Shown here: in pieces, positions 1-13,169 of the stretch
Numbering within the stretch: position 1 is the stretch's first letter
How the letters are laid out: each line of letters starts with the position of its first letter
Program-made: the position numbers and the translations under genes
IMG/VR virus record: IMGVR_UViG_2721755711_000005
Coordinates: 1-13,169 of that record
Direction: 5' to 3' (one strand)
DNA length: 13,169 bases
Source: a virus
Lineage: Duplodnaviria; Heunggongvirae; Uroviricota; Caudoviricetes
Notes under the pieces: model-generated
Database searches by the model: none
The model's input: the letters and a program-made list of their open reading frames with translations, nothing else
Told to the model about the DNA's origin: nothing

Positions 1-1242
1 ATGGCACGAAAAACCACCCCACTAACCATTACGGAGATCAAAAACGCACGGCCAGGGGAAAAGGAATACACCCTGCAGGATGGCGGAGGATTATTTCTTC
101 TGGTGAAGCCCTCCGGATCAAAAATCTGGCGTTTTACGTACTACCGTCCGGCAGATAAAAAACGGACTATTATCAGCCTTGGATCGCTGAATGATGTTTC
201 CCTGTCTGATGCCAGAGAGCGACGGAATGAATACAGGTCACTCATAGCAAAGGGAACTGACCCACAGGACCACGAACGCCGGAAACGTGAAGCAGAGAGC
301 CGGAAAAAGGGCAACACGTTCGAAAAAGTTGCCTCGGACTGGTACGAGATGAAAAAAGGCCAGAATCTGGCTTACAACACGATTAAGGATATCTGGCGAT
401 CCATGGAAAAATACGTATTCCCGTACATCGGAAACACGCCAATAGATACCCTCACCGCTCGCCGCTTTGTTGAGATACTCACCCCCATTAAGGCGCGTGG
501 CAACCTGGAAACCCTGAAACGCGTTTTACAGCGCATCAATGAGGTGATGGATTTTGCTGCCAACAGTGGTCTGATTGACATCAACACCGCCGCGAACGTC
601 CGCAAGGCATTCCCCTCACCCACCAAAAAGCACATGCCAACCATCCGACCGGAACAGCTACCACAGCTAATGCACGATTTATCGGTCGCCAGCATAGAAC
701 GGCAAACCAGATTGCTGATTGAGTGGCAGCTGCTGACCGTTGCACGCCCCGCCGAAGCAGCCGCCGCACGCTGGGAAGAAATAAACCTCGATGCCGAAAC
801 CTGGACGATTCCAGCCGGACGCATGAAGATGCGCCGTGACCATGTGATCCCCCTTTGCGGTCAGGCTATGGCTGTACTGGAAACCATGAAGCCAATCAGC
901 GCACACAGGGAACACGTTTTTCCCAGCCTTAAAAATCCGATGCTACCAATGAGCAGCCAGACCGCTAACGCTGCATTACGCCGGATGGGATACGCTGGTG
1001 TGCTGGTGTCTCACGGATTACGCGCCATATTCAGTACAGCAGCGAACGAGGAAGGATTCGAGCCGGACGTAATCGAGGCCGCACTCGCACACGTGGACAC
1101 GAACGAGGTAAGGCGAGCATATAACCGAAGTAACTACCTGGAAAAGCGCGTGGTGCTTATGCGCTGGTGGGGTGAATTTGTGGAAGCCGCAGCAACCGGA
1201 GTGACCATAGCCAGTGGTAAAAGGGGTATCCGTGCAGTGTAA
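1..1242 (+). CDS. int: Tyrosine-type site-specific integrase, P4/CP4-57 family, with N-terminal arm-binding domain
   Basis: 413-aa ORF. N-terminus (LTITEIKNARPGEKEYTLQDGGGLFLLVKPSGSKIWRFTYY) matches the DUF4102-type arm-binding domain of P4-like integrases. C-terminus carries catalytic-region motifs (HVIPLCGQA, SHGLRAIFST, RAYNRSNYLEKR with the candidate Tyr nucleophile). Window starts exactly at the ATG. Confidence 0.93.
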   Translation: MARKTTPLTITEIKNARPGEKEYTLQDGGGLFLLVKPSGSKIWRFTYYRPADKKRTIISLGSLNDVSLSDARERRNEYRSLIAKGTDPQDHERRKREAESRKKGNTFEKVASDWYEMKKGQNLAYNTIKDIWRSMEKYVFPYIGNTPIDTLTARRFVEILTPIKARGNLETLKRVLQRINEVMDFAANSGLIDINTAANVRKAFPSPTKKHMPTIRPEQLPQLMHDLSVASIERQTRLLIEWQLLTVARPAEAAAARWEEINLDAETWTIPAGRMKMRRDHVIPLCGQAMAVLETMKPISAHREHVFPSLKNPMLPMSSQTANAALRRMGYAGVLVSHGLRAIFSTAANEEGFEPDVIEAALAHVDTNEVRRAYNRSNYLEKRVVLMRWWGEFVEAAATGVTIASGKRGIRAV

Positions 1243-1343
1243 CTGTACAAAAAACCAGTACAACCAGTGCAAACCATGCTAAACCATCGTATAATCACCA
1301 CATACAGAGAGACCCGACTCTTGAAATTCAAGGAGTTATCCGA

Positions 1344-1586
1344 GTGTTTTTCAATGAAAAGGTATCCCCTGCCTATGGTGAAGGCCTTCAGTTGGCCTTA
1401 ATGGCAAATCGTGAATTCTGGTCAACGTACGATCCGGAAGACAAATCAACAGCCCCCACAAAACACGAGGTAGTCAGTTTTTTGCGCTCGCGTGGCGCAT
1501 CGAAAAATCTGGCTGAAAGCATCGACAAGGTGCTGAGACCCACCAGCCTTAAATGCGGTGGGCGACCTAAGAAGTGGAAGCGGTAA
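1344..1586 (+). CDS. Hypothetical small protein (80 aa), GTG start
   Basis: ORF with AGGAG at 1332-1336, 7 nt before the GTG, followed by a rho-independent terminator. No family recognised. Confidence 0.4.
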   Translation: MFFNEKVSPAYGEGLQLALMANREFWSTYDPEDKSTAPTKHEVVSFLRSRGASKNLAESIDKVLRPTSLKCGGRPKKWKR

Positions 1587-1591
1587 TCACA

Positions 1592-1621
1592 ATAGCGGCC
1601 CCTTGCGGTCGCTATTTTTTT
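1592..1621 (+). terminator. Rho-independent terminator
   Basis: Hairpin ATAGCGGCC / GGTCGCTAT with a 6-nt loop, followed by a run of 7 T. Confidence 0.6.
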
Positions 1622-1655
1622 GCAAAAAGAAAGCGTAATCAATGAGATAAAAAAC

Positions 1656-1692
1656 AGTGGGTACCGTTTTAAAACGGTGGGTACTGTTTTTC
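1656..1692. promoter_or_regulatory. Putative operator upstream of alpA: direct repeats flanking a 16-bp palindrome
   Basis: Two copies of GTGGGTAC(C/T)GTTTT at 1657-1670 and 1677-1690. A perfect palindrome ACCGTTTTAAAACGGT at 1663-1678 lies between them, about 65 bp upstream of the alpA start. Confidence 0.4.
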
Positions 1693-1755
1693 CCGCCCTG
1701 CCCTGTTTTACCGTATTTATCACCGGAATACGCCGGATTAATGAGGTAAAACACG

Positions 1756-1962
1756 ATGGAAGTAATCAGAAAAATTCTTACCCGTCAGGAAGTAAAAAAT
1801 ATTCTGCGCATCAAGGCAGACAGTTCGCTACAGGACATGATCAACGCCGGAAAATTCCCGAAAGGCTTCAAAATCGGTCTGCGTCGTGTTGGCTGGTATG
1901 AAGATGAGGTGCTGGCCTGGCTGAAAGAACGCGAGGAAGAAGCGCGCGGAACGGCTGCGTAA
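1756..1962 (+). CDS. alpA: AlpA-family (Phage_AlpA) transcriptional regulator / excisionase-like HTH protein
   Basis: 68 aa. ILTRQEVKNILRI...FPKGFKIGLRRVGWYEDEVLAWLKER matches the AlpA signature (helix-turn-helix followed by VGW-E-E---WL--R). GAGGT RBS 8 nt upstream. Position just after int is typical. Confidence 0.85.
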   Translation: MEVIRKILTRQEVKNILRIKADSSLQDMINAGKFPKGFKIGLRRVGWYEDEVLAWLKEREEEARGTAA

Positions 1963-2238
1963 TGGTGTGAGGCGTAACACAATGAACATAACAAAAAGCG
2001 CCCCATTGCCGGAGCGCCCTTGCGAACAATTAGCCTGCCGCACCAAAAATAAATATGTGCAGGGGAATTATATCAACCGTGTGGCGAAGCGCCACAATTG
2101 CCGGATAACGGGCAAAACAAAGGCGACCGCAAAGGGTCGCCAGTGGATATTACGGCAAATCAAACTTGAACGCATCGCCAACAATGCCACATTTGCGGCT
2201 GGTGAGCAATGTGATCAGCGTGCTGGTTTGCTGGTGGG

Positions 2239-2436
2239 CTATTCCTGCTCTTTAGCATCGCCATGCTGCGATGTTTTCCAGGTATGCGATCCCATTTTTG
2301 TGCGCCTGTACTCTTTAAGGAACTTCTCAAGGACAAACGCACATGGCGCGAATCTTTCCTGTTCATGTTCGCTTACCGCGTTTTTGCGTTGTTTTTTCCT
2401 GGATGAAGATAATTTCTTTAATGATTTGTCAGTCAT
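2239..2436 (-). CDS. Hypothetical small basic protein (65 aa), paralogous 3' end to neighbouring small gene
   Basis: Lys/Arg-rich ORF ending ...DAKEQE. Its last codons and stop share DNA identity with the 3' end of gene 2494-2673 (TCCTGCTCTTT core). Confidence 0.4.
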   Translation of the reverse strand: MTDKSLKKLSSSRKKQRKNAVSEHEQERFAPCAFVLEKFLKEYRRTKMGSHTWKTSQHGDAKEQE

Positions 2437-2493
2437 CGTAGATACCTGTAACCCTGTGCGCCACAGTTCACCGCACCACGGCGCTGGTGATGG

Positions 2494-2673
2494 TTACTCC
2501 TGCTCTTTGGCCTTGCGCCGCTGGCGGTACTCAACTTCTCGCTTTAATGCTGCTGTTACAAACTGCCCTGTACTTTCACCAGGCATTTTTACCGCCTCAA
2601 CATTGTTCATAACTTCATGCGGAACCCTTGCCGCAACTGTTTGTGATTTTGCGTTTACTGCTTTTGTCGCCAT
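2494..2673 (-). CDS. Small putative DNA-binding protein (59 aa from ATG 2673; possibly ribbon-helix-helix-like), candidate repressor
   Basis: ORF track starts at GTG 2682, but the in-frame ATG at 2673 has a GAGGGG RBS 8-9 nt upstream. Sequence MATKAVNAKSQTVAARVPHEVMNNVEAV...QFVTAALKREVEYRQRRKAKEQE has a beta-helix-helix-like pattern. Divergent from the operator at 2724-2775. Confidence 0.5.
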   Translation of the reverse strand: MATKAVNAKSQTVAARVPHEVMNNVEAVKMPGESTGQFVTAALKREVEYRQRRKAKEQE

Positions 2674-2723
2674 GTTGTGCACCCCTCACAAAAAACAAAT
2701 GCAGTATGCAGGAAAAAAAATAA

Positions 2724-2775
2724 GTGTTCAACACTTGACGTGTTTAACACCTAGATTTAAATTGGTGTTCAACAC
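2724..2775. promoter_or_regulatory. Operator: three 11-bp palindromes GTGTT(C/T)AACAC in a divergent promoter region
   Basis: GTGTTCAACAC at 2724-2734, GTGTTTAACAC at 2740-2750, GTGTTCAACAC at 2765-2775. TTGACG at 2735-2740 (-35-like) lies between sites 1 and 2; TAAATT at 2758-2763 is a possible -10 after a 17-bp spacer. Confidence 0.6.
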
Positions 2776-2872
2776 CTTATTAATGCAAGGTGCAGAAACG
2801 ACGAAACCCGGCAGTGCGCGAACACTAACCGGGCTTCTAACCACCAACGATAGCAAGATTATCGAGGTAGCT

Positions 2873-3235
2873 ATGAGAAATCATAACCAAACTAAACCCG
2901 AATTTATATACACCTTTACGGCGCTACACCGAGATCGCATGGCTGACGGCGCAACTACGGTACATGTAGCCGCTGACACGCTGGTTGATGCCAGCAGGAT
3001 GGTTAAAGAGATGGGCTACGTTGCGGCGTTCTGGAAAGGGCGCGAAGAAAACACGCTGTTTATTCAGAAATGCGAAAACAATTTTATCTGGCGTTTTATC
3101 GCCCTGAGCACGGCGCAACCGCGCATGATTACCATTGAGGCCACCAGCGAACAGGAAGCACGCCAGCAATCCCCGGCTGGCTGCGTGATGGTATTCGCCG
3201 CCCGTATTCGTCAGGGGGTGCACCATGTGCAATAA
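2873..3235 (+). CDS. Hypothetical protein (120 aa), first gene of plus-strand replication operon
   Basis: In-frame ATG at 2873 within the long ORF 1967-3235, with GAGGT 4 nt upstream. The upstream part of that ORF overlaps the two minus-strand genes and the operator, so only this 3' part is called. Confidence 0.45.
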   Translation: MRNHNQTKPEFIYTFTALHRDRMADGATTVHVAADTLVDASRMVKEMGYVAAFWKGREENTLFIQKCENNFIWRFIALSTAQPRMITIEATSEQEARQQSPAGCVMVFAARIRQGVHHVQ

Positions 3236-3455
3236 AAACACGCCGGACGCAGCAGGCGAAGCATTGAAAGTACTGATACATGCGCTTGTGGATATAAATT
3301 GCATGGTAGAGATCATGGAGAAGAAATCACAGTCGGAGTACGACAAAAGAAAATTTAAAACAATAAAAATAATTACCAAAAACTCACTGACAAAAGCTAC
3401 AGACATCCTCAATGAGGACACTAAAAGAATCAGGGAGAAACTGTGTGATGCATAA
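3225..3455 (+). CDS. Hypothetical small protein (76 aa), largely AT-rich
   Basis: ATG overlaps the stop of the upstream gene; AGGGGGTG RBS. Lys-rich product; the gene runs into a strongly AT-rich patch. Confidence 0.4.
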   Translation: MCNKNTPDAAGEALKVLIHALVDINCMVEIMEKKSQSEYDKRKFKTIKIITKNSLTKATDILNEDTKRIREKLCDA

Positions 3456-3675
3456 AATACCTTTTGATGTTCTTATTCATTCTGAAAACGCATTAATCCG
3501 CGCAAAGGAAATGGAGGCATTATTACTTAAGTTAATGGAAGTGCCGGAAAATGGCGATGAATCATATCCCATGATGTTTTCTGCCGTGCACACATTATTA
3601 ACGCCAGTAATTAACGAATTAAATACGGTGATGGCAATTCACGAGAATAATAAAGCGCATCACACCGGAGAATAA
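3448..3675 (+). CDS. Hypothetical small protein (75 aa from ATG 3448), AT-rich
   Basis: ORF track starts at 3412, but ATG 3448 has an AGGGAGAA RBS about 8 nt upstream and overlaps the stop of the preceding ORF by 8 nt (translational coupling). No family recognised. Confidence 0.45.
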   Translation: MHKIPFDVLIHSENALIRAKEMEALLLKLMEVPENGDESYPMMFSAVHTLLTPVINELNTVMAIHENNKAHHTGE

Positions 3676-3680
3676 AAACC

Positions 3681-3980
3681 ATGAAACAGAAAATTTCTGA
3701 CTTTACTGCCAGCGGCCTCCCTCGGTCTGAAATCCGCCCCGGCGATATTTTCCGGGATAACTACGGCGGCACGGTAACGATTAAACACGTGGCGGGACGG
3801 TGCGTTACTTACCGCCGTGATGGGTACGGCTATGACTGCGTGATGCCTGCTTATCAGTTCCGGCGTGATTTTTCCCTGGTACAGGCAGCGCAACGCAGTA
3901 AGCCCACCAGCAGGGAAAAAGCACGGGAAAATATTAAGAAAATAAAAAGCATGCTCAGCGCATCCAGAGGTAAAAAATGA
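3681..3980 (+). CDS. Hypothetical protein (99 aa)
   Basis: GGAG RBS upstream. Stop overlaps the start of the helicase gene (3977) by 4 nt. Confidence 0.5.
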   Translation: MKQKISDFTASGLPRSEIRPGDIFRDNYGGTVTIKHVAGRCVTYRRDGYGYDCVMPAYQFRRDFSLVQAAQRSKPTSREKARENIKKIKSMLSASRGKK

Positions 3981-5383
3981 AACTGGCACCGAACGTAAAA
4001 CTGTTACCGAAAGATAAACACACTGAGGCGGTTATTTTTGCGGGTGATAATGCTCACTCCTTTGCAGAACATTACATGATTGCACAGGCCAAAAAAGCAG
4101 GCGATCCCATCCCTCCGGTTTACCTGGGCCGTTATCAGTTAAGCGAACTGGACAACTTACAGATTGTTGATGAAGGACGATACAGAGCAAAGGTCATACG
4201 CGCCGGAAACCTGGACGATATGCAGATGCTGACCATTGCCACAAAACTGGCGATCGCCGGAGTCCAGGAGGCGCGGCTACTTTCTGAAAATTTCGAACTG
4301 CTGGAGAACTGGAGCGACCAACTACCACGACTACGGGAAACATGGGAGAGAGGGGAAAGCCTGGTCATGAATGGCAGAAAGCGAAAAATCACGCTTCCCA
4401 TCTCATGGGGTTCTGAGGGATTCGACGCGCAGCAAAGCTACGTAATTAAGGGGCTTATTCCGGCTGAATCATTATGCAGCACCTACGGCGCGAGTGGTTC
4501 CTATAAATCGTTCCTCGCCATTTCCTGGTCGTGCCATGTTGCCACAGGTATGGCATGGGGAGGCCGCAGGGTAAGTAAGGGCGCGGTTATCTATATCGCT
4601 GGTGAAGGCAGCATGGGCGTAAAACGCCGCGTAAAGGCGTGGGAGATAACCCACGACAAGGTGGTTACAGATTTGTGCATCATTAACGCGCCGGTATTCC
4701 CTGCATCGCCTGACTATGTGGAGCAGGTTATCAGGACTGCCGGACTTGTTAAGAGCAGAACGGGCGAAAATGTGCGGCTGATTGTGATCGACACGCTGGC
4801 CCGTTGCTTTGGTGGGAATGATGAAAATGATTCCCGTGATATGGGCGCATTTATCCAGGGGTGTGACGCGATAAAGCAGGCCACAGGGGCCACGGTGCTG
4901 GTGGTTCACCATTCCGGCAAGGATGAAACAAAGGGGGCGCGTGGTTCCAGCGCATTCCGTGCCGCGCTTGATGCAGAGTACCGAATCAGCCGGGAAAATT
5001 CAGACGTTACAGCACTGGTGGCGGCGTGTACGAAGATGAAGGACGCAGAGGAGCCAAAAGAAAGCGCATACGACCTTAAAAGCGTGGAGGTGTTCACCGA
5101 TACAGATGGCGAAGAGATTGTGTCTATGGTGGTGATTGACGTTCCCCGCGCCCCTGCTGAACTGGAACGCATCGAGGAGGCCGGGAACAAGACGGAGAAT
5201 CACGCCGCATTATGGCAGTGCATCAGAACGCGGACGGCACACGGGGAATCATGCACTATTGCCCTGCTGCGCGACGATATGAAAAAGCTGGGGTATGAGA
5301 TGAAGCACTTCCGGCGCTGGCTGTACAAGCTGGAAAAAGACGGCGTGATCACTATCGACGGCAATGACGTGCATCCACTGTAA
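3977..5383 (+). CDS. Replication protein with RecA-fold ATPase domain (AAA_25 / RepA-like helicase)
   Basis: 468 aa. Walker A YGASGSYKS, Walker B RLIVIDTLARCF, and a VLVVHHSGKDETKGARGSSA sensor region typical of RepA/DnaB-like AAA_25 ATPases. Immediately followed by an iteron array. Confidence 0.8.
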   Translation: MKLAPNVKLLPKDKHTEAVIFAGDNAHSFAEHYMIAQAKKAGDPIPPVYLGRYQLSELDNLQIVDEGRYRAKVIRAGNLDDMQMLTIATKLAIAGVQEARLLSENFELLENWSDQLPRLRETWERGESLVMNGRKRKITLPISWGSEGFDAQQSYVIKGLIPAESLCSTYGASGSYKSFLAISWSCHVATGMAWGGRRVSKGAVIYIAGEGSMGVKRRVKAWEITHDKVVTDLCIINAPVFPASPDYVEQVIRTAGLVKSRTGENVRLIVIDTLARCFGGNDENDSRDMGAFIQGCDAIKQATGATVLVVHHSGKDETKGARGSSAFRAALDAEYRISRENSDVTALVAACTKMKDAEEPKESAYDLKSVEVFTDTDGEEIVSMVVIDVPRAPAELERIEEAGNKTENHAALWQCIRTRTAHGESCTIALLRDDMKKLGYEMKHFRRWLYKLEKDGVITIDGNDVHPL

Positions 5384-5585
5384 AAGTGGGGGATAAAAGT
5401 GGGGATAGCGGGGAATTTAACAAAATTGAAACGCTATTCCCCACTTTCTGGCCTGTATACATCCAAAAAAGTGGGGAGTAAAAAATACAATGAAAAACAA
5501 AGAATTAGACTTACCCAAAAAACGAGGTGGGAAGCAAGTGGGAAATTTTAAAAGTGGGGAACAAAAGTGGGGGTAGTGGGGAATG
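5384..5585. repeat. Iteron array, putative satellite replication origin
   Basis: About 8 direct copies of AAAGTGGGGA-like units (5384-5395, 5395-5407, 5465-5478, 5524-5534, 5535-5545, 5549-5560, 5563-5573, 5574-5585) plus one inverted copy CCCCACTTT at 5439-5447, with AT-rich spacers, directly downstream of the helicase gene. Confidence 0.8.
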
Positions 5586-6356
5586 AATAAAGAAAATATG
5601 ACCTGTCAGGGGATGAGCTACAAAGAACGCGAAGCACTCAAGGCCTTTGCGGGGCAGTGTGAGAAGCACGGAGATATACAGAGCCTAACCAGAACGCTGG
5701 TCATGATTGCGCACTGGATGCGACAGAGCAAGGCGGTGAGTTTTACGGAATACGCCAGCCAGTGGACAGAGGCACAGCGTGAACGGAGCGACGGCAATCA
5801 CTCAACACCCGAAATGGCGAAGCAATGGCCTTTCAGTGGTAAACGGTGCATCAATCCGGGCGGATCTGATTATTACCCGTGCGGAACAGAAAAAGAGCGA
5901 CAGAATGATGAGGTGGAAATTAAACACGCAGTAACGGTAATTCTTGCCGCTTACCCATTTTTTAACCGCGATGGACTTGAACTGTACAGCCGTGATAAGG
6001 CATGGGTGCACCCACTTGATTATGCGCCCTTCATGGCGGAGGCGATGAGCTGTTTACGCTGGATAAGGGAGAACAACCTTACCGACTGTAAGATTGCATC
6101 ATTCCCTGGAAAAAATCCGACATCCTACGGCCTGAAACATTGTGTTGAGCGTGTGAATCAGAGAAGAGCTAAGGGCGACGGGCAACCAACAGAGCCGACA
6201 TACATCACAAACGGCGCATTAATCGCCGCAATGGTCGCATCGGGTTATCGGGTGAAGCGAACGGGAAGAATGAACTGCCTGTTTAATATCTCACACAAAC
6301 AGCTTAAGCGCGCACTGATGACAGGACCAGTAAAAACCGGAGAACAGACAGCATGA
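5583..6356 (+). CDS. Hypothetical protein (257 aa); start codon uncertain
   Basis: Long ORF whose stop overlaps the SSB start. Weak RBS at the first ATG; alternative in-frame starts at Met6 and Met11. No family recognised. Confidence 0.55.
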   Translation: MNKENMTCQGMSYKEREALKAFAGQCEKHGDIQSLTRTLVMIAHWMRQSKAVSFTEYASQWTEAQRERSDGNHSTPEMAKQWPFSGKRCINPGGSDYYPCGTEKERQNDEVEIKHAVTVILAAYPFFNRDGLELYSRDKAWVHPLDYAPFMAEAMSCLRWIRENNLTDCKIASFPGKNPTSYGLKHCVERVNQRRAKGDGQPTEPTYITNGALIAAMVASGYRVKRTGRMNCLFNISHKQLKRALMTGPVKTGEQTA

Positions 6357-6775
6357 CAGCACAGATAGCGGCTTACGGGCGGCTGGTGGCTGACCCGCAG
6401 TTAAAGACCACCAGCAAAGGGACACAAATGGCGATGGCGAGTATGGCGGTTCCCCTGCCGTGCAGCCAGGCAGATGACGGAACGGCGACGATGTGGTTAT
6501 CCGTCCTGGCGTTTGGCAGACAGGCCGACGCACTGGCCAGACACCACAAAGGCGAACTGGTGAGCGTGGCGGGTAACATGCAGGTAAGCCAGTGGACAGG
6601 CCAGAACGGCGAAACGCGGCAGGGCTGGCAGGTTATCGCAGACAGCGTAATCAGTGCGCGAACGGCGCGACCGGGCGGCAAAAAAGGTCAACAGGGCCAG
6701 GCTACTGACGCGCTGAACAGGGCAAAACAACAGGCGGGTAATGATGATCCGTACGGGGACAACATACCGTTTTAA
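6353..6775 (+). CDS. ssb: Single-stranded DNA-binding protein (short SSB)
   Basis: 140 aa. N-terminal OB-fold-like region (AAYGRLVADPQLKTT...), Gly/Gln-rich linker and an acidic C-terminal tail DDPYGDNIPF resembling the canonical SSB tip DDDIPF. Confidence 0.8.
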   Translation: MTAQIAAYGRLVADPQLKTTSKGTQMAMASMAVPLPCSQADDGTATMWLSVLAFGRQADALARHHKGELVSVAGNMQVSQWTGQNGETRQGWQVIADSVISARTARPGGKKGQQGQATDALNRAKQQAGNDDPYGDNIPF

Positions 6776-6811
6776 TTCACAACAGCGAACAGAGTTATTA
6801 CAGGGGAAAGC

Positions 6812-7336
6812 ATGACAAAGCTGACCATTAACCGAAAACCGAAAGGCATTTACGGCACGCTGCAGAAAACGACGCAGGCGATACAGCAGCAGGATAAAAC
6901 CACATCGGCGCATAAAGTGATACCCGGCAATCAGAACGCACAGCAGAAGCCCACAGGGGCGACACCGTGGCGGCATATGACCAAACGCCAGCGCAAAAAC
7001 CGCAGACGCGTTAATCGCCTCACTGAGATGTGGCCTGACTTATTCAGCCGGGAAGCGCCAAAACCGCTGAAGGTGGGGATATTCGACGACCTTATGCAGG
7101 ATATCGCCGTCAGGGGGCTGGCATTCGGGCCGGGGGCATTACGTGCGACGCTGGCATCTTATACGCAGTCTCCGCGCTATTACCGCGCCTTAATGGCTGG
7201 TGGGGTACGCTACGACCTGAAAGGCCAGCCATATGGGGAGGTTACACCACAGGAACAGCAGGAGGCAGAAACGCGGCTGATGGCACTGAATGAGAAGCGC
7301 AAACGCCGGGCAGCAAAGGAGAAGACGGGCACGTGA
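6812..7336 (+). CDS. ProQ/FinO-domain RNA-binding protein
   Basis: 174 aa. PLKVGIFDDLMQDIAVRG...LRATLASYTQSPRYYRALMAGGVRYDLKGQPYGEV aligns with the ProQ N-terminal FinO-like domain (PLKIGIFQDL...[35 protein letters not shown]). Basic C-terminal tail. Confidence 0.8.
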   Translation: MTKLTINRKPKGIYGTLQKTTQAIQQQDKTTSAHKVIPGNQNAQQKPTGATPWRHMTKRQRKNRRRVNRLTEMWPDLFSREAPKPLKVGIFDDLMQDIAVRGLAFGPGALRATLASYTQSPRYYRALMAGGVRYDLKGQPYGEVTPQEQQEAETRLMALNEKRKRRAAKEKTGT

Positions 7337-7608
7337 TTCACGACAGCAAAGCGGAAGAACTGGAGGCTAAAGGGCTGTACCGAAGAGCGGCGGCGCGGTG
7401 GGCTGAGGTTATGCAACTGGTGAACACCGATAAGGAGCGCGAACAGGCGGCAAAGCGTCGCGCGGAATGTATCCGTAAGGCAGCACGCTCACCCGTTATG
7501 GCGGATAACTTCGGGGCGCTGAAAGAGGCTGTAAACCGCACTCATGCGGTGATGGGGATGGAAGACGCGGGTAAATCCGTCTGGCGGAACTACCCGAAGC
7601 AGCCCTGA
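7333..7608 (+). CDS. PerC/Pch-family transcriptional activator-like protein, GTG start
   Basis: 91 aa. KAEELEAKGLYRRAAARWAEVM...EREQAAKRRAECIRKA...AVNRTHAVMG matches my recollection of the PerC/Pch signature (LE-GL-RRAA-W--VM...RR--C...NRT). AAGGAG 11 nt upstream; overlaps the stop of the ProQ-like gene. Confidence 0.65.
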   Translation: MIHDSKAEELEAKGLYRRAAARWAEVMQLVNTDKEREQAAKRRAECIRKAARSPVMADNFGALKEAVNRTHAVMGMEDAGKSVWRNYPKQP

Positions 7609-7705
7609 CAGTAACCAGTGATGCCGGATATTATCCTGAAAAATGGCCATCACTCCCGTGGGCGGATAACATAAAATCCCGCATATGCGCACATACACAG
7701 ACGAA

Positions 7706-7728
7706 GCCGGAACACTCCGGCTTTTTTT
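7706..7728 (+). terminator. Rho-independent terminator ending the replication operon
   Basis: GCCGGA-ACAC-TCCGGC hairpin followed by a run of 7 T. Confidence 0.75.
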
Positions 7729-7805
7729 ACGGGTCCTCCTGATGGGGTACCCTTACCGCGGGGCGACGGACGCGCGGAAAACGGCTAATTTTTGAATTTT
7801 TATCG
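7722..7805 (+). repeat. cos-like element A (cosQ-like plus degenerate cosN-like), paired in inverted orientation with 12515-12595
   Basis: TTTACGGGTCCTCC...CGCGGGGCGACGGACGCGCGGAAAACGGCTAATTTTTGAATTTTT resembles the bona fide cos at 8548-8640. Its reverse complement recurs at about 90% identity at 12515-12595. Confidence 0.6.
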
Positions 7806-8074
7806 GTCATCACCACCAGCGCAATTTATTGATAATGAAGGTTAAAAAAATTCCTGGTGTCGAAAACGCCTGTTTTTTGTTCACCACTGAATCATGCCGC
7901 ATCACGATAACCCACAAGGCTGGTGGTGATGCGTTATGCTCCCTACGTTGCCATCCTCCTGACCTCATGGCATTATCCGGCGTGAACGAGCGGTTATTCT
8001 CCGTACTCTTAATCGTTGTTCATGGTTATTTGCTTTGTGGTAGCTTACATTTCCTGATGGTTATTATCCTTCCA

Positions 8075-8098
8075 CCCCGTAATCACGGGGTTTTTTTT
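8075..8098 (+). terminator. Rho-independent terminator in the non-coding region upstream of cos
   Basis: CCCCG-TAATCA-CGGGG hairpin followed by a run of 8 T. Lies inside the compositionally implausible ORF 7829-8167. Confidence 0.55.
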
Positions 8099-8547
8099 GT
8101 CTGCGATTTGCCGTTCTCCGTTGCGCTGGTGGTAACGTCACGACATGTCACCATCACGTCACGCTGATGGCGAAAGTCAGGGTTAACCAGTACCGGAACG
8201 GGTAGCCCGATGTACTGTTACCGTTCTGCTGGCTGGTGGAGTAATTGATAACGGTTATCATCAACGGGAGGGGTGGATCAAATCCCTGTAGTCCTGGCTG
8301 TCAGGGACCGCCGCCCAACCCTTCTTCACATCGCCGCAGGTTCGAAAACTTTTTTTTGGGAAGGTGCGCACAGACTTGATAGATAAAACCTATCAGACAA
8401 AACCACGCCAACCCCGCGCCATTGCTGGCATCGTTAAAAAAACTCACTCCACCAGCAGGCTAAAAAACCGTGATTTTTCCGGTTTTATGGGCTGAAAAGG
8501 GGCTCCCTAAAAAACACCTCTTACACTGCCGGACAGGAGCGGTGGCT

Positions 8548-8770
8548 TTTCACGGGTCCTTTCCGGGGATCTGAAACACCACGGGGCGGCAGACGCGCAG
8601 ATTTTCACTATTTATGAAAATTTTTCAGGGAAAAAGCATGTCGGTACTTCTTGCATGTAACATTATGTTTTTATTGCAACTAACTATCATAAACATACGA
8701 CACCATAACGCCGGAAAATCCCGTTTTTCAGGCGTTTCATGTCGGAGGTGGTTTTTGATGAGGATTTGAT
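8548..8770 (+). other. cos: Lambda-type cos site: cosQ-like (8548-8583), cosN (about 8584-8595), cosB (8596-8770)
   Basis: TTTCACGGGTCCTTTCCGGGGATCTGAAACACCACG|GGGCGGCAGACG|CGCAGATTTTCACTATTTATGAAAATTTTTC closely parallels the phage lambda cos junction as I recall it (...TTTACGGGTCCTTTCCGGTGATCCGACAGGTTACG|GGGCGGCGACCT|CGCGGGTTTTCGCTATTTATGAAAATTTTCC), and sits immediately upstream of a Nu1-like gene exactly as in lambda. Confidence 0.85.
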
Positions 8771-8772
8771 AA

Positions 8773-9357
8773 ATGAATGTTAACAAAAAGAGACTGGCGG
8801 AGATTTTCGGTGTTGATCCGCGCACAATTGAGCGCTGGCAGATGCAAGGGCTTCCCCATGTATCTGGTGGCGGAAAAGGTGTGGAGGTGACTTTCGACTC
8901 TACACAGGTGATCGAATGGTATGTACAGAGGGAGAAGGAGATCGAAAACGAAAAACTCCGCAGGGAGCTTGATGATTTACGTGCTGCTGGTGAATCAGAT
9001 TTACAGCCAGGCACAACAGAGTACGAACGCTACCGTCTCACCAAAGCACAGGCGGACGGGCAGGAACTGAAGAACGCCAGAGAGACAGGGGAAGTTATAG
9101 ATACTGAGTTCGTACTCTGTGCGCTTCGTGGACTGGCGAGTCAGATTTCTTCGATCATGGATAGTTTGCCGCTCACAATGCAAAGGCAGTTCCCCGGGAT
9201 GACTCCGGCAATGCTCGATGGCCTGAGGAAGGAAACAGCACGAGCCTGTAATGCGTGCGCTAAAACTGCCGATAACCTACCCCGCATTCTGGAAGACTAT
9301 CTGATGGAAACAACCGGAAACGTGCCGGAGAAGTTACGGCAACAGAAAGGTGAGTGA
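8773..9357 (+). CDS. Nu1-like small terminase subunit homologue (satellite packaging-redirection protein, Rpp-like)
   Basis: 194 aa, collinear with lambda Nu1 along its whole length: [28 protein letters not shown]...[12 protein letters not shown]...[11 protein letters not shown]...[28 protein letters not shown] versus Nu1 MEVNKKQLADIFGASIRTIQNWQEQGMP...GGGKGNEVLYDS...[11 protein letters not shown]...[28 protein letters not shown]. No large terminase gene follows. Confidence 0.9.
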
Positions 9358-9383
9358 CAACCGCGCAATTATTGAACAAAACT

Positions 9384-9442
9384 AAGAAAGGATCTGATAA
9401 CGTTATTTTTGGCCCAAAATGACCACTGTCAGATCCTTTCTT
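9384..9442 (+). terminator. Perfect 14-bp inverted repeat hairpin after terS (possible terminator or protein-binding site)
   Basis: AAGAAAGGATCTGA (9384-9397) and TCAGATCCTTTCTT (9429-9442) with a 31-nt loop, followed by TTTTTCTG. The loop is unusually large for an intrinsic terminator. Confidence 0.4.
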
Positions 9443-9494
9443 TTTCTGATGATTTTACGATTAAACAATGAGTTACAGAGAAGAAGAACGGATC

Positions 9495-9586
9495 TGACTT
9501 TTCCCGAAAAATTTTCATAAACAGTTAAGAATTGCGCGTATCCGTACCCCCGGCGCTCAAGATTCTGGAAAGGACCCGTGACACCT
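9495..9586 (-). repeat. cos-like element D, inverted copy of the cos region, downstream of terS
   Basis: Reverse complement reads GTGTCACGGGTCCTTTCCAGAATCTTGAGCGCCGGGGGTACGGATACGCGCAATTCTTAACTGTTTATGAAAATTTTTCGGGAAAAG, which parallels cos 8548-8632 in its cosQ core, its GC-rich centre and its TTTATGAAAATTTTTC block (roughly 75% by eye). Confidence 0.6.
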
Positions 9587-9590
9587 GACC

Positions 9591-9614
9591 AACAAAAAAG
9601 CCCCCGAAGGGGGC
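9591..9614 (-). terminator. Rho-independent terminator of the minus-strand toxin-immunity operon
   Basis: GCCCCC-GAA-GGGGGC hairpin. On the minus strand it is followed by TTTTTTGTT, immediately 3' of the immunity gene stop (9619). Confidence 0.75.
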
Positions 9615-9618
9615 TAAA

Positions 9619-9867
9619 TTACGCATCTTTAAAACTGGGTTTGCCATTAGCTAAACGCCAGGTTTTAACTTCTTGTACGATGGCTTCCGGGCTATCGTCT
9701 TTTCCGTTCTCTGGATAAAAAATTAGATCAGAGCCTGATGGATGTTCAGAGAGGCGCCTGAATTCTCTGACTAACTGCTCGCTTTCTTTTTCTGTTCCTT
9801 CTGCATTACATATTTTTCGAACAAGATCTAAGAATTCATTTTCAGTATAGTCGTTTATTGTTTTCAC
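9619..9867 (-). CDS. Colicin/pyocin DNase immunity protein (Im7/Im9 family)
   Basis: 82 aa, GTG start. [82 protein letters not shown] aligns along its full length with Im9 (...[79 protein letters not shown]). One nt separates it from the toxin stop. Confidence 0.92.
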
Positions 9868-9868
9868 G

Positions 9869-11560
9869 TTATTTTCCCCTGTGAATTTCTATATGCCGCT
9901 TTGGTGTTGTGATACCCATATTATCAACGTTATAAACTTCGCCCCCCTCACTTATAGGTTTAATATGGTGTATCTCGTAACGTTCCCTCCCACCAACTCG
10001 ATCCACTTCCCTTGTGAATGGTGAACGTCCTTTGCGAATGTTCGTGAGGTTGTGTGCTCTGAACTGTCTTGACAAATCAGCATCGTTTGCCACTTCTGCC
10101 CAAAATGCCTCCCTGAATCGATCAAAATTCGCAAATGTTCGCCCACGCATCCGCTCCGCAATCTGGCTGGGTACTGGTGCACCATTTCCCTTATCGGCAT
10201 CCACCAGCCACGCCCCGCTAATTTTTTGTCCTTTCCCTGTTACCTGCCCGGCGTTATTCCTGATGTAAATATAAATCGGCGGTATATCCGGGAATGGCAG
10301 GATCAGAATGTAATCCGCAAAATCCTTTTCTTCCGGGGCCGGGCTGGTTGTGGCGTGTAATCCCGTGTCATCCGGTAACGGGTCCACCATCACCGGATTC
10401 GGCAGCACTGGCGGGTACTGATTTCCCGTGTGGTACGGTACATCAATCCCCGGATTATCCGGCGTCCAGATGAGTGTGATACGCGGGTCTTCCTCCGTGG
10501 TGAACGTGTACGCCTTTCGTCTGTCGTCCCACTCCATCCGGCGCACGCGCACCCTGTCCTGTCCCGGTGGCGTGTGCCAGCCATGCGGCACGGGGTTCCC
10601 CCGGCTGTTCGTCTCCCAAGTAAAGCGAACACGGGTAGGCACTTCCCTGACCTGTTCGGCCCTCATACGGTCGATAAAATCCTGCTCCCCGTCATTCAGC
10701 CGGCCGGGCATCATCCCTATCAGAAACGCCGCCAGTGGCAGCCCCGCAACCCCGGTCGCGGTTTCGCCCACGACGGCCCACGTTCCCCGGATGGCAAAAT
10801 TTCCCGCCACCGGACGCAGAACGCTCGCCCCGGCAATTGCCGCTCTGGCCCGTTGTGCGCGCTCCGCTTCCTCAACCGCACGCTGATAATCCATTTCCTC
10901 GTGATGGCCGTTCCACCATTTCCACAGTGCACTGCGTTTCTTCGGCTTCGGAATATCCTCCGGCGCAATCAGTTTTTTCTTTTTGACCGCCTGTGCACGC
11001 TGCGGGGCTTCCGTGTCTGTCACCGGGTCAGTCTGCGGAACGGCCTGATAAATCCCCATCGGTGCAAAGTTGGTATGCGGCTCCCGCTGGTCGCCCGCGT
11101 CGTTGCATCCCGCACCGCGCAGACAGGATTTTGCAAACACCCGGTTACGTTCCCGTTCTTCCTCCCGGCGTTTTTCTTCAGCTTCCCGTTCTGCCCTGCG
11201 TTGTGCTATCAGTTCCGCCTGTTTTTTCTGTGCAATTTCTGCCGGCGACGGCCCCGCCCCCATCCACTGACCGAGCGGGGCAATAATCCGGTTTGAACCT
11301 TCAGGGCAGCCACAGTGAACAACACAGCCATCAACGGCAATGGGAATATCTATCACCTTAAAACGGGCTTCTCCTTCTGCCACCATGCCGGGCTTTCCGC
11401 ACGCCGGGCAGGGAGTGGTTTTGTCTCCCTTACGAATAAGACCGTTACCACAGACGTTGTAGTTAGGGACAGGAAGGGAAGTAATCAGCCATGCGCCGGT
11501 GGTGGTTTTGTCACAGGAAAGCGCCATTCCCCTGCCGTGTATATCCGGTCTGTATGTCAT
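9869..11560 (-). CDS. Polymorphic toxin: Cys-rich N-terminal domain, charged linker, central domain of unknown function, C-terminal colicin E9-type HNH DNase
   Basis: 563 aa. The C-terminal ~130 aa ([49 protein letters not shown]...[55 protein letters not shown]) align with the colicin E9 DNase domain, including the HNH motif. N-terminus has multiple Cys ([16 protein letters not shown]). GGAG RBS 8 nt upstream; ATGA overlap with the upstream gene. Confidence 0.9.
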
Positions 11561-12045
11561 GGCTTACACTCCGGCACCAGAAAATCCGCTGGCATACTTT
11601 CGCCTTCACGACAACAAAGTAACGTTATTCGCTGCGGCGTACTGATAATCTCATCCCCGTTATCCAGTTGGCTGCCAACCAGAGCATACCCTTTTCCGTG
11701 ACAACTGAACGCACTGCCGGAACCGCTGATAATACGGGCCGTAGTGCCGTCCTGATACGTCACCTCATCCCCGACCATCGCCATTTCTGCCATCTCTCCG
11801 GTGCTGTCAGCGACTTCGCAGCCGGAACTGGCGGAAGACACCACCCCGCCATTACGGGTAAGGCTACCGGTAGTGGCATGTCGCCAGATAGCCACAATCG
11901 GATGTTGACGGCAAAATTCCTCCTGCTCCCTGATTATCGCCAGCGCATCATCGGACATATCAGCAAGCGCTTCCTCTGTGAAAGGGGATTTATCCAGTTC
12001 TGCCAGTACATCGGCGGTCAGTTCGTTGGTATATTGCTTCATCAT
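11557..12045 (-). CDS. Hypothetical protein (162 aa) co-transcribed with the toxin: acidic helical N-terminus, Gly/Ser-rich C-terminal half, Cys cluster; candidate PAAR-like partner, adaptor or chaperone
   Basis: First gene of the minus-strand operon, translationally coupled to the toxin by an ATGA overlap. C-terminal half AMVGDEVTYQDGTTARIISGSGSAFSCHGKGYALVGSQLDNGDEII is loosely reminiscent of PAAR-type repeats; ends with LLCCREGES...PECKP. Confidence 0.6.
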   Translation of the reverse strand: MMKQYTNELTADVLAELDKSPFTEEALADMSDDALAIIREQEEFCRQHPIVAIWRHATTGSLTRNGGVVSSASSGCEVADSTGEMAEMAMVGDEVTYQDGTTARIISGSGSAFSCHGKGYALVGSQLDNGDEIISTPQRITLLCCREGESMPADFLVPECKP

Positions 12046-12514
12046 GTTTCTGTTTTTCCTGTGGTTAACAATCGACCAGAATCATAATGAAAGGGAATGC
12101 AAAAAAATTGATGGATATCAAAATGAAAAATAAAATCATCCCGGTAAAACAGGATATCTACCCCACCAGCATCCCTGGATTTTCAGATAGTTGCTTTTAG
12201 CCTCTGAACAACATCTGCTGGTGGCTGATAATTACAATAATTCCTGCCCCCTGGCGTTTCTGAGCATGTTTACCGCGAATTTTGCGCAAAACACCTTAAC
12301 AATTCTTAAATTTTAAAAACACTTCAGTGATAAGCATCACCGCTCCCGCTCACATTTGACACAGGCAACTCCATCTGGCAGGTGAAAATCAAATTTATTT
12401 ATATATTTCAATTGATTGTAAACTGGTCTAATGACAGGGGAGAAAAAAGACTGTACAGGTGAAAACAGAAATAATTCTTAATTATCAATGAATTATCACA
12501 CATGCTGCCGCCGC

Positions 12515-12595
12515 CATGAAAATGCAAAAACTAGCCGTTTTCTGCGCATCCGTCGCCCCGCGGTAAGGGGCACCCCACCGGGAGGACCCACGACG
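12515..12595 (-). repeat. cos-like element C, inverted partner of element A (7722-7805)
   Basis: Reverse complement CGTGGGTCCTCCCGGTGGGGTGCCCCTTACCGCGGGGCGACGGATGCGCAGAAAACGGCTAGTTTTTGCATTTTC matches 7726-7805 at about 90% by eye. Confidence 0.6.
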
Positions 12596-12884
12596 ATCAG
12601 GGAGTTTTATCAACGTCGTGTGTTATGCCGGATTAACTGCGTACGTAATACGTGCACATCCCGGACAGGAGCAGCCAGAATCAGCGCCGCTGACGTTGTT
12701 TTGTGGTTATCCCCCTGTCATGAATCATCGCAATGGTTTTATGTGTTCTGCGTTGCGCTGGTGGGTTATTCCACCATTGGTGGGAAACATGGCACCACAT
12801 CCACCAGCTTAAACGCGCTTCACCTTCCCGGCATCAGTCGCCACAATTACGGCATTGCTTTCCATCACCACGGAGGCCATGACC

Positions 12885-13169
12885 ATGACCGAAGCCGAAA
12901 TGCTCAAAATGATTCGCCGTGCTGCCGGAATCAGCCAGGCAGCAGGCAAACAGGAGGCCACGCAACCGGACAGCGTGATAGCCGAAAATTACGCGCGTGT
13001 GGTGGCTGATGTGATGCGCCGTGACGGTATCGAGCTTAACGGCGTGGATATGCGCGATATACGAACCAGAGTTCTCGAGTTGCTGGCATGTCGTCGCCGT
13101 TCTCAGCAACGGAGGGAGAGCGCGAAAAATACTTACCAGTGGAAGAAGCCGGAGCGGTTACGGCGGTAG
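12885..13169 (+). CDS. Hypothetical protein, 3'-truncated by the window end
   Basis: The ORF runs to the window edge. GGAGG at 12872-12876 is 8 nt upstream of the ATG at 12885 (the ORF track starts at 12855 with no RBS). No family recognised. Confidence 0.4.
   Translation: MTEAEMLKMIRRAAGISQAAGKQEATQPDSVIAENYARVVADVMRRDGIELNGVDMRDIRTRVLELLACRRRSQQRRESAKNTYQWKKPERLRR

Follow-up and report, generated by a model that had tools for sequence, protein, structure and literature searches.

A probable phage-inducible chromosomal island of Escherichia coli with its own small terminase gene and five cos sites

The island SaPIbov5 is packaged by cos phages, and Rpp proteins, of 144–153 aa, are devoid of the TerL-binding tail. 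A related system already studied is EcCICFT073, a phage-inducible chromosomal island (PICI) for which experiments demonstrated cos-dependent packaging by lambda and phi80 (PMC6092414, PMC6739421), and Rpp was found to act via heterodimers with TerS (PMC6739421). When cos2 of EcCICFT073 was deleted, transfer rose, the gain being slight for phi80 and significant for lambda; the deletion of both cos sites abolished it, and both sites were judged functional (PMC6092414). A terS-bearing PICI sub-type was mentioned, not dissected, in PMC6092414, and PMC10085698 counts terS among the core markers of PICIs.

The window analyzed here, a stretch of 13,169 nucleotides (Table 1), was compared with EcCICFT073-like PICIs as the original prediction had suggested; the island was located in CFT073 and the gene order proved collinear. 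The shared order comprises int, alpA, YlcI (minus strand), icd-like, DUF4222, rep, a hypothetical gene, ssb, and PerC on the left, and cos, a packaging-specificity gene, an inverted cos, and the 94-aa ORF on the right, the cos(+)/specificity gene/cos(–) arrangement being common to both elements. The position of alpA is that of the HTH regulator in EcCICFT073, the DUF4222 gene lies immediately upstream of the replication gene in both, and the 94-aa ORF, also the last gene of EcCICFT073, presented 76% DNA identity. In contrast, packaging specificity relies on Rpp in EcCICFT073 and would rely on a Nu1-family TerS here. Judged from sequence, terS stands in place of Rpp, and the window belongs to the terS-bearing sub-type because EcCICFT073 itself uses Rpp, not TerS.

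Comparison with the empty K-12 site defined an island of 14,109 bp with precise borders, in which one copy of a 10-bp att core (CTCTCGTGCC) was placed 223 bp before window position 1 and the other at ~13887, ~720 bp of island extending past the right end of the window up to attR. The insertion site was the tRNA-Pro gene (proL), between yejM/lapC and yejO; tRNA-Pro(GGG) and the att core were seen upstream of the window in a public copy, attL and the tRNA gene lying ~210–290 bp upstream. The window is thus probably the body of a 14.1-kb PICI of the EcCI family, inserted in the 3′ end of proL in E. coli. The elements of the backbone originally predicted (int, alpA, helicase, iteron ori, ssb, cos, and Nu1-like terS) were all recovered at or near their predicted places, but its extent, taken as 1–9357, gave way to the 14,109 bp delimited by the att cores. 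The same island was present in eight independent public contigs (99.1–99.6% identity), in which the left 10-kb flank contains yejM/tRNA-Pro and the right one yejO, narP, and ccmH.

Table 1. Features of the 13,169-nucleotide window
Feature	Position	Strand	Evidence
Tyrosine integrase (int), P4-type arm-binding N-terminus	1..1242	+	Pfam PF00589, PF22022, PF13356 (Phage_integrase, Arm-DNA-bind_3)
alpA, AlpA-family regulator/excisionase	1756..1962	+	PF05930, E 4.5e-08
YlcI/YnfO-family small protein	2494..2682	-	NCBIfam NF041551, 59.5 bits (cut-off 30)
Icd-like/repressor-like protein	2672..3235	+	PHROG 6196 and 1743; 'Icd-like' in relatives
DUF4222 protein	3681..3980	+	PF13973, 82 bits
Replication initiator/helicase, RepA-family AAA_25 ATPase	3977..5383	+	PF13481, 147.8 bits
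Iteron-type replication origin	5384..5584	.	8 AAGTGGGG-like repeats, both orientations, A+T-rich centre
Conserved 257-aa protein, function unassigned	5583..6356	+	Weak PHROG 9576 match
ssb, single-strand DNA-binding protein	6353..6775	+	PF00436, 58.3 bits
ProQ/FinO-family RNA-binding protein	6812..7336	+	PF04352, 85.5 bits
PerC-family transcriptional activator	7333..7608	+	PF06069, 123.8 bits
cos-A, lambda-like, mEp460/1720a-02/CP-1639 type	7730..7890	+	blastn 73-76% identity, E 1e-20
Conserved block, candidate small RNA	7879..8100	+	Conservation profile, terminator scan
cos-B, HK97-family cos, phi467/HK97 type	8243..8393	+	blastn 81% identity, E 6e-30
cos-C, complete phage-21-type cos	8553..8772	+	Alignment to annotated phage 21 record; blastn
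terS, orphan full-length small terminase, Nu1 family, 194 aa	8773..9357	+	PF07471 (Phage_Nu1), 227.7 bits (cut-off 30)
cos-C', second complete lambda-family cos, inverted	9358..9585	-	74% self-similarity to cos-C
Immunity protein, colicin-E2/E9-type	9619..9867	-	PF01320, 115.3 bits; Im2 (PDB 2no8) E 1.1e-30
563-aa toxin	9869..11560	-	PF21431, 177.2 bits; PF06958, 104.1 bits
162-aa PAAR-domain protein	11557..12045	-	PF05488, 29.2 bits (cut-off 27); PHROG 25132
DUF1441-type terS remnant, first 16 codons (MELPVSNVSGSGDAYH) then stop	12324..12374	-	Alignment to cdtI orf1 start
cos-A', complete cdtI/Tritos/HannyBb-type cos, inverted	12375..12592	-	blastn 86.8-89.9% identity, E 3e-90 to 1e-82
94-aa terminal ORF, conserved in island family	12885..13169	+	PHROG 1561, 166.9 bits

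By sequence, the island has its own modules for integration (int), regulation (alpA), and replication (RepA-type helicase, iteron origin, and SSB); five cos sites and a single small terminase, of the Nu1 family and full length, make up its packaging region. The YlcI/YnfO-family gene is divergent from the replication operon, and the Icd-like protein has 187 aa in the gene calls of public copies. The helicase, annotated as 'helicase RepA family' in relatives, matched PHROG 2850 over its full length and helicase-primase PHROGs over residues 150–390, and no primase domain was detected in it with Pfam or PHROG. The origin lies directly 3′ of the rep gene; all six exact copies of the 8-mer AAGTGGGG in the 13-kb window (~0.4 expected by chance) fall within 5384–5572, together with two one-mismatch copies. 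The 257-aa ORF was called in all public copies and had no match in Pfam or NCBIfam searches, and a terminator-like hairpin was placed 3′ of perC.

A lambda-type cos had been predicted beside terS; the cos was confirmed, but its type was that of phage 21 and it was one of five cos elements, three direct before terS (cos-A, cos-B, and cos-C) and two inverted after it (cos-C' and cos-A'). Every element of cos-C (74–76% blastn identity to phages, E 4e-38 to 9e-28) lined up in order with the annotated phage 21 cos: cosQ at 8553–8560 (CGGGTCCT), cosN at 8584–8595 (GGGCGGCAGACG), R3 at ~8634–8649 followed by an A+T-rich I1-like stretch, an inverted R2 at ~8693–8710, and R1 at ~8733–8749. The near-lambda cosQ-cosN junction held, since the quoted string is this cosN, 30 nt after CGGGTCCT, the spacing of lambda and phage 21. 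The cosN-to-ATG distance was also preserved, the terS ATG being at +190 from the first cosN base and at +189 in phage 21, and the cosB specificity was phage-21-like (R core TGTCGG), not lambda-like. An Rpp-type cos without phage cosB was considered for cos-C and rejected, R3-I1-R2-R1 being complete.

The TerS itself covered positions 1–162 of the 164 of the Phage_Nu1 profile, with 69.6% identity to PhiR5_1 Nu1, 60.8% to phage 21 gp1, and 52.8% to lambda Nu1 (91–93% of length), and matched PDB 6hn7_B (lambda TerS 1–98) with E 6.6e-39. Its N-terminal winged HTH presents a recognition helix, RTIERWQ, identical to that of phage 21 gp1, and its central and C-terminal (TerL-binding) regions are present, the latter loosely similar to phage 21 and closest to PhiR5_1. 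TerS was 93–95% conserved among islands, with no frameshifts.

For each extra cos, the match was to the stretch directly preceding terS, in a different phage group each time, in a 2.3-Gb phage database (E 1e-20, 6e-30, 3e-31, and 3e-90 for cos-A, cos-B, cos-C', and cos-A', respectively), and the spacers between cos sites had no phage match there; therefore, the phage-like patches are exactly the cos modules. Going by these matches, the five cos sites are copies from at least three phage terminase families. Cos-A carries a cosQ-like CGGGTCCT at 7730, a cosN-like GGGCGACGGACG at 7761–7772, and TCACCAC repeats downstream; the TerS of its phages is DUF1441, the matching segment stops ~32 bp before the terS start in mEp460-type phages, and its cognate terS is absent from the island. 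Cos-B is the counterpart of the entire HNH-to-terS intergenic region of phage phi467, whose TerS is Terminase_4, and has GGATCAAATC...ACCGCCGCC in common with the physical genome end of HK97, its cognate terS and HNH gene being absent from the island. Between them, the conserved block is a candidate small RNA, 93–100% conserved among islands otherwise 75–90% similar, except for a 30-nt sub-window (7939–7968) at 79%; it ends in an intrinsic terminator (8074–8091 plus T-run), has a fold z of –1.98, and had no phage counterpart or Rfam match.

On the other side, cos-C' abuts the terS stop codon, with no gene after it, and was nearly identical in all sister islands. Its cosQ (CGGGTCCT) starts at 9578 on the minus strand, its cosN is divergent, and its three R-like elements (core CAGATCC(G/T)TTCTT) follow the order R3', I1, R2' (inverted), R1'; its best phage match was the SerU-LTIIb prophage (75.1%, E 3e-31), with 72.3% for the lambda cosB region. 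Cos-A', whose core is 88% identical to cos-A, matched cdtI genome positions 13–249, the cdtI record beginning at its cohesive end, with cosQ GGGTCCT starting at 12589, a cosN-like GGGCGACGGATG at 12558–12547, and two TTTTCACCTG repeats starting at 12465 and 12388 (minus strand). In sister islands, cos-A' is paired with an intact DUF1441 terS, 60% identical to mEp460 TerS; in the window, no DUF1441 coding sequence was found beyond the 16-codon remnant, and a colicin-E2-like DNase/immunity cargo, bracketed by cos-C' and cos-A', occupies its place. In the toxin, an S-type pyocin domain is accompanied by a weak PAAR-like region at the N-terminus (below cut-off) and a colicin-E2-like HNH DNase at the C-terminus (E 6e-49 to colicin E2 DNase and 4.7e-49 to klebicin G), and the start of its gene is overlapped by 4 nt by the PAAR-domain gene. 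The whole arrangement is mirrored (A B C terS / C' cargo A'), and sister islands carry this cassette in either orientation.

The cosN 12-mers of the island were closer to one another than to their phage counterparts; against the latter, 3–6 of the 12 positions differed, and most of the changes fell in the right half. In IMG/VR, this variant was seen only on satellite-sized contigs (≤13.7 kb) and in no phage-sized contig, and no candidate helper with matching ends was identified; because of this distribution, cleavage of the island cosN by a lambda-like terminase is put no higher than plausible.

Taken as a whole, these observations are likely best explained by a five-cos PICI that has its own TerS and is packaged by helpers. 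A helper prophage or infecting phage would activate alpA, and the island would excise, replicate from the iteron origin, and form concatemers. The N-terminal winged helix of TerS would bind the phage-21-type R elements of cos-C, and its C-terminal domain would recruit the gpA-type large terminase of a lambdoid helper, which would nick the island cosN and package island DNA into helper capsids, probably as trimers, whose 3 × 14.1 = 42.3 kb is close to the genome of phage 21 at 42.9 kb or of mEp460 at 44.5 kb. TerS would in addition lower the packaging of the helper, whether by TerL sequestration or by mixing with the helper's own TerS. For the four remaining cos sites, no island protein would be required: they would imitate the entire cos of phages with a DUF1441 TerS (mEp460 and cdtI types), of HNH-dependent HK97-like phages (phi467 type, cos-B), and of a further lambdoid type (SerU-LTIIb), and by this mimicry the island would be a direct substrate for the terminases of those phages, as SaPIbov5 is for cos phages. 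Trimers would be larger than the genome of either HK97 (39.7 kb) or phi467 (38.6 kb), so the use of cos-B may need dimers or be inefficient. The terminator-like hairpin 3′ of perC also weighs against this reading as far as terS transcription is concerned.

Other explanations were weighed against this one. A decayed packaging end of a lambdoid prophage is suggested by cos and a nu1-like terS, the left end of lambda-like genomes, but such a cryptic remnant is highly improbable: as predicted, terL, portal, and capsid genes were absent from the window, from the whole island, and from the 10 kb to either side of terS in the eight contigs, where only chromosomal flanks adjoin the island, so that the finding named beforehand as refuting the prediction, such genes just outside the window, was not made; profile scans of ORFs revealed no virion or lysis gene and no tail gene or pseudogene in the 14.1 kb or in the flanks. 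Moreover, the P4-type integrase, alpA, RepA helicase, and iterons are not lambdoid functions, the att borders are precise, the element is 99% identical in at least eight independent contigs, and it is collinear with a proven satellite. The satellite reading is therefore supported, and satellites of this kind are already known. As to other kinds, DUF927 (P4 alpha-like) primases and Icd-like and Ash-like genes occur in relatives that use this att site, and some relatives have a major capsid and a decoration gene, which would suit a P4-like satellite or a capsid-forming PICI; either is extremely improbable here, as scanning of the ORFs yielded neither a protein resembling sid, psu, or delta nor a P2-type cos, protease is missing along with terL, portal, and capsid, and ProQ/FinO takes the place of the relatives' capsid and decoration genes. 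The original preference for a PICI over a P4-type satellite was upheld by these absences and by the collinearity with EcCICFT073.

Regarding the cos array, it is possible, though doubtful, that cos-A, cos-B, cos-C', and cos-A' are non-functional scars of recombination among phages and satellites, with only cos-C and terS, or nothing, in use. The region is clearly recombinogenic: the cassette exists in both orientations, some islands have lost terS, and of the DUF1441 terS only 16 codons are left here. In addition, the cosN cores look homogenized within the island, as by gene conversion between repeats, and cos2 deletion increased EcCICFT073 transfer (PMC6092414). However, no element is a mere fragment, each keeping a full cos (cosQ, cosN, and R-type repeats as far as the former start of terS), the cos segments alone were retained without neighboring phage DNA, cos-C' is almost invariant across islands differing by 10–25% elsewhere, and the double cos deletion abolished EcCICFT073 transfer (PMC6092414). 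The array also persists: 15 complete E. coli genomes contain ≥80% of the three-cos array and ~25 contain ≥79% of it (87–92% identity), some of them missing terS, even if conservation among closely related islands cannot alone separate function from recent common descent. Similarly, it is unlikely that the island TerS is mainly an interference protein forming Rpp-like mixed oligomers with helper Nu1-type TerS, and not the recognition subunit of its own cos. It holds the position of rppA in EcCICFT073, is 53–70% identical to helper-type TerS across the dimerization and oligomerization regions, and Rpp works through such heterodimers (PMC6739421); unlike Rpp, it preserves the full Nu1 architecture, and its distance from cosB is canonical, the R elements there fitting its recognition helix type. 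The two roles are not exclusive.

In the preferred reading, that of a helper-packaged PICI with its own TerS, five cos sites of at least three terminase families suggest that this island would be spread by several kinds of helper phage.

The element carried in the window was identified as a PICI, a kind of satellite that is already known, since some Gram-negative PICIs had been noted to carry a terS homologue (PMC6092414) and terS was used as a PICI core marker in the SatelliteFinder study (PMC10085698). ORFs were called in six frames and about 20 of them were scanned with Pfam, NCBIfam and PHROG profiles, and all the elements of the gene order put forward in the original prediction (int, alpA, helicase, iterons, ssb, and cos followed by a Nu1-like terS) were recovered. 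The int, alpA and rep genes were all on the plus strand, in the integrase, alpA and replication module layout of Gram-negative PICIs, whose criteria were those of Fillol-Salom et al. 2018 (PMC6092414). The right limit proposed for the element, position 9357, cut the island short: the core CTCTCGTGCC was repeated at a distance of 14,109 bp, and the junctions, placed by comparison with the empty site in K-12, revealed an insertion in the tRNA-Pro 3′ end, with the first ~223 bp and the last ~720 bp of the element falling outside the window. An exact TerS protein look-up recovered the same island on at least eight public contigs, with 99.1-99.6% DNA identity across the whole window, flanked by yejM/lapC and tRNA-Pro(GGG) on the left and by yejO, narP and ccmH on the right. 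As had been anticipated, these flanks were chromosomal, and no terL, portal or capsid gene was found in them or in the island in the public contigs; moreover, no structural or lysis gene was matched by Pfam, PHROG or NCBIfam among the ~20 scanned ORFs. The island, with 14.1 kb, was about one third of a lambdoid genome, the matching phages having genomes of 39-48 kb. In complete E. coli genomes, at most 59% of the window was present at any single location, a TerS search of species-representative genome contigs returned nothing, and the search with the TerS alignment returned lambda-type prophages, the island family being missing from that collection. Defence systems were not found by PADLOC.

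Features of the window, with positions, strands and means of detection
Feature	Position	Strand	Evidence
Integrase (int)	1-1242	+	Pfam
Small ORF	1344-1586	+	six-frame ORF
AlpA	1756-1962	+	profile scans
YlcI/YnfO gene, divergent	2494-2682	-	profile scans
Icd-like/repressor-like gene, followed by three small ORFs	2672-3235	+	profile scans
DUF4222	3681-3980	+	profile scans
RepA-family AAA_25 helicase (rep)	3977-5383	+	profile scans
Iteron cluster, putative origin	5384-5584		
257-aa protein of unknown function	5583-6356	+	
SSB	6353-6775	+	profile scans
ProQ/FinO	6812-7336	+	profile scans
PerC	7333-7608	+	profile scans
cos-A	7724-7889	+	blastn
cos-B	8243-8393	+	blastn
cosN-like 12-mer of cos-C	8584-8595	+	
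Nu1-family small terminase (TerS)	8773-9357	+	profile scans
cos-C′	9358-9585	-	self-comparison
Cargo: Im2-like colicin-type immunity protein	9619-9867	-	
Cargo: 563-aa toxin with weak PAAR-like N-terminus, S-type pyocin domain and colicin-E2-like HNH DNase	9869-11560	-	
Cargo: PAAR protein	11557-12045	-	
cos-A′	12375-12592	-	self-comparison
Conserved 94-aa ORF, last in window	12885-13169	+	

The iteron cluster began one base past the rep stop codon. The unit AAGTGGGG was found in six exact copies in the 13-kb window, all of them in the ~200-bp gap 3′ of the helicase gene, together with two one-mismatch copies, and the copies were placed in both orientations, flanking an A+T-rich centre. PICI origins occupy the same position, directly 3′ of the initiator gene (PMC6092414). 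In rep itself, the AAA_25/RepA-helicase portion alone was detected, and a primase domain was not found with Pfam or PHROG. A 422-aa ORF from a mechanical ORF list (1967-3235) was rejected as a gene, since public gene calls split this region.

Other observations concerned the borders and the putative regulatory regions. In L006, a contig with the same island and its flanks, an intact tRNA-Pro 3′ end was rebuilt at attL (1006-1025; …CTCTCGTGCCGACCA), and attR (15115-15130) presented a copy lacking GACCA (CTCTCGTGCC followed by AAAAATCCC), which recalls the damaged attR tRNA fragment reported for PICIs (PMC10111431). TAGCTA(C/T)ACG motifs were repeated just inside both ends (L006 1139-1225 and 15028-15060), including a 16-bp direct repeat, TTTTTAGCTACACGTT, and are probably arm-type binding sites of the integrase. 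A self-complementary 20-bp unit, AAAACAGTGGGTACCGTTTT, present in two tandem copies (1650-1691) 65 bp upstream of alpA, is likely an operator for an island regulator or a helper-encoded inducer. A sub-threshold match to the Rfam SymR antitoxin RNA (2800-2872, minus strand; 33.3 bits where the gathering score is 61, E 0.0038), adjoining the YlcI/YnfO gene, is probably due to chance, though sited in a divergent regulatory region. Between the PerC and TerS genes, 1.16 kb carried no credible ORF, and a hairpin after perC preceded terS. Within this stretch, a block (7879-8100, plus strand) was 93-100% conserved among islands that were elsewhere 75-90% similar, except for one 30-nt sub-window (79%). 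It contained a promoter-like site (7948-7976) and an intrinsic terminator with a T-run (8074-8091), its fold z-score being just -1.98, and matched neither phage records nor Rfam, which also returned nothing in the cos region. This block is a candidate small RNA of ~115 nt, and the island also encodes a ProQ/FinO RNA chaperone.

The comparison with EcCICFT073, the experimentally studied E. coli PICI that is cos-packaged by lambda and phi80, with two functional cos sites and full-size capsids (PMC6092414), gave a matching gene order and bore out the PICI identity. Both islands presented int, alpA, YlcI on the minus strand, an Icd-like gene, DUF4222, rep, a hypothetical gene, ssb, PerC, the packaging region and the terminal 94-aa ORF, with patchy DNA identity (67-96%), and both were devoid of terL and had roughly a third of the length of a lambdoid genome. 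They also had in common a lambda-like cosQ-cosN just upstream of the packaging-specificity gene and an inverted second cos just downstream. Nevertheless, EcCICFT073 is inserted near roxA/phoQ and not in tRNA-Pro, its rep is of the 'DNA primase family' instead of a RepA helicase, and it carries capsid and decoration homologues that the window lacks, whereas three further cos elements and the bacteriocin cargo were found in the window only. As a side observation, CFT073 harbors a resident lambda-like prophage at icd (L031 29714-30480; NC_004431.1 ~1424714), ~36 kb from EcCICFT073, whose cos was the same as that of phage 21 over 67 nt from cosQ, including the canonical cosN; this prophage is possibly the helper named 'phage 4' in PMC6092414.

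The two islands also differ in packaging specificity. Rpp, discovered in EcCICFT073 (PMC6739421), is a protein of 144-153 aa that heterodimerises with the helper TerS, and the cos of Rpp islands are devoid of phage-type R elements (PMC6739421, PMC9026076). EcCICFT073 encodes RppA (144 aa), has the canonical cosN GGGCGGCGACCT at both sites and no recognisable R elements (PMC6739421), while the window carries in that slot a full Nu1-type TerS, with 37% identity to RppA over a 30-residue HTH only, a variant cosN and a phage-21-type cosB. Rpp was not found in the window, the match of RppC (6hlk) to the island TerS being confined to the HTH (E 0.012). The island is thus not an Rpp-type cos PICI, having a full TerS in the slot and R3, R2 and R1 in cos-C. 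Neither is it a cf-PICI, which would carry its own terL, portal, protease, major capsid and head-tail connector genes, none of them present here. A P4-like satellite, already set aside in the original prediction, was rejected as well: all cos elements were of lambda or HK97 type, and sid, psu, delta, a DUF927/D5 alpha primase-helicase and a P2-type cos were not found among the scanned ORFs, although a remote Sid or Psu homologue in the unassigned small ORFs is possible.

Functional parallels also come from Gram-positive satellites. The pac-type SaPIs (SaPI1, SaPIbov1; cited in PMC6092414) also encode their own small terminase and no large one, which presumably pairs with the helper TerL and redirects packaging to the recognition site of the satellite itself, as presumed for the window. 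However, their TerS is unrelated in sequence and acts in headful (pac) packaging, while the window encodes a Nu1 homologue of the cos type, with an R3-I1-R2-R1 site. SaPIbov5 and other cos SaPIs (Quiles-Puchalt 2014, Carpena 2016; via PMC5052747, PMC6092414) mimic the helper cos without a satellite terminase subunit, as predicted for the window, and would have in common with it the dependence on HNH-type cos phages and more than one packaging signal per satellite. These Gram-positive elements carry one cos and one pac (two cos in SaPIbov4), against five cos from three terminase families in the window.

The assignment of the Nu1-like TerS was upheld, with 227.7 bits for Phage_Nu1 (PF07471) against a cut-off of 30, over profile positions 1-162 of 164. 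This protein matched the N-terminal fragment of lambda TerS (PDB 6hn7_B, E 6.6e-39) and the winged HTH of 1j9i (E 2.1e-23), and tblastn identities over 91-93% of its length were 69.6% to PhiR5_1 Nu1, 60.8% to phage 21 gp1 and 52.8% to lambda Nu1. Its recognition helix, RTIERWQ, was that of phage 21 gp1, lambda having RTIQNWQ. The C-terminal third, which in lambda TerS binds TerL (PMC9026076), was present and diverged, being nearest to PhiR5_1. Island-type terS genes were uncommon, found in full length in 23 of 5,426 complete E. coli genomes. In the search of species-representative contigs with the TerS alignment, lambda-type nu1 genes (52-53% identity to the query) were located at or near contig ends, or on ~48.4-kb contigs, in assemblies entitled Kitasatospora, Paenibacillus, Bradyrhizobium, Shewanella, Pseudomonas and others (L269-L295); from these titles and contig sizes, this looks like contamination of public genomes with lambda control DNA.

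The string GGGCGGCAGACG quoted in the original prediction was located as the cosN of cos-C, which was aligned column by column with the annotated cos of phage 21 (OL657228.1) and of lambda-type prophages, the nick positions being inferred from the alignment. cos-C presented the cosQ CGGGTCCT at 30 nt from cosN, the same distance as in phage 21, with which it also had in common the spacer, the I2-like TATTTATGAAAATTTTT, the R3 core TGTCGGTACTT, an inverted R2 and the R1 TTCATGTCGG. R3 read GCATGTCGGTACTT, where phage 21 has GTGTCGGTACTT; it was followed by an I1-like stretch rich in A+T, and the terS ATG was placed at +190, against +189 in phage 21. The two systems differed in the right half of cosN (GGGCGGCAGACG in the window, GGGCGGCGACCT in phage 21), in the TerS (~61% identity, with the largest divergence in the C-terminal third) and in the lack of a terL after the island terS. 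Since the aligned cos elements and the RTIERWQ helix match phage 21, cos-C and TerS are predicted to form a complete cognate pair of phage-21 specificity, unlike the Rpp islands.

Four further cos sites were revealed in the packaging region. The comparison by blastn of the non-coding stretch with 50,697 phage records produced three separate patches, corresponding to cos-A, cos-B and cos-C, and the spacers between them (7880-8245 and 8390-8552) had no match in these records. cos-A matched phages mEp460, 1720a-02 and CP-1639 at 73-76%, with E-values as low as 1e-20. In these phages, a DUF1441-family terS starts ~32 bp beyond the matching segment and precedes a gpA-like terL, and the alignment presented cosQ, a cosN-like 12-mer at lambda spacing and conserved TCACCAC repeats. 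cos-B corresponded to the whole HNH-to-terS intergenic region of phi467 (81%, E 6e-30), and had GGATCAAATC...ACCGCCGCC in common with the physical right end of HK97.

Self-comparison of the window uncovered the inverted elements cos-C′ and cos-A′. In cos-C′, cosQ and a divergent cosN were accompanied by three R-like elements, CAGATCC(G/T)TTCTT, in an R3-I1-R2-R1 plan; the best match of this site was upstream of a nu1-like gene in prophage SerU-LTIIb (75%, E 3e-31), the match to lambda cosB being weaker, and it was almost identical in every sister island examined. As judged from these alignments, cos-C follows the lambda-family cos plan (cosQ, cosN at fixed spacing, cosB before terS), and cos-C′ follows it with another R core. 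The view that a decayed relic lies at 9472-9581 in inverted orientation was rejected, given the full cos, the three R-like elements and the conservation of this element across islands. A 59-bp imperfect palindrome (9384-9442; 78% self-complementary) was also observed in cos-C′ between R2′ and R1′, and corresponds to the inverted pair of R elements. cos-A′ had 87-90% identity to phages cdtI and Tritos (positions 13-249) and to HannyBb, with E-values of 3e-90 to 1e-82. It preserves the two TTTTCACCTG repeats and, from the cdtI DUF1441 terS (orf1), the first 16 codons, after which a stop occurs here (12374-12324). The cdtI record begins at the cohesive end, with cosQ preceding it across the circular junction, and its genome end differed from the cosN of cos-A′ at 6 of 12 positions. 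In cdtI, terS and terL follow the cos, whereas in the window the truncated terS is followed by the colicin-like cargo.

The resulting cassette consists of cos-A, cos-B, cos-C and terS, with sites on the plus strand, and then cos-C′, the cargo and cos-A′, with sites on the minus strand. The cargo is a three-gene operon (9619-12045, minus strand) between the inverted cos-C′ and cos-A′, and may be either a secreted bacteriocin or a T6SS effector. The same mirrored cassette was found in the sister islands L028 and L030, in which an intact DUF1441 terS, 60% identical to mEp460 TerS, replaces the toxin operon and the orientation of the entire cassette with respect to PerC is reversed; L001 presented another rearrangement. 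In L029 and ~9 complete genomes, the array was kept and terS was gone except for its last 62 bp. From these sister-island comparisons, it is concluded that recombination of the cassette takes place at its inverted cos cores, that the cargo sits in what was once a terS slot and that cos sites are kept also where the island has no TerS to match them. DUF1441 (PF07278), nominally of unknown function, corresponds to the TerS family of mEp460-, cdtI- and 1720a-02-type phages; the possibility that the sister-island DUF1441 proteins were Rpp was rejected, with no RppC match in PDB and 53-60% identity to mEp460 and 1720a-02 TerS. It was also observed that L028 (5845-6354) and L030 (5976-6485) carry two convergent small terminases, the DUF1441 type with a cdtI-like cos and the Nu1 type with the three-cos array, and that the cargo slot of L029 is occupied by another S-type pyocin/PAAR pair, accompanied by a DUF6392 gene.

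The island cosN 12-mers, anchored on cosQ and the right-hand CGC, were GGGCGACGGACG in cos-A, GGGCGACGGATG in cos-A′ and GGGCGGCAGACG in cos-C. They were identical to each other at 9-11 of 12 positions, against just 6-8 of 12 between cos-A or cos-A′ and their counterparts in the DUF1441 phages mEp460, cdtI and 1720a-02, and 8 of 12 between cos-C and the canonical cosN of phage 21 and lambda. A scan with a 15-nt cosN pattern was too short, giving mostly chance matches, and was usable only with an upstream-cosQ filter; no phage-sized IMG/VR contig carried the C-type cosN with an upstream cosQ. Two 18-mers with the C-type cosN were present on 10 IMG/VR contigs, all of at most 13.7 kb, whereas the canonical 18-mer was present on many (at least 80), 45 of the 80 matches listed being above 20 kb, a contrast that is indicative only. 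The likeness among the island cosN could reflect either homogenisation of the cores by gene conversion or selection for a satellite-specific cohesive end. Two features appear to be undescribed in the open-access literature searched: the satellite-type cosN with a five-cos battery from three terminase systems and, in a backbone like that of EcCICFT073, the presence of a full Nu1-type TerS together with a complete cosB of the phage-21 type.

The island is syntenic with a proven PICI, and its anatomy includes cos and terS modules homologous to those of phages. In operation, a helper would activate alpA, with excision and replication of the island, and the island TerS would bind cos-C and recruit the gpA-type TerL of the helper, while the terminases of other helpers may act directly on cos-A, cos-A′, cos-B and cos-C′. 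Packaging would proceed as multimers: a trimer has 42.3 kb, which fits the capsids of phage 21 and mEp460 (42.9 and 44.5 kb, respectively) and is longer than the genomes of HK97 and phi467 (39.7 and 38.6 kb). We tentatively propose, at somewhat less than even confidence, that the packaging region is a helper-range cassette instead of one hijacking device, with a mirrored and invertible battery of five complete cos sites drawn from terminase systems of no fewer than three unrelated kinds (gpA with Nu1, gpA with DUF1441, and the HK97 type, which depends on HNH), by which several temperate E. coli phage families could package the satellite. Under the same proposal, cosN would have been homogenised to a satellite-specific end, GGGCG-N3-GA(C/T)G, unlike that of every helper, the satellite ends being mutually compatible and incompatible with helper DNA, and the cargo would be exchanged between the inverted cos sites.

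PICIs spread virulence, defence and competition genes among enterobacteria, and the phages able to move an island set the reach of its cargo. In the only mechanistically dissected E. coli cos PICIs, Rpp retargets the TerS of lambda or phi80. Two more routes are suggested by this island within the same backbone, namely a complete TerS with its own phage-21-type cosB, equivalent for cos to the TerS strategy of SaPIs, and the plain mimicry of the cos of several helpers. Moreover, a DNase bacteriocin-type toxin and its immunity gene are carried within a phage satellite's packaging module. Should the five sites prove functional, the helper range would be readable from the cos repertoire of the satellite, and the island would be a natural test bed for the cosN tolerance of gpA-type and HNH-type terminases.

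Follow-up and report, generated by a model that had tools for sequence, protein, structure and literature searches.

The control region of the phage satellite analysed here probably combines two layers of regulation, a small ribbon-helix-helix (RHH) repressor acting on transcription and a SymR-like antisense RNA acting on translation, which together would hold the rightward operon of an Icd-like gene and the replication genes off. That the protein binds the sites, represses the operon and regulates itself, that the RNA is made and blocks translation, and that helper-phage induction is linked to this switch are all inferred, and the operators and the RNA are described below as putative elements. 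The window, i.e. the whole stretch of 13,169 nucleotides that was analysed, is on its gene content a phage satellite of the Gram-negative PICI type. It has the corresponding gene set and order, with int, alpA, a replication module and a packaging-redirection gene, and carries no lysis or tail genes. The features that define this context, several of which overlap or abut each other, are the following.

1-1242, P4-type integrase
1756-1962, alpA
2873-3235, plus strand, Icd-like protein, first rightward cistron, start ATG at 2873 (NCBIfam NF033153, 75 bits)
3225-3455, rightward ORF, overlapping or abutting its operon neighbours
3412-3675, rightward ORF, likewise overlapping or abutting its operon neighbours
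3681-3980, DUF4222 protein, rightward operon
3977-5383, AAA_25 helicase-type protein, rightward operon
8773-9357, Nu1-type small terminase, terS

The window also encodes SSB, a ProQ/FinO protein (6812-7336) and PerC, and its cargo consists of a PAAR/pyocin-S/colicin-DNase toxin together with the immunity gene of this toxin. Similar DNA was identified in 1337 of 5426 complete E. coli genomes, or about a quarter. The relatives encode DUF927 or D5_N primases, some of them have antirepressor-like genes beside alpA, and one relative that carries this control module (L001) possesses genes for capsid and decoration proteins, a feature also reported for EcCICFT073 (PMC6092414). Another carrier of the module is strain ATCC 25922 (locus L038). 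In the cascade described for E. coli PICIs, AlpA is switched on by the helper phage and stands at the top, its activating role was shown experimentally, and no repressor is invoked (PMC6092414). Nothing relevant on a repressor of Gram-negative PICIs, or on an antisense RNA in PICIs, was found in the literature searched. The label 'cell division inhibitor' attached to Icd-like proteins is an annotation, and related families are named 'transcriptional repressor' in PHROGs.

The first-pass annotation had described three near-identical 11-bp palindromes that overlap a -35/-10-like promoter between a small minus-strand gene and the rightward operon, and this description is confirmed. The sequence GTGTT(C/T)AACAC is present in three copies (O1 to O3) at 2724-2734, 2740-2750 and 2765-2775 and in no other copy in the 13.2-kb window; its six strand-matches, against 0.39 expected, were reached in none of 200 dinucleotide-preserving shuffles. 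Both O1 and O3 become perfect 13-bp palindromes once one flanking base per side is counted. The three sites flank or fill TTGACG-17-TAAATT, the sole sigma-70-like promoter detected by a promoter scan of positions 2100-3000, with O1 lying against the -35 box, O2 in the spacer and the first base of O3 only 2 nt past the -10 box.

2724-2734, putative operator O1, GTGTTCAACAC, adjoining the rightward -35 and holding the leftward -35-like TTGAAC
2740-2750, putative operator O2, GTGTTTAACAC, within the spacer of the rightward promoter
2765-2775, putative operator O3, GTGTTCAACAC, covering the site where rightward transcription is predicted to begin
2735-2763, plus strand, rightward promoter, TTGACG (2735-2740) -17- TAAATT (2758-2763)
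2703-2731, minus strand, leftward promoter proposed to drive the repressor gene, TTGAAC (2731-2726) -17- CATACT (2708-2703)
2494-2673, minus strand, 59-aa YlcI/YnfO-family ribbon-helix-helix protein, proposed repressor, start ATG at 2673-2671

The leftward promoter is a weak match read from the sequence (8 of 12 positions, under the threshold of the scan), and its CATACT aligns with an ACA(G/A/T)TAT motif, TATAnT on the minus strand, that is kept in all related loci. It is plausible that TTGAAC-17-CATACT serves as the repressor's own promoter, with O1 providing autoregulation. In the window this autoregulation would fall to O1 by itself, because the site beside the repressor's -10 that occurs in most relatives is absent there.

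The 59-aa gene is real, and its coordinates are here corrected to 2494-2673 on the minus strand. Its product matches the YlcI/YnfO family (NCBIfam NF041551) over residues 8-49 with 59.7 bits, the cutoff being 30. The suggestion that the small gene is RHH-like was borne out by structure prediction, which gave a beta-alpha-alpha fold whose two helices are joined by a G-x-S/T/N turn, with a CopG-family protein as the best structural match. The family alignment exhibits an invariant frame of N6, S9, R15 and H18 in addition to a G-E-S turn. At the level of sequence, the protein had no match among the RHH families of Pfam, and a profile search of PDB sequences returned nothing at E values up to 10; a Foldseek search against the PDB gave no significant match. 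Pfam yielded nothing meaningful for either of the two small minus-strand proteins (59 and 65 aa), and no published account of the function of the YlcI/YnfO family was found in the literature searched.

The assignment of the palindromes to this protein is based on a comparison of 28 related loci from about ten genera, which included E. coli, Edwardsiella, Pectobacterium, Kosakonia, Superficieibacter, Limnobaculum, Leclercia, Serratia and Xenorhabdus, one MAG and one metagenome contig. Wherever the repressor gene faces an Icd-like operon, the intergenic layout is the same, and in these loci the rightward -35 box, at which TTGAC(G/A) is kept, is located 65 nt from the repressor start codon. One 11-bp site begins at the last base of the -35 box and a second follows about 25 bp further, while a third is situated either just upstream of the -35, as in the window, or beside the -10 of the leftward promoter. 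A site at the O1 position is also found in L001, L003, L007 and L036, and the O2 position is occupied by a class-specific GTG-N5-CAC site in nearly all related loci. The O3 position is conserved, and in L008, L031, L032 and L035, which represent three classes, the site there has the opposite orientation, as would be expected of a symmetric binder.

The GTG-N5-CAC frame is constant and its positions are kept across the 28 loci, whereas the inner 5 bp vary between loci, with all copies inside one locus changing alike. The general form of the putative operator is GTG-N5-CAC; the perfect palindrome is peculiar to the class of the window, and the inner bases of the other classes are non-palindromic. 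The inner 5 bp track residues 10-14 in the N-terminal strand of the small protein, and about ten classes could be distinguished among the 28 loci. Seven of these are listed here, each as the protein strand followed by the putative operator, and further classes exist beyond them.

KSQT[VLI]AAR, operator GTGTTYAACAC
KSKKLEARV, operator GTGGCTGACAC
KSQSVTARI, operator GTGTAAGACAC
KSKRFDVRV, operator GTGTC[CG]GACAC
KSQALKARV, operator GTGGGCCACAC
KSQKLASRV, operator GTGGGTAACAC
KSQLFTVRV, operator GTGTGTTTCAC

One and the same class is found in the distant genera of E. coli and Xenorhabdus, while close E. coli islands carry differing classes. A natural chimera is provided by L034, in which the N-terminal half of the protein belongs to the TAAGA class and the C-terminal half is identical to that of the window's protein. 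The operators of this locus are of the TAAGA class, i.e. the class of its N-terminal half, which on sequence comparison assigns the site specificity to the N-terminal half of the protein.

The first-pass annotation had read the palindromes as operators of the small protein and had made this reading depend on their presence in homologous islands. GTG-N5-CAC sites are indeed present at kept positions in the relatives, and their fixed placement relative to the promoters, their concerted change within a locus and their co-variation with the beta-strand all argue for that reading. Since the repressor gene and the sites are adjacent and co-inherited, co-variation alone cannot prove which protein is the binder; the concerted change of the repeated sites and the L034 chimera indirectly favour the RHH protein as the reader. 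As a whole, the comparative evidence for recognition of the GTG-N5-CAC sites by the RHH protein is strong. The rule appears to be limited to the satellite branch of the family, because K-12 ylcI, which lies beside cos in prophage DLP12, has no GTG-N5-CAC sites nearby, and an extension of the rule to the founders of the family was dropped for this reason.

It is improbable that the sites are instead bound by AlpA, by the 65-aa protein encoded downstream of the repressor gene or by a host regulator, with the RHH protein doing something else. AlpA has been shown by experiment to activate the genes of E. coli PICIs, and since adjacent DNA is co-inherited, co-variation with the sites might be displayed by any gene linked to them. 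However, the identity of AlpA is independent of operator class: between the window and L001 it is 37% identical, though the RHH protein and operators are shared, and between the window and L035 it is 71% identical, yet the operators differ. AlpA was accordingly ruled out as the partner that sets the specificity of the sites. Outside Escherichia the sites persist in the absence of the 65-aa ORF, a host factor would need no set of about ten island-specific site variants, and the chimera L034 links the site class to the N-terminal half of the RHH protein.

The leftward unit comprises the following further elements.

2239-2436, minus strand, 65-aa ORF downstream of the repressor gene (phrog_21027, E 4e-48, full length)
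2230-2268, copy of the repressor gene 3' end (2483-2523), covering the stop codon of the 65-aa ORF
2122-2141, minus strand, intrinsic-terminator-like hairpin closing the leftward unit, GGCGACCCTTTGCGGTCGCC then TTTGTTTT

The homologues of the 65-aa ORF, 44 of 44, are from E. coli or E. albertii, so that the family is Escherichia-restricted, and it is mosaic, with two alternative C-terminal tails. Both minus-strand genes terminate in AKEQE, and the earlier proposal of a local duplication of their 3' ends at the DNA level was upheld: the local alignment of 2230-2268 with 2483-2523 scores 20, against a null of 9.3 +/- 1.8, and this score was reached in none of 2000 shuffles. The duplicated stretch is composed of the last codons of the 65-aa ORF and about 12 nt past its stop, and the related ORF in L002 does not have the duplicated tail. 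The duplication is real but minor, and it looks like a recombination scar.

In a second alternative, about as improbable as another binder, the RHH gene and the 65-aa ORF would form a type II toxin-antitoxin pair and the palindromes would mainly serve that operon. Of the three sites, however, two belong by position to the rightward promoter, which faces the other way, one being placed in its spacer and one at its start point. Most genera lack the partner ORF while retaining the RHH gene, the sites and the RNA, and searches of Pfam, NCBIfam and PHROGs gave no match of this ORF to a toxin family.

For the second layer, the evidence comes from the 100-nt leader between the rightward promoter and the ATG at 2873, which is the best-conserved stretch of the region and exhibits compensatory changes. 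The RNA layer lies within the coordinates covered by the first-pass annotation and was overlooked there. A scan with Rfam at the standard threshold gave no match in the region; a permissive scan detected SymR (RF01809) on the minus strand at 2872-2800, adjoining the ATG at 2873, with 33.3 bits and an E value of 3e-4. The same family scored 35.9 bits in L008 and 45.6 bits in L010. As neither the window (33.3) nor the relatives (36-46) reach the SymR gathering threshold of 61 bits, annotation pipelines leave the island RNAs unlabelled.

2793-2873, minus strand, putative two-hairpin cis-antisense RNA similar to SymR, about 80 nt (SymR match, fold and covariation)
2880-2885, minus strand, putative -10 box of the antisense promoter, TATGAT, in codons 3-5 of the Icd-like ORF

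The predicted RNA runs from 2872 to about 2793, stopping near the rightward start point, and is complementary to the leader and to the Shine-Dalgarno sequence GAGG (2864-2867) of the Icd-like gene. In an alignment of 18 loci, the consensus fold of two hairpins has -32.3 kcal/mol on the minus strand, compared with -10.5 on the plus strand. For its 24 pairs, 98.1% of the cells over the 18 loci are paired, and 13 pairs have compensatory changes on both sides; none of 500 shuffles reached any of the five measures taken, and slid controls were 31-48% paired. The G-U content is the decisive test for the strand, as the minus strand has 63 G-U and 8 broken cells, whereas the mirrored plus strand has 1 G-U and 70 broken. 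For the window alone, the fold is -36.8 kcal/mol (z -6.1) on the minus strand and -20.4 kcal/mol (z -2.3) on the sense strand.

A TAnnnT hexamer is located 7-8 nt upstream of the 5' end of the RNA, and its T, A and final T are invariant in the 18 loci although the Icd-like residues encoded there differ. A strong -35 box for this promoter was sought, and a weakly conserved T(G/A)TAAA was found instead. The relationship to SymR also holds in the opposite direction: a covariance model (R1), built from the island RNAs with no symR sequence included, matches the annotated K-12 symR on the correct strand and at the correct coordinates with 33.9 bits (rough E 4.5e-7). In 25 loci the model detects a single copy per locus, which is antisense to the Icd-like gene in every case. 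The predicted island RNA has the cis-antisense geometry and the covarying two-hairpin fold of SymR, and lacks the gathering score and the symE target; judged from sequence and covariation, it is a sub-threshold SymR relative with a different target. No SymR relatives outside symE loci were found in the literature searched.

It is very unlikely that no antisense RNA is involved and that the leader structure instead functions as part of the sense mRNA, be it an attenuator, an element resembling a riboswitch or a processed RNA of the P1 C4 / P4 CI type. Such a reading draws on the established control of P1 icd by the same-strand C4 RNA and on the fact that any hairpin exists on both strands. An RNA of the C4 or CI type, suggested by the Icd-like gene, was rejected as a candidate when Rfam C4 gave no match in the leader even at E values up to 10. 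The broken pairs of the plus-strand mirror, its far weaker consensus fold, the invariant TAnnnT at the right distance on the minus strand and the reciprocal similarity to SymR on that strand all speak for the antisense RNA. Finally, the notion that the palindromes are chance or structural repeats such as a hairpin terminator, with no protein partner, has a negligible probability: a weak terminator-like hairpin was indeed called at O3, but the shuffles never reached the observed count, the sites of about ten genera stay in place while their sequences are exchanged together, and hairpin formation is not the conserved property because the inner sequences of the other classes are non-palindromic.

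In the proposed two-layer mechanism, dimers of the 59-aa RHH protein would occupy O1-O3 and exclude RNA polymerase from the rightward promoter, and the overlap of O1 with the leftward -35 would result in autoregulation of the repressor gene. The protein may also be the master repressor of the island, the step that a helper phage has to overcome, as the first-pass annotation had suggested. At the level of translation, an antisense RNA some 80 nt long, made constitutively, would start beside the start codon of the Icd-like gene and pair with the leader and ribosome-binding site of any mRNA that escapes the first layer, as SymR does at symE. The translational block probably spreads to the downstream replication genes, because the rightward cistrons overlap. 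Two candidate routes of induction may be considered, i.e. transcription that depends on AlpA and reads from alpA through the convergent repressor unit, or the action of the antirepressor-like genes that some relatives have beside alpA.

Parts of this arrangement are known from other systems. The immI region of phage P22 has the RHH repressors Mnt and Arc, the divergent promoters Pmnt and Pant, and the sar antisense RNA. The island would resemble it in having a small RHH repressor, operators over divergent promoters and a short cis-antisense RNA that blocks downstream translation. There is no detectable sequence relation between the two, however, and the island has one divergent RHH gene with three or four 11-bp GTG-N5-CAC sites. 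Unlike sar, the island RNA would target the first, Icd-like cistron rather than an antirepressor, and it is related to SymR. In plasmid pMV158, copy control involves the RHH repressor CopG and the antisense RNAII, which acts on repB. By analogy, the replication operon of the island would be doubly controlled by an RHH transcriptional repressor and a translation-blocking antisense RNA. In contrast to the divergent RHH gene of the island, CopG is encoded inside the operon that it represses, and here too there is no sequence relation. The C4 RNA of P1 and the CI RNA of P4 are on the same strand as their targets and are processed from the operon transcript. The island may be likened to P1 immI (C4, icd, ant) and to P4 CI in that an Icd-type first gene would be checked by a small RNA at its ribosome-binding site; unlike these, the island RNA appears to be cis-antisense.

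A further parallel is with symE/symR, a type I toxin-antitoxin locus of E. coli, where SymR blocks the translation of symE by covering the ribosome-binding site and its promoter is embedded in the ORF (PMC1891008, PMC4147584). Like SymR, the predicted island RNA is a two-hairpin antisense RNA (about 77-80 nt for the two) over the leader and the ribosome-binding site, and its putative promoter likewise lies in the first codons of the target, with a -10 box 7 nt before an AG(C/T)CAT start. For K-12 symR, this box is TAGAAT, 7 nt before AGTCAT, and was destroyed by silent mutations by Kawano et al. (PMC1891008). The loop GUGUUGGCGCAC is identical in some island relatives, a sense promoter under the control of a repressor (a putative one in the island) lies just upstream in both systems, and detection by covariance models is reciprocal. 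Unlike symE, the island target is Icd-like and not an AbrB-fold protein, and the SymR score falls under the gathering threshold. The sense promoter of the island has RHH operators in place of a LexA box, and the context is a mobile satellite rather than the hsd/mcr region.

Among satellites, SaPIs and Gram-positive PICIs have the similarly divergent Stl-Str regulators, which separate the replication operon from the int side and of which the repressor is the one nearer to int (PMC6092414). The island is comparable to them in this position and in the layout of the operators. Stl differs in being a larger helix-turn-helix repressor that is inactivated by binding of a helper-phage protein, while the island protein is of the RHH type, and induction of Gram-negative PICIs is reported to proceed via AlpA.

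No description of control by an RHH repressor and a SymR-like RNA was found for PICIs in the literature searched. A wider reading may be put forward tentatively, although it is rather doubtful as a whole: the RHH protein and the SymR-like RNA would be the maintenance (immunity) system that is still missing for Gram-negative satellites of the PICI type, the orthogonal strand/operator classes would prevent cross-regulation between co-resident satellites, and induction by AlpA would override this lock. In the same reading, the chromosomal symE/symR would be a domesticated relative of the leader/antisense cassette, in which LexA has replaced the RHH protein. If the two-layer model is true, it would name the repressor, the operators and a second, RNA layer of control for a satellite found in roughly a quarter of complete E. 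coli genomes, and it would give a first function to YlcI/YnfO, a protein family of the y-ome. It would also provide about ten naturally occurring pairs of a small repressor and its operator that are orthogonal to each other, and it would link SymR to the control cassettes of mobile elements. The small repressor with its island-specific sites and the SymR-related antisense RNA are thus candidates for how phage satellites are kept silent.

For the proposed repressor, the 59-aa YlcI/YnfO-family ribbon-helix-helix protein, and its putative 11-bp GTG-N5-CAC operators, the related loci exhibit variation in both components. The variant in E. coli ATCC 25922 (L038, 3100-3405) is 101 aa long, with an insert of about 40 residues preceding the basic tail; its N-terminal beta-strand reads KSQSLTARI and its sites are GTGTAAGACAA, ATGTAAGCCAC and, inverted, GTGTAAGTAAC, both being near-variants of the TAAGA class, one of the strand/operator classes of the related loci. 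The locus of Xenorhabdus anantnagensis (L014) is a naturally occurring operator mutant: it has lost the downstream operator (O3) to a deletion of 25 bp upstream of 3998, and the other parts of the module are intact. In prophage DLP12 the family founder, ylcI of E. coli K-12 (L037, 4252-4446), adjoins cos, and no GTG-N5-CAC sites were found in its vicinity. A different target is probable for the family's lambdoid branch.

In some relatives (L002, 4437-5811; L032, 1816-2625), the interval from alpA to the repressor gene contains AntA/BRO-type antirepressor-like genes in the same orientation as alpA, through which AlpA could be connected with the inactivation of a repressor. In two relatives (L004, 6850-6918; L009, 6963-7035), the stretch separating int from alpA contains an above-threshold match to the int-alpA RNA motif (Rfam RF02996), which was not found in the window.

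The Icd-like protein of the window (2873-3235, plus strand) comprises 120 aa, whereas its E. coli relatives have 66-67 aa; the additional residues, about 50 in number, follow the conserved N-terminal codons and precede the Icd-like domain (residues 71-114). The PHROGs label of related families, 'transcriptional repressor', is in conflict with the NCBI label, 'cell division inhibitor'. An open frame of 422 codons (1967-3235, plus strand) spans the entire control region on the strand opposite to the two small genes, namely the repressor gene and a 65-aa ORF; only its final 120 codons, from the ATG at 2873, match a conserved gene. At the equivalent place in ATCC 25922 (L038, 2735-3214), NCBI annotates a partial 'Icd-like' pseudogene.

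Other genes of the island are as follows.

6812-7336, plus strand, ProQ/FinO-family protein (Pfam ProQ, 85 bits)
7333-7608, plus strand, PerC-family regulator (124 bits)
9619-9867, minus strand, colicin-type immunity gene (cargo)
9869-11560, minus strand, PAAR, S-type pyocin and colicin/pyocin DNase toxin (cargo)
11557-12045, minus strand, second PAAR protein (cargo)

FinP is a two-hairpin antisense RNA whose chaperone is FinO; by analogy, the SymR-like RNA, the predicted two-hairpin cis-antisense RNA over the Icd-like leader, has a candidate partner in the ProQ/FinO-family protein. A ProQ/FinO-family protein is also encoded in the relative L002. The cargo (9619-12045, minus strand) looks like a T6SS-type effector set borne by a phage satellite. 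For the PerC family, repression of LEE expression by a PICI-encoded PerC-like protein has been reported (PMC11773190).

What the first reader, a model, noticed from the sequence alone, without database searches (positions are those of the whole stretch)
3225..3675. AT-rich pair of tiny overlapping ORFs embedded in the replication operon
Two translationally coupled small ORFs (about 76 and 75 aa) sit in a segment whose base composition is clearly more AT-rich than the flanking genes, suggesting separate acquisition. Small, fast-evolving gene pairs early in satellite or phage operons are frequently host-takeover, anti-defence or helper-interference factors.
Basis: inference. Interest (0 to 1): 0.4.

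Follow-up and report, generated by a model that had tools for sequence, protein, structure and literature searches.

The report
Small coupled genes in satellite operon
The two tiny overlapping genes are real, conserved protein genes of unknown function: two interchangeable "cassettes" in a variable row of small genes that E. coli phage satellites (PICIs) carry just ahead of their replication genes.

Summary
ORF1 (3225-3455, 76 aa) and ORF2 (3448-3675, 75 aa) overlap by 8 nt, sit in the lowest-GC stretch of the window (0.38 vs 0.51) and belong to the AlpA-controlled early operon of an E. coli PICI. The gene order is int, alpA, Icd-like, ORF1, ORF2, rgdR/DUF4222, RepA helicase.

Both are under purifying selection (dN/dS 0.39 and 0.20) and are predicted to fold as two-helix hairpins. 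They are not an obligate pair and are not related to each other.

The slot between Icd-like and rgdR holds an ordered array of 1-4 translationally coupled small genes. ORF1 belongs to an optional family (B). ORF2 belongs to a family (D) that takes the last position in 80 of 93 distinct slots and is AT-rich in every element. The cassettes reassort almost independently of their neighbours.

No function could be assigned: Pfam, NCBIfam, PADLOC, PDB and BFVD gave nothing, and the only family matches are PHROGs of unknown function. The families are satellite-specific and almost confined to Escherichia/Shigella.

By position they correspond to P4 epsilon/orf151 and P1 ant, genes coupled behind an Icd-like ORF. 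I therefore favour early helper- or host-directed binding proteins, but this is inference only. The finding is of modest interest. A conserved SymR-like antisense RNA over the Icd-like start codon was noticed in passing.

The parts
1756..1962 (+). alpA-type activator gene of the satellite. It is the upstream regulator of the operon that contains the finding.
   Evidence: Pfam Phage_AlpA, E 4.5e-8. AlpA is the master activator of Gram-negative PICIs (PMC6092414; PMC11773190).
2800..2872 (-). Candidate SymR-like cis-antisense RNA covering the Shine-Dalgarno and start codon of the Icd-like ORF, the first gene of the coupled chain.
   Evidence: Rfam symR scores 33.3 bits, below the gathering score of 61. 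MFE is -36.8 kcal/mol, z = -5.98. The element is present in 100 of 132 loci with an Icd domain, and 94 of 101 hits have an ATG at the edge. The minus-strand consensus has 27 pairs, 64 G-U cells and 5 compensatory pairs, against 20 pairs on the plus strand.
2873..3235 (+). Icd-like ORF. The conserved domain is at 3083-3217. The start is taken as the conserved GAGG-N8-ATG at 2873; an internal in-frame ATG at 3011 is also possible.
   Evidence: NCBIfam phage_ICD_like, E 4.9e-20. Conserved leader and ATG. The stop overlaps the ORF1 start by 11 nt.
3225..3455 (+). ORF1, 76 aa, pI 8.8. It is an AT-rich allele of optional cassette family B (phrog_5146) and is predicted to be a two-helix hairpin.
   Evidence: phrog_5146, E 1.8e-10. 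16 close clusters and 341 family clusters, all named 'hypothetical'. dN/dS is 0.39 in frame against 0.61 and 0.57 in shifted frames. AF2 pLDDT 88, helices 9-34 and 38-75. 34-62% identical to family B genes of CFT073, JP538 and others.
3448..3675 (+). ORF2, 75 aa, pI 5.4. It belongs to family D (phrog_2196/5796), which always sits last in the slot, immediately upstream of rgdR. It is predicted to be a two-helix hairpin.
   Evidence: phrog_2196, E 6.5e-9. 85 clusters. dN/dS is 0.20 in frame against 0.92 and 2.27 in shifted frames, from 29 alleles. AF2 pLDDT 85, helices 6-30 and 39-72. Family D is in the last position in 80 of 93 slots and never elsewhere. Family GC is 0.32-0.42.
3681..3980 (+). 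rgdR homologue (DUF4222), a basic 99-aa regulator (pI 10.3). It is translationally linked to ORF2 and to the helicase.
   Evidence: Pfam DUF4222, E 2.2e-23. 68% identical to ECs1581 (RgdR) of Sakai. RgdR is characterised in PMC3378721.
3977..5383 (+). RepA-family (AAA_25) replicative helicase, the end of the coupled chain.
   Evidence: Pfam AAA_25, E 3.9e-43, and phrog_2850. RefSeq names it 'helicase RepA family protein' in the relative L136.

Best explanation
SHOWN. ORF1 and ORF2 are two unrelated, genuine small-protein genes. They are cassettes of a modular array of 1-4 translationally coupled genes of about 50-110 aa (most 60-90). The array fills the slot between the Icd-like ORF and rgdR(DUF4222)-replicase in the AlpA-controlled early operon of Escherichia PICI satellites. 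ORF1 belongs to the optional family B. ORF2 belongs to family D, which nearly always occupies the last position next to rgdR. The cassettes recombine almost independently of their neighbours and of the replicase or capsid module type. Each product is predicted to be a roughly 75-aa antiparallel two-helix hairpin with no enzymatic or DNA-binding signature.

INFERRED (expression). When a helper phage induces alpA, the operon is transcribed. Ribosomes that initiate at the Icd-like ORF are handed on through the 4-11-nt stop/start overlaps and the single 5-nt gap, so ORF1, ORF2, RgdR and the helicase are made together. The Icd-like ribosome-binding site is covered by a conserved SymR-like antisense RNA, which would gate this chain.

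INFERRED (function). The hairpins act stoichiometrically by binding other proteins. They sit where P4 has epsilon/orf151 and P1 has ant, that is, genes coupled behind an Icd-like ORF that neutralise a repressor. They are also satellite-specific, modular and highly divergent between subtypes. For these reasons I favour early modulators aimed at helper-phage or host proteins (derepression or takeover) over components of the replication machinery. ORF2 would supply a general function and ORF1 an optional, perhaps helper-specific, one.
For: - Coding: dN/dS is 0.20 (ORF2) and 0.39 (ORF1) in frame, against 0.57-2.27 in shifted frames. Conserved homologues were found.
- Array: an ordered Icd-[A]-B-[C]-D-DUF4222 layout appears in E. 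coli genomes and IMG/VR contigs. Family D is in the last position in 80 of 93 slots.
- Modularity: Spearman correlation of pairwise distances is 0.09 for D vs DUF4222, -0.01 for D vs Icd and 0.40 for B vs D. D subtypes occur with all four replicase types and all capsid module types. Natural B-C and B-D fusions exist.
- Fold: pLDDT 85-88, two helices each.
- Satellite specificity: tblastn finds nothing in 50,697 phage records and essentially nothing in plasmids.
- Positional analogy: the P4 'cI 137-aa' ORF carries an Icd-like domain (E 7.8e-21) and is followed, with an 8-nt overlap, by epsilon, the helper derepression protein. In P1, icd is overlapped by ant1 and is annotated as required for ant expression, with C4 RNA blocking the icd site. 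A Yersinia-type satellite carries a D-like gene in the same kind of chain, in an operon that also encodes an AntA-domain protein.
- Antisense RNA over the Icd-like RBS.
Against: - No sequence or fold similarity to epsilon, Ant or any characterised protein. hmmsearch against P4 proteins gives E > 0.2, and Foldseek finds nothing below E 0.1. The functional part therefore rests on position alone.
- A near-universal, position-locked gene under purifying selection (family D) fits a housekeeping role in the satellite at least as well as an arms-race role.
- There is no expression, interaction or phenotype data. PICIs are induced by their helper, so the need for a derepressor is less obvious than it is for P4.
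- Translational coupling and the antisense RNA are inferred from sequence only.
Confidence: 0.45

Rival explanations
1. Internal satellite regulators. ORF2 (acidic) is a partner, chaperone or antagonist of the basic DNA-binding protein RgdR encoded next to it, or it is a Cnr-like modulator of replication initiation. ORF1 would be an accessory to it.
For: - Family D is fixed immediately upstream of rgdR, with a 5-8-nt gap, in 80 of 93 slots.
- The charges are opposite: pI 5.4 against 10.3.
- Purifying selection is as strong as in the neighbouring genes.
- P4 has the copy-number regulator cnr/ORF106 at the position before its primase.
Against: - There is no co-variation between D and DUF4222 alleles (Spearman 0.09). 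D subtypes combine freely with both RgdR types and all four replicase types.
- About 10 of 93 slots have an unrelated last gene.
- RgdR alone, expressed from a plasmid, restores LEE activation without z1841, the D homologue (PMC3378721).
Confidence: 0.25
2. Translation-relay ORFs. Their main role would be to pass ribosomes from the regulated Icd-like start to rgdR and the replicase. This would extend control by the antisense RNA down the operon, and the peptides themselves would matter little.
For: - All junctions are 4-11-nt overlaps or a 5-nt gap, with the Shine-Dalgarno inside the upstream gene.
- The C-terminal residues of each cassette are dictated by the next gene's Shine-Dalgarno and start. 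Examples are HTGE* before rgdR and HVQ* before family B.
- P1 gives a precedent: icd translation is needed for ant.
Against: - dN/dS of 0.2-0.4 and confident, conserved helical folds show selection on the proteins themselves.
- Elements with one cassette work with the same chain, so extra cassettes such as ORF1 are not needed for relay.
- Distinct families keep a fixed order.
Confidence: 0.1
3. A type II toxin-antitoxin or other two-gene addiction or defence module embedded in the operon.
For: Two small overlapping genes of about 75 aa, one basic and one acidic.
Against: - The two genes do not co-occur obligatorily.
- No promoter-like site lies upstream beyond chance expectation.
- There are no TA or defence family hits in Pfam, NCBIfam or PADLOC.
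- The genes sit inside a longer coupled chain.
Confidence: 0.03
4. The AT-rich segment is primarily a DNA or RNA element, such as an origin, an H-NS nucleation site or a spurious ORF region, rather than coding sequence.
For: It is the lowest-GC stretch of the window. AT-rich DNA is a typical H-NS target in E. coli (general knowledge).
Against: - Frame-specific purifying selection.
- No iterons or repeats, and no promoter or terminator excess.
- The PICI ori lies after the replicase in EcCICFT073 (PMC6739421).
- A DNA-level role could coexist with coding but cannot replace it.
Confidence: 0.03

Closest known systems
Satellite phage P4 left operon: Vis/ORF88, Icd-like 'cI 137-aa' ORF, epsilon (helper derepression), orf151, cnr/ORF106, alpha primase
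   Same: - Same operon logic and gene order: an AlpA/Vis-type HTH, then an Icd-like ORF, then small genes joined by 8-nt overlaps, then a small regulator, then the primase or helicase.
- ORF1 and ORF2 occupy the place of epsilon and orf151.
   Different: - No detectable sequence similarity to epsilon, orf151 or cnr.
- The PICI slot is a variable array of several families.
- The gene before the replicase is RgdR/DUF4222, not DUF5375/cnr.
- P4 immunity uses the same-strand CI RNA, whereas here the conserved structure is on the opposite strand.
Phage P1 immI operon: c4 RNA, icd, ant1/ant2
   Same: An Icd-like ORF heads a translationally coupled chain. Its ribosome-binding site is the target of a small RNA. 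The next, overlapping gene is a protein-binding antirepressor.
   Different: - Ant is a 347-aa protein unrelated to ORF1 or ORF2.
- C4 is a processed same-strand RNA acting in trans.
- P1 is a phage, not a satellite.
RgdR (ECs1581, DUF4222) locus of the E. coli O157:H7 cf-PICI Sp7/CP-933C (OI-51) and of EcCICFT073 (C1493)
   Same: - Same locus type. ECs1578-1580 in Sakai and the four small ORFs in CFT073 fill the same slot.
- ECs1580/Z1841 is a distant family D member (phrog_5796 plus phrog_2196, E 5.9e-11). CFT073 carries B and D homologues.
   Different: - Only RgdR has been studied (PMC3378721).
- The small ORFs upstream have no reported function and were outside the EcCICFT073 interference screen (PMC6739421).
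- Identity to the window's ORFs is only 25-43%.
PHROG families phrog_5146/phrog_2512 (ORF1) and phrog_2196/phrog_5796 (ORF2)
   Same: HMM membership, E 1.8e-10 and 6.5e-9. phrog_2512 corresponds to the natural B-C fusion of 154 aa.
   Different: These families carry no functional annotation. Their members are satellite or prophage-region proteins, not proteins of deposited phage genomes.
SymR/symE antisense pair (for the element at 2800-2872, minus strand)
   Same: A two-hairpin cis-antisense RNA overlapping the Shine-Dalgarno and start codon of the gene on the other strand.
   Different: The score is below the Rfam gathering threshold (33 vs 61 bits). The target is an Icd-like ORF, not symE. 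Expression is untested.

Membership tests
PICI (phage-inducible chromosomal island), Gram-negative AlpA type (element level) | Integrase, alpA activator, own replicase, no tail or lysis genes, size about 10-15 kb, packaging-redirection or small-terminase gene | tested here: met
   The window carries int, AlpA, a RepA helicase, SSB, PerC and a Nu1-like TerS, with no tail or lysis genes. Close relatives are 10-13-kb IMG/VR contigs and islands at tRNA-Pro or roxA, including EcCICFT073.
PICI (element level) | Induction and mobilisation by a helper phage | not testable with these tools
   Shown experimentally only for relatives such as EcCICFT073 (PMC6092414).
phrog_5146 (ORF1) / phrog_2196 (ORF2) | Significant match to the family HMM over nearly the whole length | tested here: met
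   ORF1 residues 1-69 of 76, E 1.8e-10. ORF2 residues 1-71 of 75, E 6.5e-9.
Antirepressor/derepressor coupled behind an Icd-like ORF (P4 epsilon, P1 Ant) | Located directly downstream of, and overlapping, an Icd-like ORF in an early operon | tested here: met
   The Icd-like stop overlaps the ORF1 start by 11 nt. In D-only elements the D gene overlaps Icd-like by 8 nt.
Antirepressor/derepressor coupled behind an Icd-like ORF (P4 epsilon, P1 Ant) | Sequence or fold homology to epsilon or Ant | tested here: not met
   hmmsearch of the B and D profiles against P4 proteins gives E > 0.2. blastp of epsilon against B finds 21 aa at E 0.012 in a tiny database. No Pfam AntA, ANT or Bro hits.
Antirepressor/derepressor coupled behind an Icd-like ORF (P4 epsilon, P1 Ant) | Binds and inactivates a helper (or own) repressor | not testable with these tools
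   Needs interaction or induction assays.
Type II toxin-antitoxin module | Two genes that always co-occur as a unit | tested here: not met
   ORF2-type genes occur without ORF1 in most elements.
Type II toxin-antitoxin module | Homology to known toxin or antitoxin families; own autoregulated promoter | tested here: not met
   No Pfam, NCBIfam or PADLOC hits. No promoter-like site lies upstream of ORF1.
Known anti-phage defence systems (PADLOC) | Match to a defence-system protein model | tested here: not met
   0 families for ORF1 and ORF2 at E up to 1. Anti-defence protein libraries were not available, so that side is untested.
Encapsulated-ferritin-like hairpins (EncB/EncFtn), the top Foldseek hits | Significant structural match | tested here: not met
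   Best E-values are 0.37-0.54 at about 10% identity. This is a generic two-helix hairpin resemblance.
Rfam SymR (RF01809), for the neighbouring antisense element | Score at or above the gathering threshold (61 bits) | tested here: not met
   33.3 bits. The architecture and position are SymR-like, so it may work like SymR but is not filed as a member.

The most novel reading that the evidence does not exclude
The slot between Icd-like and rgdR is a recombining cassette array of small hairpin proteins. Each would neutralise a particular helper-prophage repressor or a host or phage factor, making a modular epsilon/Ant-like toolkit that sets which helpers a PICI can exploit. The whole chain would be gated at the Icd-like ribosome-binding site by a SymR-like antisense RNA and propagated by translational coupling. 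ORF1 would be a helper-specific module and ORF2 the general one.
Probability: 0.15. Interest if true: 0.65.

Novelty: new member of a known kind. Interest (0 to 1): 0.3.

Why it matters
PICIs are abundant in E. coli: the Icd-like/ORF/rgdR segment 3100-3800 matches in 1160 of 5426 complete genomes. They move virulence regulators such as RgdR and PerC. Their early genes upstream of the replicase have never been tested.

Showing that this region is an ordered, freely recombining array of small satellite-specific proteins gives concrete candidates (families B and D) for how these satellites talk to helper phages or hosts. It also provides a simple framework for experiments: cassette presence or absence, translational coupling, and the antisense RNA. 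By itself, though, the finding is two conserved hypothetical genes, which is an ordinary result for a mobile element.

Tried and rejected
- Family scans of ORF1 and ORF2 (Pfam, NCBIfam, PADLOC) found nothing above noise.
- PDB sequence profiles gave a best E of 0.05.
- Foldseek of both AF2 models against PDB, and of ORF2 against BFVD, gave only generic hairpins at E of 0.1 or worse.
- Paralogy between ORF1 and ORF2 was rejected (hhalign probability 0.3%).
- tblastn against deposited phages found no match. Against plasmids it found none for ORF2 and one weak partial hit for ORF1.
- A deep profile search with family D found only 14 representative clusters among 1.84 billion proteins. At the fringe the family reaches Yersinia.
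- The genome-contig scan with DUF4222 returned only one locus because the patterns were too narrow.
- An ori, iteron or promoter reading of the AT-rich DNA found no repeats and no site excess.
- Co-evolution of D with RgdR, Icd or the replicase was not found.
- The C4/CI RNA Rfam family gave no hit in the window.
- Literature searches found nothing on these ORFs. 'icd' in PMC10111431 refers to isocitrate dehydrogenase and is irrelevant.
- The matches H42-H49, labelled 'single-stranded DNA-binding protein', are IS-riddled remnants in which an ORF2 fragment abuts a truncated ssb gene. They are not a real fusion family.

Full report
**1. Observation**

ORF1 runs from ATG 3225 to TAA 3455 (76 aa). 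ORF2 runs from ATG 3448 to TAA 3675 (75 aa). They overlap by 8 nt.

The segment 3225-3675 has GC 0.379 against 0.509 for the whole window and is the lowest-GC stretch of the window. GC3 is 0.45 and 0.37, against 0.52-0.67 in the other genes of the element. Two complete same-strand ORFs of at least 70 aa arise in only 0.03% of shuffles of the segment. RefSeq annotates the same two CDSs as hypothetical proteins in close relatives.

**2. Context**

The window is an AlpA-type PICI satellite of E. coli. Its genes are:
- integrase (1-1242)
- AlpA (1756-1962)
- a YlcI/YnfO-family gene on the minus strand (2494-2682)
- an Icd-like ORF ending at 3235
- ORF1 and ORF2
- a DUF4222 gene (3681-3980)
- a RepA/AAA_25 helicase (3977-5383)
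- SSB, a ProQ/FinO-domain protein, PerC and a Nu1-like small terminase

The nearest relative for this segment is a PICI at tRNA-Pro in strain CEA224S, 99.6% identical over 3225-3675.

The DUF4222 gene is a homologue of RgdR, 68% identical to ECs1581. RgdR is a basic 99-aa regulator with non-specific DNA binding. It activates LEE1, represses motility, and is reported to be encoded by all analysed E. coli PICIs (PMC3378721, PMC6092414).

All junctions in this part of the operon are tight:
- Icd-like to ORF1: 11-nt overlap
- ORF1 to ORF2: 8-nt overlap
- ORF2 to rgdR: 5-nt gap
- rgdR to helicase: ATGA overlap

Each Shine-Dalgarno lies within the preceding gene.

**3. Are they genes?**

Yes. ORF1 has 16 close protein clusters and ORF2 has 85, all from Escherichia or Shigella.

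On alleles collected from E. coli genomes and IMG/VR contigs, Nei-Gojobori dN/dS gave:
- ORF2: 0.20 in frame, against 0.92 and 2.27 in the two shifted frames
- ORF1: 0.39 in frame, against 0.61 and 0.57
- rgdR: 0.38
- Icd-like: about 0.3

AlphaFold2 predicts a confident antiparallel two-helix hairpin for each protein (pLDDT 88 and 85).

**4. Anatomy of the locus across elements**

The two ORFs are not related to each other (hhalign) and are not an obligate pair. A distant blastn of 3225-3675 hits 221 of 5426 complete genomes, but only 42 carry both ORFs. Most have the ORF2-type gene directly behind Icd-like.

Annotated examples and 47 + 80 IMG/VR loci show that the slot between Icd-like and rgdR holds 1-4 small coupled genes in a fixed order, Icd-[A]-B-[C]-D-rgdR.
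- ORF1 is a member of family B (phrog_5146). It is 34-62% identical to the B genes of EcCICFT073, JP538 and others.
- ORF2 is a member of family D (phrog_2196/5796).

With an iterated profile, a D-family gene occupies the last position in 80 of 93 non-redundant slots and never any other position. ECs1580/Z1841 of O157 Sakai is a distant member.

Pairwise distances of D are uncorrelated with those of rgdR (Spearman 0.09) and of Icd-like (-0.01). B and D are moderately linked (0.40). D subtypes occur with all four replicase types and all capsid-module types.

Natural B-C fusions exist, as does a B(N-terminus)-D fusion. The last residues of every cassette depend on which cassette follows, because they are co-encoded with its Shine-Dalgarno and start. 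Examples are HTGE* before rgdR and HVQ* before family B. The picture is one of gene-sized modules exchanged at conserved junctions.

**5. Composition**

Low GC is a constant property of family D: mean 0.38, range 0.32-0.42 across 71 members. For ORF2 it therefore does not mark a recent acquisition by this element.

Family B elsewhere has GC of about 0.52. The window's B allele group is the AT-rich one (0.38) and, in this sample, always lies directly before D. ORF1 is thus an optional and compositionally unusual cassette.

**6. Function searches**

- Pfam, NCBIfam and PADLOC gave no hit. The only family matches are PHROGs of unknown function.
- PDB sequence profiles and three fold searches gave only generic hairpin resemblances, with E of 0.05 or worse.
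- A profile of family B retrieves 341 clusters, all hypothetical.
- A profile of family D finds only 14 representative clusters among 1.84 billion proteins, with a fringe member in Yersinia.
- Neither ORF is found in 50,697 deposited phage genomes, and practically not in plasmids.
- In the literature, the EcCICFT073 interference screen covered only genes after the ori (PMC6739421). I found no study of the small ORFs.

**7. Comparison with known systems**

The operon is syntenic with the P4 left operon. The C-terminal part of P4's historical 'cI 137-aa' ORF is an Icd-like domain (NF033153, E 7.8e-21). It is followed, with 8-nt overlaps, by epsilon (helper derepression), then orf151, cnr and the alpha primase.

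In P1, icd is overlapped by ant1. The record notes that icd is required for ant expression and that C4 RNA blocks the icd site.

ORF1 and ORF2 therefore occupy the position of epsilon/orf151 and Ant. They share no detectable similarity with any of these proteins.

**8. A conserved antisense element upstream**

Just upstream, on the minus strand (2800-2872), lies a two-hairpin element that resembles SymR.
- Rfam scores it at 33 bits, below threshold.
- Folding gives z = -5.98.
- Its edge abuts a conserved GAGG-N8-ATG that starts the Icd-like ORF.
- It is present in 100 of 132 loci.
- G-U pairs and five compensatory pairs favour the minus strand: 27 pairs against 20 on the plus strand.

It is a plausible gate for the whole coupled chain.

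**9. Interpretation**

Shown: these are two genuine, unrelated, satellite-specific small hairpin proteins. They belong to a modular, ordered and recombining cassette array in the PICI early operon.

Inferred: they are co-expressed by translational coupling after AlpA activation, and they act by protein binding.

My preferred reading is early helper- or host-directed modulators. It rests on positional analogy, modularity and subtype divergence, and I put the overall confidence at about 0.45.

The main rival, at 0.25, is an internal role with RgdR or in replication. Fixed adjacency and opposite charge favour it. The lack of co-variation weakens it, as does the fact that RgdR works without the D homologue. 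Relay-only ORFs, a toxin-antitoxin pair and a purely non-coding reading are unlikely.

**10. Verdict**

The finding is a new member of a known kind, namely uncharacterised early accessory genes of phage satellites, and is of modest interest (0.3).

Noticed in passing
window 2800-2872 (-), abutting ATG 2873: A conserved SymR-like two-hairpin antisense element lies over the Shine-Dalgarno and start codon of the Icd-like ORF. Folding gives z = -5.98. It is present in 100 of 132 related loci. G-U and compensatory pairs favour the minus strand. Rfam symR scores 33 bits, below the gathering score of 61. It may be the functional analogue of P1 C4 or P4 CI RNA for PICIs.
   Followed up: partly
window 1967-3235 (+): One uninterrupted 422-codon frame runs from just after alpA to the end of the Icd-like domain. 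It overlaps the minus-strand ylcI/ynfO gene (2494-2682). In the relative L136, RefSeq annotates a partial Icd-like pseudogene (9669-9902) at what appears to be the corresponding 5' end. Only the C-terminal Icd domain scores.
   Followed up: no
window 9619-12045 (-): The island carries cargo after terS: a PAAR protein (11557-12045), a PAAR/S-type-pyocin/colicin-DNase toxin (9869-11560) and its colicin/pyocin immunity protein (9619-9867). Related PICIs match only the flanks, so this is an inserted T6SS-effector-like cassette in a phage satellite.
   Followed up: partly
window 6812-7608 (+): The satellite encodes a ProQ/FinO-domain RNA-binding protein (6812-7336), overlapped by a PerC-family activator (7333-7608).
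   Followed up: no
L001 (NZ_CM135183.1) 5316-20494: One of the closest relatives of this segment (97.6% identical over window 3100-3800, with an identical ORF1 protein) lies in a capsid-forming PICI. That PICI is inserted in the large-terminase gene of a Stx2e prophage and carries its own terminase, which is a helper-embedded satellite configuration (compare PMC10111431).
   Followed up: no
L008 4001-4465; P0104; L004-L008 junctions: Natural fusions of cassettes exist: B-C as one 154-aa ORF (= phrog_2512), and the first 8 residues of B fused to D. The C-terminal residues of each cassette are dictated by the Shine-Dalgarno and start of whichever cassette follows. This suggests recombination at conserved junctions.
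   Followed up: partly
L140 (Logan SRR18516942 contig) 2996-8653: An element, probably from Yersinia (an almost identical protein in the same 90% cluster is from Y. enterocolitica), has AlpA, an AntA-domain protein, a chain of small coupled ORFs that includes an Ash-family protein and a D-like gene, and then a D5/Pox_D5 primase. The D superfamily and this operon style therefore extend beyond Escherichia.
   Followed up: no
L003 (NZ_CP043033.1) 6001-6413 and hits H42-H49: In several genomes the first roughly 125 nt of an ORF2-type gene abut a truncated ssb gene inside an IS-rich remnant. This is a decayed PICI, not a functional fusion.
   Followed up: yes

Follow-up and report, generated by a model that had tools for sequence, protein, structure and literature searches.

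What is the function of the repeats that separate the rep gene from its downstream neighbor in this phage-related sequence? The window (the whole 13,169-nt stretch of DNA that we analyzed) carries a gene predicted to encode a 468-aa initiator-helicase (rep, 3977-5383, + strand), and the next start codon, an ATG at 5583, follows after a gap of 199 nt. An array of repeats (5383-5582) occupies this entire gap. In the initial annotation, the array was described as an iteron-type satellite origin read by the adjacent initiator. Genomic context, the published layout of related origins, conservation, a predicted winged helix, and covariation between protein and repeats, all drawn from sequence comparison and structure modeling, argue for that description. 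It is highly probable, in our view, that a phage-inducible chromosomal island (PICI) uses 5383-5582 as its origin of vegetative replication, with rep encoding the cognate initiator-helicase.

Reading across positions 5200-5800, we identified ten copies of a AAAGTGGGGA-like 10-mer in the gap, nine direct and one inverted, in agreement with the earlier count of eight or more direct copies and one inverted copy. The left iteron set (5383-5414, + strand) comprises three direct copies whose position is kept in related loci: AAAGTGGGGG at 5383-5392, whose first base is also the last base of the rep stop codon (TAA, 5381-5383), AAAGTGGGGA at 5396-5405, and ATAGCGGGGA at 5405-5414. After an AT-rich spacer (5417-5437, 76% A+T) comes a dyad element (5438-5477), in which a AAAGTGGGGA copy on the minus strand (5438-5447) and a direct AAAGTGGGGA copy (5468-5477, + strand) flank a 20-nt spacer. 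The dyad is centered on the palindrome TGTATACA (5454-5461), and we propose it as a core that brings two Rep assemblies face to face. In a single-strand fold, the inverted iteron pair is able to form a hairpin (z = -2.7).

A 46-nt A-rich tract (5478-5523) lies between the two iteron groups as a candidate unwinding region; like the spacer at 5417-5437, it is 76% A+T, which bears out the AT-rich spacers of the initial annotation. The right iteron set (5524-5582, + strand) comprises five direct copies, also at positions kept in relatives: GAGGTGGGAA at 5524-5533, CAAGTGGGAA at 5535-5544, AAAGTGGGGA at 5551-5560, AAAGTGGGGG at 5564-5573, and GTAGTGGGGA at 5573-5582. The ATG at 5583 stands directly after the final copy, so the array does run straight into the next start codon, as originally observed. 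The last three copies of the right set repeat the 36-nt three-iteron block of the left set 168 nt downstream, with 89% identity. Overall, the iteron core is ~10 bp, and spacing is 9-16 bp.

All four exact copies of AAAGTGGGGA in the 13,169-nt window fall in the array region, which accounts for 1.5% of its length, as do 6 of the 7 copies with ≤1 mismatch and 9 of the 20 copies with ≤2 mismatches. In a motif-free test, the top 8-mer (≤1 mismatch, both strands) occurred 9 times in 203 nt; the maximum in 300 dinucleotide-preserving shuffles was 6, and none reached 7. Across the 13 kb, the best-scoring 203-nt segments were those overlapping the array. A scan of the region for DnaA boxes identified no match with <2 mismatches, and DnaA dependence was dropped as a feature because the only matches had 2 mismatches and overlapped iterons. 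An Rfam scan of the whole window returned no match and no sign of an RNA element. Two small ORFs in the array (5399-5551, + strand; 5511-5669, - strand) were taken as spurious because the region is kept as repeats and is intergenic in RefSeq relatives. A full-text literature search with the iteron sequence matched only unrelated eukaryotic papers.

Judged by gene content and order, the element in the window is an Escherichia-type PICI. Its genes run in the order int, alpA, Icd-like, DUF4222, rep, the repeats, a hypothetical gene, SSB, ProQ, PerC, cos, and a Nu1-type terS, with all genes from int to terS on the + strand over ~9.4 kb. The element is small, with an integrase, alpA, and a unidirectional rightward operon that includes rep; it carries no phage structural or lysis set, and the window is syntenic with EcCICFT073 and EcCI042. 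The DUF4222 gene (3681-3980, + strand) overlaps the start of rep and is its constant upstream neighbor in PICIs. The gene that begins with the ATG after the last iteron (5583-6356, + strand) encodes a 257-aa product with no Pfam or NCBIfam match. RefSeq annotates an identical start for it in one relative (L001), and an 83-aa gene stands there instead in L002, L003, and L086; this is a variable cargo position outside the origin. The SSB gene (6353-6775, + strand; Pfam SSB, E=9e-16) occupies a position common to EcCICFT073, EcCI042, and other islands, and the island SSB belongs to the replication module. A lambda-like cos region with cosQ-like and cosN-like sequences (~8547-8630) lies directly upstream of terS.

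Origins of Gram-negative PICIs lie directly 3' of rep and have two iteron sets around an AT-rich region (PMC6092414). The array in the window is likewise directly 3' of the initiator gene, its first iteron overlapping the rep stop codon, and its left group (5383-5477) and right group (5524-5582) lie around the 46-nt tract with 76% A+T. Rep is homologous to a named PICI Rep, that of EcCI042 (63%, full length). Since an origin arrayed after rep is a known PICI layout, this part of the result is correct but ordinary; a rule linking one Rep residue to one iteron base, described below, is the neat and testable exception.

The Rep of EcCI042, a PICI of E. coli 042, is one of four representative E. 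coli PICI Pri-Rep sequences, and no transfer of EcCI042 was found in the published assay (Fillol-Salom et al. 2018, ISME J, PMC6092414). EcCI042 and the window have a common gene order around rep (DUF4222, rep, ~200-nt array, small gene, SSB, PerC). Both Reps are of the RepA/AAA_25 type with matching C-terminal domains, and the iteron plans agree down to the inverted copy and the CCTGTATACAT core. However, EcCI042 has N at Rep residue 444 and AAAGTGAGG iterons, compared to AAAGTGGGGA in the window, its helicase core is only ~68% identical, and it has another packaging module. By these sequence comparisons, the window element is a specificity variant distinct from EcCI042.

The only experimentally tested Gram-negative PICI rep-ori is that of EcCICFT073, which supports plasmid maintenance; deletion of rep or ori abolishes or reduces maintenance (PMC6092414). 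EcCICFT073 has the same island architecture, with its origin directly 3' of rep and iteron sets around a central region, and the N-terminal 126 residues of its Rep are 47% identical to the window Rep. In contrast, its helicase core is unrelated (D5_N/DUF5906/Pox_D5, P4-alpha-like SF3, versus AAA_25 SF4 in the window), and its iterons (CTGTCTACC) form oppositely oriented left and right sets within a 289-nt gap. Because of the unrelated core and the different iterons, EcCICFT073 function is not automatically transferable to the window.

The positional plan of the array is kept in 66 fetched relatives, which come from many Enterobacterales genera. In this plan, 2-3 direct copies at the stop codon are followed by an inverted copy at ~+50, a TATA core, a direct copy at ~+85, a central region, and then 3-5 direct copies. 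The iteron core changes by lineage (GTGGGGA, GTGAGGA, GTGGGGGA, or GTGCGGC), and a TATA(T/C)A core is found between the inverted and the next direct copy in 65 of the 66 related loci, whatever the iteron type. The central region has a median of 74% A+T but only 43-50% in some relatives, so that it is conserved to a lesser degree than the dyad core. The block of high identity in H16-H18 corresponds to 3969-5587 of the window, which is exactly rep plus the array, and the flanks have diverged. Rep and array appear from these alignments to be one specificity module that is inherited or recombined between islands as a unit. Close rep-ori relatives also occur in capsid-forming islands; in L001 and L002, the array is co-inherited with rep beside an HK97-type capsid and a P27-family terminase. 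A circular K. pneumoniae molecule of 16,971 bp is an island of the same kind, and this rep-ori type is its sole visible replicon. In EcCIRM13514, EcCIATCC25922, and EcCIIHE3034, Rep is of the P4-type "DNA primase family" and not of the RepA type.

The initial annotation called the product of rep a RepA-like helicase, and domain searches agree: Pfam assigns it to AAA_25 (E=4e-43), and the sole match in a PDB sequence search is the RSF1010 RepA helicase (1g8y; E=4e-5, residues 155-320). Among PHROG families, phrog_2850 matches Rep over its full length, and primase/helicase families match the core. The N-terminal domain (residues ~1-130) is common to other E. coli PICI Rep alleles, and the helicase core (residues ~146-390) is RepA/DnaB-like, with a RecA fold. 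Pfam and domain comparison identified no recognizable primase domain in Rep.

AlphaFold2 modeled the helicase core with low confidence, and the best Foldseek match of the full-length model was a weak one to the T7 gp4 replisome. Because this full-length search was uninformative, we modeled the C-terminal domain (residues ~400-468, coded by 5174-5380, + strand) again on its own. The resulting model (pLDDT 82-92) has the topology H-H-H-beta-beta, and its top Foldseek neighbors are all winged-helix DNA-binding domains, among them DtxR/IdeR, Fur, BlaI, ArsR, MarR-type, and FtsK-gamma domains (probability 0.95-0.99, TM 0.57-0.68, with weak E-values from 0.025). The domain is thus predicted with high confidence to be a winged helix. 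The H444 codon, CAC (5306-5308, + strand), lies directly before the predicted recognition helix (residues 445-454).

Across 71 loci, the identity of residue 444 follows base 6 of the iteron: H or K occurs with G, N with A, and S with C. This residue is the best single predictor of iteron class among all Rep columns (normalized mutual information 0.94, 71 loci). Predictions based on the rule were correct in 9 of 9 further alleles, which comprised H-G (P0094, P0105), N-A (P0077, P0099, P0060, P0096, EcCI042), and S-C (P0119, pKp_Goe_795-4) combinations. Cross-genus covariation is partly confounded by shared ancestry, and the near-independent contrasts are E. coli pairs only. In two near-isogenic pairs from the prediction set, the helicase cores are 96-98% identical and the C-terminal domains have 4 differences each; residue 444 is the sole difference common to both pairs, and it accompanies a G-to-A change in all iteron copies, the inverted copy included. 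Residue 440 and other high-scoring columns were rejected as determinants, as they fail to separate H-type from N-type E. coli alleles. One allele outside the prediction set, P0113, has G at 444 and GTGCG-like repeats.

The pairing of H/K with G, N with A, and S with C matches classical amino-acid/base preferences. On balance, we lean toward the view that residue 444, at the N-terminal end of the recognition helix, sets origin specificity via iteron base 6. A literature search, which was not exhaustive, did not find this rule.

The covariation also bears on whether Rep itself is the protein that reads the iterons. Another protein, either the DUF4222 protein or an island or host factor, might be the iteron-binding initiator, with Rep serving only as a helicase as in RSF1010/IncQ; we consider this very unlikely. 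Rep has a single relative of solved structure, the RSF1010 RepA helicase, and that protein does not itself bind iterons; DUF4222 is always coded just upstream, overlapping the rep start. However, Rep carries an additional predicted C-terminal winged helix that is absent from RSF1010 RepA, and it is Rep residue 444 that tracks the iteron base. DUF4222 similarity does not track iteron type: the proteins of a G-type island (L088) and an A-type island (L090) are 90% identical, which rules out DUF4222 as the specificity determinant. The conserved block of H16-H18 begins at the rep start codon and leaves DUF4222 outside. In addition to the homologous helicase core, RSF1010/IncQ has an iteron-containing origin independent of DnaA boxes, like the window. 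IncQ iterons are ~20 bp, present in 3.5 copies, and bound by a separate RepC; priming at ssi sites is the task of a dedicated primase, RepB'. In contrast, the window Rep combines the helicase and the predicted DNA-binding domain in one protein, and its iterons are short and present in many copies; RepC and RepB' families had no match among the scanned island ORFs.

It is also improbable, to a similar degree, that the main role of the array is to regulate downstream genes, as an operator or roadblock, and not to serve as an origin. The last iteron abuts the ATG at 5583, and where a Shine-Dalgarno sequence would lie, there are G-rich iterons. In many plasmids, iterons also act as operators for autoregulation. 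However, a promoter and terminator scan of 5000-6000 predicted no sigma-70-like promoter and no terminator. The downstream gene varies between islands with a common rep-ori block, whereas the array stays with rep, and in alleles from other genera, the last iteron and the next start are ~20 nt apart, with an ordinary Shine-Dalgarno sequence in between. Ten sites over 200 bp, together with an internal dyad and an A-rich tract, exceed what an operator needs, and the homologous position in EcCICFT073 is a tested origin (PMC6092414). The suggestion of the initial annotation that initiator binding may also control the gene at 5583 is not supported by these observations; a dual role of the array, as origin and operator, is a possibility.

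We think it extremely unlikely that the repeats are a pac- or cosB-like packaging site bound by the island small terminase. Packaging sites can hold repeated protein-binding elements, and the island does code for a Nu1-type small terminase, but the lambda-like cos region directly upstream of terS is 3 kb from the array. The array is co-inherited with rep across islands with quite different packaging modules (L001, L002), and covariation of the iterons with a Rep residue argues against a packaging site. Finally, the notion that the repeats are chance or compositional, as G-rich low-complexity or G-quadruplex DNA with no sequence-specific recognition, has a negligible probability: nine GGG/GGGG runs on one strand and the region's high GC skew favor it, but the shuffles and the comparative data have already refuted it. 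Related origins follow the plan even with iterons free of G-runs (GTGAGGA, GTGCGGC), so what is conserved is not G-quadruplex potential.

As a probable PICI origin read by Rep, the array can be compared with other replicons. The Reps of SaPIs (S. aureus pathogenicity islands), which are members of the superfamily III helicase clade, self-load and bind iterons via a C-terminal winged helix (PMC9371898). The likeness to SaPIs lies in short iterons directly after the initiator gene, on both sides of an AT-rich region, and in matched Rep/ori specificities (PMC9371898). In contrast, the core of the window Rep is RecA-fold and RepA/gp4-like, not superfamily III (AAA+). The iterons of SaPIs, 5-6 nt long, point toward one another from either side of the AT region, whereas those of the window are ~10 nt and the flanking arrays are co-oriented; nine of the ten copies have the same orientation, and the single inverted copy lies to the left of the A-rich tract, in the internal dyad.

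PICI-like islands of Xenorhabdus, Pectobacterium, Morganella, and Serratia encode T7 gp4-like primase-helicases with a C-terminal winged helix. The core and C-terminal domain of these proteins are 51-65% identical to residues ~135-468 of the window Rep, and the downstream iteron plan is as in the window. They are ~680-730 aa long, with N-terminal Zn_Ribbon_Prim and Toprim_3 domains, in place of which the window Rep has a 130-aa PICI-type N-terminal domain. From these alignments, the C-terminal domain appears to serve behind N-terminal modules of at least two kinds, one being a primase and the other the PICI N-terminal domain.

The alpha protein of the satellite phage P4 is a multidomain primase-helicase that binds short repeated octamers through its C-terminal winged-helix domain. 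Its helicase is SF3-type, and two separated iteron clusters, ori and crr, are needed, whereas the window has an SF4-type helicase and a single compact cluster adjoining the gene. Classical iteron plasmid origins (Rep_3/RepA-pi-TrfA type) have a Rep_3/WH1-WH2 initiator, regular tandem iterons of 17-22 bp, and DnaA boxes; no Rep_3-type domain was identified in the island proteins. A published comparison of the P4 replicon with PICIs is also available (PMC6092414).

A working model of initiation follows from these comparisons. Upon induction, the rightward operon would express Rep, as PICI biology suggests. Based on the covariation and the predicted fold, the C-terminal winged helix of Rep would read the 10-bp iterons, and H444, at the start of the recognition helix, would contact the G of iteron position 6. 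By analogy with SaPI Rep and EcCICFT073, Rep molecules on the direct arrays and on the inverted pair that flanks TGTATACA may assemble into a RecA-fold (SF4, gp4/RepA-like) hexameric helicase on the DNA, and the strands that these assemblies open may be those of the TATA dyad core, of the 46-nt A-rich tract next to it, or of both. Base composition does not decide between the dyad core and the central tract as the melting site, because the central region is only 43-50% A+T in some relatives. Because the flanking arrays have the same orientation, unlike those of the SaPI and EcCICFT073 origins, the two-hexamer model is not directly transferable. The island SSB would coat the single strands, and priming would be supplied from elsewhere, as domain comparison shows Rep to be without the Zn-ribbon/Toprim primase of its relatives in other genera.

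Identification of the origin is in itself routine annotation, by which the island is recognized as a replicating phage satellite and its rep-ori specificity module is delimited. For PICI initiators of the RepA type (SF4), the array and its covariation with Rep provide sequence-level evidence that, although their core is unrelated, they function as the SaPI and EcCICFT073 initiators do, and the design of a helicase, a winged helix, and downstream iterons would represent convergence or modular reuse. If the residue 444 rule is true, a change in a single codon, with all of the ~10 iterons then changing in concert, could give PICIs new mutually orthogonal replicons, and several islands could coexist in one genome without cross-initiation; single E. 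coli genomes contained as many as 10 matching places. Replicon parts that are compatible with one another in E. coli could also be drawn from matched orthogonal rep-ori pairs, and the rule, if it holds, would provide a "recognition code" for a replication initiator, of a kind that is rare and accessible to experiment.

The rep gene (3977-5383, plus strand) encodes the RepA/AAA_25 helicase Rep, and the 199 nt that separate its stop codon from the ATG at 5583 consist almost wholly of AAAGTGGGGA-like 10-mers, based on a reading of positions 5200-5800. The initial annotation described at least eight direct copies and one inverted copy with AT-rich spacers, running into the start codon of the next gene, and the sequence bears out this description: we counted nine direct iterons on the plus strand (starting at 5383, 5396, 5405, 5468, 5524, 5535, 5551, 5564, and 5573) and a single inverted iteron on the minus strand (5438-5447), the stretches 5417-5437 and 5478-5523 are 76% A+T, and the last iteron meets the ATG at 5583. 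A three-iteron block of 36 nt is repeated 168 nt apart, and the iterons at 5438-5447 (minus) and 5468-5477 (plus) make up a 40-bp dyad centred on the palindrome TGTATACA (5454-5461). The array makes up 1.5% of the 13,169-nt window, and it contains all four exact copies of the 10-mer, six of the seven copies with ≤1 mismatch, and 9 of the 20 with ≤2 mismatches. We also used a motif-free test, which scores the most repeated 8-mer (≤1 mismatch, both strands) against 300 dinucleotide-preserving shuffles; the top 8-mer in the array occurs nine times, an enrichment beyond the shuffle maximum of six, and the top scores across the 13 kb came from windows overlapping the array.

The gene order of the window is that of the Escherichia coli phage-inducible chromosomal islands (PICIs) EcCICFT073 and EcCI042. 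Protein scans identified, all on the plus strand, a tyrosine integrase (1-1242), AlpA (1756-1962), an Icd-like segment at the C-terminal end of ORF 1967-3235, DUF4222 (3681-3980), the helicase (3977-5383) and, beyond the repeats (5383-5582), a 257-aa protein without a known family (5583-6356), SSB (6353-6775), ProQ/FinO (6812-7336), PerC (7333-7608), and a Nu1-type small terminase (8773-9357) with a lambda-like cos upstream. The window is most similar (~95% DNA identity) to islands in E. coli chromosomes, and some of these islands are capsid-forming, with HK97 capsid, portal, and terminase genes. Rep aligned over its full length with 63% aa identity to EcCI042 Rep, one of four representative E. 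coli PICI “Pri-Rep” sequences in Fillol-Salom et al. (PMC6092414).

Several other features were observed in the window. ORF 1967-3235 is a mechanical 422-aa GTG ORF whose matches (an Icd-like cell-division inhibitor domain and PHROG families labelled “transcriptional repressor”) are confined to the last ~50 residues; the true gene probably lacks much of this length, unless the N-terminal 370 residues represent a novel fusion. Adjacent 20-nt units at 1650-1691, AAAACAGTGGGTACCGTTTT and AAAACGGTGGGTACTGTTTT, form a 42-nt palindrome ~65 nt upstream of alpA (1756), probably the operator or promoter region of the rightward operon. The minus strand of 9619-12045 encodes a PAAR/pyocin-S/colicin-DNase toxin (9869-11560), an immunity protein (9619-9867), and a second PAAR protein (11557-12045), and this segment is either island cargo or flanking chromosome. 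Inside the toxin gene, at ~10300-10550, the 8-mer CACCGGAT occurs ~6 times (≤1 mismatch), probably as a coding repeat.

Fillol-Salom et al. (2018, PMC6092414) place the origin of Gram-negative PICIs directly 3′ of the initiator gene, and the EcCICFT073 rep-ori segment keeps a temperature-sensitive plasmid at the restrictive temperature, with rep and ori both needed (PMC6092414). In SaPIs, the helicase Rep loads itself and uses a C-terminal winged helix to bind iterons that immediately follow rep and flank an AT-rich region (PMC9371898). The main interpretation in the initial annotation, a satellite iteron origin with its initiator adjacent, is supported and, based on these published layouts, places the array in a described class. 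SaPIs and EcCICFT073 have left and right iteron sets in facing orientation, whereas both arrays in the window point in the same direction, with one copy inverted. The helicase of EcCICFT073 Pri-Rep is of the unrelated D5/P4 type; however, its N-terminus (10242-10620 of the fetched locus) and Rep residues 1-130 (window 3977-4366) have a 130-aa domain in common (47% identity).

We fetched 80 loci with Rep relatives (one genome per species, many Enterobacterales genera) and looked for repeats de novo within 260 nt downstream of each rep-relative stop codon. Nearly all 80 loci have the same positional plan, which begins with two to three direct copies at the stop codon and continues with one inverted copy (~+50), one direct copy (~+85), a central region, and three to five further direct copies (~+140 to +195). 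Iteron cores vary with lineage: the window shares GTGGGGA with E. coli and some Pantoea and Kluyvera; Xenorhabdus has GTGAGGA; Pectobacterium, Morganella, Serratia, and others have GTGGGGGA; and Kosakonia, Phytobacter, Enterobacter, Kluyvera, and Rosenbergiella have GTGCGGC. Halfway from the inverted copy to the direct copy that follows it, 65 of 66 loci have a TATA(T/C)A core, irrespective of iteron type. The window has an AT-rich central region, whereas this region is only 43-50% A+T in some relatives; as judged by sequence comparison, the conserved core of the origin is therefore the iteron dyad and the TATA sequence at its centre, not the AT-rich tract. Relatives with 43-50% A+T carry a CTGAAA(G/C)CCGCGCCATTACTGG element in the central region (L091, L092, L099, L058, and L024 among the fetched loci), as does EcCICFT073 (~12184-12225), where a TTACTGGC/GCCAGTAA hairpin follows. 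This CTGAAA element occurs in origins with unrelated iterons and unrelated Rep cores and is a possible single-strand initiation or primosome site; the window lacks it and has an A-rich tract in its place.

One relative, Klebsiella pneumoniae pKp_Goe_795-4 (CP018459.1), is a 16,971-bp circular “plasmid” that corresponds to a capsid-forming PICI-like island, with genes annotated as integrase, capsid, head-tail adaptor, terminase, and tape-measure. The only replicon visible on it combines a RepA-type rep and GTGCGGC iterons. The molecule has the appearance of an excised satellite that was assembled as a replicon, which fits extrachromosomal existence and is no proof of replication.

Across 71 aligned loci with a clear iteron class, Rep residue 444, located just before the predicted recognition helix (445-454), was the best single column predicting that class: H accompanies GTGGGG (11 loci), N GTGAGG (21 loci), K GTGGGGG (32 loci), and S GTGCGG (7 loci). 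This association is confounded by shared ancestry, so we used the rule to predict alleles not yet examined; among E. coli alleles the residue is H or N. The predictions were correct in 9/9 further alleles. Iterons are AAAGTGGGGA with the H alleles P0094 and P0105, AAAGTGAGG in all copies, including the inverted one, with the N alleles P0077, P0099, P0060, P0096, and EcCI042, and GTGCGGC with the S alleles P0119 (Lelliottia) and pKp_Goe_795-4. Two near-isogenic pairs, P0077/P0094 (cores 96.4% identical) and P0096/P0105 (98.4%), each have four differences in the C-terminal domain, and residue 444 is the only one common to both. In classical direct readout, Asn prefers adenine, and His or Lys prefers guanine. 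The evidence allows a one-residue/one-base specificity rule linking residue 444 to the iteron base.

AF2 modelled the 468-aa Rep with a confident N-terminal alpha/beta domain (10-125), a RecA-fold core that was modelled poorly, and a confident C-terminal domain (400-468). A separate prediction of the C-terminal domain gave H-H-H-beta-beta topology and, in the folded part, pLDDT ~90; the best structural matches are all winged-helix DNA-binding domains (DtxR/IdeR, Fur, BlaI, ArsR, MarR-type, and FtsK-gamma), with probabilities of 0.95-0.99 and E-values, from 0.025, that are weak, in keeping with the small size of the domain (65 residues). In relatives from other genera, this helicase and winged helix are fused to Zn-ribbon and Toprim primase domains, as in the ~700-aa gp4-like proteins of Xenorhabdus (L005, 2840-5023) and Pectobacterium (L038, 2972-5038), with Zn_Ribbon_Prim and Toprim_3 N-terminal of the helicase. 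Rep has no recognisable primase domain, with the 130-aa N-terminal domain instead, and no DnaA boxes are present. Among E. coli Rep alleles, the N-terminal domain, core, and C-terminal domain differ in similarity pattern (e.g., N-terminal 92%, core 68%), which indicates domain shuffling.

Three DNA matches (H16-H18) have a high-identity block corresponding to window 3969-5587 (query 70-1688). At locus L086, the block begins 8 nt upstream of the rep start codon and ends after the first 4 nt of the next gene, and DUF4222 and the downstream genes have diverged; rep and array move together. If a separate initiator bound the iterons, as in IncQ, DUF4222 would be a candidate reader, but its similarity does not track iteron type, which argues against that role. 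The winged helix fused to Rep and the residue-444 rule also disfavour a separate initiator.

The G-rich iterons of E. coli alleles stand at the Shine-Dalgarno (SD) position of the next gene, as might be expected if the array were an operator only. However, no promoter or terminator was predicted in 5000-6000, the downstream gene is interchangeable between islands, and other genera have a normal spacer with its own SD after the last iteron; these points weigh against designed regulatory coupling and disfavour the operator reading. It is possible that bound Rep acts as a transcriptional roadblock, or that read-through transcription activates the origin. Two points likewise disfavour a packaging site: the window has a lambda-like cos 3 kb from the array, and islands that differ in their packaging modules share the array together with rep. 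The shuffles, together with relatives whose iterons have no G-runs, rule out chance or G-quadruplex DNA.

The cos region (8547-8630), upstream of the Nu1-type terS (8773-9357), contains cosQ-like TTTTCACGGGTCCTTTCCGG and cosN-like ACGGGGCGGCAGACGCGC and TTTATGAAAATTTTTCAGG, and a second cosQ-like copy occurs at 7724-7737. These sequences are close to the lambda cos text in the supplement of PMC6092414, which suggests that the island is a cos-packaged PICI exploiting lambdoid helpers.

From the array anatomy, its conservation with changing iterons, the residue-444 covariation, the co-inheritance of rep and array, and the predicted winged-helix fold, we infer that the Rep winged helix would bind the iterons, with the dyad pair around TGTATACA setting two Rep assemblies face to face and the flanking direct arrays increasing local Rep concentration. 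The SF4-type helicase ring would self-load once the TATA core and/or the 46-nt A-rich tract opened, and the island SSB would stabilise the single strands. On the sequence evidence, rep and the array very probably form a PICI rep-ori module like that of EcCI042, in a variant with H444/GTGGGGA specificity.

Follow-up and report, generated by a model that had tools for sequence, protein, structure and literature searches.

A FinO-domain gene and a PchE-like gene close the replication block of an Escherichia coli PICI and probably form an accessory cassette

FinO of F-like plasmids and FopA of the IncI plasmid pCol1B9 are FinO-domain proteins carried by mobile elements. Their genes are distal in long operons, and in both proteins the FinO core stands behind a basic N-terminal helix or extension. 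Each has one RNA partner, FinP in the case of FinO and Inc, which controls repZ, in the case of FopA (PMC9977716). The same domain occurs in chromosomal ProQ of E. coli and Salmonella, in the minimal ProQ NMB1681 and in RocC; for the latter the roles of the RNA-contact residues have been described, among them an N-cap serine that touches the hairpin backbone (PMC9674577). PerC-family proteins (Pfam PF06069) are known from the EAF plasmid of EPEC (PerC) and from the lysis region of lambdoid prophages in EHEC (PchA, PchB and PchC), and these activate LEE1 in EPEC and EHEC according to the literature cited in PMC6265319 and PMC11773190. Proteins of the same family, 90-91 residues long, are encoded on PICIs, namely PchE (ECs1588) of the O157:H7 element Sp7/CP-933C, which is EcCIEDL933, and the PerC protein of EcCICFT073. 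In both islands the gene ends the replication block, after ssb and ahead of a GCCGGA-type terminator. As far as PMC6265319 and PMC11773190 (citing Porter 2005) describe it, LEE1 is little affected or unaffected by PchE and the PerC homologues of EcCICFT073 and EcCIEDL933, and it is repressed by the PICI protein EcCIMP1_025, for which a link to the ANR family (AraC negative regulators, e.g. Aar) has been proposed (PMC11773190). Over-expression of PchE repressed csgD and curli and raised flagellar expression (PMC6265319, PMC7369912), and deletion of pchE gave no adhesion phenotype (PMC7369912). Published PerC phenotypes come mostly from over-expression. On Sp7, pchE is co-transcribed with ssb in uninduced cells, from a 5' end downstream of the primase gene, and its expression is low and constitutive and drops upon SOS induction (PMC7369912, PMC6265319).

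The window analysed here is a stretch of 13,169 nucleotides (IMG/VR record IMGVR_UViG_2721755711_000005, positions 1 to 13,169). With the criteria for Gram-negative PICIs taken from PMC6092414 (about 13-15 kb, a tRNA-adjacent att site, no phage structural or lysis genes), it was identified by gene content as an E. coli PICI with int, alpA, a replicase and iteron ori, cos sites and a tRNA-adjacent att; of phage packaging or structural genes, the profile search showed terS only. A locus 99% identical to the island (L021) sits between yejM and narP-side genes, a related island (L001) adjoins tRNA-Pro, and the island is integrated beside yejM/tRNA-Pro. The replication block reads DUF4222, RepA-type helicase, iteron ori, orf257, ssb, proQ-like, perC-like, terminator and cos (Table 1). 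The satellite context and the location of the last two genes at the 3' end of this block agree with the sequence-only reading, whose two plus-strand reading frames lie exactly at 6812-7336 and 7333-7608. In contrast to PchE and the PerC protein of EcCICFT073, a FinO-domain gene is placed here between ssb and perC, and perC begins with GTG and is coupled to the gene before it. The island itself is a PICI of the cos/terS type with a toxin module, whereas the PICI of the PchE comparison is capsid-forming.

Table 1. Features of the PICI window that are discussed in the text.
Feature	Position	Strand	Remarks
int	1-1242		profile search
alpA	1756-1962		profile search
convergent terminators flanking alpA	1591-1616 (+), 2141-2122 (-), 2021-1994 (-)		
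AAA_25 helicase (RepA-type)	3977-5383		profile search
iterons	5381-5416 and 5549-5584		repeat search
ssb	6353..6775	+	Pfam SSB, 58.3 bits; directly upstream of proQ-like, co-directional
proQ-like	6812..7336	+	ATG start, 174 aa; Pfam PF04352 ProQ/FinO
perC-like	7333..7608	+	GTG start, 91 aa; Pfam PF06069 PerC; PchE-like
structured 3' UTR	7609..7703	+	95 nt, 3' of perC-like
intrinsic terminator	7704..7728	+	AAGCCGGA-ACAC-UCCGGCUU then U7; RNA fold
cos-like core	7750..7803		directly downstream; boundary of the unit, outside the cassette

Profile searches placed both proteins in the families proposed from the sequence. The proQ-like protein matched Pfam PF04352 with 85.5 bits (cut-off 27, E 3e-24), residues 64-168 covering positions 5-108 of the 109 in the profile. 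A sequence search of the PDB returned FinO (1dvo, 3e-12) and ProQ (5nb9, 9e-12) as well as NMB1681 and RocC. In the AlphaFold (AF2) model, the core of which had a pLDDT of about 90, the predicted structure has the FinO-domain fold: the top 26 Foldseek matches were FinO, NMB1681, RocC and Lpp ProQ, all with probability 1.00 and a TM-score to the target of 0.62-0.84, and the best PDB match was FinO itself (1dvo, 31% identity). Residues 1-50 are disordered, yet they contain the conserved motif MTKLTINRKPKG. They are followed by a basic helix at about 52-73 (KRQRKNRRR), the FinO core at about 75-145 and a C-terminal helix (146-171), with which the protein ends. The order of a basic N-terminal element and FinO core is thus that of FinO and FopA, as is the distal position in a long operon of a mobile element. 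However, the protein fell below the cut-off for FinO proper (NCBIfam NF010317, 69.1 against 136 bits) as well as that for ProQ proper (NF003434, 57.6 against 127), and unlike chromosomal ProQ, with which it shares the fold and the RNA-contact residues, it is without the linker and the C-terminal Tudor-like domain; a C-terminal ProQ domain was not found in it.

The residues that contact RNA in RocC could be mapped by alignment (G52 to G89, R75 to R111, Y87 to Y123 and R97 to R133). The tyrosine and arginine of the 3'-nucleotide pocket are kept as Y123 and R133 (RocC Y87/R97, ProQ Y70/R80), and so are the equivalent of Arg75, R111, and the beta-turn glycine G89. Across the 21 members of the clade alignment K87, Y117 and R133 are invariant and G89, R111 and Y123 near-invariant; each of G89, R111, Y123 and R133 is invariant or conserved in at least 90% of the members. 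The helix N-cap serine (RocC S70), which FinO, ProQ and Lpp ProQ share, is replaced by Gly106 in the clade and the equivalent of Ser72 by Gly108, within an FG-x-G-x-LR motif in which both glycines are near-invariant. Since the N-cap serine is lost, RNA recognition may differ from that of the described proteins or be weaker. The start of the helix and the Arg+5 spacing are retained despite the glycine, and we treated it as a clade-specific variation that does not exclude the protein from the FinO/ProQ family, the serine not being a criterion of the family.

The start codon of perC-like overlaps the stop codon of proQ-like by 4 nt (GTGA), an arrangement for translational coupling, with a Shine-Dalgarno sequence AGGAG about 8 nt upstream. 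Its product matched PF06069 over positions 1-89 of 90 (123.8 bits, cut-off 22.6, E 3.4e-36). Conserved in the family are D4, G14, Y16-R17-R18-A19-A20, R22-W23, R42-R43 and C46, and the N-terminal core AEELExKGxYRRAAxRW is shared with PerC and PchA/B/C. By sequence identity the nearest studied relative is PchE of O157:H7 (63%, compared with 53% for PchA), which speaks against reading the protein as an activator of virulence regulators, as do the effects on LEE1 described above, little or none for PchE and the PICI homologues and repression for EcCIMP1_025. No match was returned by a PDB sequence search. In the structural model, which is small and helical, the conserved N-terminal ~55 residues form a TPR-like helical unit and no DNA-binding fold was seen; pLDDT in the C-terminal part was 50-75, and short helical hairpins of this kind resemble many folds. 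The ANR proteins are likewise small and helical, and ANR_neg_reg matches at E <= 0.01 were found in 13 of 27 relatives (best E 1.1e-5), spanning the whole 54-position profile with residues 6-52. All of these matches were, however, below threshold (19 bits against a cut-off of 32 for NCBIfam NF033650), and the PerC-like protein has about 35 additional C-terminal residues.

Both genes are real and under purifying selection. Median pairwise dN/dS was 0.29 for proQ-like and 0.21 for perC-like among 8-9 diverged islands, a comparison that spans islands with dS up to 0.6-3.6. The synonymous-site profile along proQ-like was flat (0.58-0.88), with no outlier pointing to an overlapping RNA element. In RefSeq/PGAP the homologues are labelled 'ProQ/FINO family protein' and 'PerC family transcriptional regulator', respectively.

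The distribution of the two genes was determined in 5426 complete E. coli genomes. DNA of proQ-like was present in 1092 of these (about 20%), at up to 9 places per genome and always on the chromosome; no plasmid copy was found in this set. The gene thus differs from finO and fopA in residing on a chromosomal phage satellite, and from chromosomal proQ in being horizontally mobile and confined to a fraction of the genomes. A tblastn search of 50,697 phage records gave only 7 matches, all weak, and every context retrieved was an int-alpA-rep island. The contexts were obtained by look-ups of the exact protein; a scan of genome contigs from the clade alignment yielded 2 loci only, the peptide patterns being N-terminal and clade-specific. 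Three replicase types (AAA_25, DUF927 and D5_N) with differing iterons were found alongside proQ-like, so that, unlike finO and fopA, it is not linked to one replicon type. DNA of perC-like was present in 1313 of the genomes and an intact proQ-perC junction in 240. In the model PICIs EcCICFT073 (L022) and Sakai Sp7 (L009)/EcCIEDL933, ssb is followed by perC or pchE after a gap of about 10 nt, without proQ. Conversely, only 54 aa of perC are left in L004-L006, and the most abundant type of proQ-bearing island has a perC with a frameshift and a truncated 5' end next to an intact proQ-like. An obligate pair was rejected on account of this distribution: the ssb-perC order is the ancestral arrangement, and in part of the PICIs proQ-like has been inserted between these two genes. 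The idea that the two genes act together does not agree with such separable modules.

Downstream of perC-like, the RNA of 7609-7732 folds with -35.3 kcal/mol (z -2.9). A sigma-70-like match (CTGACA-18-TATTAT) at 7605-7634 overlaps the start of the 3' UTR, which is kept in the window, L001 and L007 and missing in L002, L003, L009, L010 and L014. A small RNA of about 88 nt, running from this match to the end of the terminator at 7728, was considered; it folds well, but conservation is limited to close relatives that have this cos module in common, other islands being without it, and it stands as a putative element only. The GCCGGA/UCCGGC-type hairpin with its U-run was found 3' of perC in the window, L001, L007, L009 (Sp7), L010, L014 and L004, and the stems of these seven islands are partly compensated. 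The cos-like core recurs in inverted orientation at 12516-12569 (54 nt, 91%), and window positions 7725-7890 show homology to the ends of mEp460-type lambdoid phage genomes. Together, these two features indicate two cos sites, as described for EcCICFT073 (PMC6739421), their identity resting on the homology to the mEp460 termini; the lambda cosN 12-mer, searched exactly or with 3 mismatches, gave matches at chance level only. A promoter of the cassette was sought by analogy with the mapped 5' end on Sp7 (PMC7369912) and none was located, the ori intergenic regions not being alignable between replicase types. For a partner RNA, the Rfam search of the window gave no family above threshold; a symR-like antisense match over the icd-like leader reached 33 bits against a threshold of 61. 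C4, isrK, c4-a1b1 and int-alpA RNAs are present in some related islands and none of them tracks with proQ-like. In this respect, too, the gene is unlike finO and fopA, as no partner antisense RNA was found.

We consider it probable that proQ-like and perC-like constitute a two-gene, host-directed accessory cassette that closes the replication block of the PICI. Its first gene encodes a stand-alone FinO-domain protein with a basic N-terminal extension like that of plasmid FinO. Through the conserved 3'-nucleotide pocket, this protein is predicted to bind the base and the 3' U-tail of intrinsic-terminator hairpins, and a limited number of RNAs from the island, the helper phage or the host may thereby be protected or matched. 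A putative post-transcriptional control added by it, as the sequence-only reading had suggested, is reasonable. The PerC-like protein would act not by binding DNA but by contacting host regulators or nucleoid proteins as protein partners; depending on the allele, it may modulate adhesion, motility or LEE-type regulons of the host in one direction or the other. Neither gene would belong to the core life cycle of the satellite; the genes reported as indispensable for induction and transfer of PICIs are int, alpA and pri (PMC10111431). The transcription of pchE on Sp7 in uninduced cells and its drop upon SOS induction fit such an accessory role in the resident state.

Alternatively, the FinO-domain protein could work in the manner of FinO and FopA and chaperone one cis-antisense RNA of the island, setting replication, alpA induction or icd-type toxicity. 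Precedents with a single RNA partner exist on mobile elements, proQ-like adjoins ori and ssb, and terminator-like hairpins are in excess in the window (37 against 17 +/- 5.2 expected), with convergent terminators on either side of alpA and the weak symR-like match over the icd-like leader. For a Vibrio satellite, too, episomal replication has been linked with a ProQ/FinO-like gene, though solely by annotation (PMC13230959). Against these points, model PICIs are fully functional without proQ-like, no conserved antisense RNA is found together with it and synonymous change within it is not suppressed; moreover, the three unrelated replicases and different iterons that accompany it mean that it cannot be tied to the antisense control of one replicon. 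Such a mode of action is therefore unlikely in our view, while the constant position next to ssb and ori could reflect a replication-linked role instead of an accessory one. It is equally doubtful, though conceivable, that the satellite clade, which is marked by the glycine N-cap and the conserved N-terminal motif, is a dedicated RNA chaperone in the conflict between phage, satellite and host, stabilising or sequestering a specific terminator-bearing RNA of the helper phage or host; such an action on RNA would tilt the development of the helper or the physiology of the host in favour of the satellite. A direct action on helper-phage RNAs, or competition with host ProQ, that favours the satellite during helper induction or blocks superinfecting phages appears improbable. 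The accessory slots of PICIs do carry interference and defence functions (PMC6739421; Fillol-Salom 2022, as cited in PMC13612085), prophage-derived sRNAs are among the ligands of host ProQ (PMC9977716), and proQ-like is restricted to satellites. However, expression from the corresponding slot of Sp7, which itself has no proQ, goes down upon SOS induction, a poor fit to a weapon of the induction phase.

The sequence-only reading had the PerC-like protein activate the late, packaging and toxin operons of the island, with the FinO-domain protein tuning those transcripts, and this we regard as very improbable. The genes do directly precede the terS and toxin modules, and LEE1 activation by PerC and PchABC provides a precedent. 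Yet of the two proposed target regions, 7770-8550 starts within cos1 and 12046-12500 adjoins cos2, as follows from the mEp460 homology and the inverted core, and perC is dispensable in nature, since many islands that retain all else have a truncated or frameshifted copy. Islands vary in the terS/toxin module, with terS flipped between some that are otherwise 99% identical, so that no fixed pairing of PerC with a promoter is conserved. The model without a DNA-binding fold and the negative or opposite results for LEE1 with the closest PICI homologues (PMC11773190, PMC6265319) point in the same direction. Of the sequence-only reading as a whole, the families, the context and the position were borne out, whereas the virulence activator, the driver of late and toxin operons and the concerted action of both genes were not. 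That the two are passengers without current function is scarcely credible: perC decays in several lineages and the cassette is missing from the model PICIs, but dN/dS is 0.2-0.3 across islands of high dS, the RNA-contact residues are invariant, proQ-like is intact where perC is broken, and about a fifth of the complete E. coli genomes carry it, some at as many as nine places.

Reports of PerC genes on Gram-negative PICIs go back to 2018, and homologues of these have been tested, so the PerC half of the cassette adds little, and both genes are already annotated as ProQ/FINO and PerC family. For annotation, 'PerC family' on a satellite should not be read as 'virulence activator'. What remains of use is the FinO-domain gene, which represents a well-conserved, satellite-restricted clade, is missing from the two PICIs behind nearly all experiments and appears in the literature searched only as an annotation label. 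Should it have defined RNA partners, it would offer a compact new system for how FinO domains choose their RNAs, with the altered N-cap as a natural variant for that question, and would show how satellites use post-transcriptional control. If the clade were a chaperone in the conflict of phage, satellite and host, satellite biology would gain an RNA-chaperone layer, and E. coli a third FinO-domain regulon.

The ProQ/FinO and PerC family assignments of the sequence-only reading are borne out, and both open reading frames lie exactly where it had placed them, on the plus strand. The proQ-like product scored 85.5 bits against Pfam PF04352 (ProQ/FinO; gathering cut-off 27) and the perC-like product 123.8 bits against PF06069 (PerC; cut-off 22.6), the latter profile being spanned end to end. 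In PHROGs, the two belong to families whose function is given as unknown or as 'transcriptional activator'. The start of the perC-like gene overlaps the proQ-like stop via the tetranucleotide GTGA, with AGGAG about 8 nt upstream of the GTG. Both genes were already annotated before this analysis.

The window constitutes a Gram-negative PICI. Contig L021, from E. coli, is 99% identical to it over its full length and has the island adjoining yejM; the same integration site, beside tRNA-Pro, was found in a related genome. The pair of iteron sets around an AT-rich stretch right after the helicase gene is the expected PICI origin, and islands with DUF927 primases carry different, GCGGGTTAT-type iterons at the corresponding place. 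The DUF4222 protein shares 68% identity with Sakai ECs1581 (RgdR), for which regulation of type III secretion and motility has been published and whose RGD motif was reported as important; here the motif reads PGD, with the R one position earlier. The divergent control region holds three GTGTTCAACAC-like palindromes and a TTGACG-17-TAAATT promoter match. Two similar inverted terminator hairpins bracket alpA and a further terminator lies just beyond its stop; transcription may converge on this master regulator gene. Terminator-like hairpins number 37 in the whole window against 17 ± 5.2 in shuffled sequence, about twofold. The Rfam C4 antisense RNA, isrK, c4-a1b1 target sites and int-alpA RNA occur in the icd-like and int-alpA regions of related PICIs; none of them was detected by Rfam in the window. 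An ORF left incomplete by the right edge of the window shares 70% identity with Sakai ECs_1599, the final Sp7 gene; it has no family match and is a conserved right-end PICI gene.

Coordinates of features in the window and, where a locus is named, in related islands
Feature	Position	Strand	Remark
int	1-1242		
terminator hairpin	1590-1623	+	GCGRCC-CTTTGC-GGTCGC type
alpA	1756-1962		
further terminator	2021-1994	-	
terminator hairpin	2112-2145	-	same type
YlcI/YnfO-like gene	2494-2682	-	
divergent control region	2690-2875		between YlcI/YnfO-like and Icd-like genes
weak symR-like match	2800-2872	-	33 bits vs 61
Icd-like gene	2873-3235	+	
DUF4222 gene	3681-3980		
RepA/AAA_25 helicase	3977-5383		
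AAAAGTGGGG iterons, two sets	5381-5416, 5549-5584		
orf257			between iterons and ssb
ssb	6353-6775		then proQ-like, perC-like
proQ-like ORF	6812-7336	+	ATG start, 174 aa
perC-like ORF	7333-7608	+	GTG start, 91 aa
structured spacer	7609-7703		95 nt
intrinsic terminator	~7704-7728		
terS, Nu1-type	8773-9357		
toxin operon	9619-12045	-	
colicin/pyocin immunity protein	9619-9867	-	toxin operon
PAAR + Pyocin_S + colicin/pyocin DNase protein	9869-11560	-	563 aa; toxin operon
PAAR-motif protein gene	11557-12045	-	toxin operon
right-end ORF	12855-13169		
Rfam RNA features	L001 5072-5260, 5534-5738; L003 4236-4424; L015 4791-4878; L002 1442-1510; L010 1963-2030		
138-aa ORF	L010-L013 9479-10130		
second PerC-family gene	L001 14378-14680; L004 17294-17590; L019 15040-15348		42-46% identity

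PDB sequence searches with the FinO-domain protein returned FinO (1dvo), the ProQ N-terminal domain (5nb9), RocC, Lpp ProQ and NMB1681. An AlphaFold model built on 21 members of the satellite clade showed a disordered N-terminus (residues 1-50, pLDDT <50), a basic helix at about 52-73, a confident core (pLDDT ~90) and a long C-terminal helix, and its best Foldseek matches were FinO, NMB1681 and RocC, including terminator-bound RocC. The RocC-RNA contacts, among them G52, Arg75, Tyr87 and Arg97 (PMC9674577), were transferred via a profile alignment. The beta-turn glycine G52 then corresponds to G89, Arg75 to R111, and the pocket residues Tyr87 and Arg97 to Y123 and R133, each invariant or at least 90% conserved across the clade. 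In FinO, ProQ, RocC and Lpp ProQ, a helix N-cap serine grips the hairpin backbone, whereas this residue is glycine throughout the satellite clade (F-G106-x-G108-x-L-R111). Scoring under the NCBIfam cut-offs of both families and without the ProQ C-terminal domain, the protein is neither FinO nor ProQ proper.

The PerC half of the finding is already described and partly tested in PICIs. Certain PICIs of E. coli code for PerC variants and all encode RgdR (Fillol-Salom et al. 2018, PMC6092414); PerC regulators are 'commonly found in PICIs', EcCIMP1_025 represses LEE1 and, according to a remark in the same paper, the EcCICFT073 and EcCIEDL933 homologues leave it unaffected (Pick et al. 2025, PMC11773190). 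The PerC-like protein has its highest identity, 63%, with O157:H7 Sakai PchE, against 53% to PchA, and 13 of 27 relatives matched the whole NCBIfam ANR profile below threshold, echoing the ANR hypothesis raised by Pick et al. for another PICI PerC homologue (PMC11773190). Over-expression of pchE represses csgD and curli and raises flagella; the gene shares a transcript with the ORFs that precede it, its 5' end lying 675-680 nt upstream, and its expression is low without induction and drops on SOS induction (Uhlich laboratory; PMC6265319, PMC7369912).

Sakai pchE (ECs_1588) directly follows ssb within 'prophage Sp7; untypable', the capsid-forming PICI EcCIEDL933/CP-933C. EcCICFT073 has the same order, and in both islands perC starts about 10 nt past ssb. 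Neither of these two model PICIs carries a FinO-domain gene; it follows that, in a subset of PICIs, the proQ-like gene has been inserted between ssb and perC. In every context retrieved it lay within an int-alpA-rep island, accompanied by one of three replicases (AAA_25, DUF927 or D5_N/Pox_D5) with iterons differing by type, and tblastn against 50,697 phage records gave seven matches, all weak; PerC matched there at ≤50% identity. Among 5426 complete E. coli genomes, proQ-like DNA was found in 1092 (at up to nine places per genome, none on plasmids), perC-like DNA in 1313 and an intact junction in 240, counts that are lower bounds since they are based on nucleotide similarity. Islands with P0046, the proQ variant of highest abundance (4005 index blocks list it), keep proQ intact, and their perC is frameshifted and has lost its 5' part to an inserted 138-aa ORF; another lineage has a perC shortened to 54 aa, its product being named 'PchE' by NCBI. 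The 138-aa ORF, which matches no family, extends over the stop of proQ and takes the place of the first ~11 perC codons. A second, more divergent PerC-family gene lies near the right end of related islands and is missing from the window and its 99% match. In L007 and L008, a PerC gene is followed by a module related to the toxin operon, its immunity gene being a different one (CdiI_5).

In most islands perC is followed by a GCCGGA-N4-UCCGGC-type hairpin with a U-run, the stems partly compensated. The structured spacer between perC stop and terminator, present only in the window, L001 and L007 (other islands terminate straight after perC), has a sigma-70-like CTGACA-18-TATTAT match and could give an RNA of ~88 nt. 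Directly past the terminator, 7725-7890 shows homology to the ends of mEp460-type lambdoid phage genomes, and a 54-nt core (7750-7803) recurs inverted at 12516-12569 (91% complementary), enclosing terS and the toxin module. The island thus has two cos-like sites in opposite orientation, in line with the 'two cos sites' reported in EcCICFT073 (PMC6739421). Islands that share 99% identity with the window as far as position 8634 carry its terS segment (8231-9581) in opposite orientation (L019 11738-13085, L020 11739-13086) and are missing the toxin module; the two arms of an imperfect 65-nt inverted repeat (8569-8633/9499-9563) enclose terS in the window. The packaging and accessory region appears able to invert or prone to recombination.

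The pair is best supported as an accessory cassette rather than a core life-cycle module. By analogy with other FinO domains, the proQ-like protein would most likely bind terminator hairpins by their 3' end, its basic N-terminal extension plausibly contributing as in FinO; FopA-like control of an island antisense RNA is an unlikely alternative role. The PerC-like protein would most likely act through predicted protein-protein contacts on host regulatory proteins, with a sign of effect that sequence does not predict.

The functional story proposed earlier for PerC, activation of the island's late and toxin operons, found no support and is quite improbable: given the positions of the cos copies, one proposed target (7770-8550) has its start within the first cos site, and the other (12046-12500) lies just beside the second. 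A helper-directed conflict factor is only slightly less doubtful. Median pairwise dN/dS among 8-9 diverged islands was 0.29 for the proQ-like gene (dS up to 0.6) and 0.21 for the perC-like gene (dS reaching values above 1), so both are real, constrained genes, and that they are non-functional passengers is very hard to credit.

FinO-domain genes on satellites have been mentioned at the annotation level (PMC13612085, PMC13230959), and phage- and plasmid-borne FinO/ProQ genes in a general remark (PMC9977716); the literature searched held no functional study of the satellite genes. With its restriction to satellites, its prevalence and its glycine N-cap, the FinO-domain clade is a modestly interesting experimental lead.

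Follow-up and report, generated by a model that had tools for sequence, protein, structure and literature searches.

Two nested inverted pairs of cos-like sites in the packaging region of an E. coli phage satellite

Fillol-Salom et al. have shown experimentally that the PICI EcCICFT073 possesses two functional cos sites (2018 ISME J, PMC6092414; 2019 Mol Cell, PMC6739421). When cloned, cos2 confers phage-mediated transfer (PMC6092414, PMC6739421), and its deletion from the island raised transfer instead of lowering it (PMC6092414). We mapped the published cos.1 and cos.2 (PMC6092414 supplement) to L009 15523-15602 (plus strand) and 16262-16340 (minus strand), flanking rppA: the two sites are an inverted pair around this gene. 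The available portions of PMC6092414 and PMC6739421 contain no comment that we could find on inverted orientation or inversions, and beyond these two EcCICFT073 papers we found no literature on inverted cos sites or on PICIs with four cos.

The DNA analysed here (the window, 13,169 nt in full) comes from E. coli C5 and is a phage satellite of the PICI type that shares the EcCICFT073 backbone: int, an AlpA-type HTH regulator, Icd-like, DUF4222, primase/helicase, SSB, PerC and a terminal gene, “hyp”. The annotation of L001 places the insertion beside tRNA-Pro, between yejM and yejO, and lists int, HTH, Icd-like, DUF4222, RepA-family helicase, SSB, ProQ and PerC among the island genes. Pfam searches and annotation found an integrase, an AlpA-type regulator and a primase/helicase module, no virion structural or lysis genes, and no large terminase or capsid genes in the satellite; induction, packaging and high-frequency transfer are predicted to depend on a helper phage, as for a PICI. 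The island falls in the ~10-15 kb range of PICIs, at a putative att site whose repeat is not firmly established: the sole candidate is a 16-nt repeat at L001 4312 and 18201, so the right end of the island is not firmly defined. The part of the window considered here is laid out as follows:

7333-7608, plus strand: PerC-family gene (Pfam PerC, E 3e-36; annotation)
7722-7809, plus: site A, outer cos-like site (profile match 72.9 bits), with a cosQ-like segment at 7724-7739 and a cosN predicted by alignment to lambda at 7761-7772 (GGGCGACGGACG)
7830-8530, plus: spacer X (cargo slot 1), a conserved, apparently non-coding stretch of ~700 nt
8547-8752, plus: site B, inner cos-like site of phage-21 type (74.5-76% identity to the phage 21 and 4A7 cos over 205 nt), with cosQ 8547-8564, cosN 8584-8595 (GGGCGGCAGACG), conserved block 8608-8626, R3 8634-8649, inverted R2 ~8690-8706 and R1 ~8736-8752 (CATGTCGG motif)
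8773-9357, plus: small terminase gene terS of the island, Nu1/gp1 family, 194 aa (Pfam Phage_Nu1, E 8e-68)
9384-9583, minus: site D, inner cos-like site toward the terS 3' end (75% identity over 206 nt to the SerU-LTIIb prophage cos), with R1 9384-9399, R2 9427-9442 (opposite orientation) and R3 9486-9501 (motif CAGATCC), conserved block 9506-9524, cosN ~9537-9548 and cosQ 9567-9583
9599-12045, minus: toxin operon, cargo slot 2 (Pfam, annotation, terminator scan)
9599-9615, minus: terminator of the toxin operon, abutting the cosQ side of D
9619-9867, minus: colicin/pyocin immunity protein
9869-11560, minus: PAAR / S-type pyocin / colicin-DNase toxin
11557-12045, minus: PAAR protein
12050-12500, minus: region Y, of which 12323-12500 is the “gamma” cosB-side extension of C and the rest lies upstream of the toxin operon
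12513-12596, minus: site C, outer cos-like site and inverted copy of A (profile match 61.4 bits; 87.8% over 74 nt to A), with a predicted cosN at 12547-12558 (reverse complement GGGCGACGGATG) and a cosQ-like segment at 12580-12595
12610-13169, plus: region Z and the terminal gene hyp, the fixed right-hand backbone flank
12885-13169, plus: hyp gene (94 aa, PHROG 1561 match)

The initial annotation had proposed four cos-like sequences, and all four are present at the coordinates and in the orientations that it gave. Searched with a joint profile of the four sequences and lambda cos, the 29-kb chromosomal region yields exactly these four sites and no further ones (E 2e-18 to 2e-25). The cosQ core GGGTCCTYYC occurs three times against 0.09 expected by chance; site A carries GGGTCCTCCT at this core. 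Comparison of the window with itself resolves the similarity into collinear blocks in both of the inverted pairs that had been described. A and C align without gaps over 54 nt at 91% and 22 nt at 86% (74 nt, 87.8% identity, one gap, E 3e-20), and B and D over 65 nt at 72% (longer alignment: 112 nt, 74.1%, E 1e-12). As had been noted, B and D each contain the cosQ core TCACGGGTCCTTTCC (for comparison, the lambda cosQ is TTTACGGGTCCTTCC; PMC6092414 supplement) and the conserved block TTTATGAAAATTTTTC; the resemblance over ~85 nt reported for this pair is real, but extends to ~200 nt of cosB architecture (R3, inverted R2, R1).

The inner pair, B (plus) and D (minus), faces inward around terS, and the outer pair, A (plus) and C (minus), faces inward too. 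EcCICFT073 likewise has two lambda-family cos with different cosB sides, inward-facing around an HTH packaging gene, and B and D are the positional homologues of its cos1 and cos2. With two functional cos already published for that island (PMC6092414, PMC6739421), the view that additional cos copies are unexpected was overstated. Unlike EcCICFT073, the window encodes a full-length Nu1/gp1-type TerS in place of Rpp (redirecting phage packaging), which forms heterodimers with the helper TerS; its two inner copies have different cosN 12-mers, and it adds an outer inverted pair of another cos family as well as cargo slots.

Site B had been called a lambda-type cos; it is a cos site, but is nearer to that of phage 21 than to that of lambda. 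Its cosN, GGGCGGCAGACG, aligns with bases 1-12 of phage 21, and because the phage 21 left end aligns to window position 8584, the placement of cosN at 8584-8595 is supported. The R3, R2 and R1 of B, of the CATGTCGG type, match the phage 21 sites (R3, I1, R2 and R1 are annotated in OL657228); a degenerate search for these elements with 3 mismatches was uninformative (39 matches, 35 expected). B is located 21 nt or more upstream of terS. The product of this gene covers positions 1-162 of the 164 of Phage_Nu1 and matches PDB 6hn7_B (E 7e-39), and is thus a full-length Nu1-family TerS and not an Rpp homolog (37% identity to RppA over 30 aa only). Its nearest phage relative is only 69.6% identical; in the alignment the region of the DNA-binding helix is close to that of phage 21 gp1 and the C-terminal half is divergent. 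B matches the 21-like DNA-binding helix of the island TerS.

In site D, the R motif CAGATCCNTTCT is found in 3 copies, against 0.14 expected, in a lambda-like R1/R2/R3 arrangement. The D cosN, GGTACGGATACG, occupies the same alignment columns as the known cohesive end and differs from it in the central bases; many positions distinguish the B 12-mer from that of D. Both inner sites thus display the cosQ, the cosN segment and the three-R cosB with its middle element inverted that characterize the lambda/21 family. D faces the 3' end of terS, and its cognate terS is absent from the island; in the SerU-LTIIb prophage, a D-type cos does precede a terS. D is a complete cos with R elements of its own, like that of the SerU-LTIIb prophage, and matches a SerU-LTIIb-type TerS. 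Cutting by terminase and packaging from B and D are putative; both activities have been demonstrated for their positional homologues, EcCICFT073 cos1 and cos2. Across islands whose terS genes are 92-95% identical, the D cosB (168 nt) is conserved at 96-98%, which points to constraint.

The outer pair is of the cos type found in those lambdoid phages (mEp460, phi458, Stx phages) whose small terminase is a DUF1441 protein. In mEp460, phi458, 1720a-02 and VT1-Sakai, the cos region, positioned between the lysis genes and the DUF1441 terS, is 77-81% identical to site A, and the linear record of mEp460_4F5 begins inside the segment homologous to the outer sites. DUF1441 itself matches PHROG 141, “terminase small subunit” (E 8e-55). 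The cosB side of A is of the “alpha” type and includes the phage-like CGGTCATCACCACC; that of C is without the phage-like GTCATCACCAC motif. A is mEp460-like, and C a further variant of the DUF1441-phage type. Pfam, annotation and similarity searches found no DUF1441 terS in the window, and one does adjoin the A-position site in islands L003, L005, L007, L015, L027, L028 and L033. The phi458-type cos with DUF1441 terS is found in 1,362 of 5,426 complete E. coli genomes (~25%), and the outer island sites in ~24-28 of the 5,426.

Each stretch from an outer cos to the neighbouring inner one is a cargo slot, and the toxin operon occupies one of them here; across islands, the slots contain spacer X, the toxin operon, a DUF1441 terS or a subunit of F4 fimbriae. 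The suggestion that the cos copies are a footprint of toxin acquisition is only partly right; the toxin lies in a slot between inner and outer cos that holds other cargo in relatives. Spacer X is present in relatives at 81-98% identity, in either orientation and on either side of terS, and has no match in Pfam, PHROG or Rfam. A decayed DUF1441 terS in X, which would imply a simple inverted duplication, was considered and dropped, as tblastn and blastn found no similarity. No Rfam RNA family lies in X or near the sites; elsewhere, Rfam gave nothing beyond a SymR-like match below threshold (2800-2872) and a match to a fluoride riboswitch that is attributable to chance. The first 178 nt of region Y are 93-94% identical in relatives, always adjoin an outer cos and occur at either position. 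The slots are bracketed by fixed flanks. PerC is the final backbone gene ahead of the packaging module. The hairpin (7706-7721) and T-run (7722-7728) of its terminator directly adjoin A on the cosQ side, and this flank is fixed at the A position across all islands. The region Z/hyp flank is collinear in all relatives, and the hyp gene is found in 730 of the 5,426 genomes.

We consider it reasonably probable, at roughly 65%, that these four cos sites represent two terminase systems in a PICI packaging module serving several helper types, and that they are also recombination hot spots. The sites carry four different cosB sides, namely phage-21-type, SerU-LTIIb-type and two DUF1441-phage variants, which fits the idea that the copies are alternative sites for different helper terminases; we infer the packaging function of each site, and its use. 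Helper terminases of several kinds can therefore probably cut and package the island: the inner pair, of the lambda/21, Nu1-type TerS family, flanks the island's own terS, and the outer pair is of the type that phages with a DUF1441 small terminase use.

It is also conceivable, if unlikely, that only B and the island TerS work in packaging, with A, C and D as inert relics of past recombination with helper phages or other islands, retained only because inverted repeats cause no loss of the intervening DNA. The unreduced transfer of EcCICFT073 after cos2 deletion, the lack of a DUF1441 terS for A and C in the window and the mosaic cos sequences, which record a history of recombination, would all agree with this. 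However, D retains three R elements in the right arrangement as well as cosQ, cosN and the conserved block, its cosB has diverged less than terS, every copy at every position keeps the cosQ core and a cosN-like segment, and the cloned EcCICFT073 cos2 does give phage-mediated transfer.

That the sites are substrates for inversion or recombination, as had been proposed together with a comparison of homologous islands, is supported by comparative genomics: among related islands there are orientation isomers for each of the two bracketed segments. In 15 typed four-site islands, the outer and inner segments occur in all four orientation combinations. L004 and L006 align collinearly in their flanks (91-92%) and have the interior, 2,685 plus 299 nt, in opposite orientation (87-91%); the breakpoints fall within the 73-nt core of A/C. 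The window and L016 are collinear through PerC-A-X, and 8553-9581 runs the opposite way (90.7% over 1,029 nt). The inversion breakpoints lie within cos cores of 60-110 nt. The outer flanks do not move, whereas the same cosB-side types can turn up at one position or the other. Given 9-13% sequence difference between isomers, inversion seems to be a rare event of evolution and not a fast switch; no near-identical islands in opposite orientation, a sign of recent flipping, were present in our sample, and close relatives share one orientation state among genomes whose orientation could be inferred. The related PICIs L024 and L025 have two cos copies in direct orientation. The inverted arrangement is therefore not obligatory, and the notion that it is needed for stability is weakened.

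In the reading that we prefer, terminase would make double-strand breaks in short conserved sites common to islands and phages, and recombination would happen at these sites because they are short, conserved, shared and cut. The comparison of islands shows directly that exchange within the cos cores has inverted the inner (cosB-terS-cosB) and outer segments; the mechanism was likely homologous recombination or gene conversion, which cutting at cos may have stimulated.

A more direct route, which we had entertained as exchange strictly at cosN and demoted to a very unlikely alternative, is that terminase cuts two inverted cos with matching cosN and the two equivalent cohesive ends of the interior re-anneal either way. 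The geometry of inverted cos would permit such flipping, and the predicted A and C 12-mers are one base apart (GGGCGACGGACG and GGGCGACGGATG). However, the inner segment has inverted too, with 12-mers that differ at many positions, and lambda terminase remains bound to the cut end. Furthermore, with respect to the flanks, informative polymorphisms have been reshuffled on the left of cosN as well as on its right, as in L003 at the A position and in the window's own mosaic A copy, which fits homologous exchange at variable points. A blastn hint that the C-position copy of L003 is cut off exactly at cosN did not hold: profile and alignment show its cosQ side to be present and divergent, so it is not a cos-end junction.

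There is also a slim chance that the suggestion of decoys is right, with the additional sites titrating or misdirecting helper terminase as a form of helper interference. PICIs do interfere with helper packaging (PMC6739421), and the island lacks the TerS of the phage type that the D cosB matches, but the interference by EcCICFT073 maps to RppA and not to its cos sites (PMC6739421), and we found nothing in support of decoys. A programmed, high-frequency inversion switch of the shufflon or Gin/Hin kind, controlling terS/toxin expression or packaging direction, would suit the four natural orientation states and the conserved inverted repeats, but is extremely unlikely given that the island has no invertase or extra recombinase (only a P4-type integrase at its left end), that the isomers come from different lineages at 87-91% identity, that exchange took place at varying points to the left and right of cosN instead of at one fixed crossover, and that close relatives share one state where orientation could be inferred.

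A bolder version of the preferred reading, which we hold as doubtful, is that the packaging sites double as portable recombination sites, where helper-terminase breaks or targeted recombination at paired, inward-facing cos flip the terS core and the cargo-bearing outer segment and swap cargo between satellites and helpers. If true, the island would be a terminase-powered, two-level shufflon, which would explain why “extra” cos are retained with no transfer benefit.

This island family sharpens, and makes testable, a question quoted from PMC6739421. The published EcCICFT073 sites prove to be an inverted pair around the packaging gene, and a sub-family has a second inverted pair from another terminase family. 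Each cos copy has a distinct cosB side, to which a separate class of helper phage can be assigned, and the natural isomers mark the sites as the places where segments flip and cargo (the PAAR/pyocin DNase toxin, the fimbrial subunit) is exchanged. If all sites are functional, a 14-kb satellite could ride several very common prophage types, which bears on the spread of toxins, adhesins and defence genes. The cos sites also suggest themselves as natural homology arms for engineering satellite cargo.

Among known systems, B displays the complete layout of phage 21, with an island TerS that has a 21-like recognition helix, and D the R3 / inverted R2 / R1 layout of lambda. The differences from these phages are that four sites are found per element, in a satellite, and that two of these have the “wrong” orientation with respect to any terS. 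SaPIs are likewise satellites whose own TerS redirects helper packaging, and the best-known SaPI TerS acts in pac, not cos, packaging. To our knowledge, no nested inverted cos arrangement has been reported in SaPIs. TerS family and host differ between SaPIbov4/SaPIbov5 and the window island; SaPIbov4 has two putative cos sites (PMC6092414). Gin/Cin/Hin and the R64 shufflon also have nested inverted-repeat segments in several orientation states, whereas the island is without a dedicated invertase and its repeats are packaging sites; compared with shufflons, its exchange points are variable and its isomers evolutionarily old. Finally, the hotspots of P2-like phages and P4-like satellites hold variable accessory genes in a fixed slot of the packaging region, flanked by conserved sequence (background cited in PMC12829572); in the island, the slot boundaries are cos sites of two families, and the slots form an inverted pair.

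Escherichia coli C5 (NZ_CP010122.1) carries sequence identical to the window, and its annotation places the insertion between yejM and yejO, with tRNA-Pro adjoining the island. The backbone genes (integrase, AlpA-type HTH regulator, Icd-like, DUF4222, RepA-family helicase, SSB, ProQ/FinO and PerC) are followed by the four-cos region and then by a small terminal gene, hyp. This is also the gene order of EcCICFT073, the published PICI of strain CFT073, and genes for capsid, tail, lysis and large terminase are missing from the window, which marks the element as a PICI-type phage satellite of ~14 kb. A single 16-nt repeat is the candidate att site, and the right end of the island is not firmly defined. 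Just 3′ of the helicase gene, a palindrome (5435-5480) adjoins direct repeats at 5381-5416 and 5549-5584 (TAAAAGTGGGGGATAAAAGTGGGG..., 89% identity, 168 nt apart), which together look like iterons of the island's replication origin. Positions 2800-2872 (minus strand), in divergent regulatory DNA close to the YlcI/YnfO and Icd-like genes, resemble the SymR antitoxin RNA of Rfam, though below threshold (33.3 bits, with a gathering score of 61; E 0.004).

The initial annotation described four cos-like sequences in two nested inverted pairs, and both their reality and their layout (A> X B> terS> <D <toxin operon <C) are borne out:

Features of the four-cos region and its right flank
7722-7809, plus strand: A, outer cos-like site
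7830-8530: X, a spacer of ~700 nt
from 8547, plus strand: B, inner cos-like site
to 9583, minus strand: D, inner cos-like site
9619-12045, minus strand: toxin operon
12513-12596, minus strand: C, outer cos-like site
12885-13169: hyp, 94 aa, PHROG 1561 (function not assigned there)

A and C are 87.8% identical over 74 nt (E 3e-20), with a best ungapped run of 54 nt at 91%, and B and D are 74.1% identical over 112 nt (E 1e-12). There are three copies of the cosQ core GGGTCCTYYC where chance predicts 0.09, and a profile built from A, B, C, D and lambda cos found these four sites and no others over 29 kb of the chromosome. The similarities are thus non-random. The hyp gene, invariably just outside the last cos site, is the commonest marker of the island family (730 of 5,426 E. 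coli genomes).

By its sequence, B is a lambda-family cos, complete and of the phage 21 type. It shares 74.5-76% identity over 205 nt with the cos of phages 21 and 4A7. The R3, inverted R2 and R1 annotated in phage 21 have counterparts here that keep the CATGTCGG motif, and alignment of the phage 21 left cohesive end to 8584 puts cosN of B (GGGCGGCAGACG) at 8584-8595. The terS gene downstream encodes a full-length Nu1/gp1-family small terminase (Pfam E 8e-68; PDB 6hn7_B E 7e-39). Its 14-residue helix-turn-helix is that of phage 21 gp1 and its C-terminal half has diverged; the closest relative among the phages in the collection reaches at most 69.6% identity. That this TerS is an Rpp (redirecting phage packaging) protein was ruled out, identity to RppA being 37% over 30 aa. 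D is likewise a complete cos in sequence, with cosQ, a cosN-like 12-mer GGTACGGATACG, the TTTATGAAAATTTTTC block and three copies of the R motif CAGATCC (0.14 expected) arranged as lambda R3, inverted R2 and R1. The cos of the SerU-LTIIb prophage has the same R motif and layout, and its small terminase has a different recognition helix. Across islands the 168 non-coding bases of the D cosB are 96-98% identical, against 92-95% for the terS coding sequence, which argues for functional constraint on this cosB. The predicted 12-nt cohesive ends differ between copies within one island, both in the window (8584-8595 and 9537-9548) and in the related locus L018 (GGGTACGTGTAC and GGGTAGCCATAC, in copies at 7756-7843 and 8703-8791), so ends cut at different sites would not anneal together. 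Such a mismatch could keep the sites of one island from cross-terminating.

A and C belong to another cos family, with matches at 77-81% to mEp460, phi458, 1720a-02, VT1-Sakai and other Stx phages. The matched phage segment separates the lysis genes from the small terminase, and one linear phage record begins within it. These phages have a small terminase of the DUF1441 type (Pfam E 1e-41; PHROG 141, ‘terminase small subunit’, E 8e-55) and abound in E. coli, where 1,362 of 5,426 complete genomes carry cos and terS of this type. The outer sites are an addition in a sub-family of islands, with contiguous PerC and A in 24 of 5,426 genomes and C, its right flank and hyp in 28 of 5,426. The four sites are cos-derived and fall into two families, and every site has a different cosB side.

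With the backbone as reference, we oriented 25 related loci, drawn from complete genomes, IMG/VR and metagenomes, and located their cos sites and landmarks. All four sites are present in 15 islands, invariably as two inward-facing pairs, so within this family the arrangement is seen to be conserved; the typed islands are a small sample, in which some sequenced strains may recur among the IMG/VR and metagenome loci.

Orientation states of four-site islands (position of X; strand of terS)
X left, terS plus: the window, L013, L014
X left, terS minus: L006, L016
X right, terS plus: L004, L017
X right, terS minus: L003, L005, L007, L015, L027, L028, L032, L033

These four states are the ones expected from two independent nested inversions. 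For the outer one, L004 and L006 have collinear flanks (91-92%) and an inverted interior (2,685 nt and 299 nt, at 87-91%), and the alignments overlap within the 73-nt A/C core. For the inner one, PerC, A and X are collinear between the window and L016, and window 8553-9581, which spans the B core, terS and the D core, lies in the opposite orientation (1,029 nt, 90.7% identity). Alignment thus shows both bracketed segments to have been inverted by exchange within the cos cores.

Alignments of all copies locate these exchanges. The outermost flanks, namely the PerC terminator at one end and the flank preceding hyp at the other, are fixed by position. Both cosB sides of the inner pair remain joined to the terS ends, and the two inner cosN types occur with outward flanks in every combination. 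The outer cosB-side types (alpha, gamma, delta and a phage-like epsilon) are seen at either position. Polymorphisms both left and right of cosN have been exchanged and the window's A copy is mosaic, a pattern suggestive of homologous recombination or gene conversion in 60-110 nt cores, at no fixed crossover point.

A strict form of terminase cut-and-flip is possible for A and C, whose 12-mers differ by one base, but fails to account for inner inversions between unlike 12-mers. Recombination within the cores would be directed to cos because cos sites are the only sequences that islands and helpers share and because terminase double-strand breaks would promote exchange there. Cutting at cos is recombinogenic in lambda. 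The island encodes no invertase and the orientation isomers are 9-13% divergent, so we read the inversions as occasional events and not as a switch. We propose that different helper terminases use the different sites: the island's own TerS would act at B, a helper TerS of the LTIIb/PhiR5_1 type at D, and DUF1441-type helpers at A and C.

The interpretation in the initial annotation is supported in part: among the roles it suggested, alternative terminase sites and substrates for recombination or inversion gained support, and decoys and a footprint of toxin acquisition found no specific support. The slot between outer and inner cos holds X, a PAAR/pyocin-DNase toxin operon, an F4-family fimbrial subunit, a DUF1441 terS or shorter filler, and comparison of the loci shows that such slots exchange cargo. 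The PerC terminator abuts A and the toxin operon terminator abuts the cosQ side of D; given this and the variable contents, the toxin cargo occupies a recognisable slot and did not cause the repeats.

The toxin operon encodes a PAAR protein, a PAAR/S-type pyocin/colicin-DNase toxin and a colicin-type immunity protein. Related operons in three loci (L002 10597-13255, L026 8370-12289 and L030 1392-3191) are 97% identical over the first ~1,800 nt from the PAAR-gene end, and their C-terminal toxin domain and immunity gene are replaced (DUF6392 immunity). STEC346 has a decayed copy, joined to the terS 3′ end and D, within another, IS3-interrupted genomic island. Spacer X, 81-98% conserved among islands, lacks a convincing ORF and matches nothing in Pfam, PHROG or Rfam. 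It travels with an inner cos and is found on either side of terS; L029 has a copy on each side, the two forming an inverted repeat of 430 nt (94.7% identity), and fragments also lie downstream of hyp in L019, L021 and L031.

The four-cos module belongs to a known kind, the cos packaging modules of PICIs. It gives a question still debated in the field a form that specific experiments can address. Our literature search found no description of four sites, of their nesting or of the inversions. EcCICFT073 reportedly has two functional sites, cos1 and cos2, with lambda-like cosQ and cosN and divergent cosB sides; the RppA-TerS complex recognises cos1, and deletion of cos2 raised transfer (PMC6092414, PMC6739421), so a second site need not help transfer. 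In the cosB of cos2, repeated CATGTCCGG / CCGGACATG elements resemble the R elements with CATGTCGG found in phage 21 and in CFT073 prophage 4. Phage 21 and this prophage have identical TerS proteins, and the resemblance suggests that cos2 may be the site that the helper TerS reads directly. Two related PICIs adjoining clpS carry cos-like pairs in direct orientation (L024 3755-3837 and 6291-6369; L025 3757-3839 and 6291-6368). Between the two sites lies a ClpP-protease/major-capsid fusion gene, and beyond them come a DUF1441 terS and hyp. They represent a different multi-cos architecture within the same family, and the inverted geometry is thus not the sole viable one. On the CFT073 locus (L009), the published cos1 and cos2 sequences lie at 15523-15602 (plus) and 16262-16340 (minus), facing inward around rppA, which makes B> terS <D their positional homologue. 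EcCICFT073 has this one inward-facing pair, whereas the window adds an outer pair.

Follow-up and report, generated by a model that had tools for sequence, protein, structure and literature searches.

Three tandem phage-type cos modules and a candidate small-RNA unit between perC and terS in a PICI-type satellite

The window, i.e., the whole 13.2-kb stretch of DNA that was analysed, was found to be a PICI-type satellite. It carries int and genes for AlpA, DUF4222, an AAA_25 helicase, SSB, a ProQ/FinO-domain protein (6812-7336), PerC (7333-7608) and a Nu1-type TerS, and its toxin cargo consists of a PAAR/pyocin-S DNase toxin and the corresponding immunity gene. As in a PICI, int, alpA and the replication module occur in order, without lysis or tail genes. 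The window contains no HNH, P27-type TerS, TerL, capsid, protease, portal or Rpp gene, and a scan of it found no tRNA or tmRNA. It is open at the right end. The hairpin GCCGGA-ACAC-TCCGGC followed by T7 on the plus strand (7706-7729), which was read from the sequence and is absent from the terminator-scan list, is likely the perC terminator. It is also the constant left flank of the first cos module and is kept in all relatives. Further to the right, a blastn search revealed three separate phage-homologous patches in 7600-8780, and no phage match was obtained for 7880-8260 and 8385-8560 in the homology search.

The first patch is a complete lambda-type cos at 7731-7890 on the plus strand, which we call cosA. 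It matches the cos regions of phages 1720a-02, CP-1639 and mEp460 in blastn (E about 1e-20), and alignment resolved it into cosQ GGGTCCTCC (7731-7739), a cosN-like site GGGCGACGGACG (7761-7772) and a cosB arm (7773-7890), all on the plus strand; no terS follows. Both cosQ and the stretch CGGGGCGACGGACGCGCGG (7759-7777) align column for column with lambda, 21, 1720a-02 and mEp460, and the spacing of about 30 bp from cosQ to a cosN with partial two-fold symmetry is that of a lambda-type cos. The cos-like element proposed here by the initial annotation is therefore real; the focal region of that annotation, 7770-8547, begins inside cosN, because the cosN-like site occupies 7761-7772. The similarity to 1720a-02 (76% over 166 bp, E 1e-20) stops about 30 bp short of a gene annotated as a 'hypothetical protein', which is followed by the large terminase gene. 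Full-length cosA homologs were found in 1,234 of 5,426 E. coli genomes. An inverted copy of cosA on the minus strand (12516-12589; self-blastn 88%, E 2e-19) retains cosQ and cosN with a different inner arm and represents the outer partner of cosA. Judged by its anatomy, cosA is a candidate lambda-type cleavage site for 12-nt cohesive ends.

The second patch, at 8243-8470 on the plus strand, is a cos of a different kind, identified by blastn and by alignment with the HK97 end. It is 81% identical over 151 bp to the intergenic region between HNH and terS in phages 689R5 and phi467 (E 6e-30), and 8266-8470 is 77.9% identical to the cos region of a capsid-forming PICI (cf-PICI). Its core, GGATCAAATC...GACCGCCGCC, aligns with the HK97 right end. 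The HK97 end junction falls on the conserved GACCGCCGCC at about 8318/8319, and the predicted 10-nt overhang lies at about 8309-8318 from the same alignment. Homology at the cut site is that of an HNH-dependent cos, but the site is an orphan, with no HNH, P27-family terS or terL gene beside it, and it would work as such only if a helper supplied HNH, TerS and TerL. In 689R5 the homology ends within a few tens of bp of the annotated small terminase gene that follows cos. Homologs adjoining HNH genes occur in about 1,069 of the 5,426 E. coli genomes. Among relatives this cos is well conserved (a fraction of 0.19 variable columns vs 0.37 overall), and its 10-nt cut-site core differs. The cf-PICI has both this cos and the right-end gene of the window (12885-13168, 91%). 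The motif GGTTCGAA (8340-8347) was considered as a tRNA remnant and rejected, as it belongs to the HK97-type cos common to phages.

Directly right of the focal region, blastn and alignment located a phage-21-type cos at 8554-8772 on the plus strand. It comprises cosQ from 8554, cosN (8584-8595), R3 (8634-8649), the IHF site I1 (8658-8670), R2 (8692-8707) and R1 (8735-8751), with identities to the annotated sites of phage 21 of 14/16 for R3, 11/13 for I1, 10/16 for R2 and 13/17 for R1. The Nu1-type terS of the satellite follows (8773-9357, plus strand; Pfam Phage_Nu1, E 8e-68). Its product is 61% identical to gp1 of phage 21, and its ATG lies at +190 bp from cosN, the same spacing as in phage 21, so that cos and terS form a cos/Nu1 module. 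The cosN sequences of cosA (GGGCGACGGACG) and of the 21-type cos (GGGCGGCAGACG) are unlike each other and unlike that of lambda. An inverted lambda-type cos on the minus strand (9472-9581; self-blastn 74%, E 7e-12), with a cosB like lambda R3/R2 and a divergent cosN, is the partner of the 21-type cos, and the two bracket terS. The region 7770-8547 is not an anonymous spacer and is probably part of the packaging-signal region of the satellite. The initial annotation had suggested a packaging accessory region, for which support is now stronger: the region holds two further phage-derived cos modules. Both the cosB arm at 7773-7890 and the third cos, of a different kind, at 8243-8470 had been overlooked.

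The window contains 19 Chi sites against 0.42 expected, an excess also put at roughly 6-fold. Five lie within the focal 780 bp, oriented toward the cos cuts: 7813-7820 (GCTGGTGG on the minus strand), 41 bp right of the cosA cosN-like site; 7919-7926 (plus), retained in most relatives; 8125-8132 (plus); 8232-8239 (plus), about 80 bp left of the HK97-type cut site; and 8449-8456 (minus), about 130 bp right of that cut site and invariant in a 6-sequence alignment. By an argument made post hoc on five sites, Chi would stop RecBCD entering cos-cut ends. Phased GTCAC(G) repeats on the plus strand (8136-8163; three copies here, four in relatives) form a candidate protein-binding array with 10-11 bp spacing, about 150-175 bp left of the HK97-type cut site. 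CGTCACG occurs at 8136-8142 and 8157-8163 and GACATGTC at 8142-8149, so that the repeat around a palindrome noted in the initial annotation was recovered within 2 bp of where it had been placed. A comparable array of four GTGAC copies lies upstream of cos in the cf-PICI at locus L027, and none was found in the HK97-like phages compared. A role for the repeats as a cf-PICI-specific TerS site was not established; E. coli 042 and other genomes also have the related GTGAC module by itself, with no cos core.

Between cosA and the HK97-type cos, the scan detected a candidate sigma-70 promoter on the plus strand (7948-7976), with TTGCCA, a 17-bp spacer containing TGn, and CATTAT as an extended -10. 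Across 17 distinct relatives the hexamers and TGn have 0/15 variable columns, vs 8/14 in the spacer (Fisher p=0.0007). Folding and conservation define a candidate RNA of about 115 nt downstream (7982-8098), laid out as a 14-bp 5' hairpin (7982-8023), a second hairpin (8024-8045), a variable linker and a terminator. The terminator, ACCCCGT-AATC-ACGGGGT plus T8 (8074-8098), has a 7-bp stem with five G-C pairs and a 4-nt loop and is kept in 17 variants. The first 64 nt of the RNA (5/64 variable columns vs 0.37 overall) and the terminator stem-loop (2/18) are far better conserved than neighbouring sequence, the linker having 15/28. The strong terminator that the initial annotation had placed at 8075-8098 was thus recovered, at 8074-8091 followed by T8 in the scan, and the proposed plus-strand transcript gained a promoter candidate, with its predicted start moved from after cosA to near 7982. 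The promoter and terminator bound a unit of 50-300 nt, as expected of a small-RNA gene. The unit, in which transcription is inferred, is specific to these satellites and represents a real small-RNA candidate. Its module was found in seven metagenome and seven IMG/VR contigs, all close relatives, and in 27 E. coli genomes, and a 20-mer from it gave no match in 185,579 species-representative genomes. In one copy, P0004, the module looked divergent but is interrupted, with a block of Mu-like prophage genes after it.

The functional element of the region could be a trans-acting small RNA of about 7982-8098, possibly a ligand of the ProQ/FinO protein, the remainder being incidental, a reading that we advance only tentatively. 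It is in keeping with the invariant promoter hexamers around a variable spacer, the near-invariance of the first 64 nt with a conserved terminator, and a stable fold (z -2.25) containing the 5' and terminator hairpins. In 12 distinct sequences of this shallow family, three one-sided compatible changes in the hairpin all preserve pairing, but this has a chance expectation of about 0.2, as estimated from pair counts, and there are no compensatory pairs. FinO/ProQ proteins usually bind their RNA partners via terminator hairpins (PMC9977716), which fits the ligand idea. However, the ProQ/FinO gene occurs in 325 E. coli genomes vs 27 for the RNA module, so that it and the RNA are not obligate partners. 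No convincing target of the 5' hairpin loop emerged from searches of the window and of helper-type loci, where matches were at chance level only. The covariance-model search proposed in the initial annotation found no Rfam 15 family, either at the gathering score or at a permissive threshold (best E-values 0.9-3.8, far below family thresholds). A small RNA would also leave two extra cos modules unexplained. The initial candidate stands as regards the conservation of promoter, RNA and terminator, and is weakened by the missing Rfam match and compensatory changes and by its coincidence with a short reading frame described below.

In the window and 19 related loci, the stretch that begins with the promoter unit and ends with the 21-type cos keeps one block order in every one of the 20 copies, although the flanks are rearranged, and the promoter-RNA-terminator unit always accompanies the HK97-type cos block. 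The inverted cos repeats bound two segments, and each of the four possible combinations of orientation occurs among the relatives; the terS segment frequently runs opposite to the transcription unit (L008, L015 and L019). In L019 a 21-type cosN is joined to a lambda-type cosB, and in L015 the reverse is found. Within the cos repeats the point of crossover is not constant and lies in conserved blocks such as TTTATGAAAATTTTTC. Precise cut-and-rejoin by terminase at cosN was rejected as the inversion mechanism, since relatives do not share the same crossover points; in addition, the overhangs of the two inner cosN disagree at about half of the positions. A DUF1441 gene adjoins the corresponding cos in relatives, and when tested for Rpp identity its protein gave no match to the PDB at E<=0.001. 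The family is shallow, with about 10% divergence, and its conservation is thus weak evidence of function.

These rearrangements raise the question of recombination debris, in which exchange among PICIs, cf-PICIs and prophages at cos left non-functional copies and only the 21-type cos and terS matter. We regard this as possible, though rather doubtful. Mosaic boundaries lie at or near cos sites, the crossovers in L019 and L015 vary as described, and indels of 28 bp, 10 bp and about 90 bp separate the relatives. Recombination in lambda Red crosses has a classical hot spot at cos, as reported by the Stahl laboratory. That a cf-PICI has the HK97-type cos and the right-end gene in common with the window is in line with descent of this cos from a cf-PICI-like ancestor. 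In contrast, the cos modules are retained whole, up to the point where the phage terS starts, the HK97-type cos and the promoter/RNA block are the best-conserved parts of the region, and the block order is constant in 20/20 copies although the flanks are rearranged.

The absence of a credible protein gene from 7770-8547, as first annotated, was borne out. A 112-codon frame (7829-8167) does exist and reads through the terminator, and its compositional oddness is present but mild, with an AT skew of -0.23 to -0.29 over 7801-8250. The frame matches no Pfam, NCBIfam or PHROG family, and its four matches in a 5.8-billion-protein database are all translations of the same DNA family. We rejected a protein reading: the frame owes its length to a TAA-to-TTA change, a chance property of the window copy, and it spans positions at which relatives differ by a 28-bp and a 1-nt indel. 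In relatives, 7982-8047 is a 21-codon hydrophobic ORF (MNERLFSVLLIVVHGYLLCGS) coinciding exactly with the conserved block. It ends in TAA or TGA in 13/17 relatives; the window copy has a GTG start and TTA in place of the stop, as do three further variants of its own lineage at the stop position.

The conserved block might accordingly encode a 21-residue hydrophobic peptide, e.g., a membrane-active toxin or interference factor, of which the window copy would be a pseudogene. Conservation runs from start codon to stop codon, the start alternates between ATG and GTG and the stop between TAA and TGA, of four internal substitutions two fall at third positions and are synonymous, and RefSeq annotates a 47-aa ORF in the same frame in STEC316. 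We nevertheless find the peptide unlikely. No variant has a Shine-Dalgarno sequence before the ORF, the ORF has no protein family match, and the stop is lost in 4/17 variants, the window included, in which promoter, hairpins and terminator are intact. Synonymous sites are far more conserved than the linker (5/64 vs 15/28), pointing to constraint at the RNA or DNA level. The window thus lacks the intact hydrophobic ORF with ribosome-binding site of a type I toxin, and the scan of 7900-8100 detected no minus-strand promoter or terminator for an antisense antitoxin RNA.

A cos-type PICI is generally regarded as dependent on a single helper packaging system, by way of a copied cos, Rpp or its own TerS. 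The homologies, anatomy, conservation pattern and orientation variants of the present region lead us to propose, with a probability of about 0.6, that it is the core of a packaging-signal hub serving several helper types, in which each cos would be used. Three complete cos modules in the same orientation lie between perC and the Nu1-type terS, each taken over from the intergenic cos region of a separate packaging lineage: the lambda-like 1720a-02/mEp460 type, the HNH-dependent HK97/cf-PICI type and the phage-21 type. The modules were kept whole, starting at cosQ or the core and reaching the position of the terS start in the phages, and the homology to 1720a-02 and 689R5 stops near the following gene, from which we infer that they were captured without it. 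The satellite's own TerS would read the 21-type cos, and whichever helper terminase is present would cut its cognate cos and package satellite concatemers, giving a wider helper range. Chi flanking the cut sites would block RecBCD at the cut ends, and the embedded transcription unit may yield a small RNA, the 21-aa peptide, or both. Candidate helpers are common, given the genome counts for the cosA and HK97 types. On the other side, any cos copy could be an inactive relic, and the divergent cosN sequences and the variable cut-site core of the HK97-type cos also speak against the hub. The two same-orientation lambda-type cos lie 820 bp apart, and one terminase cutting both could produce incompatible ends. 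Extra cos may also burden the element, by analogy with EcCICFT073.

A bolder version, which we consider quite improbable, is a cos battery for three unrelated machineries, including the terminase and small capsids of a cf-PICI, which would make the element a satellite of a satellite. Segments lying between inverted cos copies would be flipped by recombination, so that cosQ/cosN would be re-paired with other cosB arms and terS re-oriented, providing a population-level switch of helper specificity. Least probable is a cis leader, attenuator or helper Q-antiterminator target gating read-through into cos/terS, like lambda PR'-tR': the unit has the polarity of terS in the window, with a strong terminator about 115 nt past the promoter and no other found by the scan before terS, but terS is often inverted relative to it in L008, L015 and L019, 7880-8260 has no phage match, the promoter spacer, where lambda Q binds, is its most variable part, and Q-antiterminator mimicry was rejected for want of any similarity to the phage late-promoter regions tested.

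If the region does act as a packaging-signal hub, the cos modules of lambda-like, 21-like and HK97/cf-PICI-like systems in line suggest a cheap route to a wide helper range, with roughly one in five E. coli genomes carrying a matching site of the cosA type, and a similar share one of the HK97 type. The element carries a PAAR/pyocin DNase toxin, so that the range of helpers open to it matters for how toxin and defence cargo spread. The inverted cos pairs and the Chi excess bear on satellite survival of RecBCD and on reshuffling of packaging modules.

Among known systems, FinP/FinO and other pairs of a FinO-domain protein and an RNA resemble the window in that one mobile element encodes the protein and, close by, a structured RNA that has a strong terminator hairpin; unlike FinP, the window RNA is antisense to no identified gene and shows weak co-occurrence with the protein gene (27 vs 325 genomes). 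The cos-Nu1 module of phage 21 and lambda has the same succession of cosQ, cosN, R3, I1, R2, R1 and then terS at +190. It differs in that no gpA (TerL) follows here, cosN differs at 4/12 positions, and an inverted lambda-type cos lies just past the satellite terS.

EcCICFT073-type cos PICIs (Fillol-Salom 2018, 2019; PMC6092414, PMC6739421) depend on helper terminase and capsids. Like the window element they have int, alpA and more than one lambda-like cos with phage-like cosQ/cosN, and PerC alleles have been noted in them (PMC6092414, PMC6739421). EcCICFT073 has two functional cos sites (PMC6092414, PMC6739421), and deletion of cos2 increased transfer (PMC6092414); the texts consulted do not state the relative orientation of cos1 and cos2. 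The window element, by comparison, lacks an Rpp gene and has a cosB arm of phage type, a Nu1-type TerS of its own alongside a 21-type cos, and one further cos of the HK97 type. The cf-PICIs, e.g., EcCIEDL933 (bioRxiv 10.1101/2022.09.08.507074), have genomes of roughly the size that the satellite appears to have. The middle cos of the window shares 78-85% identity with the cos region of the cf-PICI in E. coli S22EC, with homology continuing to the right of the point where terS begins in the phages, and the right-end gene is common to both; unlike cf-PICIs, the window lacks capsid, protease, portal, HNH, P27-type TerS and TerL genes. SaPIbov5 and P4 carry an orphan copy of the cos of their helper, which in SaPIbov5 belongs to an HNH-dependent system (bioRxiv 10.1101/2022.09.08.507074). 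The orphan copy is used there with the helper's terminase, as would be the case here. Those elements have one cos type and one helper family, whereas the window has three types in tandem together with inverted partners of two.

Three complete cos modules, each of a different lineage, stand in tandem in and around the focal region (7770-8547), and the best supported reading is that this region forms the core of a packaging-signal hub. One of these cos modules, the phage-21 type, would be served by the satellite's own TerS. The hub would also contain Chi sites and a small gene specific to the satellite. A blastn search against 50,697 phage records revealed three separate patches of homology within 7600-8780, between which no phage match was found. 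The first patch (7724-7889) is a complete lambda-type cos, hereafter cosA, comprising a cosQ (GGGTCCTCC, 7731-7739), a cosN-like site (GGGCGACGGACG, 7761-7772) and a cosB arm. The cos regions of phages 1720a-02, CP-1639 and mEp460 align with it; in the first of these the match stops about 30 bp short of a gene that is annotated only as a hypothetical protein and precedes the large terminase gene. Full-length cosA homologs were found in 1,234 of 5,426 complete E. coli genomes. The non-coding region of the initial annotation starts at 7770, within the cosA cosN, and opens with 120 bp of cosB arm.

The second patch (8243-8393) has 81% identity with the entire HNH-terS intergenic region of HK97-like phages such as vB_EcoS-689R5 and phi467, and the homology stops at the phage terS start codon. 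HK97 ends carry 10-nt 3' overhangs (PMC9410871). In an alignment to the HK97 ends the conserved motifs GGATCAAATC and GACCGCCGCC coincide, and the end junction maps to window 8318/8319. Homologs of this HK-type cos occur in about 1,069 of the 5,426 E. coli genomes, nearly always adjoining an HNH gene. One match without an HNH annotation beneath it lies in the capsid-forming PICI (cf-PICI; PICI, phage-inducible chromosomal island) of strain S22EC, which has its own HNH gene about 3 kb upstream of the match and whose cos homology reaches further right (8266-8470, 77.9%). Because no HNH, P27-type TerS or TerL gene was found in the window, the HK-type cos is an orphan. Another island, in E. coli PI7 (locus L032, 1-2600), carries an 80-bp piece of this cos (89%) about 120 bp downstream of a ClpP-protease/major-capsid fusion gene and a DUF1441 gene.

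Phased GTCAC(G) repeats with a period of 10-11 bp lie 150-175 bp to the left of the HK-type cut site; relatives have four copies and the window three. Four GTGAC repeats lie about as far from the cos of the cf-PICI, whereas HK97-like phages lack such an array. Some other genomes, E. coli 042 among them, have the cf-PICI-type GTGAC module alone, with no cos core. The direct repeat CGTCACG (8136-8142 and 8157-8163), flanking GACATGTC at 8142-8149, is present as originally described. An indel hot spot was observed at 8130-8137 and 8143: the window is without one 10-bp GTCAC unit seen in relatives, and about 90 extra bp, which in one frame encode a hydrophobic stretch, are present in nine (L001, L007, L013, L015, L018, L019, L020, L023 and L024) of the 17 distinct variants.

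The 13.2-kb window contains 19 Chi sites (GCTGGTGG; e.g., 1163, 1540, 2230 ... 12801) against 0.42 expected from shuffles, about equally divided between the strands. This is about sixfold the average density in E. coli, and the relatives are likewise Chi-rich. Five sites lie in the focal region, at 7813(-), 7919(+), 8125(+), 8232(+) and 8449(-). Judging from the established polarity of Chi, each would point toward the closest cos cut, oriented as RecBCD entering there recognises it, a pattern noted post hoc on few sites. The excess suggests that linear or rolling-circle DNA of the satellite is shielded from RecBCD; no recognisable Gam was found in the element.

The third patch (8547-8780) is the phage-21-type cos already recognised in the initial annotation, with cosN at 8584-8595, R3 at 8634-8649, I1 at 8658-8670, R2 at 8692-8707 and R1 at 8735-8751. 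The terS gene starts at +190, the same spacing as in phage 21. Its product is 61% identical to phage 21 gp1, and the N-terminal domain matches the solved DNA-binding domain of lambda TerS.

Self-comparison of the window revealed nested inverted repeats. The outer pair consists of cosA (7731-7803) and 12516-12589 (88%), and the inner pair, which brackets terS, of the 21-type cos (8550-8661) and a lambda-like cos on the minus strand (9472-9581, 74%) with a lambda-like cosB of R3/R2-like blocks. The cosN of this inverted cos (GGGTACGGATAC) differs from the 21-type cosN at about half its positions, and therefore the two inner sites are of different specificity types. Among relatives (L002, L006, L008, L015, L016, L019 and others), the two segments bounded by cos occur in all four possible combinations of orientation. 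Relative to the window, the outer rearrangement is no simple flip at the cos repeats, and the inner arms and cargo differ too. A 21-type cosN is joined to a lambda-type cosB in L019, and the reverse is seen in L015. Because crossover points vary among relatives and fall in conserved blocks within the repeats, homologous exchange at cos would fit better than precise cut-and-rejoin at cosN. The main rival to the packaging hub holds that recombination with prophages and cf-PICIs left the extra cos copies behind as relics; the block order from the satellite-specific middle (7906-8243) to the 21-type cos is constant in 20 of 20 copies (the window and 19 related loci). We favour the hub. The cos homologies are solid, and the use of each cos by packaging machinery is inferred.

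The satellite-specific middle, found in only 27 E. coli genomes, contains a candidate transcription unit. Among the 17 distinct variants (regional mean, 0.37 variable columns), none of the 15 columns of the promoter -35 (TTGCCA), TGn and -10 (CATTAT) is variable, compared with 8 of 14 spacer positions (Fisher p=0.0007). In the 64 nt that follow, five columns vary, as do 15 in the 28-nt linker after them and 2 of 18 in the terminator. Such a pattern is the signature of a promoter, a functional 5' stretch of RNA and a terminator. The putative RNA would start near 7982 and run for about 115 nt, and its fold (z -2.25) has a 14-bp hairpin at the 5' end, then another hairpin and the terminator. Each of the three substitutions seen in the 5' hairpin preserves pairing, but none is compensatory; by our count, about 1 in 5 random transition triples would do likewise. 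The invariant block is also the exact span of a 21-codon hydrophobic ORF (MNERLFSVLLIVVHGYLLCGS), starting with ATG or GTG across variants, with two synonymous and two non-synonymous changes, and could be purely coding. Against this, the ORF has no Shine-Dalgarno sequence, its synonymous sites hardly vary, and where other relatives have a stop (TAA or TGA) the window and three further variants from its lineage read TTA, yet the RNA features remain. We regard module 7948-8098 as a real candidate transcription unit, whose product may be an RNA, a peptide or both. Partnership of the RNA with the adjacent FinO-domain protein (PMC9977716) is attractive but weakened, because the FinO-domain gene occurs in 325 genomes and the module in 27. 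A target search of the window and helper-type loci found none, no similarity to phage late promoters was seen, and the Rfam search matched no family. In one E. coli genome (L029, 8001-12200) the module is broken after its fourth codon, with Mu-like prophage genes (gpT, protease, Mor, Gp27) downstream. At 7905/7906, the window and its closest relatives are without 28 bp present in other relatives, a hairpin-forming GATACCnGG...CCnGGTATC just upstream of Chi 7919.

The 112-codon frame at 7829-8167, rightly doubted in the initial annotation, matches no protein family, and its only four matches among 5.8 billion proteins are the same DNA translated in near relatives. As a gene it is an accident of this copy, in which TTA replaces the stop of the 21-codon ORF; across relatives, reading frames are broken by the 28-bp indel and a 1-nt indel in the terminator. 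The strong terminator (8074-8098) is a 7-bp stem with five G-C pairs followed by T8. All features originally listed are present, and their interpretation held in part: the further cos modules support a packaging region, and the small RNA stands as a candidate.

The window is a PICI-type phage satellite, encoding a tyrosine integrase (1-1242), AlpA (1756-1962), a DUF4222 protein (3681-3980), an AAA_25/RepA-type helicase (3977-5383), SSB (6353-6775), a ProQ/FinO-domain protein (6812-7336), PerC (7333-7608) and a Nu1-family small terminase (terS, 8773-9357), with a colicin/pyocin immunity gene (9619-9867), a PAAR/pyocin-S DNase toxin (9869-11560) and a PAAR protein (11557-12045) on the minus strand. 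Its close relatives are E. coli chromosomal islands, mostly from STEC and animal isolates, and IMG/VR contigs of 11-14 kb; among complete genomes, the focal region finds at best a match of only 88-92% identity. The right-end gene (12885-13168; phrog_1561, function unknown) has 91% DNA identity to 7432-7715 of the cf-PICI (L027), where the counterpart comes after terL; the SSB gene is also common to both (85%). A hairpin and T run at about 9595-9617 closes the minus-strand toxin operon (9619-12045), whose position is taken by a DUF1441 gene or other cargo in relatives. A 36-bp direct repeat (5381-5416 and 5549-5584, 89%) just 3' of the helicase gene is possibly the replication origin.

Our literature search, which was incomplete, found no description of lambda-type, HK97/cf-PICI-type and 21-type cos in one island, or of paired inverted cos sites whose inversion isomers occur in nature. 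Multiple cos in a PICI and satellites copying a helper cos are already known. P4 and SaPIbov5 are described as satellites with a copied helper cos in a preprint citing them (bioRxiv 10.1101/2022.09.08.507074), and the PICI EcCICFT073 carries cos1 and cos2, both functional, with deletion of cos2 raising transfer (PMC6092414; PMC6739421).

Follow-up and report, generated by a model that had tools for sequence, protein, structure and literature searches.

A predicted orphan T6SS effector–immunity cassette carried as accessory cargo by an Escherichia coli PICI-type satellite

Organization of the locus

The stretch of DNA that was analyzed, referred to in the following as the window, is 13,169 nt long and contains a PICI-type E. 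coli satellite of 13.2 kb, located at tRNA-Pro. The backbone consists of int, AlpA, a RepA-type helicase, SSB, ProQ, PerC and Nu1-TerS, providing the integrase, AlpA-type regulator, replication module and TerS/cos of a satellite, with no capsid, tail or lysis genes and with a size inside the range applied for PICIs (about 10–15 kb). The gene order and the site are the same as in E. coli PICIs at tRNA-Pro/yejM-yejO. Relative to E. coli CEA224S, an insertion of ~3.3 kb occupies an accessory slot (9579–12838) that lies between terS and the final gene of the island; in relatives, the same slot contains capsid genes, a fimbrial subunit or nothing. The features of the packaging module and the slot are:

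8550..9357, plus strand: packaging module, with cos at 8550–8633 and the Nu1-type small terminase gene at 8773–9357
9499..9581, minus strand: inverted copy of the cos-like sequence in the interval between terS and the cassette (inverted repeats I2/I6)
9590..9615, minus strand: strong intrinsic terminator of the operon, including its T-run (hairpin 9615..9599)
9867..9619, minus strand: gene for an 82-aa immunity protein of the Im2/Im9 family
11560..9869, minus strand: gene for the 563-aa toxin
12045..11557, minus strand: gene for the 162-aa partner (p162), with three N-terminal helices (residues 10–46) followed by a complete PAAR cone (residues ~49–145)
12046..12322, minus strand: AT-rich region 5′ of the operon, which moves along with the cassette
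12516..12569, minus strand: inverted copy of a second, 54-nt cos-like repeat, situated beyond the cassette (I1)

The small terminase matched Phage_Nu1 with an E-value of 7.9e-68, as well as phrog_57 (terminase small subunit). The cos is of the phage-21/lambda type, with a nick site near 8584 and a match that begins at base 1 of the phage 21 records. The integrase, replicon, Nu1-type TerS and cos suggest that a lambdoid helper phage could package the satellite. The initial annotation had placed the toxin operon in a cargo position beside the packaging module and between cos-like repeats, and both points were borne out by the comparison with CEA224S and by the two inverted copies. The copy at 9499–9581 is also present in related PICIs that do not carry the cassette, while that at 12516–12569 is 91% complementary to 7750–7803, within a copy (7724–7889) that matches unannotated regions of Stx-type lambdoid phages. 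A search of the long intergenic regions for non-coding RNAs gave no Rfam match at the gathering score.

The ORF positions agree with the gene order first proposed, in which the 563-aa toxin is followed 1 nt later by its immunity gene: the GTG start of the latter lies one base after the toxin TAA. The stop codon of the p162 gene and the start codon of the toxin gene share a 4-nt ATGA overlap, in keeping with the proposed co-translation of the two proteins. The terminator (AGCCCCC-TTC-GGGGGCT plus a T-run, with a 7-bp stem containing 6 GC pairs and a 3-nt loop) was found where it had been predicted, directly behind the immunity gene, 3 nt past the stop codon. The operon is oriented opposite to the satellite's own operon and has its own terminator behind it.

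Upstream of the operon, the GC content drops to 0.37 (12001–12500), and this region matches E. coli island copies at 94% as far as 12309. A simple scan of the minus strand upstream of 12045 showed no sigma-70 consensus; a sigma-70-like site near 9885–9857 was discounted as a promoter because it overlaps the immunity start codon. No LexA box or SOS promoter was matched near the operon, the region around 12046–12500 included. Neither side of the operon has a lipoprotein-like (lipobox) ORF, which confirms the earlier statement that a lysis gene is missing.

The toxin and its immunity protein

An identical protein from E. coli is present in NCBI under the names "S-type pyocin domain-containing protein" and "PAAR domain-containing protein". 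The order of its parts is PAAR, helical linker, conserved motif, Pyocin_S and HNH DNase:

11261..11560, minus strand: residues 1–100, PAAR spike-tip domain with a four-Cys site (C51, C54, C83, C85)
11066..11137, minus strand: residues 142–165, near-invariant motif of 24 aa, following a long helix (106–144)
10265..10660, minus strand: residues 301–432, Pyocin_S/inner-membrane translocation (IMT) domain, PF06958
9878..10249, minus strand: residues 438–561, colicin E2/E9-type HNH DNase, PF21431

Structure comparisons of the N-terminus, for which PAAR was one of the folds initially suggested, recovered a PAAR fold at residues 1–100. The predicted structure is a conical, three-fold beta fold that superposes on solved PAAR proteins. 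The toxin scored 22.6 bits (E 1.2e-4) against PF05488, whose curated gathering score is 27 bits, and a precomputed PF05488 match is present in most of its homologs. In a 38-sequence alignment of the toxin family, C51, C54 and C83 were conserved at ≥90% and C85 was invariant; the four residues probably constitute a Cys4 metal site. Residues 106–144 are predicted to form a single charged helix. The motif at 142–165 (FAKSCLRG...HTNF) has invariant columns in the same alignment and low confidence in the structure model.

The Pyocin_S domain was identified by Pfam (PF06958, E 1.1e-29), by PDB entry 3mfb (E 2.9e-25) and by a klebicin G match. The initial annotation had correctly reported the absence of a Gly-rich translocation domain, but had overlooked this standard domain; residues 301–432 are an ordinary pyocin/colicin inner-membrane translocation domain.

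The C-terminal domain matched the Pfam family Col-Pyo_DNase (PF21431) over residues 438–561 with an E-value of 1.8e-52, and its HNH motif (E-x-HH...N...H...H) is complete. The assignment to the colicin E9 type is right at the level of the family, with E2 marginally closer: the end-to-end alignment with colicin E2 gave 57% identity (E 1.2e-50), compared to 53% for colicin E9 (E 7.7e-46). Likewise, the immunity protein belongs to the Colicin_Pyocin immunity family PF01320 (E 1.3e-33), as the designation Im9-like implied, and is slightly nearer to Im2 (62% identity, E 1.1e-30) than to Im9 (E 2e-26).

The PAAR-fold partner

The p162 protein scored 29.2 bits against PF05488, above the gathering score, and its predicted fold, which is conical and three-fold, can likewise be superposed on solved PAAR proteins. 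Across the p162 family, there was no conserved Cys/His metal site. The partner lies directly upstream of the toxin in 28 of 35 species-representative loci, and p162 homologs are likewise found ahead of PAAR toxins whose C-termini are of other types. In Serratia marcescens, a partner and PAAR-DUF3289 pair adjoins genes for a Tlde1-domain protein and Hcp. A rough look at identities across loci gave no evident co-variation between the partner and the toxin PAAR domain.

A VgrG trimer accepts one PAAR protein; the presence of two PAAR-fold proteins in one operon is a point against a T6SS role. A tandem PAAR partner is described neither by the DUF2169/PIPY chaperone model (PMC11883445) nor in a review of accessory factors of the T6SS (PMC13584744), both of which we considered, and neither tandem PAAR genes nor fusions to pyocin come up in a survey of PAAR proteins (PMC8651086). 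There is a likeness, by description, to the Francisella IglG/DUF4280 PAAR-like proteins, which according to PMC13402684 have a cone in which four Cys are essential and an N-terminal extension that is functional. These features recall the toxin's Cys4 site and the helices that extend p162, which in the window are split between two proteins. The conserved PAAR-fold partner looks new and uncharacterized.

Distribution of the family

A total of 398 homologs were collected from Enterobacter, Pantoea, Serratia, Salmonella, Pectobacterium and other genera. They have the N-terminal 77% in common and differ in their toxin domains, which include DNase, PF09000 rRNase and PF15526. Enterobacter homologs share 62–67% identity with the window toxin over the full length. 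Most members of the family are chromosomal orphans, and phage, satellite and lysis genes are missing from their neighborhood.

The cassette is not bound to satellites in particular: none of the 35 species-representative loci outside Escherichia had satellite genes, and within Escherichia the cassette also occurs on small plasmids and on IS-ridden islands. The sister cassettes on plasmids are carried by Rop-type replicons of 5–6 kb with a layout resembling that of colicin plasmids. A second PICI backbone in IMG/VR bears the same cassette, and two copies are filed there as viral contigs. Carriers include GCA_009901325.1, GCA_052769745.1 and a 5.33-Mb genome in which APJ76745.1 is encoded.

Route of delivery

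The architecture itself is not novel: PAAR-Pyocin_S-toxin proteins are common in Enterobacterales and have already been named Ppp1-3, for "PAAR Pyocin-S domain-containing proteins", in Enterobacter bugandensis E104107, where they were put forward in silico as putative T6SS effectors (Microb Genom 2023, PMC10763514). As described in the available text of that report, Ppp1-3 are 521–579 aa long and, like the window toxin, have an N-terminal PAAR, an S-type pyocin domain at ~298–442 and a variable toxin C-terminus, and their genes are orphans outside the T6SS clusters. They are chromosomal rather than carried on a satellite, and the same text makes no mention of an upstream PAAR-fold partner; in the window, the delivery part is joined to an E2/E9-type DNase with an Im2-like immunity protein.

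The cargo is also familiar from other effectors. Pyocin_S, equivalent to the IMT domain, accompanies PAAR, Hcp or VgrG in nuclease effectors of the T6SS (PMC9040868), and VPA1263 of Vibrio parahaemolyticus is a MIX-Pyocin_S-HNH DNase T6SS effector (PMC9602870). VPA1263, VgrG-NucSe1 of Salmonella arizonae and Hcp-fused Pyocin_S-HNH proteins are experimentally supported T6SS antibacterial effectors. The VPA1263-type cargo (Pyocin_S, colicin-type DNase and Colicin_Pyocin immunity) is homologous to that of the window, whereas the delivery domain is MIX, VgrG or Hcp in the former and PAAR in the latter. From residue 141 on, the toxin aligns with Hcp-fused and Vibrio Pyocin_S effectors, the Hcp-fused match spanning residues 141–560. 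Over residues 238–560, the toxin matched NCBIfam NF047924 with an E-value of 5.5e-60; the 203 bits of this match fall well short of the equivalog cut-off of 900, and the toxin is therefore not VPA1263 itself.

Since PAAR-Pyocin_S-toxin proteins are widespread in Enterobacterales and have been described in silico as Ppp1-3, the locus is most likely an orphan T6SS cassette and not a colicin. We put a probability of roughly 0.78 on the reading that it is a predicted orphan T6SS effector–immunity cassette, carried as accessory cargo by an E. coli PICI-type satellite. A single ORF combines PAAR (1–100) with the DNase (438–561), and the immunity gene follows 1 nt downstream. Neither the window nor the 10 kb around it in the source assemblies contained T6SS genes, and a T6SS gene was nearby in 1 of 35 related loci, so that linkage to vgrG, hcp or tss was lacking; such orphans are frequent among T6SS effectors. 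A full T6SS cluster at aspV is present in both of the complete E. coli genomes that have a sister cassette (2/2), a co-occurrence that carries little weight because ~40% of complete E. coli have the same cluster. A literature search turned up no experiments on the secretion or toxicity of any PAAR-Pyocin_S protein, the published support being in silico. Of the non-colicin routes initially suggested, the PAAR/T6SS route is the one favored by the folds of the toxin N-terminus and p162, while helper-phage lysis, a phage spike tip and co-packaging found no positive evidence.

A classical colicin or pyocin operon was ruled out. The HNH DNase and its cognate Im are present, and Pyocin_S/IMT lies directly upstream of the DNase as it does in colicins E2/E9, S-type pyocins and klebicins, but there is no receptor or T domain, lysis gene or SOS (LexA) box. 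The toxin had no match to colicin T or R domains in PDB or Pfam, and a PAAR cone replaces the Gly-rich disordered T domain and the coiled-coil BtuB-binding domain of colicins.

A less conventional bacteriocin would be a diffusible colicin- or pyocin-like protein, set free into the medium by helper-phage lysis or by a T6SS and taken up through a receptor, with Pyocin_S completing the import. Nuclease colicins, pyocins and klebicins indeed have the same Pyocin_S, DNase and Im modules, small Rop-type plasmids similar to colicin plasmids carry sister cassettes, the satellite context would supply lysis on induction, and a contact-independent T6SS nuclease effector exists in Yersinia, according to the available text of the report (PMC7813860). 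We nevertheless consider this unlikely: residues 1–100 form a PAAR cone where a receptor-binding or disordered Tol/Ton-box region would be needed, the operon has neither lysis gene nor SOS box and runs against the satellite's own operon behind its own terminator, and the family consists mostly of chromosomal orphans away from phages, satellites and lysis genes.

It is very unlikely that the pair acts inside the producing cell, as an island-stabilizing addiction module or in abortive-infection defense. PICI and P4 accessory slots are defense-system hotspots, as far as the available accounts of them go, and post-segregational killing is conceivable in principle for a stable toxin whose antidote binds it tightly. 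However, two PAAR domains and an inner-membrane import domain would have no purpose within the cell, and where homologous Pyocin_S-HNH modules are fused to VgrG, Hcp or MIX, the proteins are antibacterial effectors delivered by a T6SS. A known anti-phage defense system was ruled out, as none of the three cassette proteins had a match in PADLOC.

That the PAAR-fold protein or proteins sit on the tail spike of a helper phage or satellite particle, with the DNase injected along with the DNA, for example against recipient or rival phage DNA, is scarcely credible: the cos and Nu1-type TerS of the satellite are of the phage 21/lambda type, and phages of this type are siphoviruses, which lack a beta-helical spike of the gp5/VgrG type; tblastn searches with the toxin and p162 against 50,697 phage genomes gave nothing, which also rejects a phage origin for either protein; the family is found mostly outside phage or satellite contexts; and a DNase injected into the cell to be colonized would be self-defeating unless immunity came first.

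Proposed mechanism and relation to other mobile effectors

As an orphan T6SS effector, the toxin would first be held inactive in the producer by the immunity protein, which would bind and block the DNase. Its PAAR domain would then cap the VgrG trimer of the host's chromosomal T6SS, with p162 perhaps assisting in loading or stabilization, and the contracting sheath would push the spike into a neighboring Gram-negative cell. There, by analogy with pyocin G and the nuclease colicins, the Pyocin_S domain would carry the DNase over the inner membrane, and the HNH DNase would degrade the chromosome of cells lacking the immunity protein. The satellite would contribute mobility only, leaving its recipient both armed and immune.

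More tentatively, p162 may represent an uncharacterized class of T6SS accessory factor, a stand-alone PAAR fold that lacks a metal site and bears a helical extension at its N-terminus; it would be co-translated with Cys4-PAAR-fused toxins of many different types (Pyocin_S-nuclease, DUF3289 and unknown domains) and needed for their loading or firing, and satellites and small ColE1-type plasmids would be the natural vehicles of such partner/toxin/immunity cassettes among Escherichia. We regard this larger proposal as possible but doubtful. If true, it would tie phage parasitism to contact-dependent bacterial warfare, and the PAAR-fold partner offers a concrete starting point for work on T6SS loading.

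Defense systems, virulence factors and resistance genes are known to be moved by satellites; interbacterial weapons would join this list of cargo, and a single transduction would alter the pattern of killing among the members of a gut community. The window matches EcCICFT073-type PICIs (int-alpA-replicase-TerS/cos) in gene order, tRNA-Pro site and cos/Nu1 type, and differs in that its cargo is a predicted interbacterial weapon instead of a defense system or virulence factor. T6SS effector–immunity modules on mobile elements include those of the Vibrio cholerae Aux3 prophage-like element and of GMT islands. PIX orphan effectors, too, lie near integrases, transposases and prophages (bioRxiv 10.1101/2023.07.16.549128); the PIX delivery domain was itself rejected as an identity for the N-terminus, being a different domain unrelated to PAAR. 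Like the window cassette as interpreted above, the Aux3, GMT and PIX modules are orphan effector–immunity pairs that depend on a T6SS encoded elsewhere in the chromosome; unlike their vehicles, that of the window is a satellite predicted to depend on a helper phage, with its own cos/TerS. We found no published report of a PICI or another satellite carrying a T6SS effector, and the carriage of the cassette by a satellite appears to be unreported. The class of toxin and its probable route have already been described, and current understanding is not overturned.

Exchange of toxin–immunity ends

The delivery part is 96–97% identical in DNA sequence on the satellite, the small plasmids and the islands, whereas the toxin–immunity ends differ. 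A recombination breakpoint at 10248 is common to the island and plasmid copies. As in other polymorphic toxins, the C-terminal toxin and its immunity protein are a pair exchangeable by recombination at the Pyocin_S/toxin border. The copies thus show the assembly of a polymorphic toxin, with one delivery part and varied toxin–immunity ends joined exactly at the Pyocin_S border.

The cassette encodes a candidate T6SS effector

The cassette most likely comprises an orphan PAAR-headed DNase effector of a type VI secretion system (T6SS), together with its immunity protein and a partner of PAAR fold, and owes its mobility to a PICI; we assign this reading a probability of about 0.78. Its genes lie between the terminase gene and the island's last gene:

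12045–11557, minus strand, 162-aa partner ORF
11560–9869, minus strand, 563-aa toxin ORF
9867–9619, minus strand, 82-aa immunity ORF
9615–9599, minus strand, GC-rich hairpin and T-run, beginning 3 nt past the immunity stop codon

The first two ORFs are joined by an ATGA overlap, and a 1-base gap separates the second and third. No ORF with a lipoprotein signal was found on either side of the operon, and no LexA-box-like sequence upstream of it. The initial annotation had described the ORFs, their spacing, the terminator and the absent lysis ORF correctly in all checkable details.

Pfam assigned toxin residues 438–561 to Col-Pyo_DNase (E 1.8e-52) and the 82-aa protein to the Colicin_Pyocin immunity family (E 1.3e-33). 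Against solved structures, the DNase aligned over its full length with colicin E2 (E 1e-50, 57% identity), colicin E9 (E 8e-46, 53% identity), E7, pyocins S2/AP41 and klebicin G, and every residue of the HNH motif was kept. The nearest relative of the immunity protein was Im2 (E 1e-30, 62% identity), followed by Im9. The toxin had been called a colicin E9-type DNase with Im9-like immunity; the family stands, but E2 and Im2 match marginally better. The central region, previously unrecognised, was identified by Pfam as Pyocin_S (residues 301–432, E 1.1e-29). Pyocin G depends on this domain to enter the cytoplasm, and the domain survey of the same study found it in T6SS nuclease effectors alongside PAAR, Hcp and VgrG (PMC9040868).

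Predicted PAAR cones in the toxin and its partner

The structure of toxin residues 1–300 was predicted from an alignment of 38 homologs. In the model, residues 1–100 folded with confidence into an all-beta domain (pLDDT about 90); a long helix (106–144) came next, and then low-confidence sequence. About 80 residues matched PAAR structures at about 2 Å, and the best six Foldseek matches were PAAR proteins without exception. The prediction thus bore out the PAAR-like fold proposed for the Cys-rich N-terminus, and the fold search suggested for the 162-aa protein also gave a PAAR cone, so that both proteins are modelled as PAAR cones. Because the PAAR_motif Pfam score of the toxin is sub-threshold (22.6 vs 27 bits), its assignment depends mainly on fold. 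The cysteines pointed out in the initial annotation include four that are conserved in the homolog alignment, C51 and C54 (CPxCG) and C83 and C85 (CxC), and these are compatible with a putative metal site where the cone has its apex.

Residues 142–165 (window 11066–11137), in the region poorly modelled by AlphaFold, form a 24-residue motif that is near-invariant among the 38 homologs, which are otherwise about 60% identical; it may serve as a binding site. Alignment to relatives without the PAAR head starts at about residue 105 or 141.

We counted 35 loci for toxins headed by this PAAR among species-representative genomes; in 28 of them a partner homolog lies upstream, ending a few to about 100 bases before the toxin start. 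Every partner homolog examined adjoins a PAAR-headed toxin, regardless of C-terminus: a Pyocin_S toxin with CdiI_5 immunity (Pectobacterium, Salmonella), a Pyocin_S-rRNase toxin (Leclercia), toxins of 385 aa (Klebsiella) and 458 aa (Raoultella) with unassigned C-termini, and PAAR-DUF3289 (Serratia marcescens), with one gene for a Tlde1 domain and one for Hcp about 1–3 kb away. These gene neighborhoods mark the partner gene as a conserved component of the module. It is missing or reduced to a remnant beside some toxins, and is therefore not absolutely needed for persistence of the toxin gene. A VgrG trimer accepts one PAAR, which makes a second protein of this fold puzzling; we infer that the partner may be a loading or stabilising accessory. 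No published description of it was found in the literature.

Toxin family and proposed mode of action

About 400 toxin relatives were detectable, almost all in Enterobacterales, with genera including Enterobacter, Pantoea, Pectobacterium, Serratia, Citrobacter, Salmonella, Cedecea and Tatumella. Many match only the first 77% of the toxin, beyond which their toxin domain is a different one, for example PF09000 rRNase or PF15526; this combination of common N-terminus and varied ends is a polymorphic-toxin signature. According to PMC10763514, the 'PAAR Pyocin-S domain-containing proteins' Ppp1–3 of Enterobacter bugandensis have the same architecture in silico, are encoded by orphan genes away from T6SS clusters, and were suggested to be new T6SS effectors. 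T6SS delivery and antibacterial activity have been reported for homologous Pyocin_S-HNH cargo on different heads, namely MIX (VPA1263), VgrG (VgrG-NucSe1) and Hcp. The toxin therefore adds to a known class, whose PAAR-Pyocin_S form has been described in silico. T6SS effector–immunity modules are well known on other mobile elements. The initial annotation had considered such cargo undescribed on satellites: the toxin class is known from Ppp1–3, but our literature searches gave no case of a PICI or other satellite carrying a T6SS effector. What appears new is the vehicle.

We observed the domains and folds, operon structure, family spread, partner linkage, cargo position and modular toxin–immunity exchange. 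In the proposed mechanism, the toxin PAAR would cap VgrG, the T6SS would fire the toxin, and the DNase would be imported by Pyocin_S-dependent inner-membrane translocation and degrade DNA; satellite transduction would spread the cassette. Neither the window nor the source contigs up to 10 kb away contained T6SS genes. A full aspV T6SS cluster (tssA–M, two hcp, vgrG, rhs) is present in both complete E. coli genomes that have the sister cassette; since this cluster type occurs in 2095–2301 of 5426 complete E. coli genomes, the 2/2 co-occurrence agrees with the model without being significant.

Release as a diffusible bacteriocin by helper lysis is improbable, with several points against it and no positive evidence. 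The same balance applies to an intracellular addiction or defence module, which we consider still less probable, and to a phage or satellite spike-tip toxin, the least probable of all.

Satellite backbone and cos-like repeats

The window is a 13.2-kb island with an integrase gene at its start:

1–1242, plus strand, tyrosine integrase
1756–1962, plus strand, AlpA-type regulator
plus strand, DUF4222 protein
3977–5383, plus strand, RepA/AAA_25 helicase
6353–6775, plus strand, SSB
6812–7336, plus strand, ProQ/FinO protein
7333–7608, plus strand, PerC
8773–9357, plus strand, Nu1-type small terminase (terS)
12855–13169, plus strand, small conserved final gene

E. coli islands at tRNA-Pro, in the yejM/yejO interval, have a gene order equal to this backbone. 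In the cassette-less island of E. coli CEA224S, only 266 bp lie between the small terminase gene and the last gene, and window 9579–12838 is an insertion relative to it. Between the helicase and SSB genes, a 257-aa protein (5583–6356) gave a weak PHROG match only, with none in Pfam, NCBIfam or PADLOC. Several small ORFs occupy both strands of 2000–3700 (Icd-like and YlcI/YnfO-like in relatives), and a 422-aa ORF at 1967–3235 is probably spurious.

Two types of repeat were found:

8550–8633, phage 21/lambda-type cos, just 5' of terS (match to phage 21 records)
9499–9581, its inverted copy, just 3' of terS
7750–7803, second 54-nt cos-like element, resembling unannotated regions of Stx-type lambdoid phages
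12516–12569, inverted copy of the 54-nt element

Base 1 of the phage 21 records is the match start, equivalent to window 8584, and the nick site of this cos lies near that position. Both inverted pairs are nested around terS and the cargo, with the phage 21/lambda-type pair inside, and the inverted copies flank the cassette, one on each side. The claimed bracketing by cos-like repeats is thus present and more structured than stated. In E. coli A19, the inter-repeat segments are rearranged, with window 7906–8651 inverted and downstream of terS, suggesting that inversions occur between repeats. The dual cos types might permit packaging by two helper families. Directly 3' of terS, a 29-nt near-perfect hairpin with arms 1 nt apart (9384–9442) may terminate the satellite's rightward operon, opposing the cassette terminator across the inverted cos copy.

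Carriers of the cassette and exchange of toxin ends

The identical toxin was confined to E. coli, in the same island. A second backbone variant, on two IMG/VR viral contigs (L021/L022), has a 98–100% identical cassette and a different replicase. Its cassette and packaging region resemble those of the window (96–100% protein identity), and its replication module has a 710-aa primase-helicase in place of the 468-aa RepA and 257-aa protein, which points to module shuffling among these satellites.

The delivery part, from partner through Pyocin_S, occurred in only 2 of 5426 complete E. coli genomes, both times in IS-ridden islands and with a different C-terminal toxin and DUF6392 immunity. One of these islands keeps PerC, the cos region and the terS 3' end, and is therefore a decayed satellite. 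In E. coli OkiPb01677, the decayed satellite with sister cassette sits inside a conflict-rich island (1–31 kb of the locus) that also houses the anti-phage protein Hhe, a reverse transcriptase, copies of IS66, orphan CdiA toxin tips with the VENN motif, and a complete cdiA.

The delivery part was also present on 5.3–6.1 kb Rop-type plasmids of E. marmotae, E. albertii and E. coli, at 96–97% DNA identity from the partner start codon to window 10248. This position is the Pyocin_S/DNase border, so toxin–immunity ends are exchanged at that point. NZ_CP056162.1, NZ_CP117578.1 and NZ_CP054566.1 are Rop/ColE1-type plasmids with hardly any genes beyond those for the partner, the PAAR-Pyocin_S toxin and DUF6392 immunity, a layout like that of colicin plasmids, yet without a lysis gene. 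Satellite genes were found around none of the 35 species-representative loci outside Escherichia (0/35); given the other carriers, the satellite is one vehicle among several.

Orphan immunity genes and toxin-domain fragments, among them an immunity gene of the Colicin_Pyocin family and a Cytotoxic fragment accompanied by DUF7683, lie 3' of cassettes now bearing another toxin in Leclercia adecarboxylata (L017/L018, 10456–10716) and Raoultella (L089, 7776–8047). These leftovers look like footprints of successive toxin–immunity replacement.
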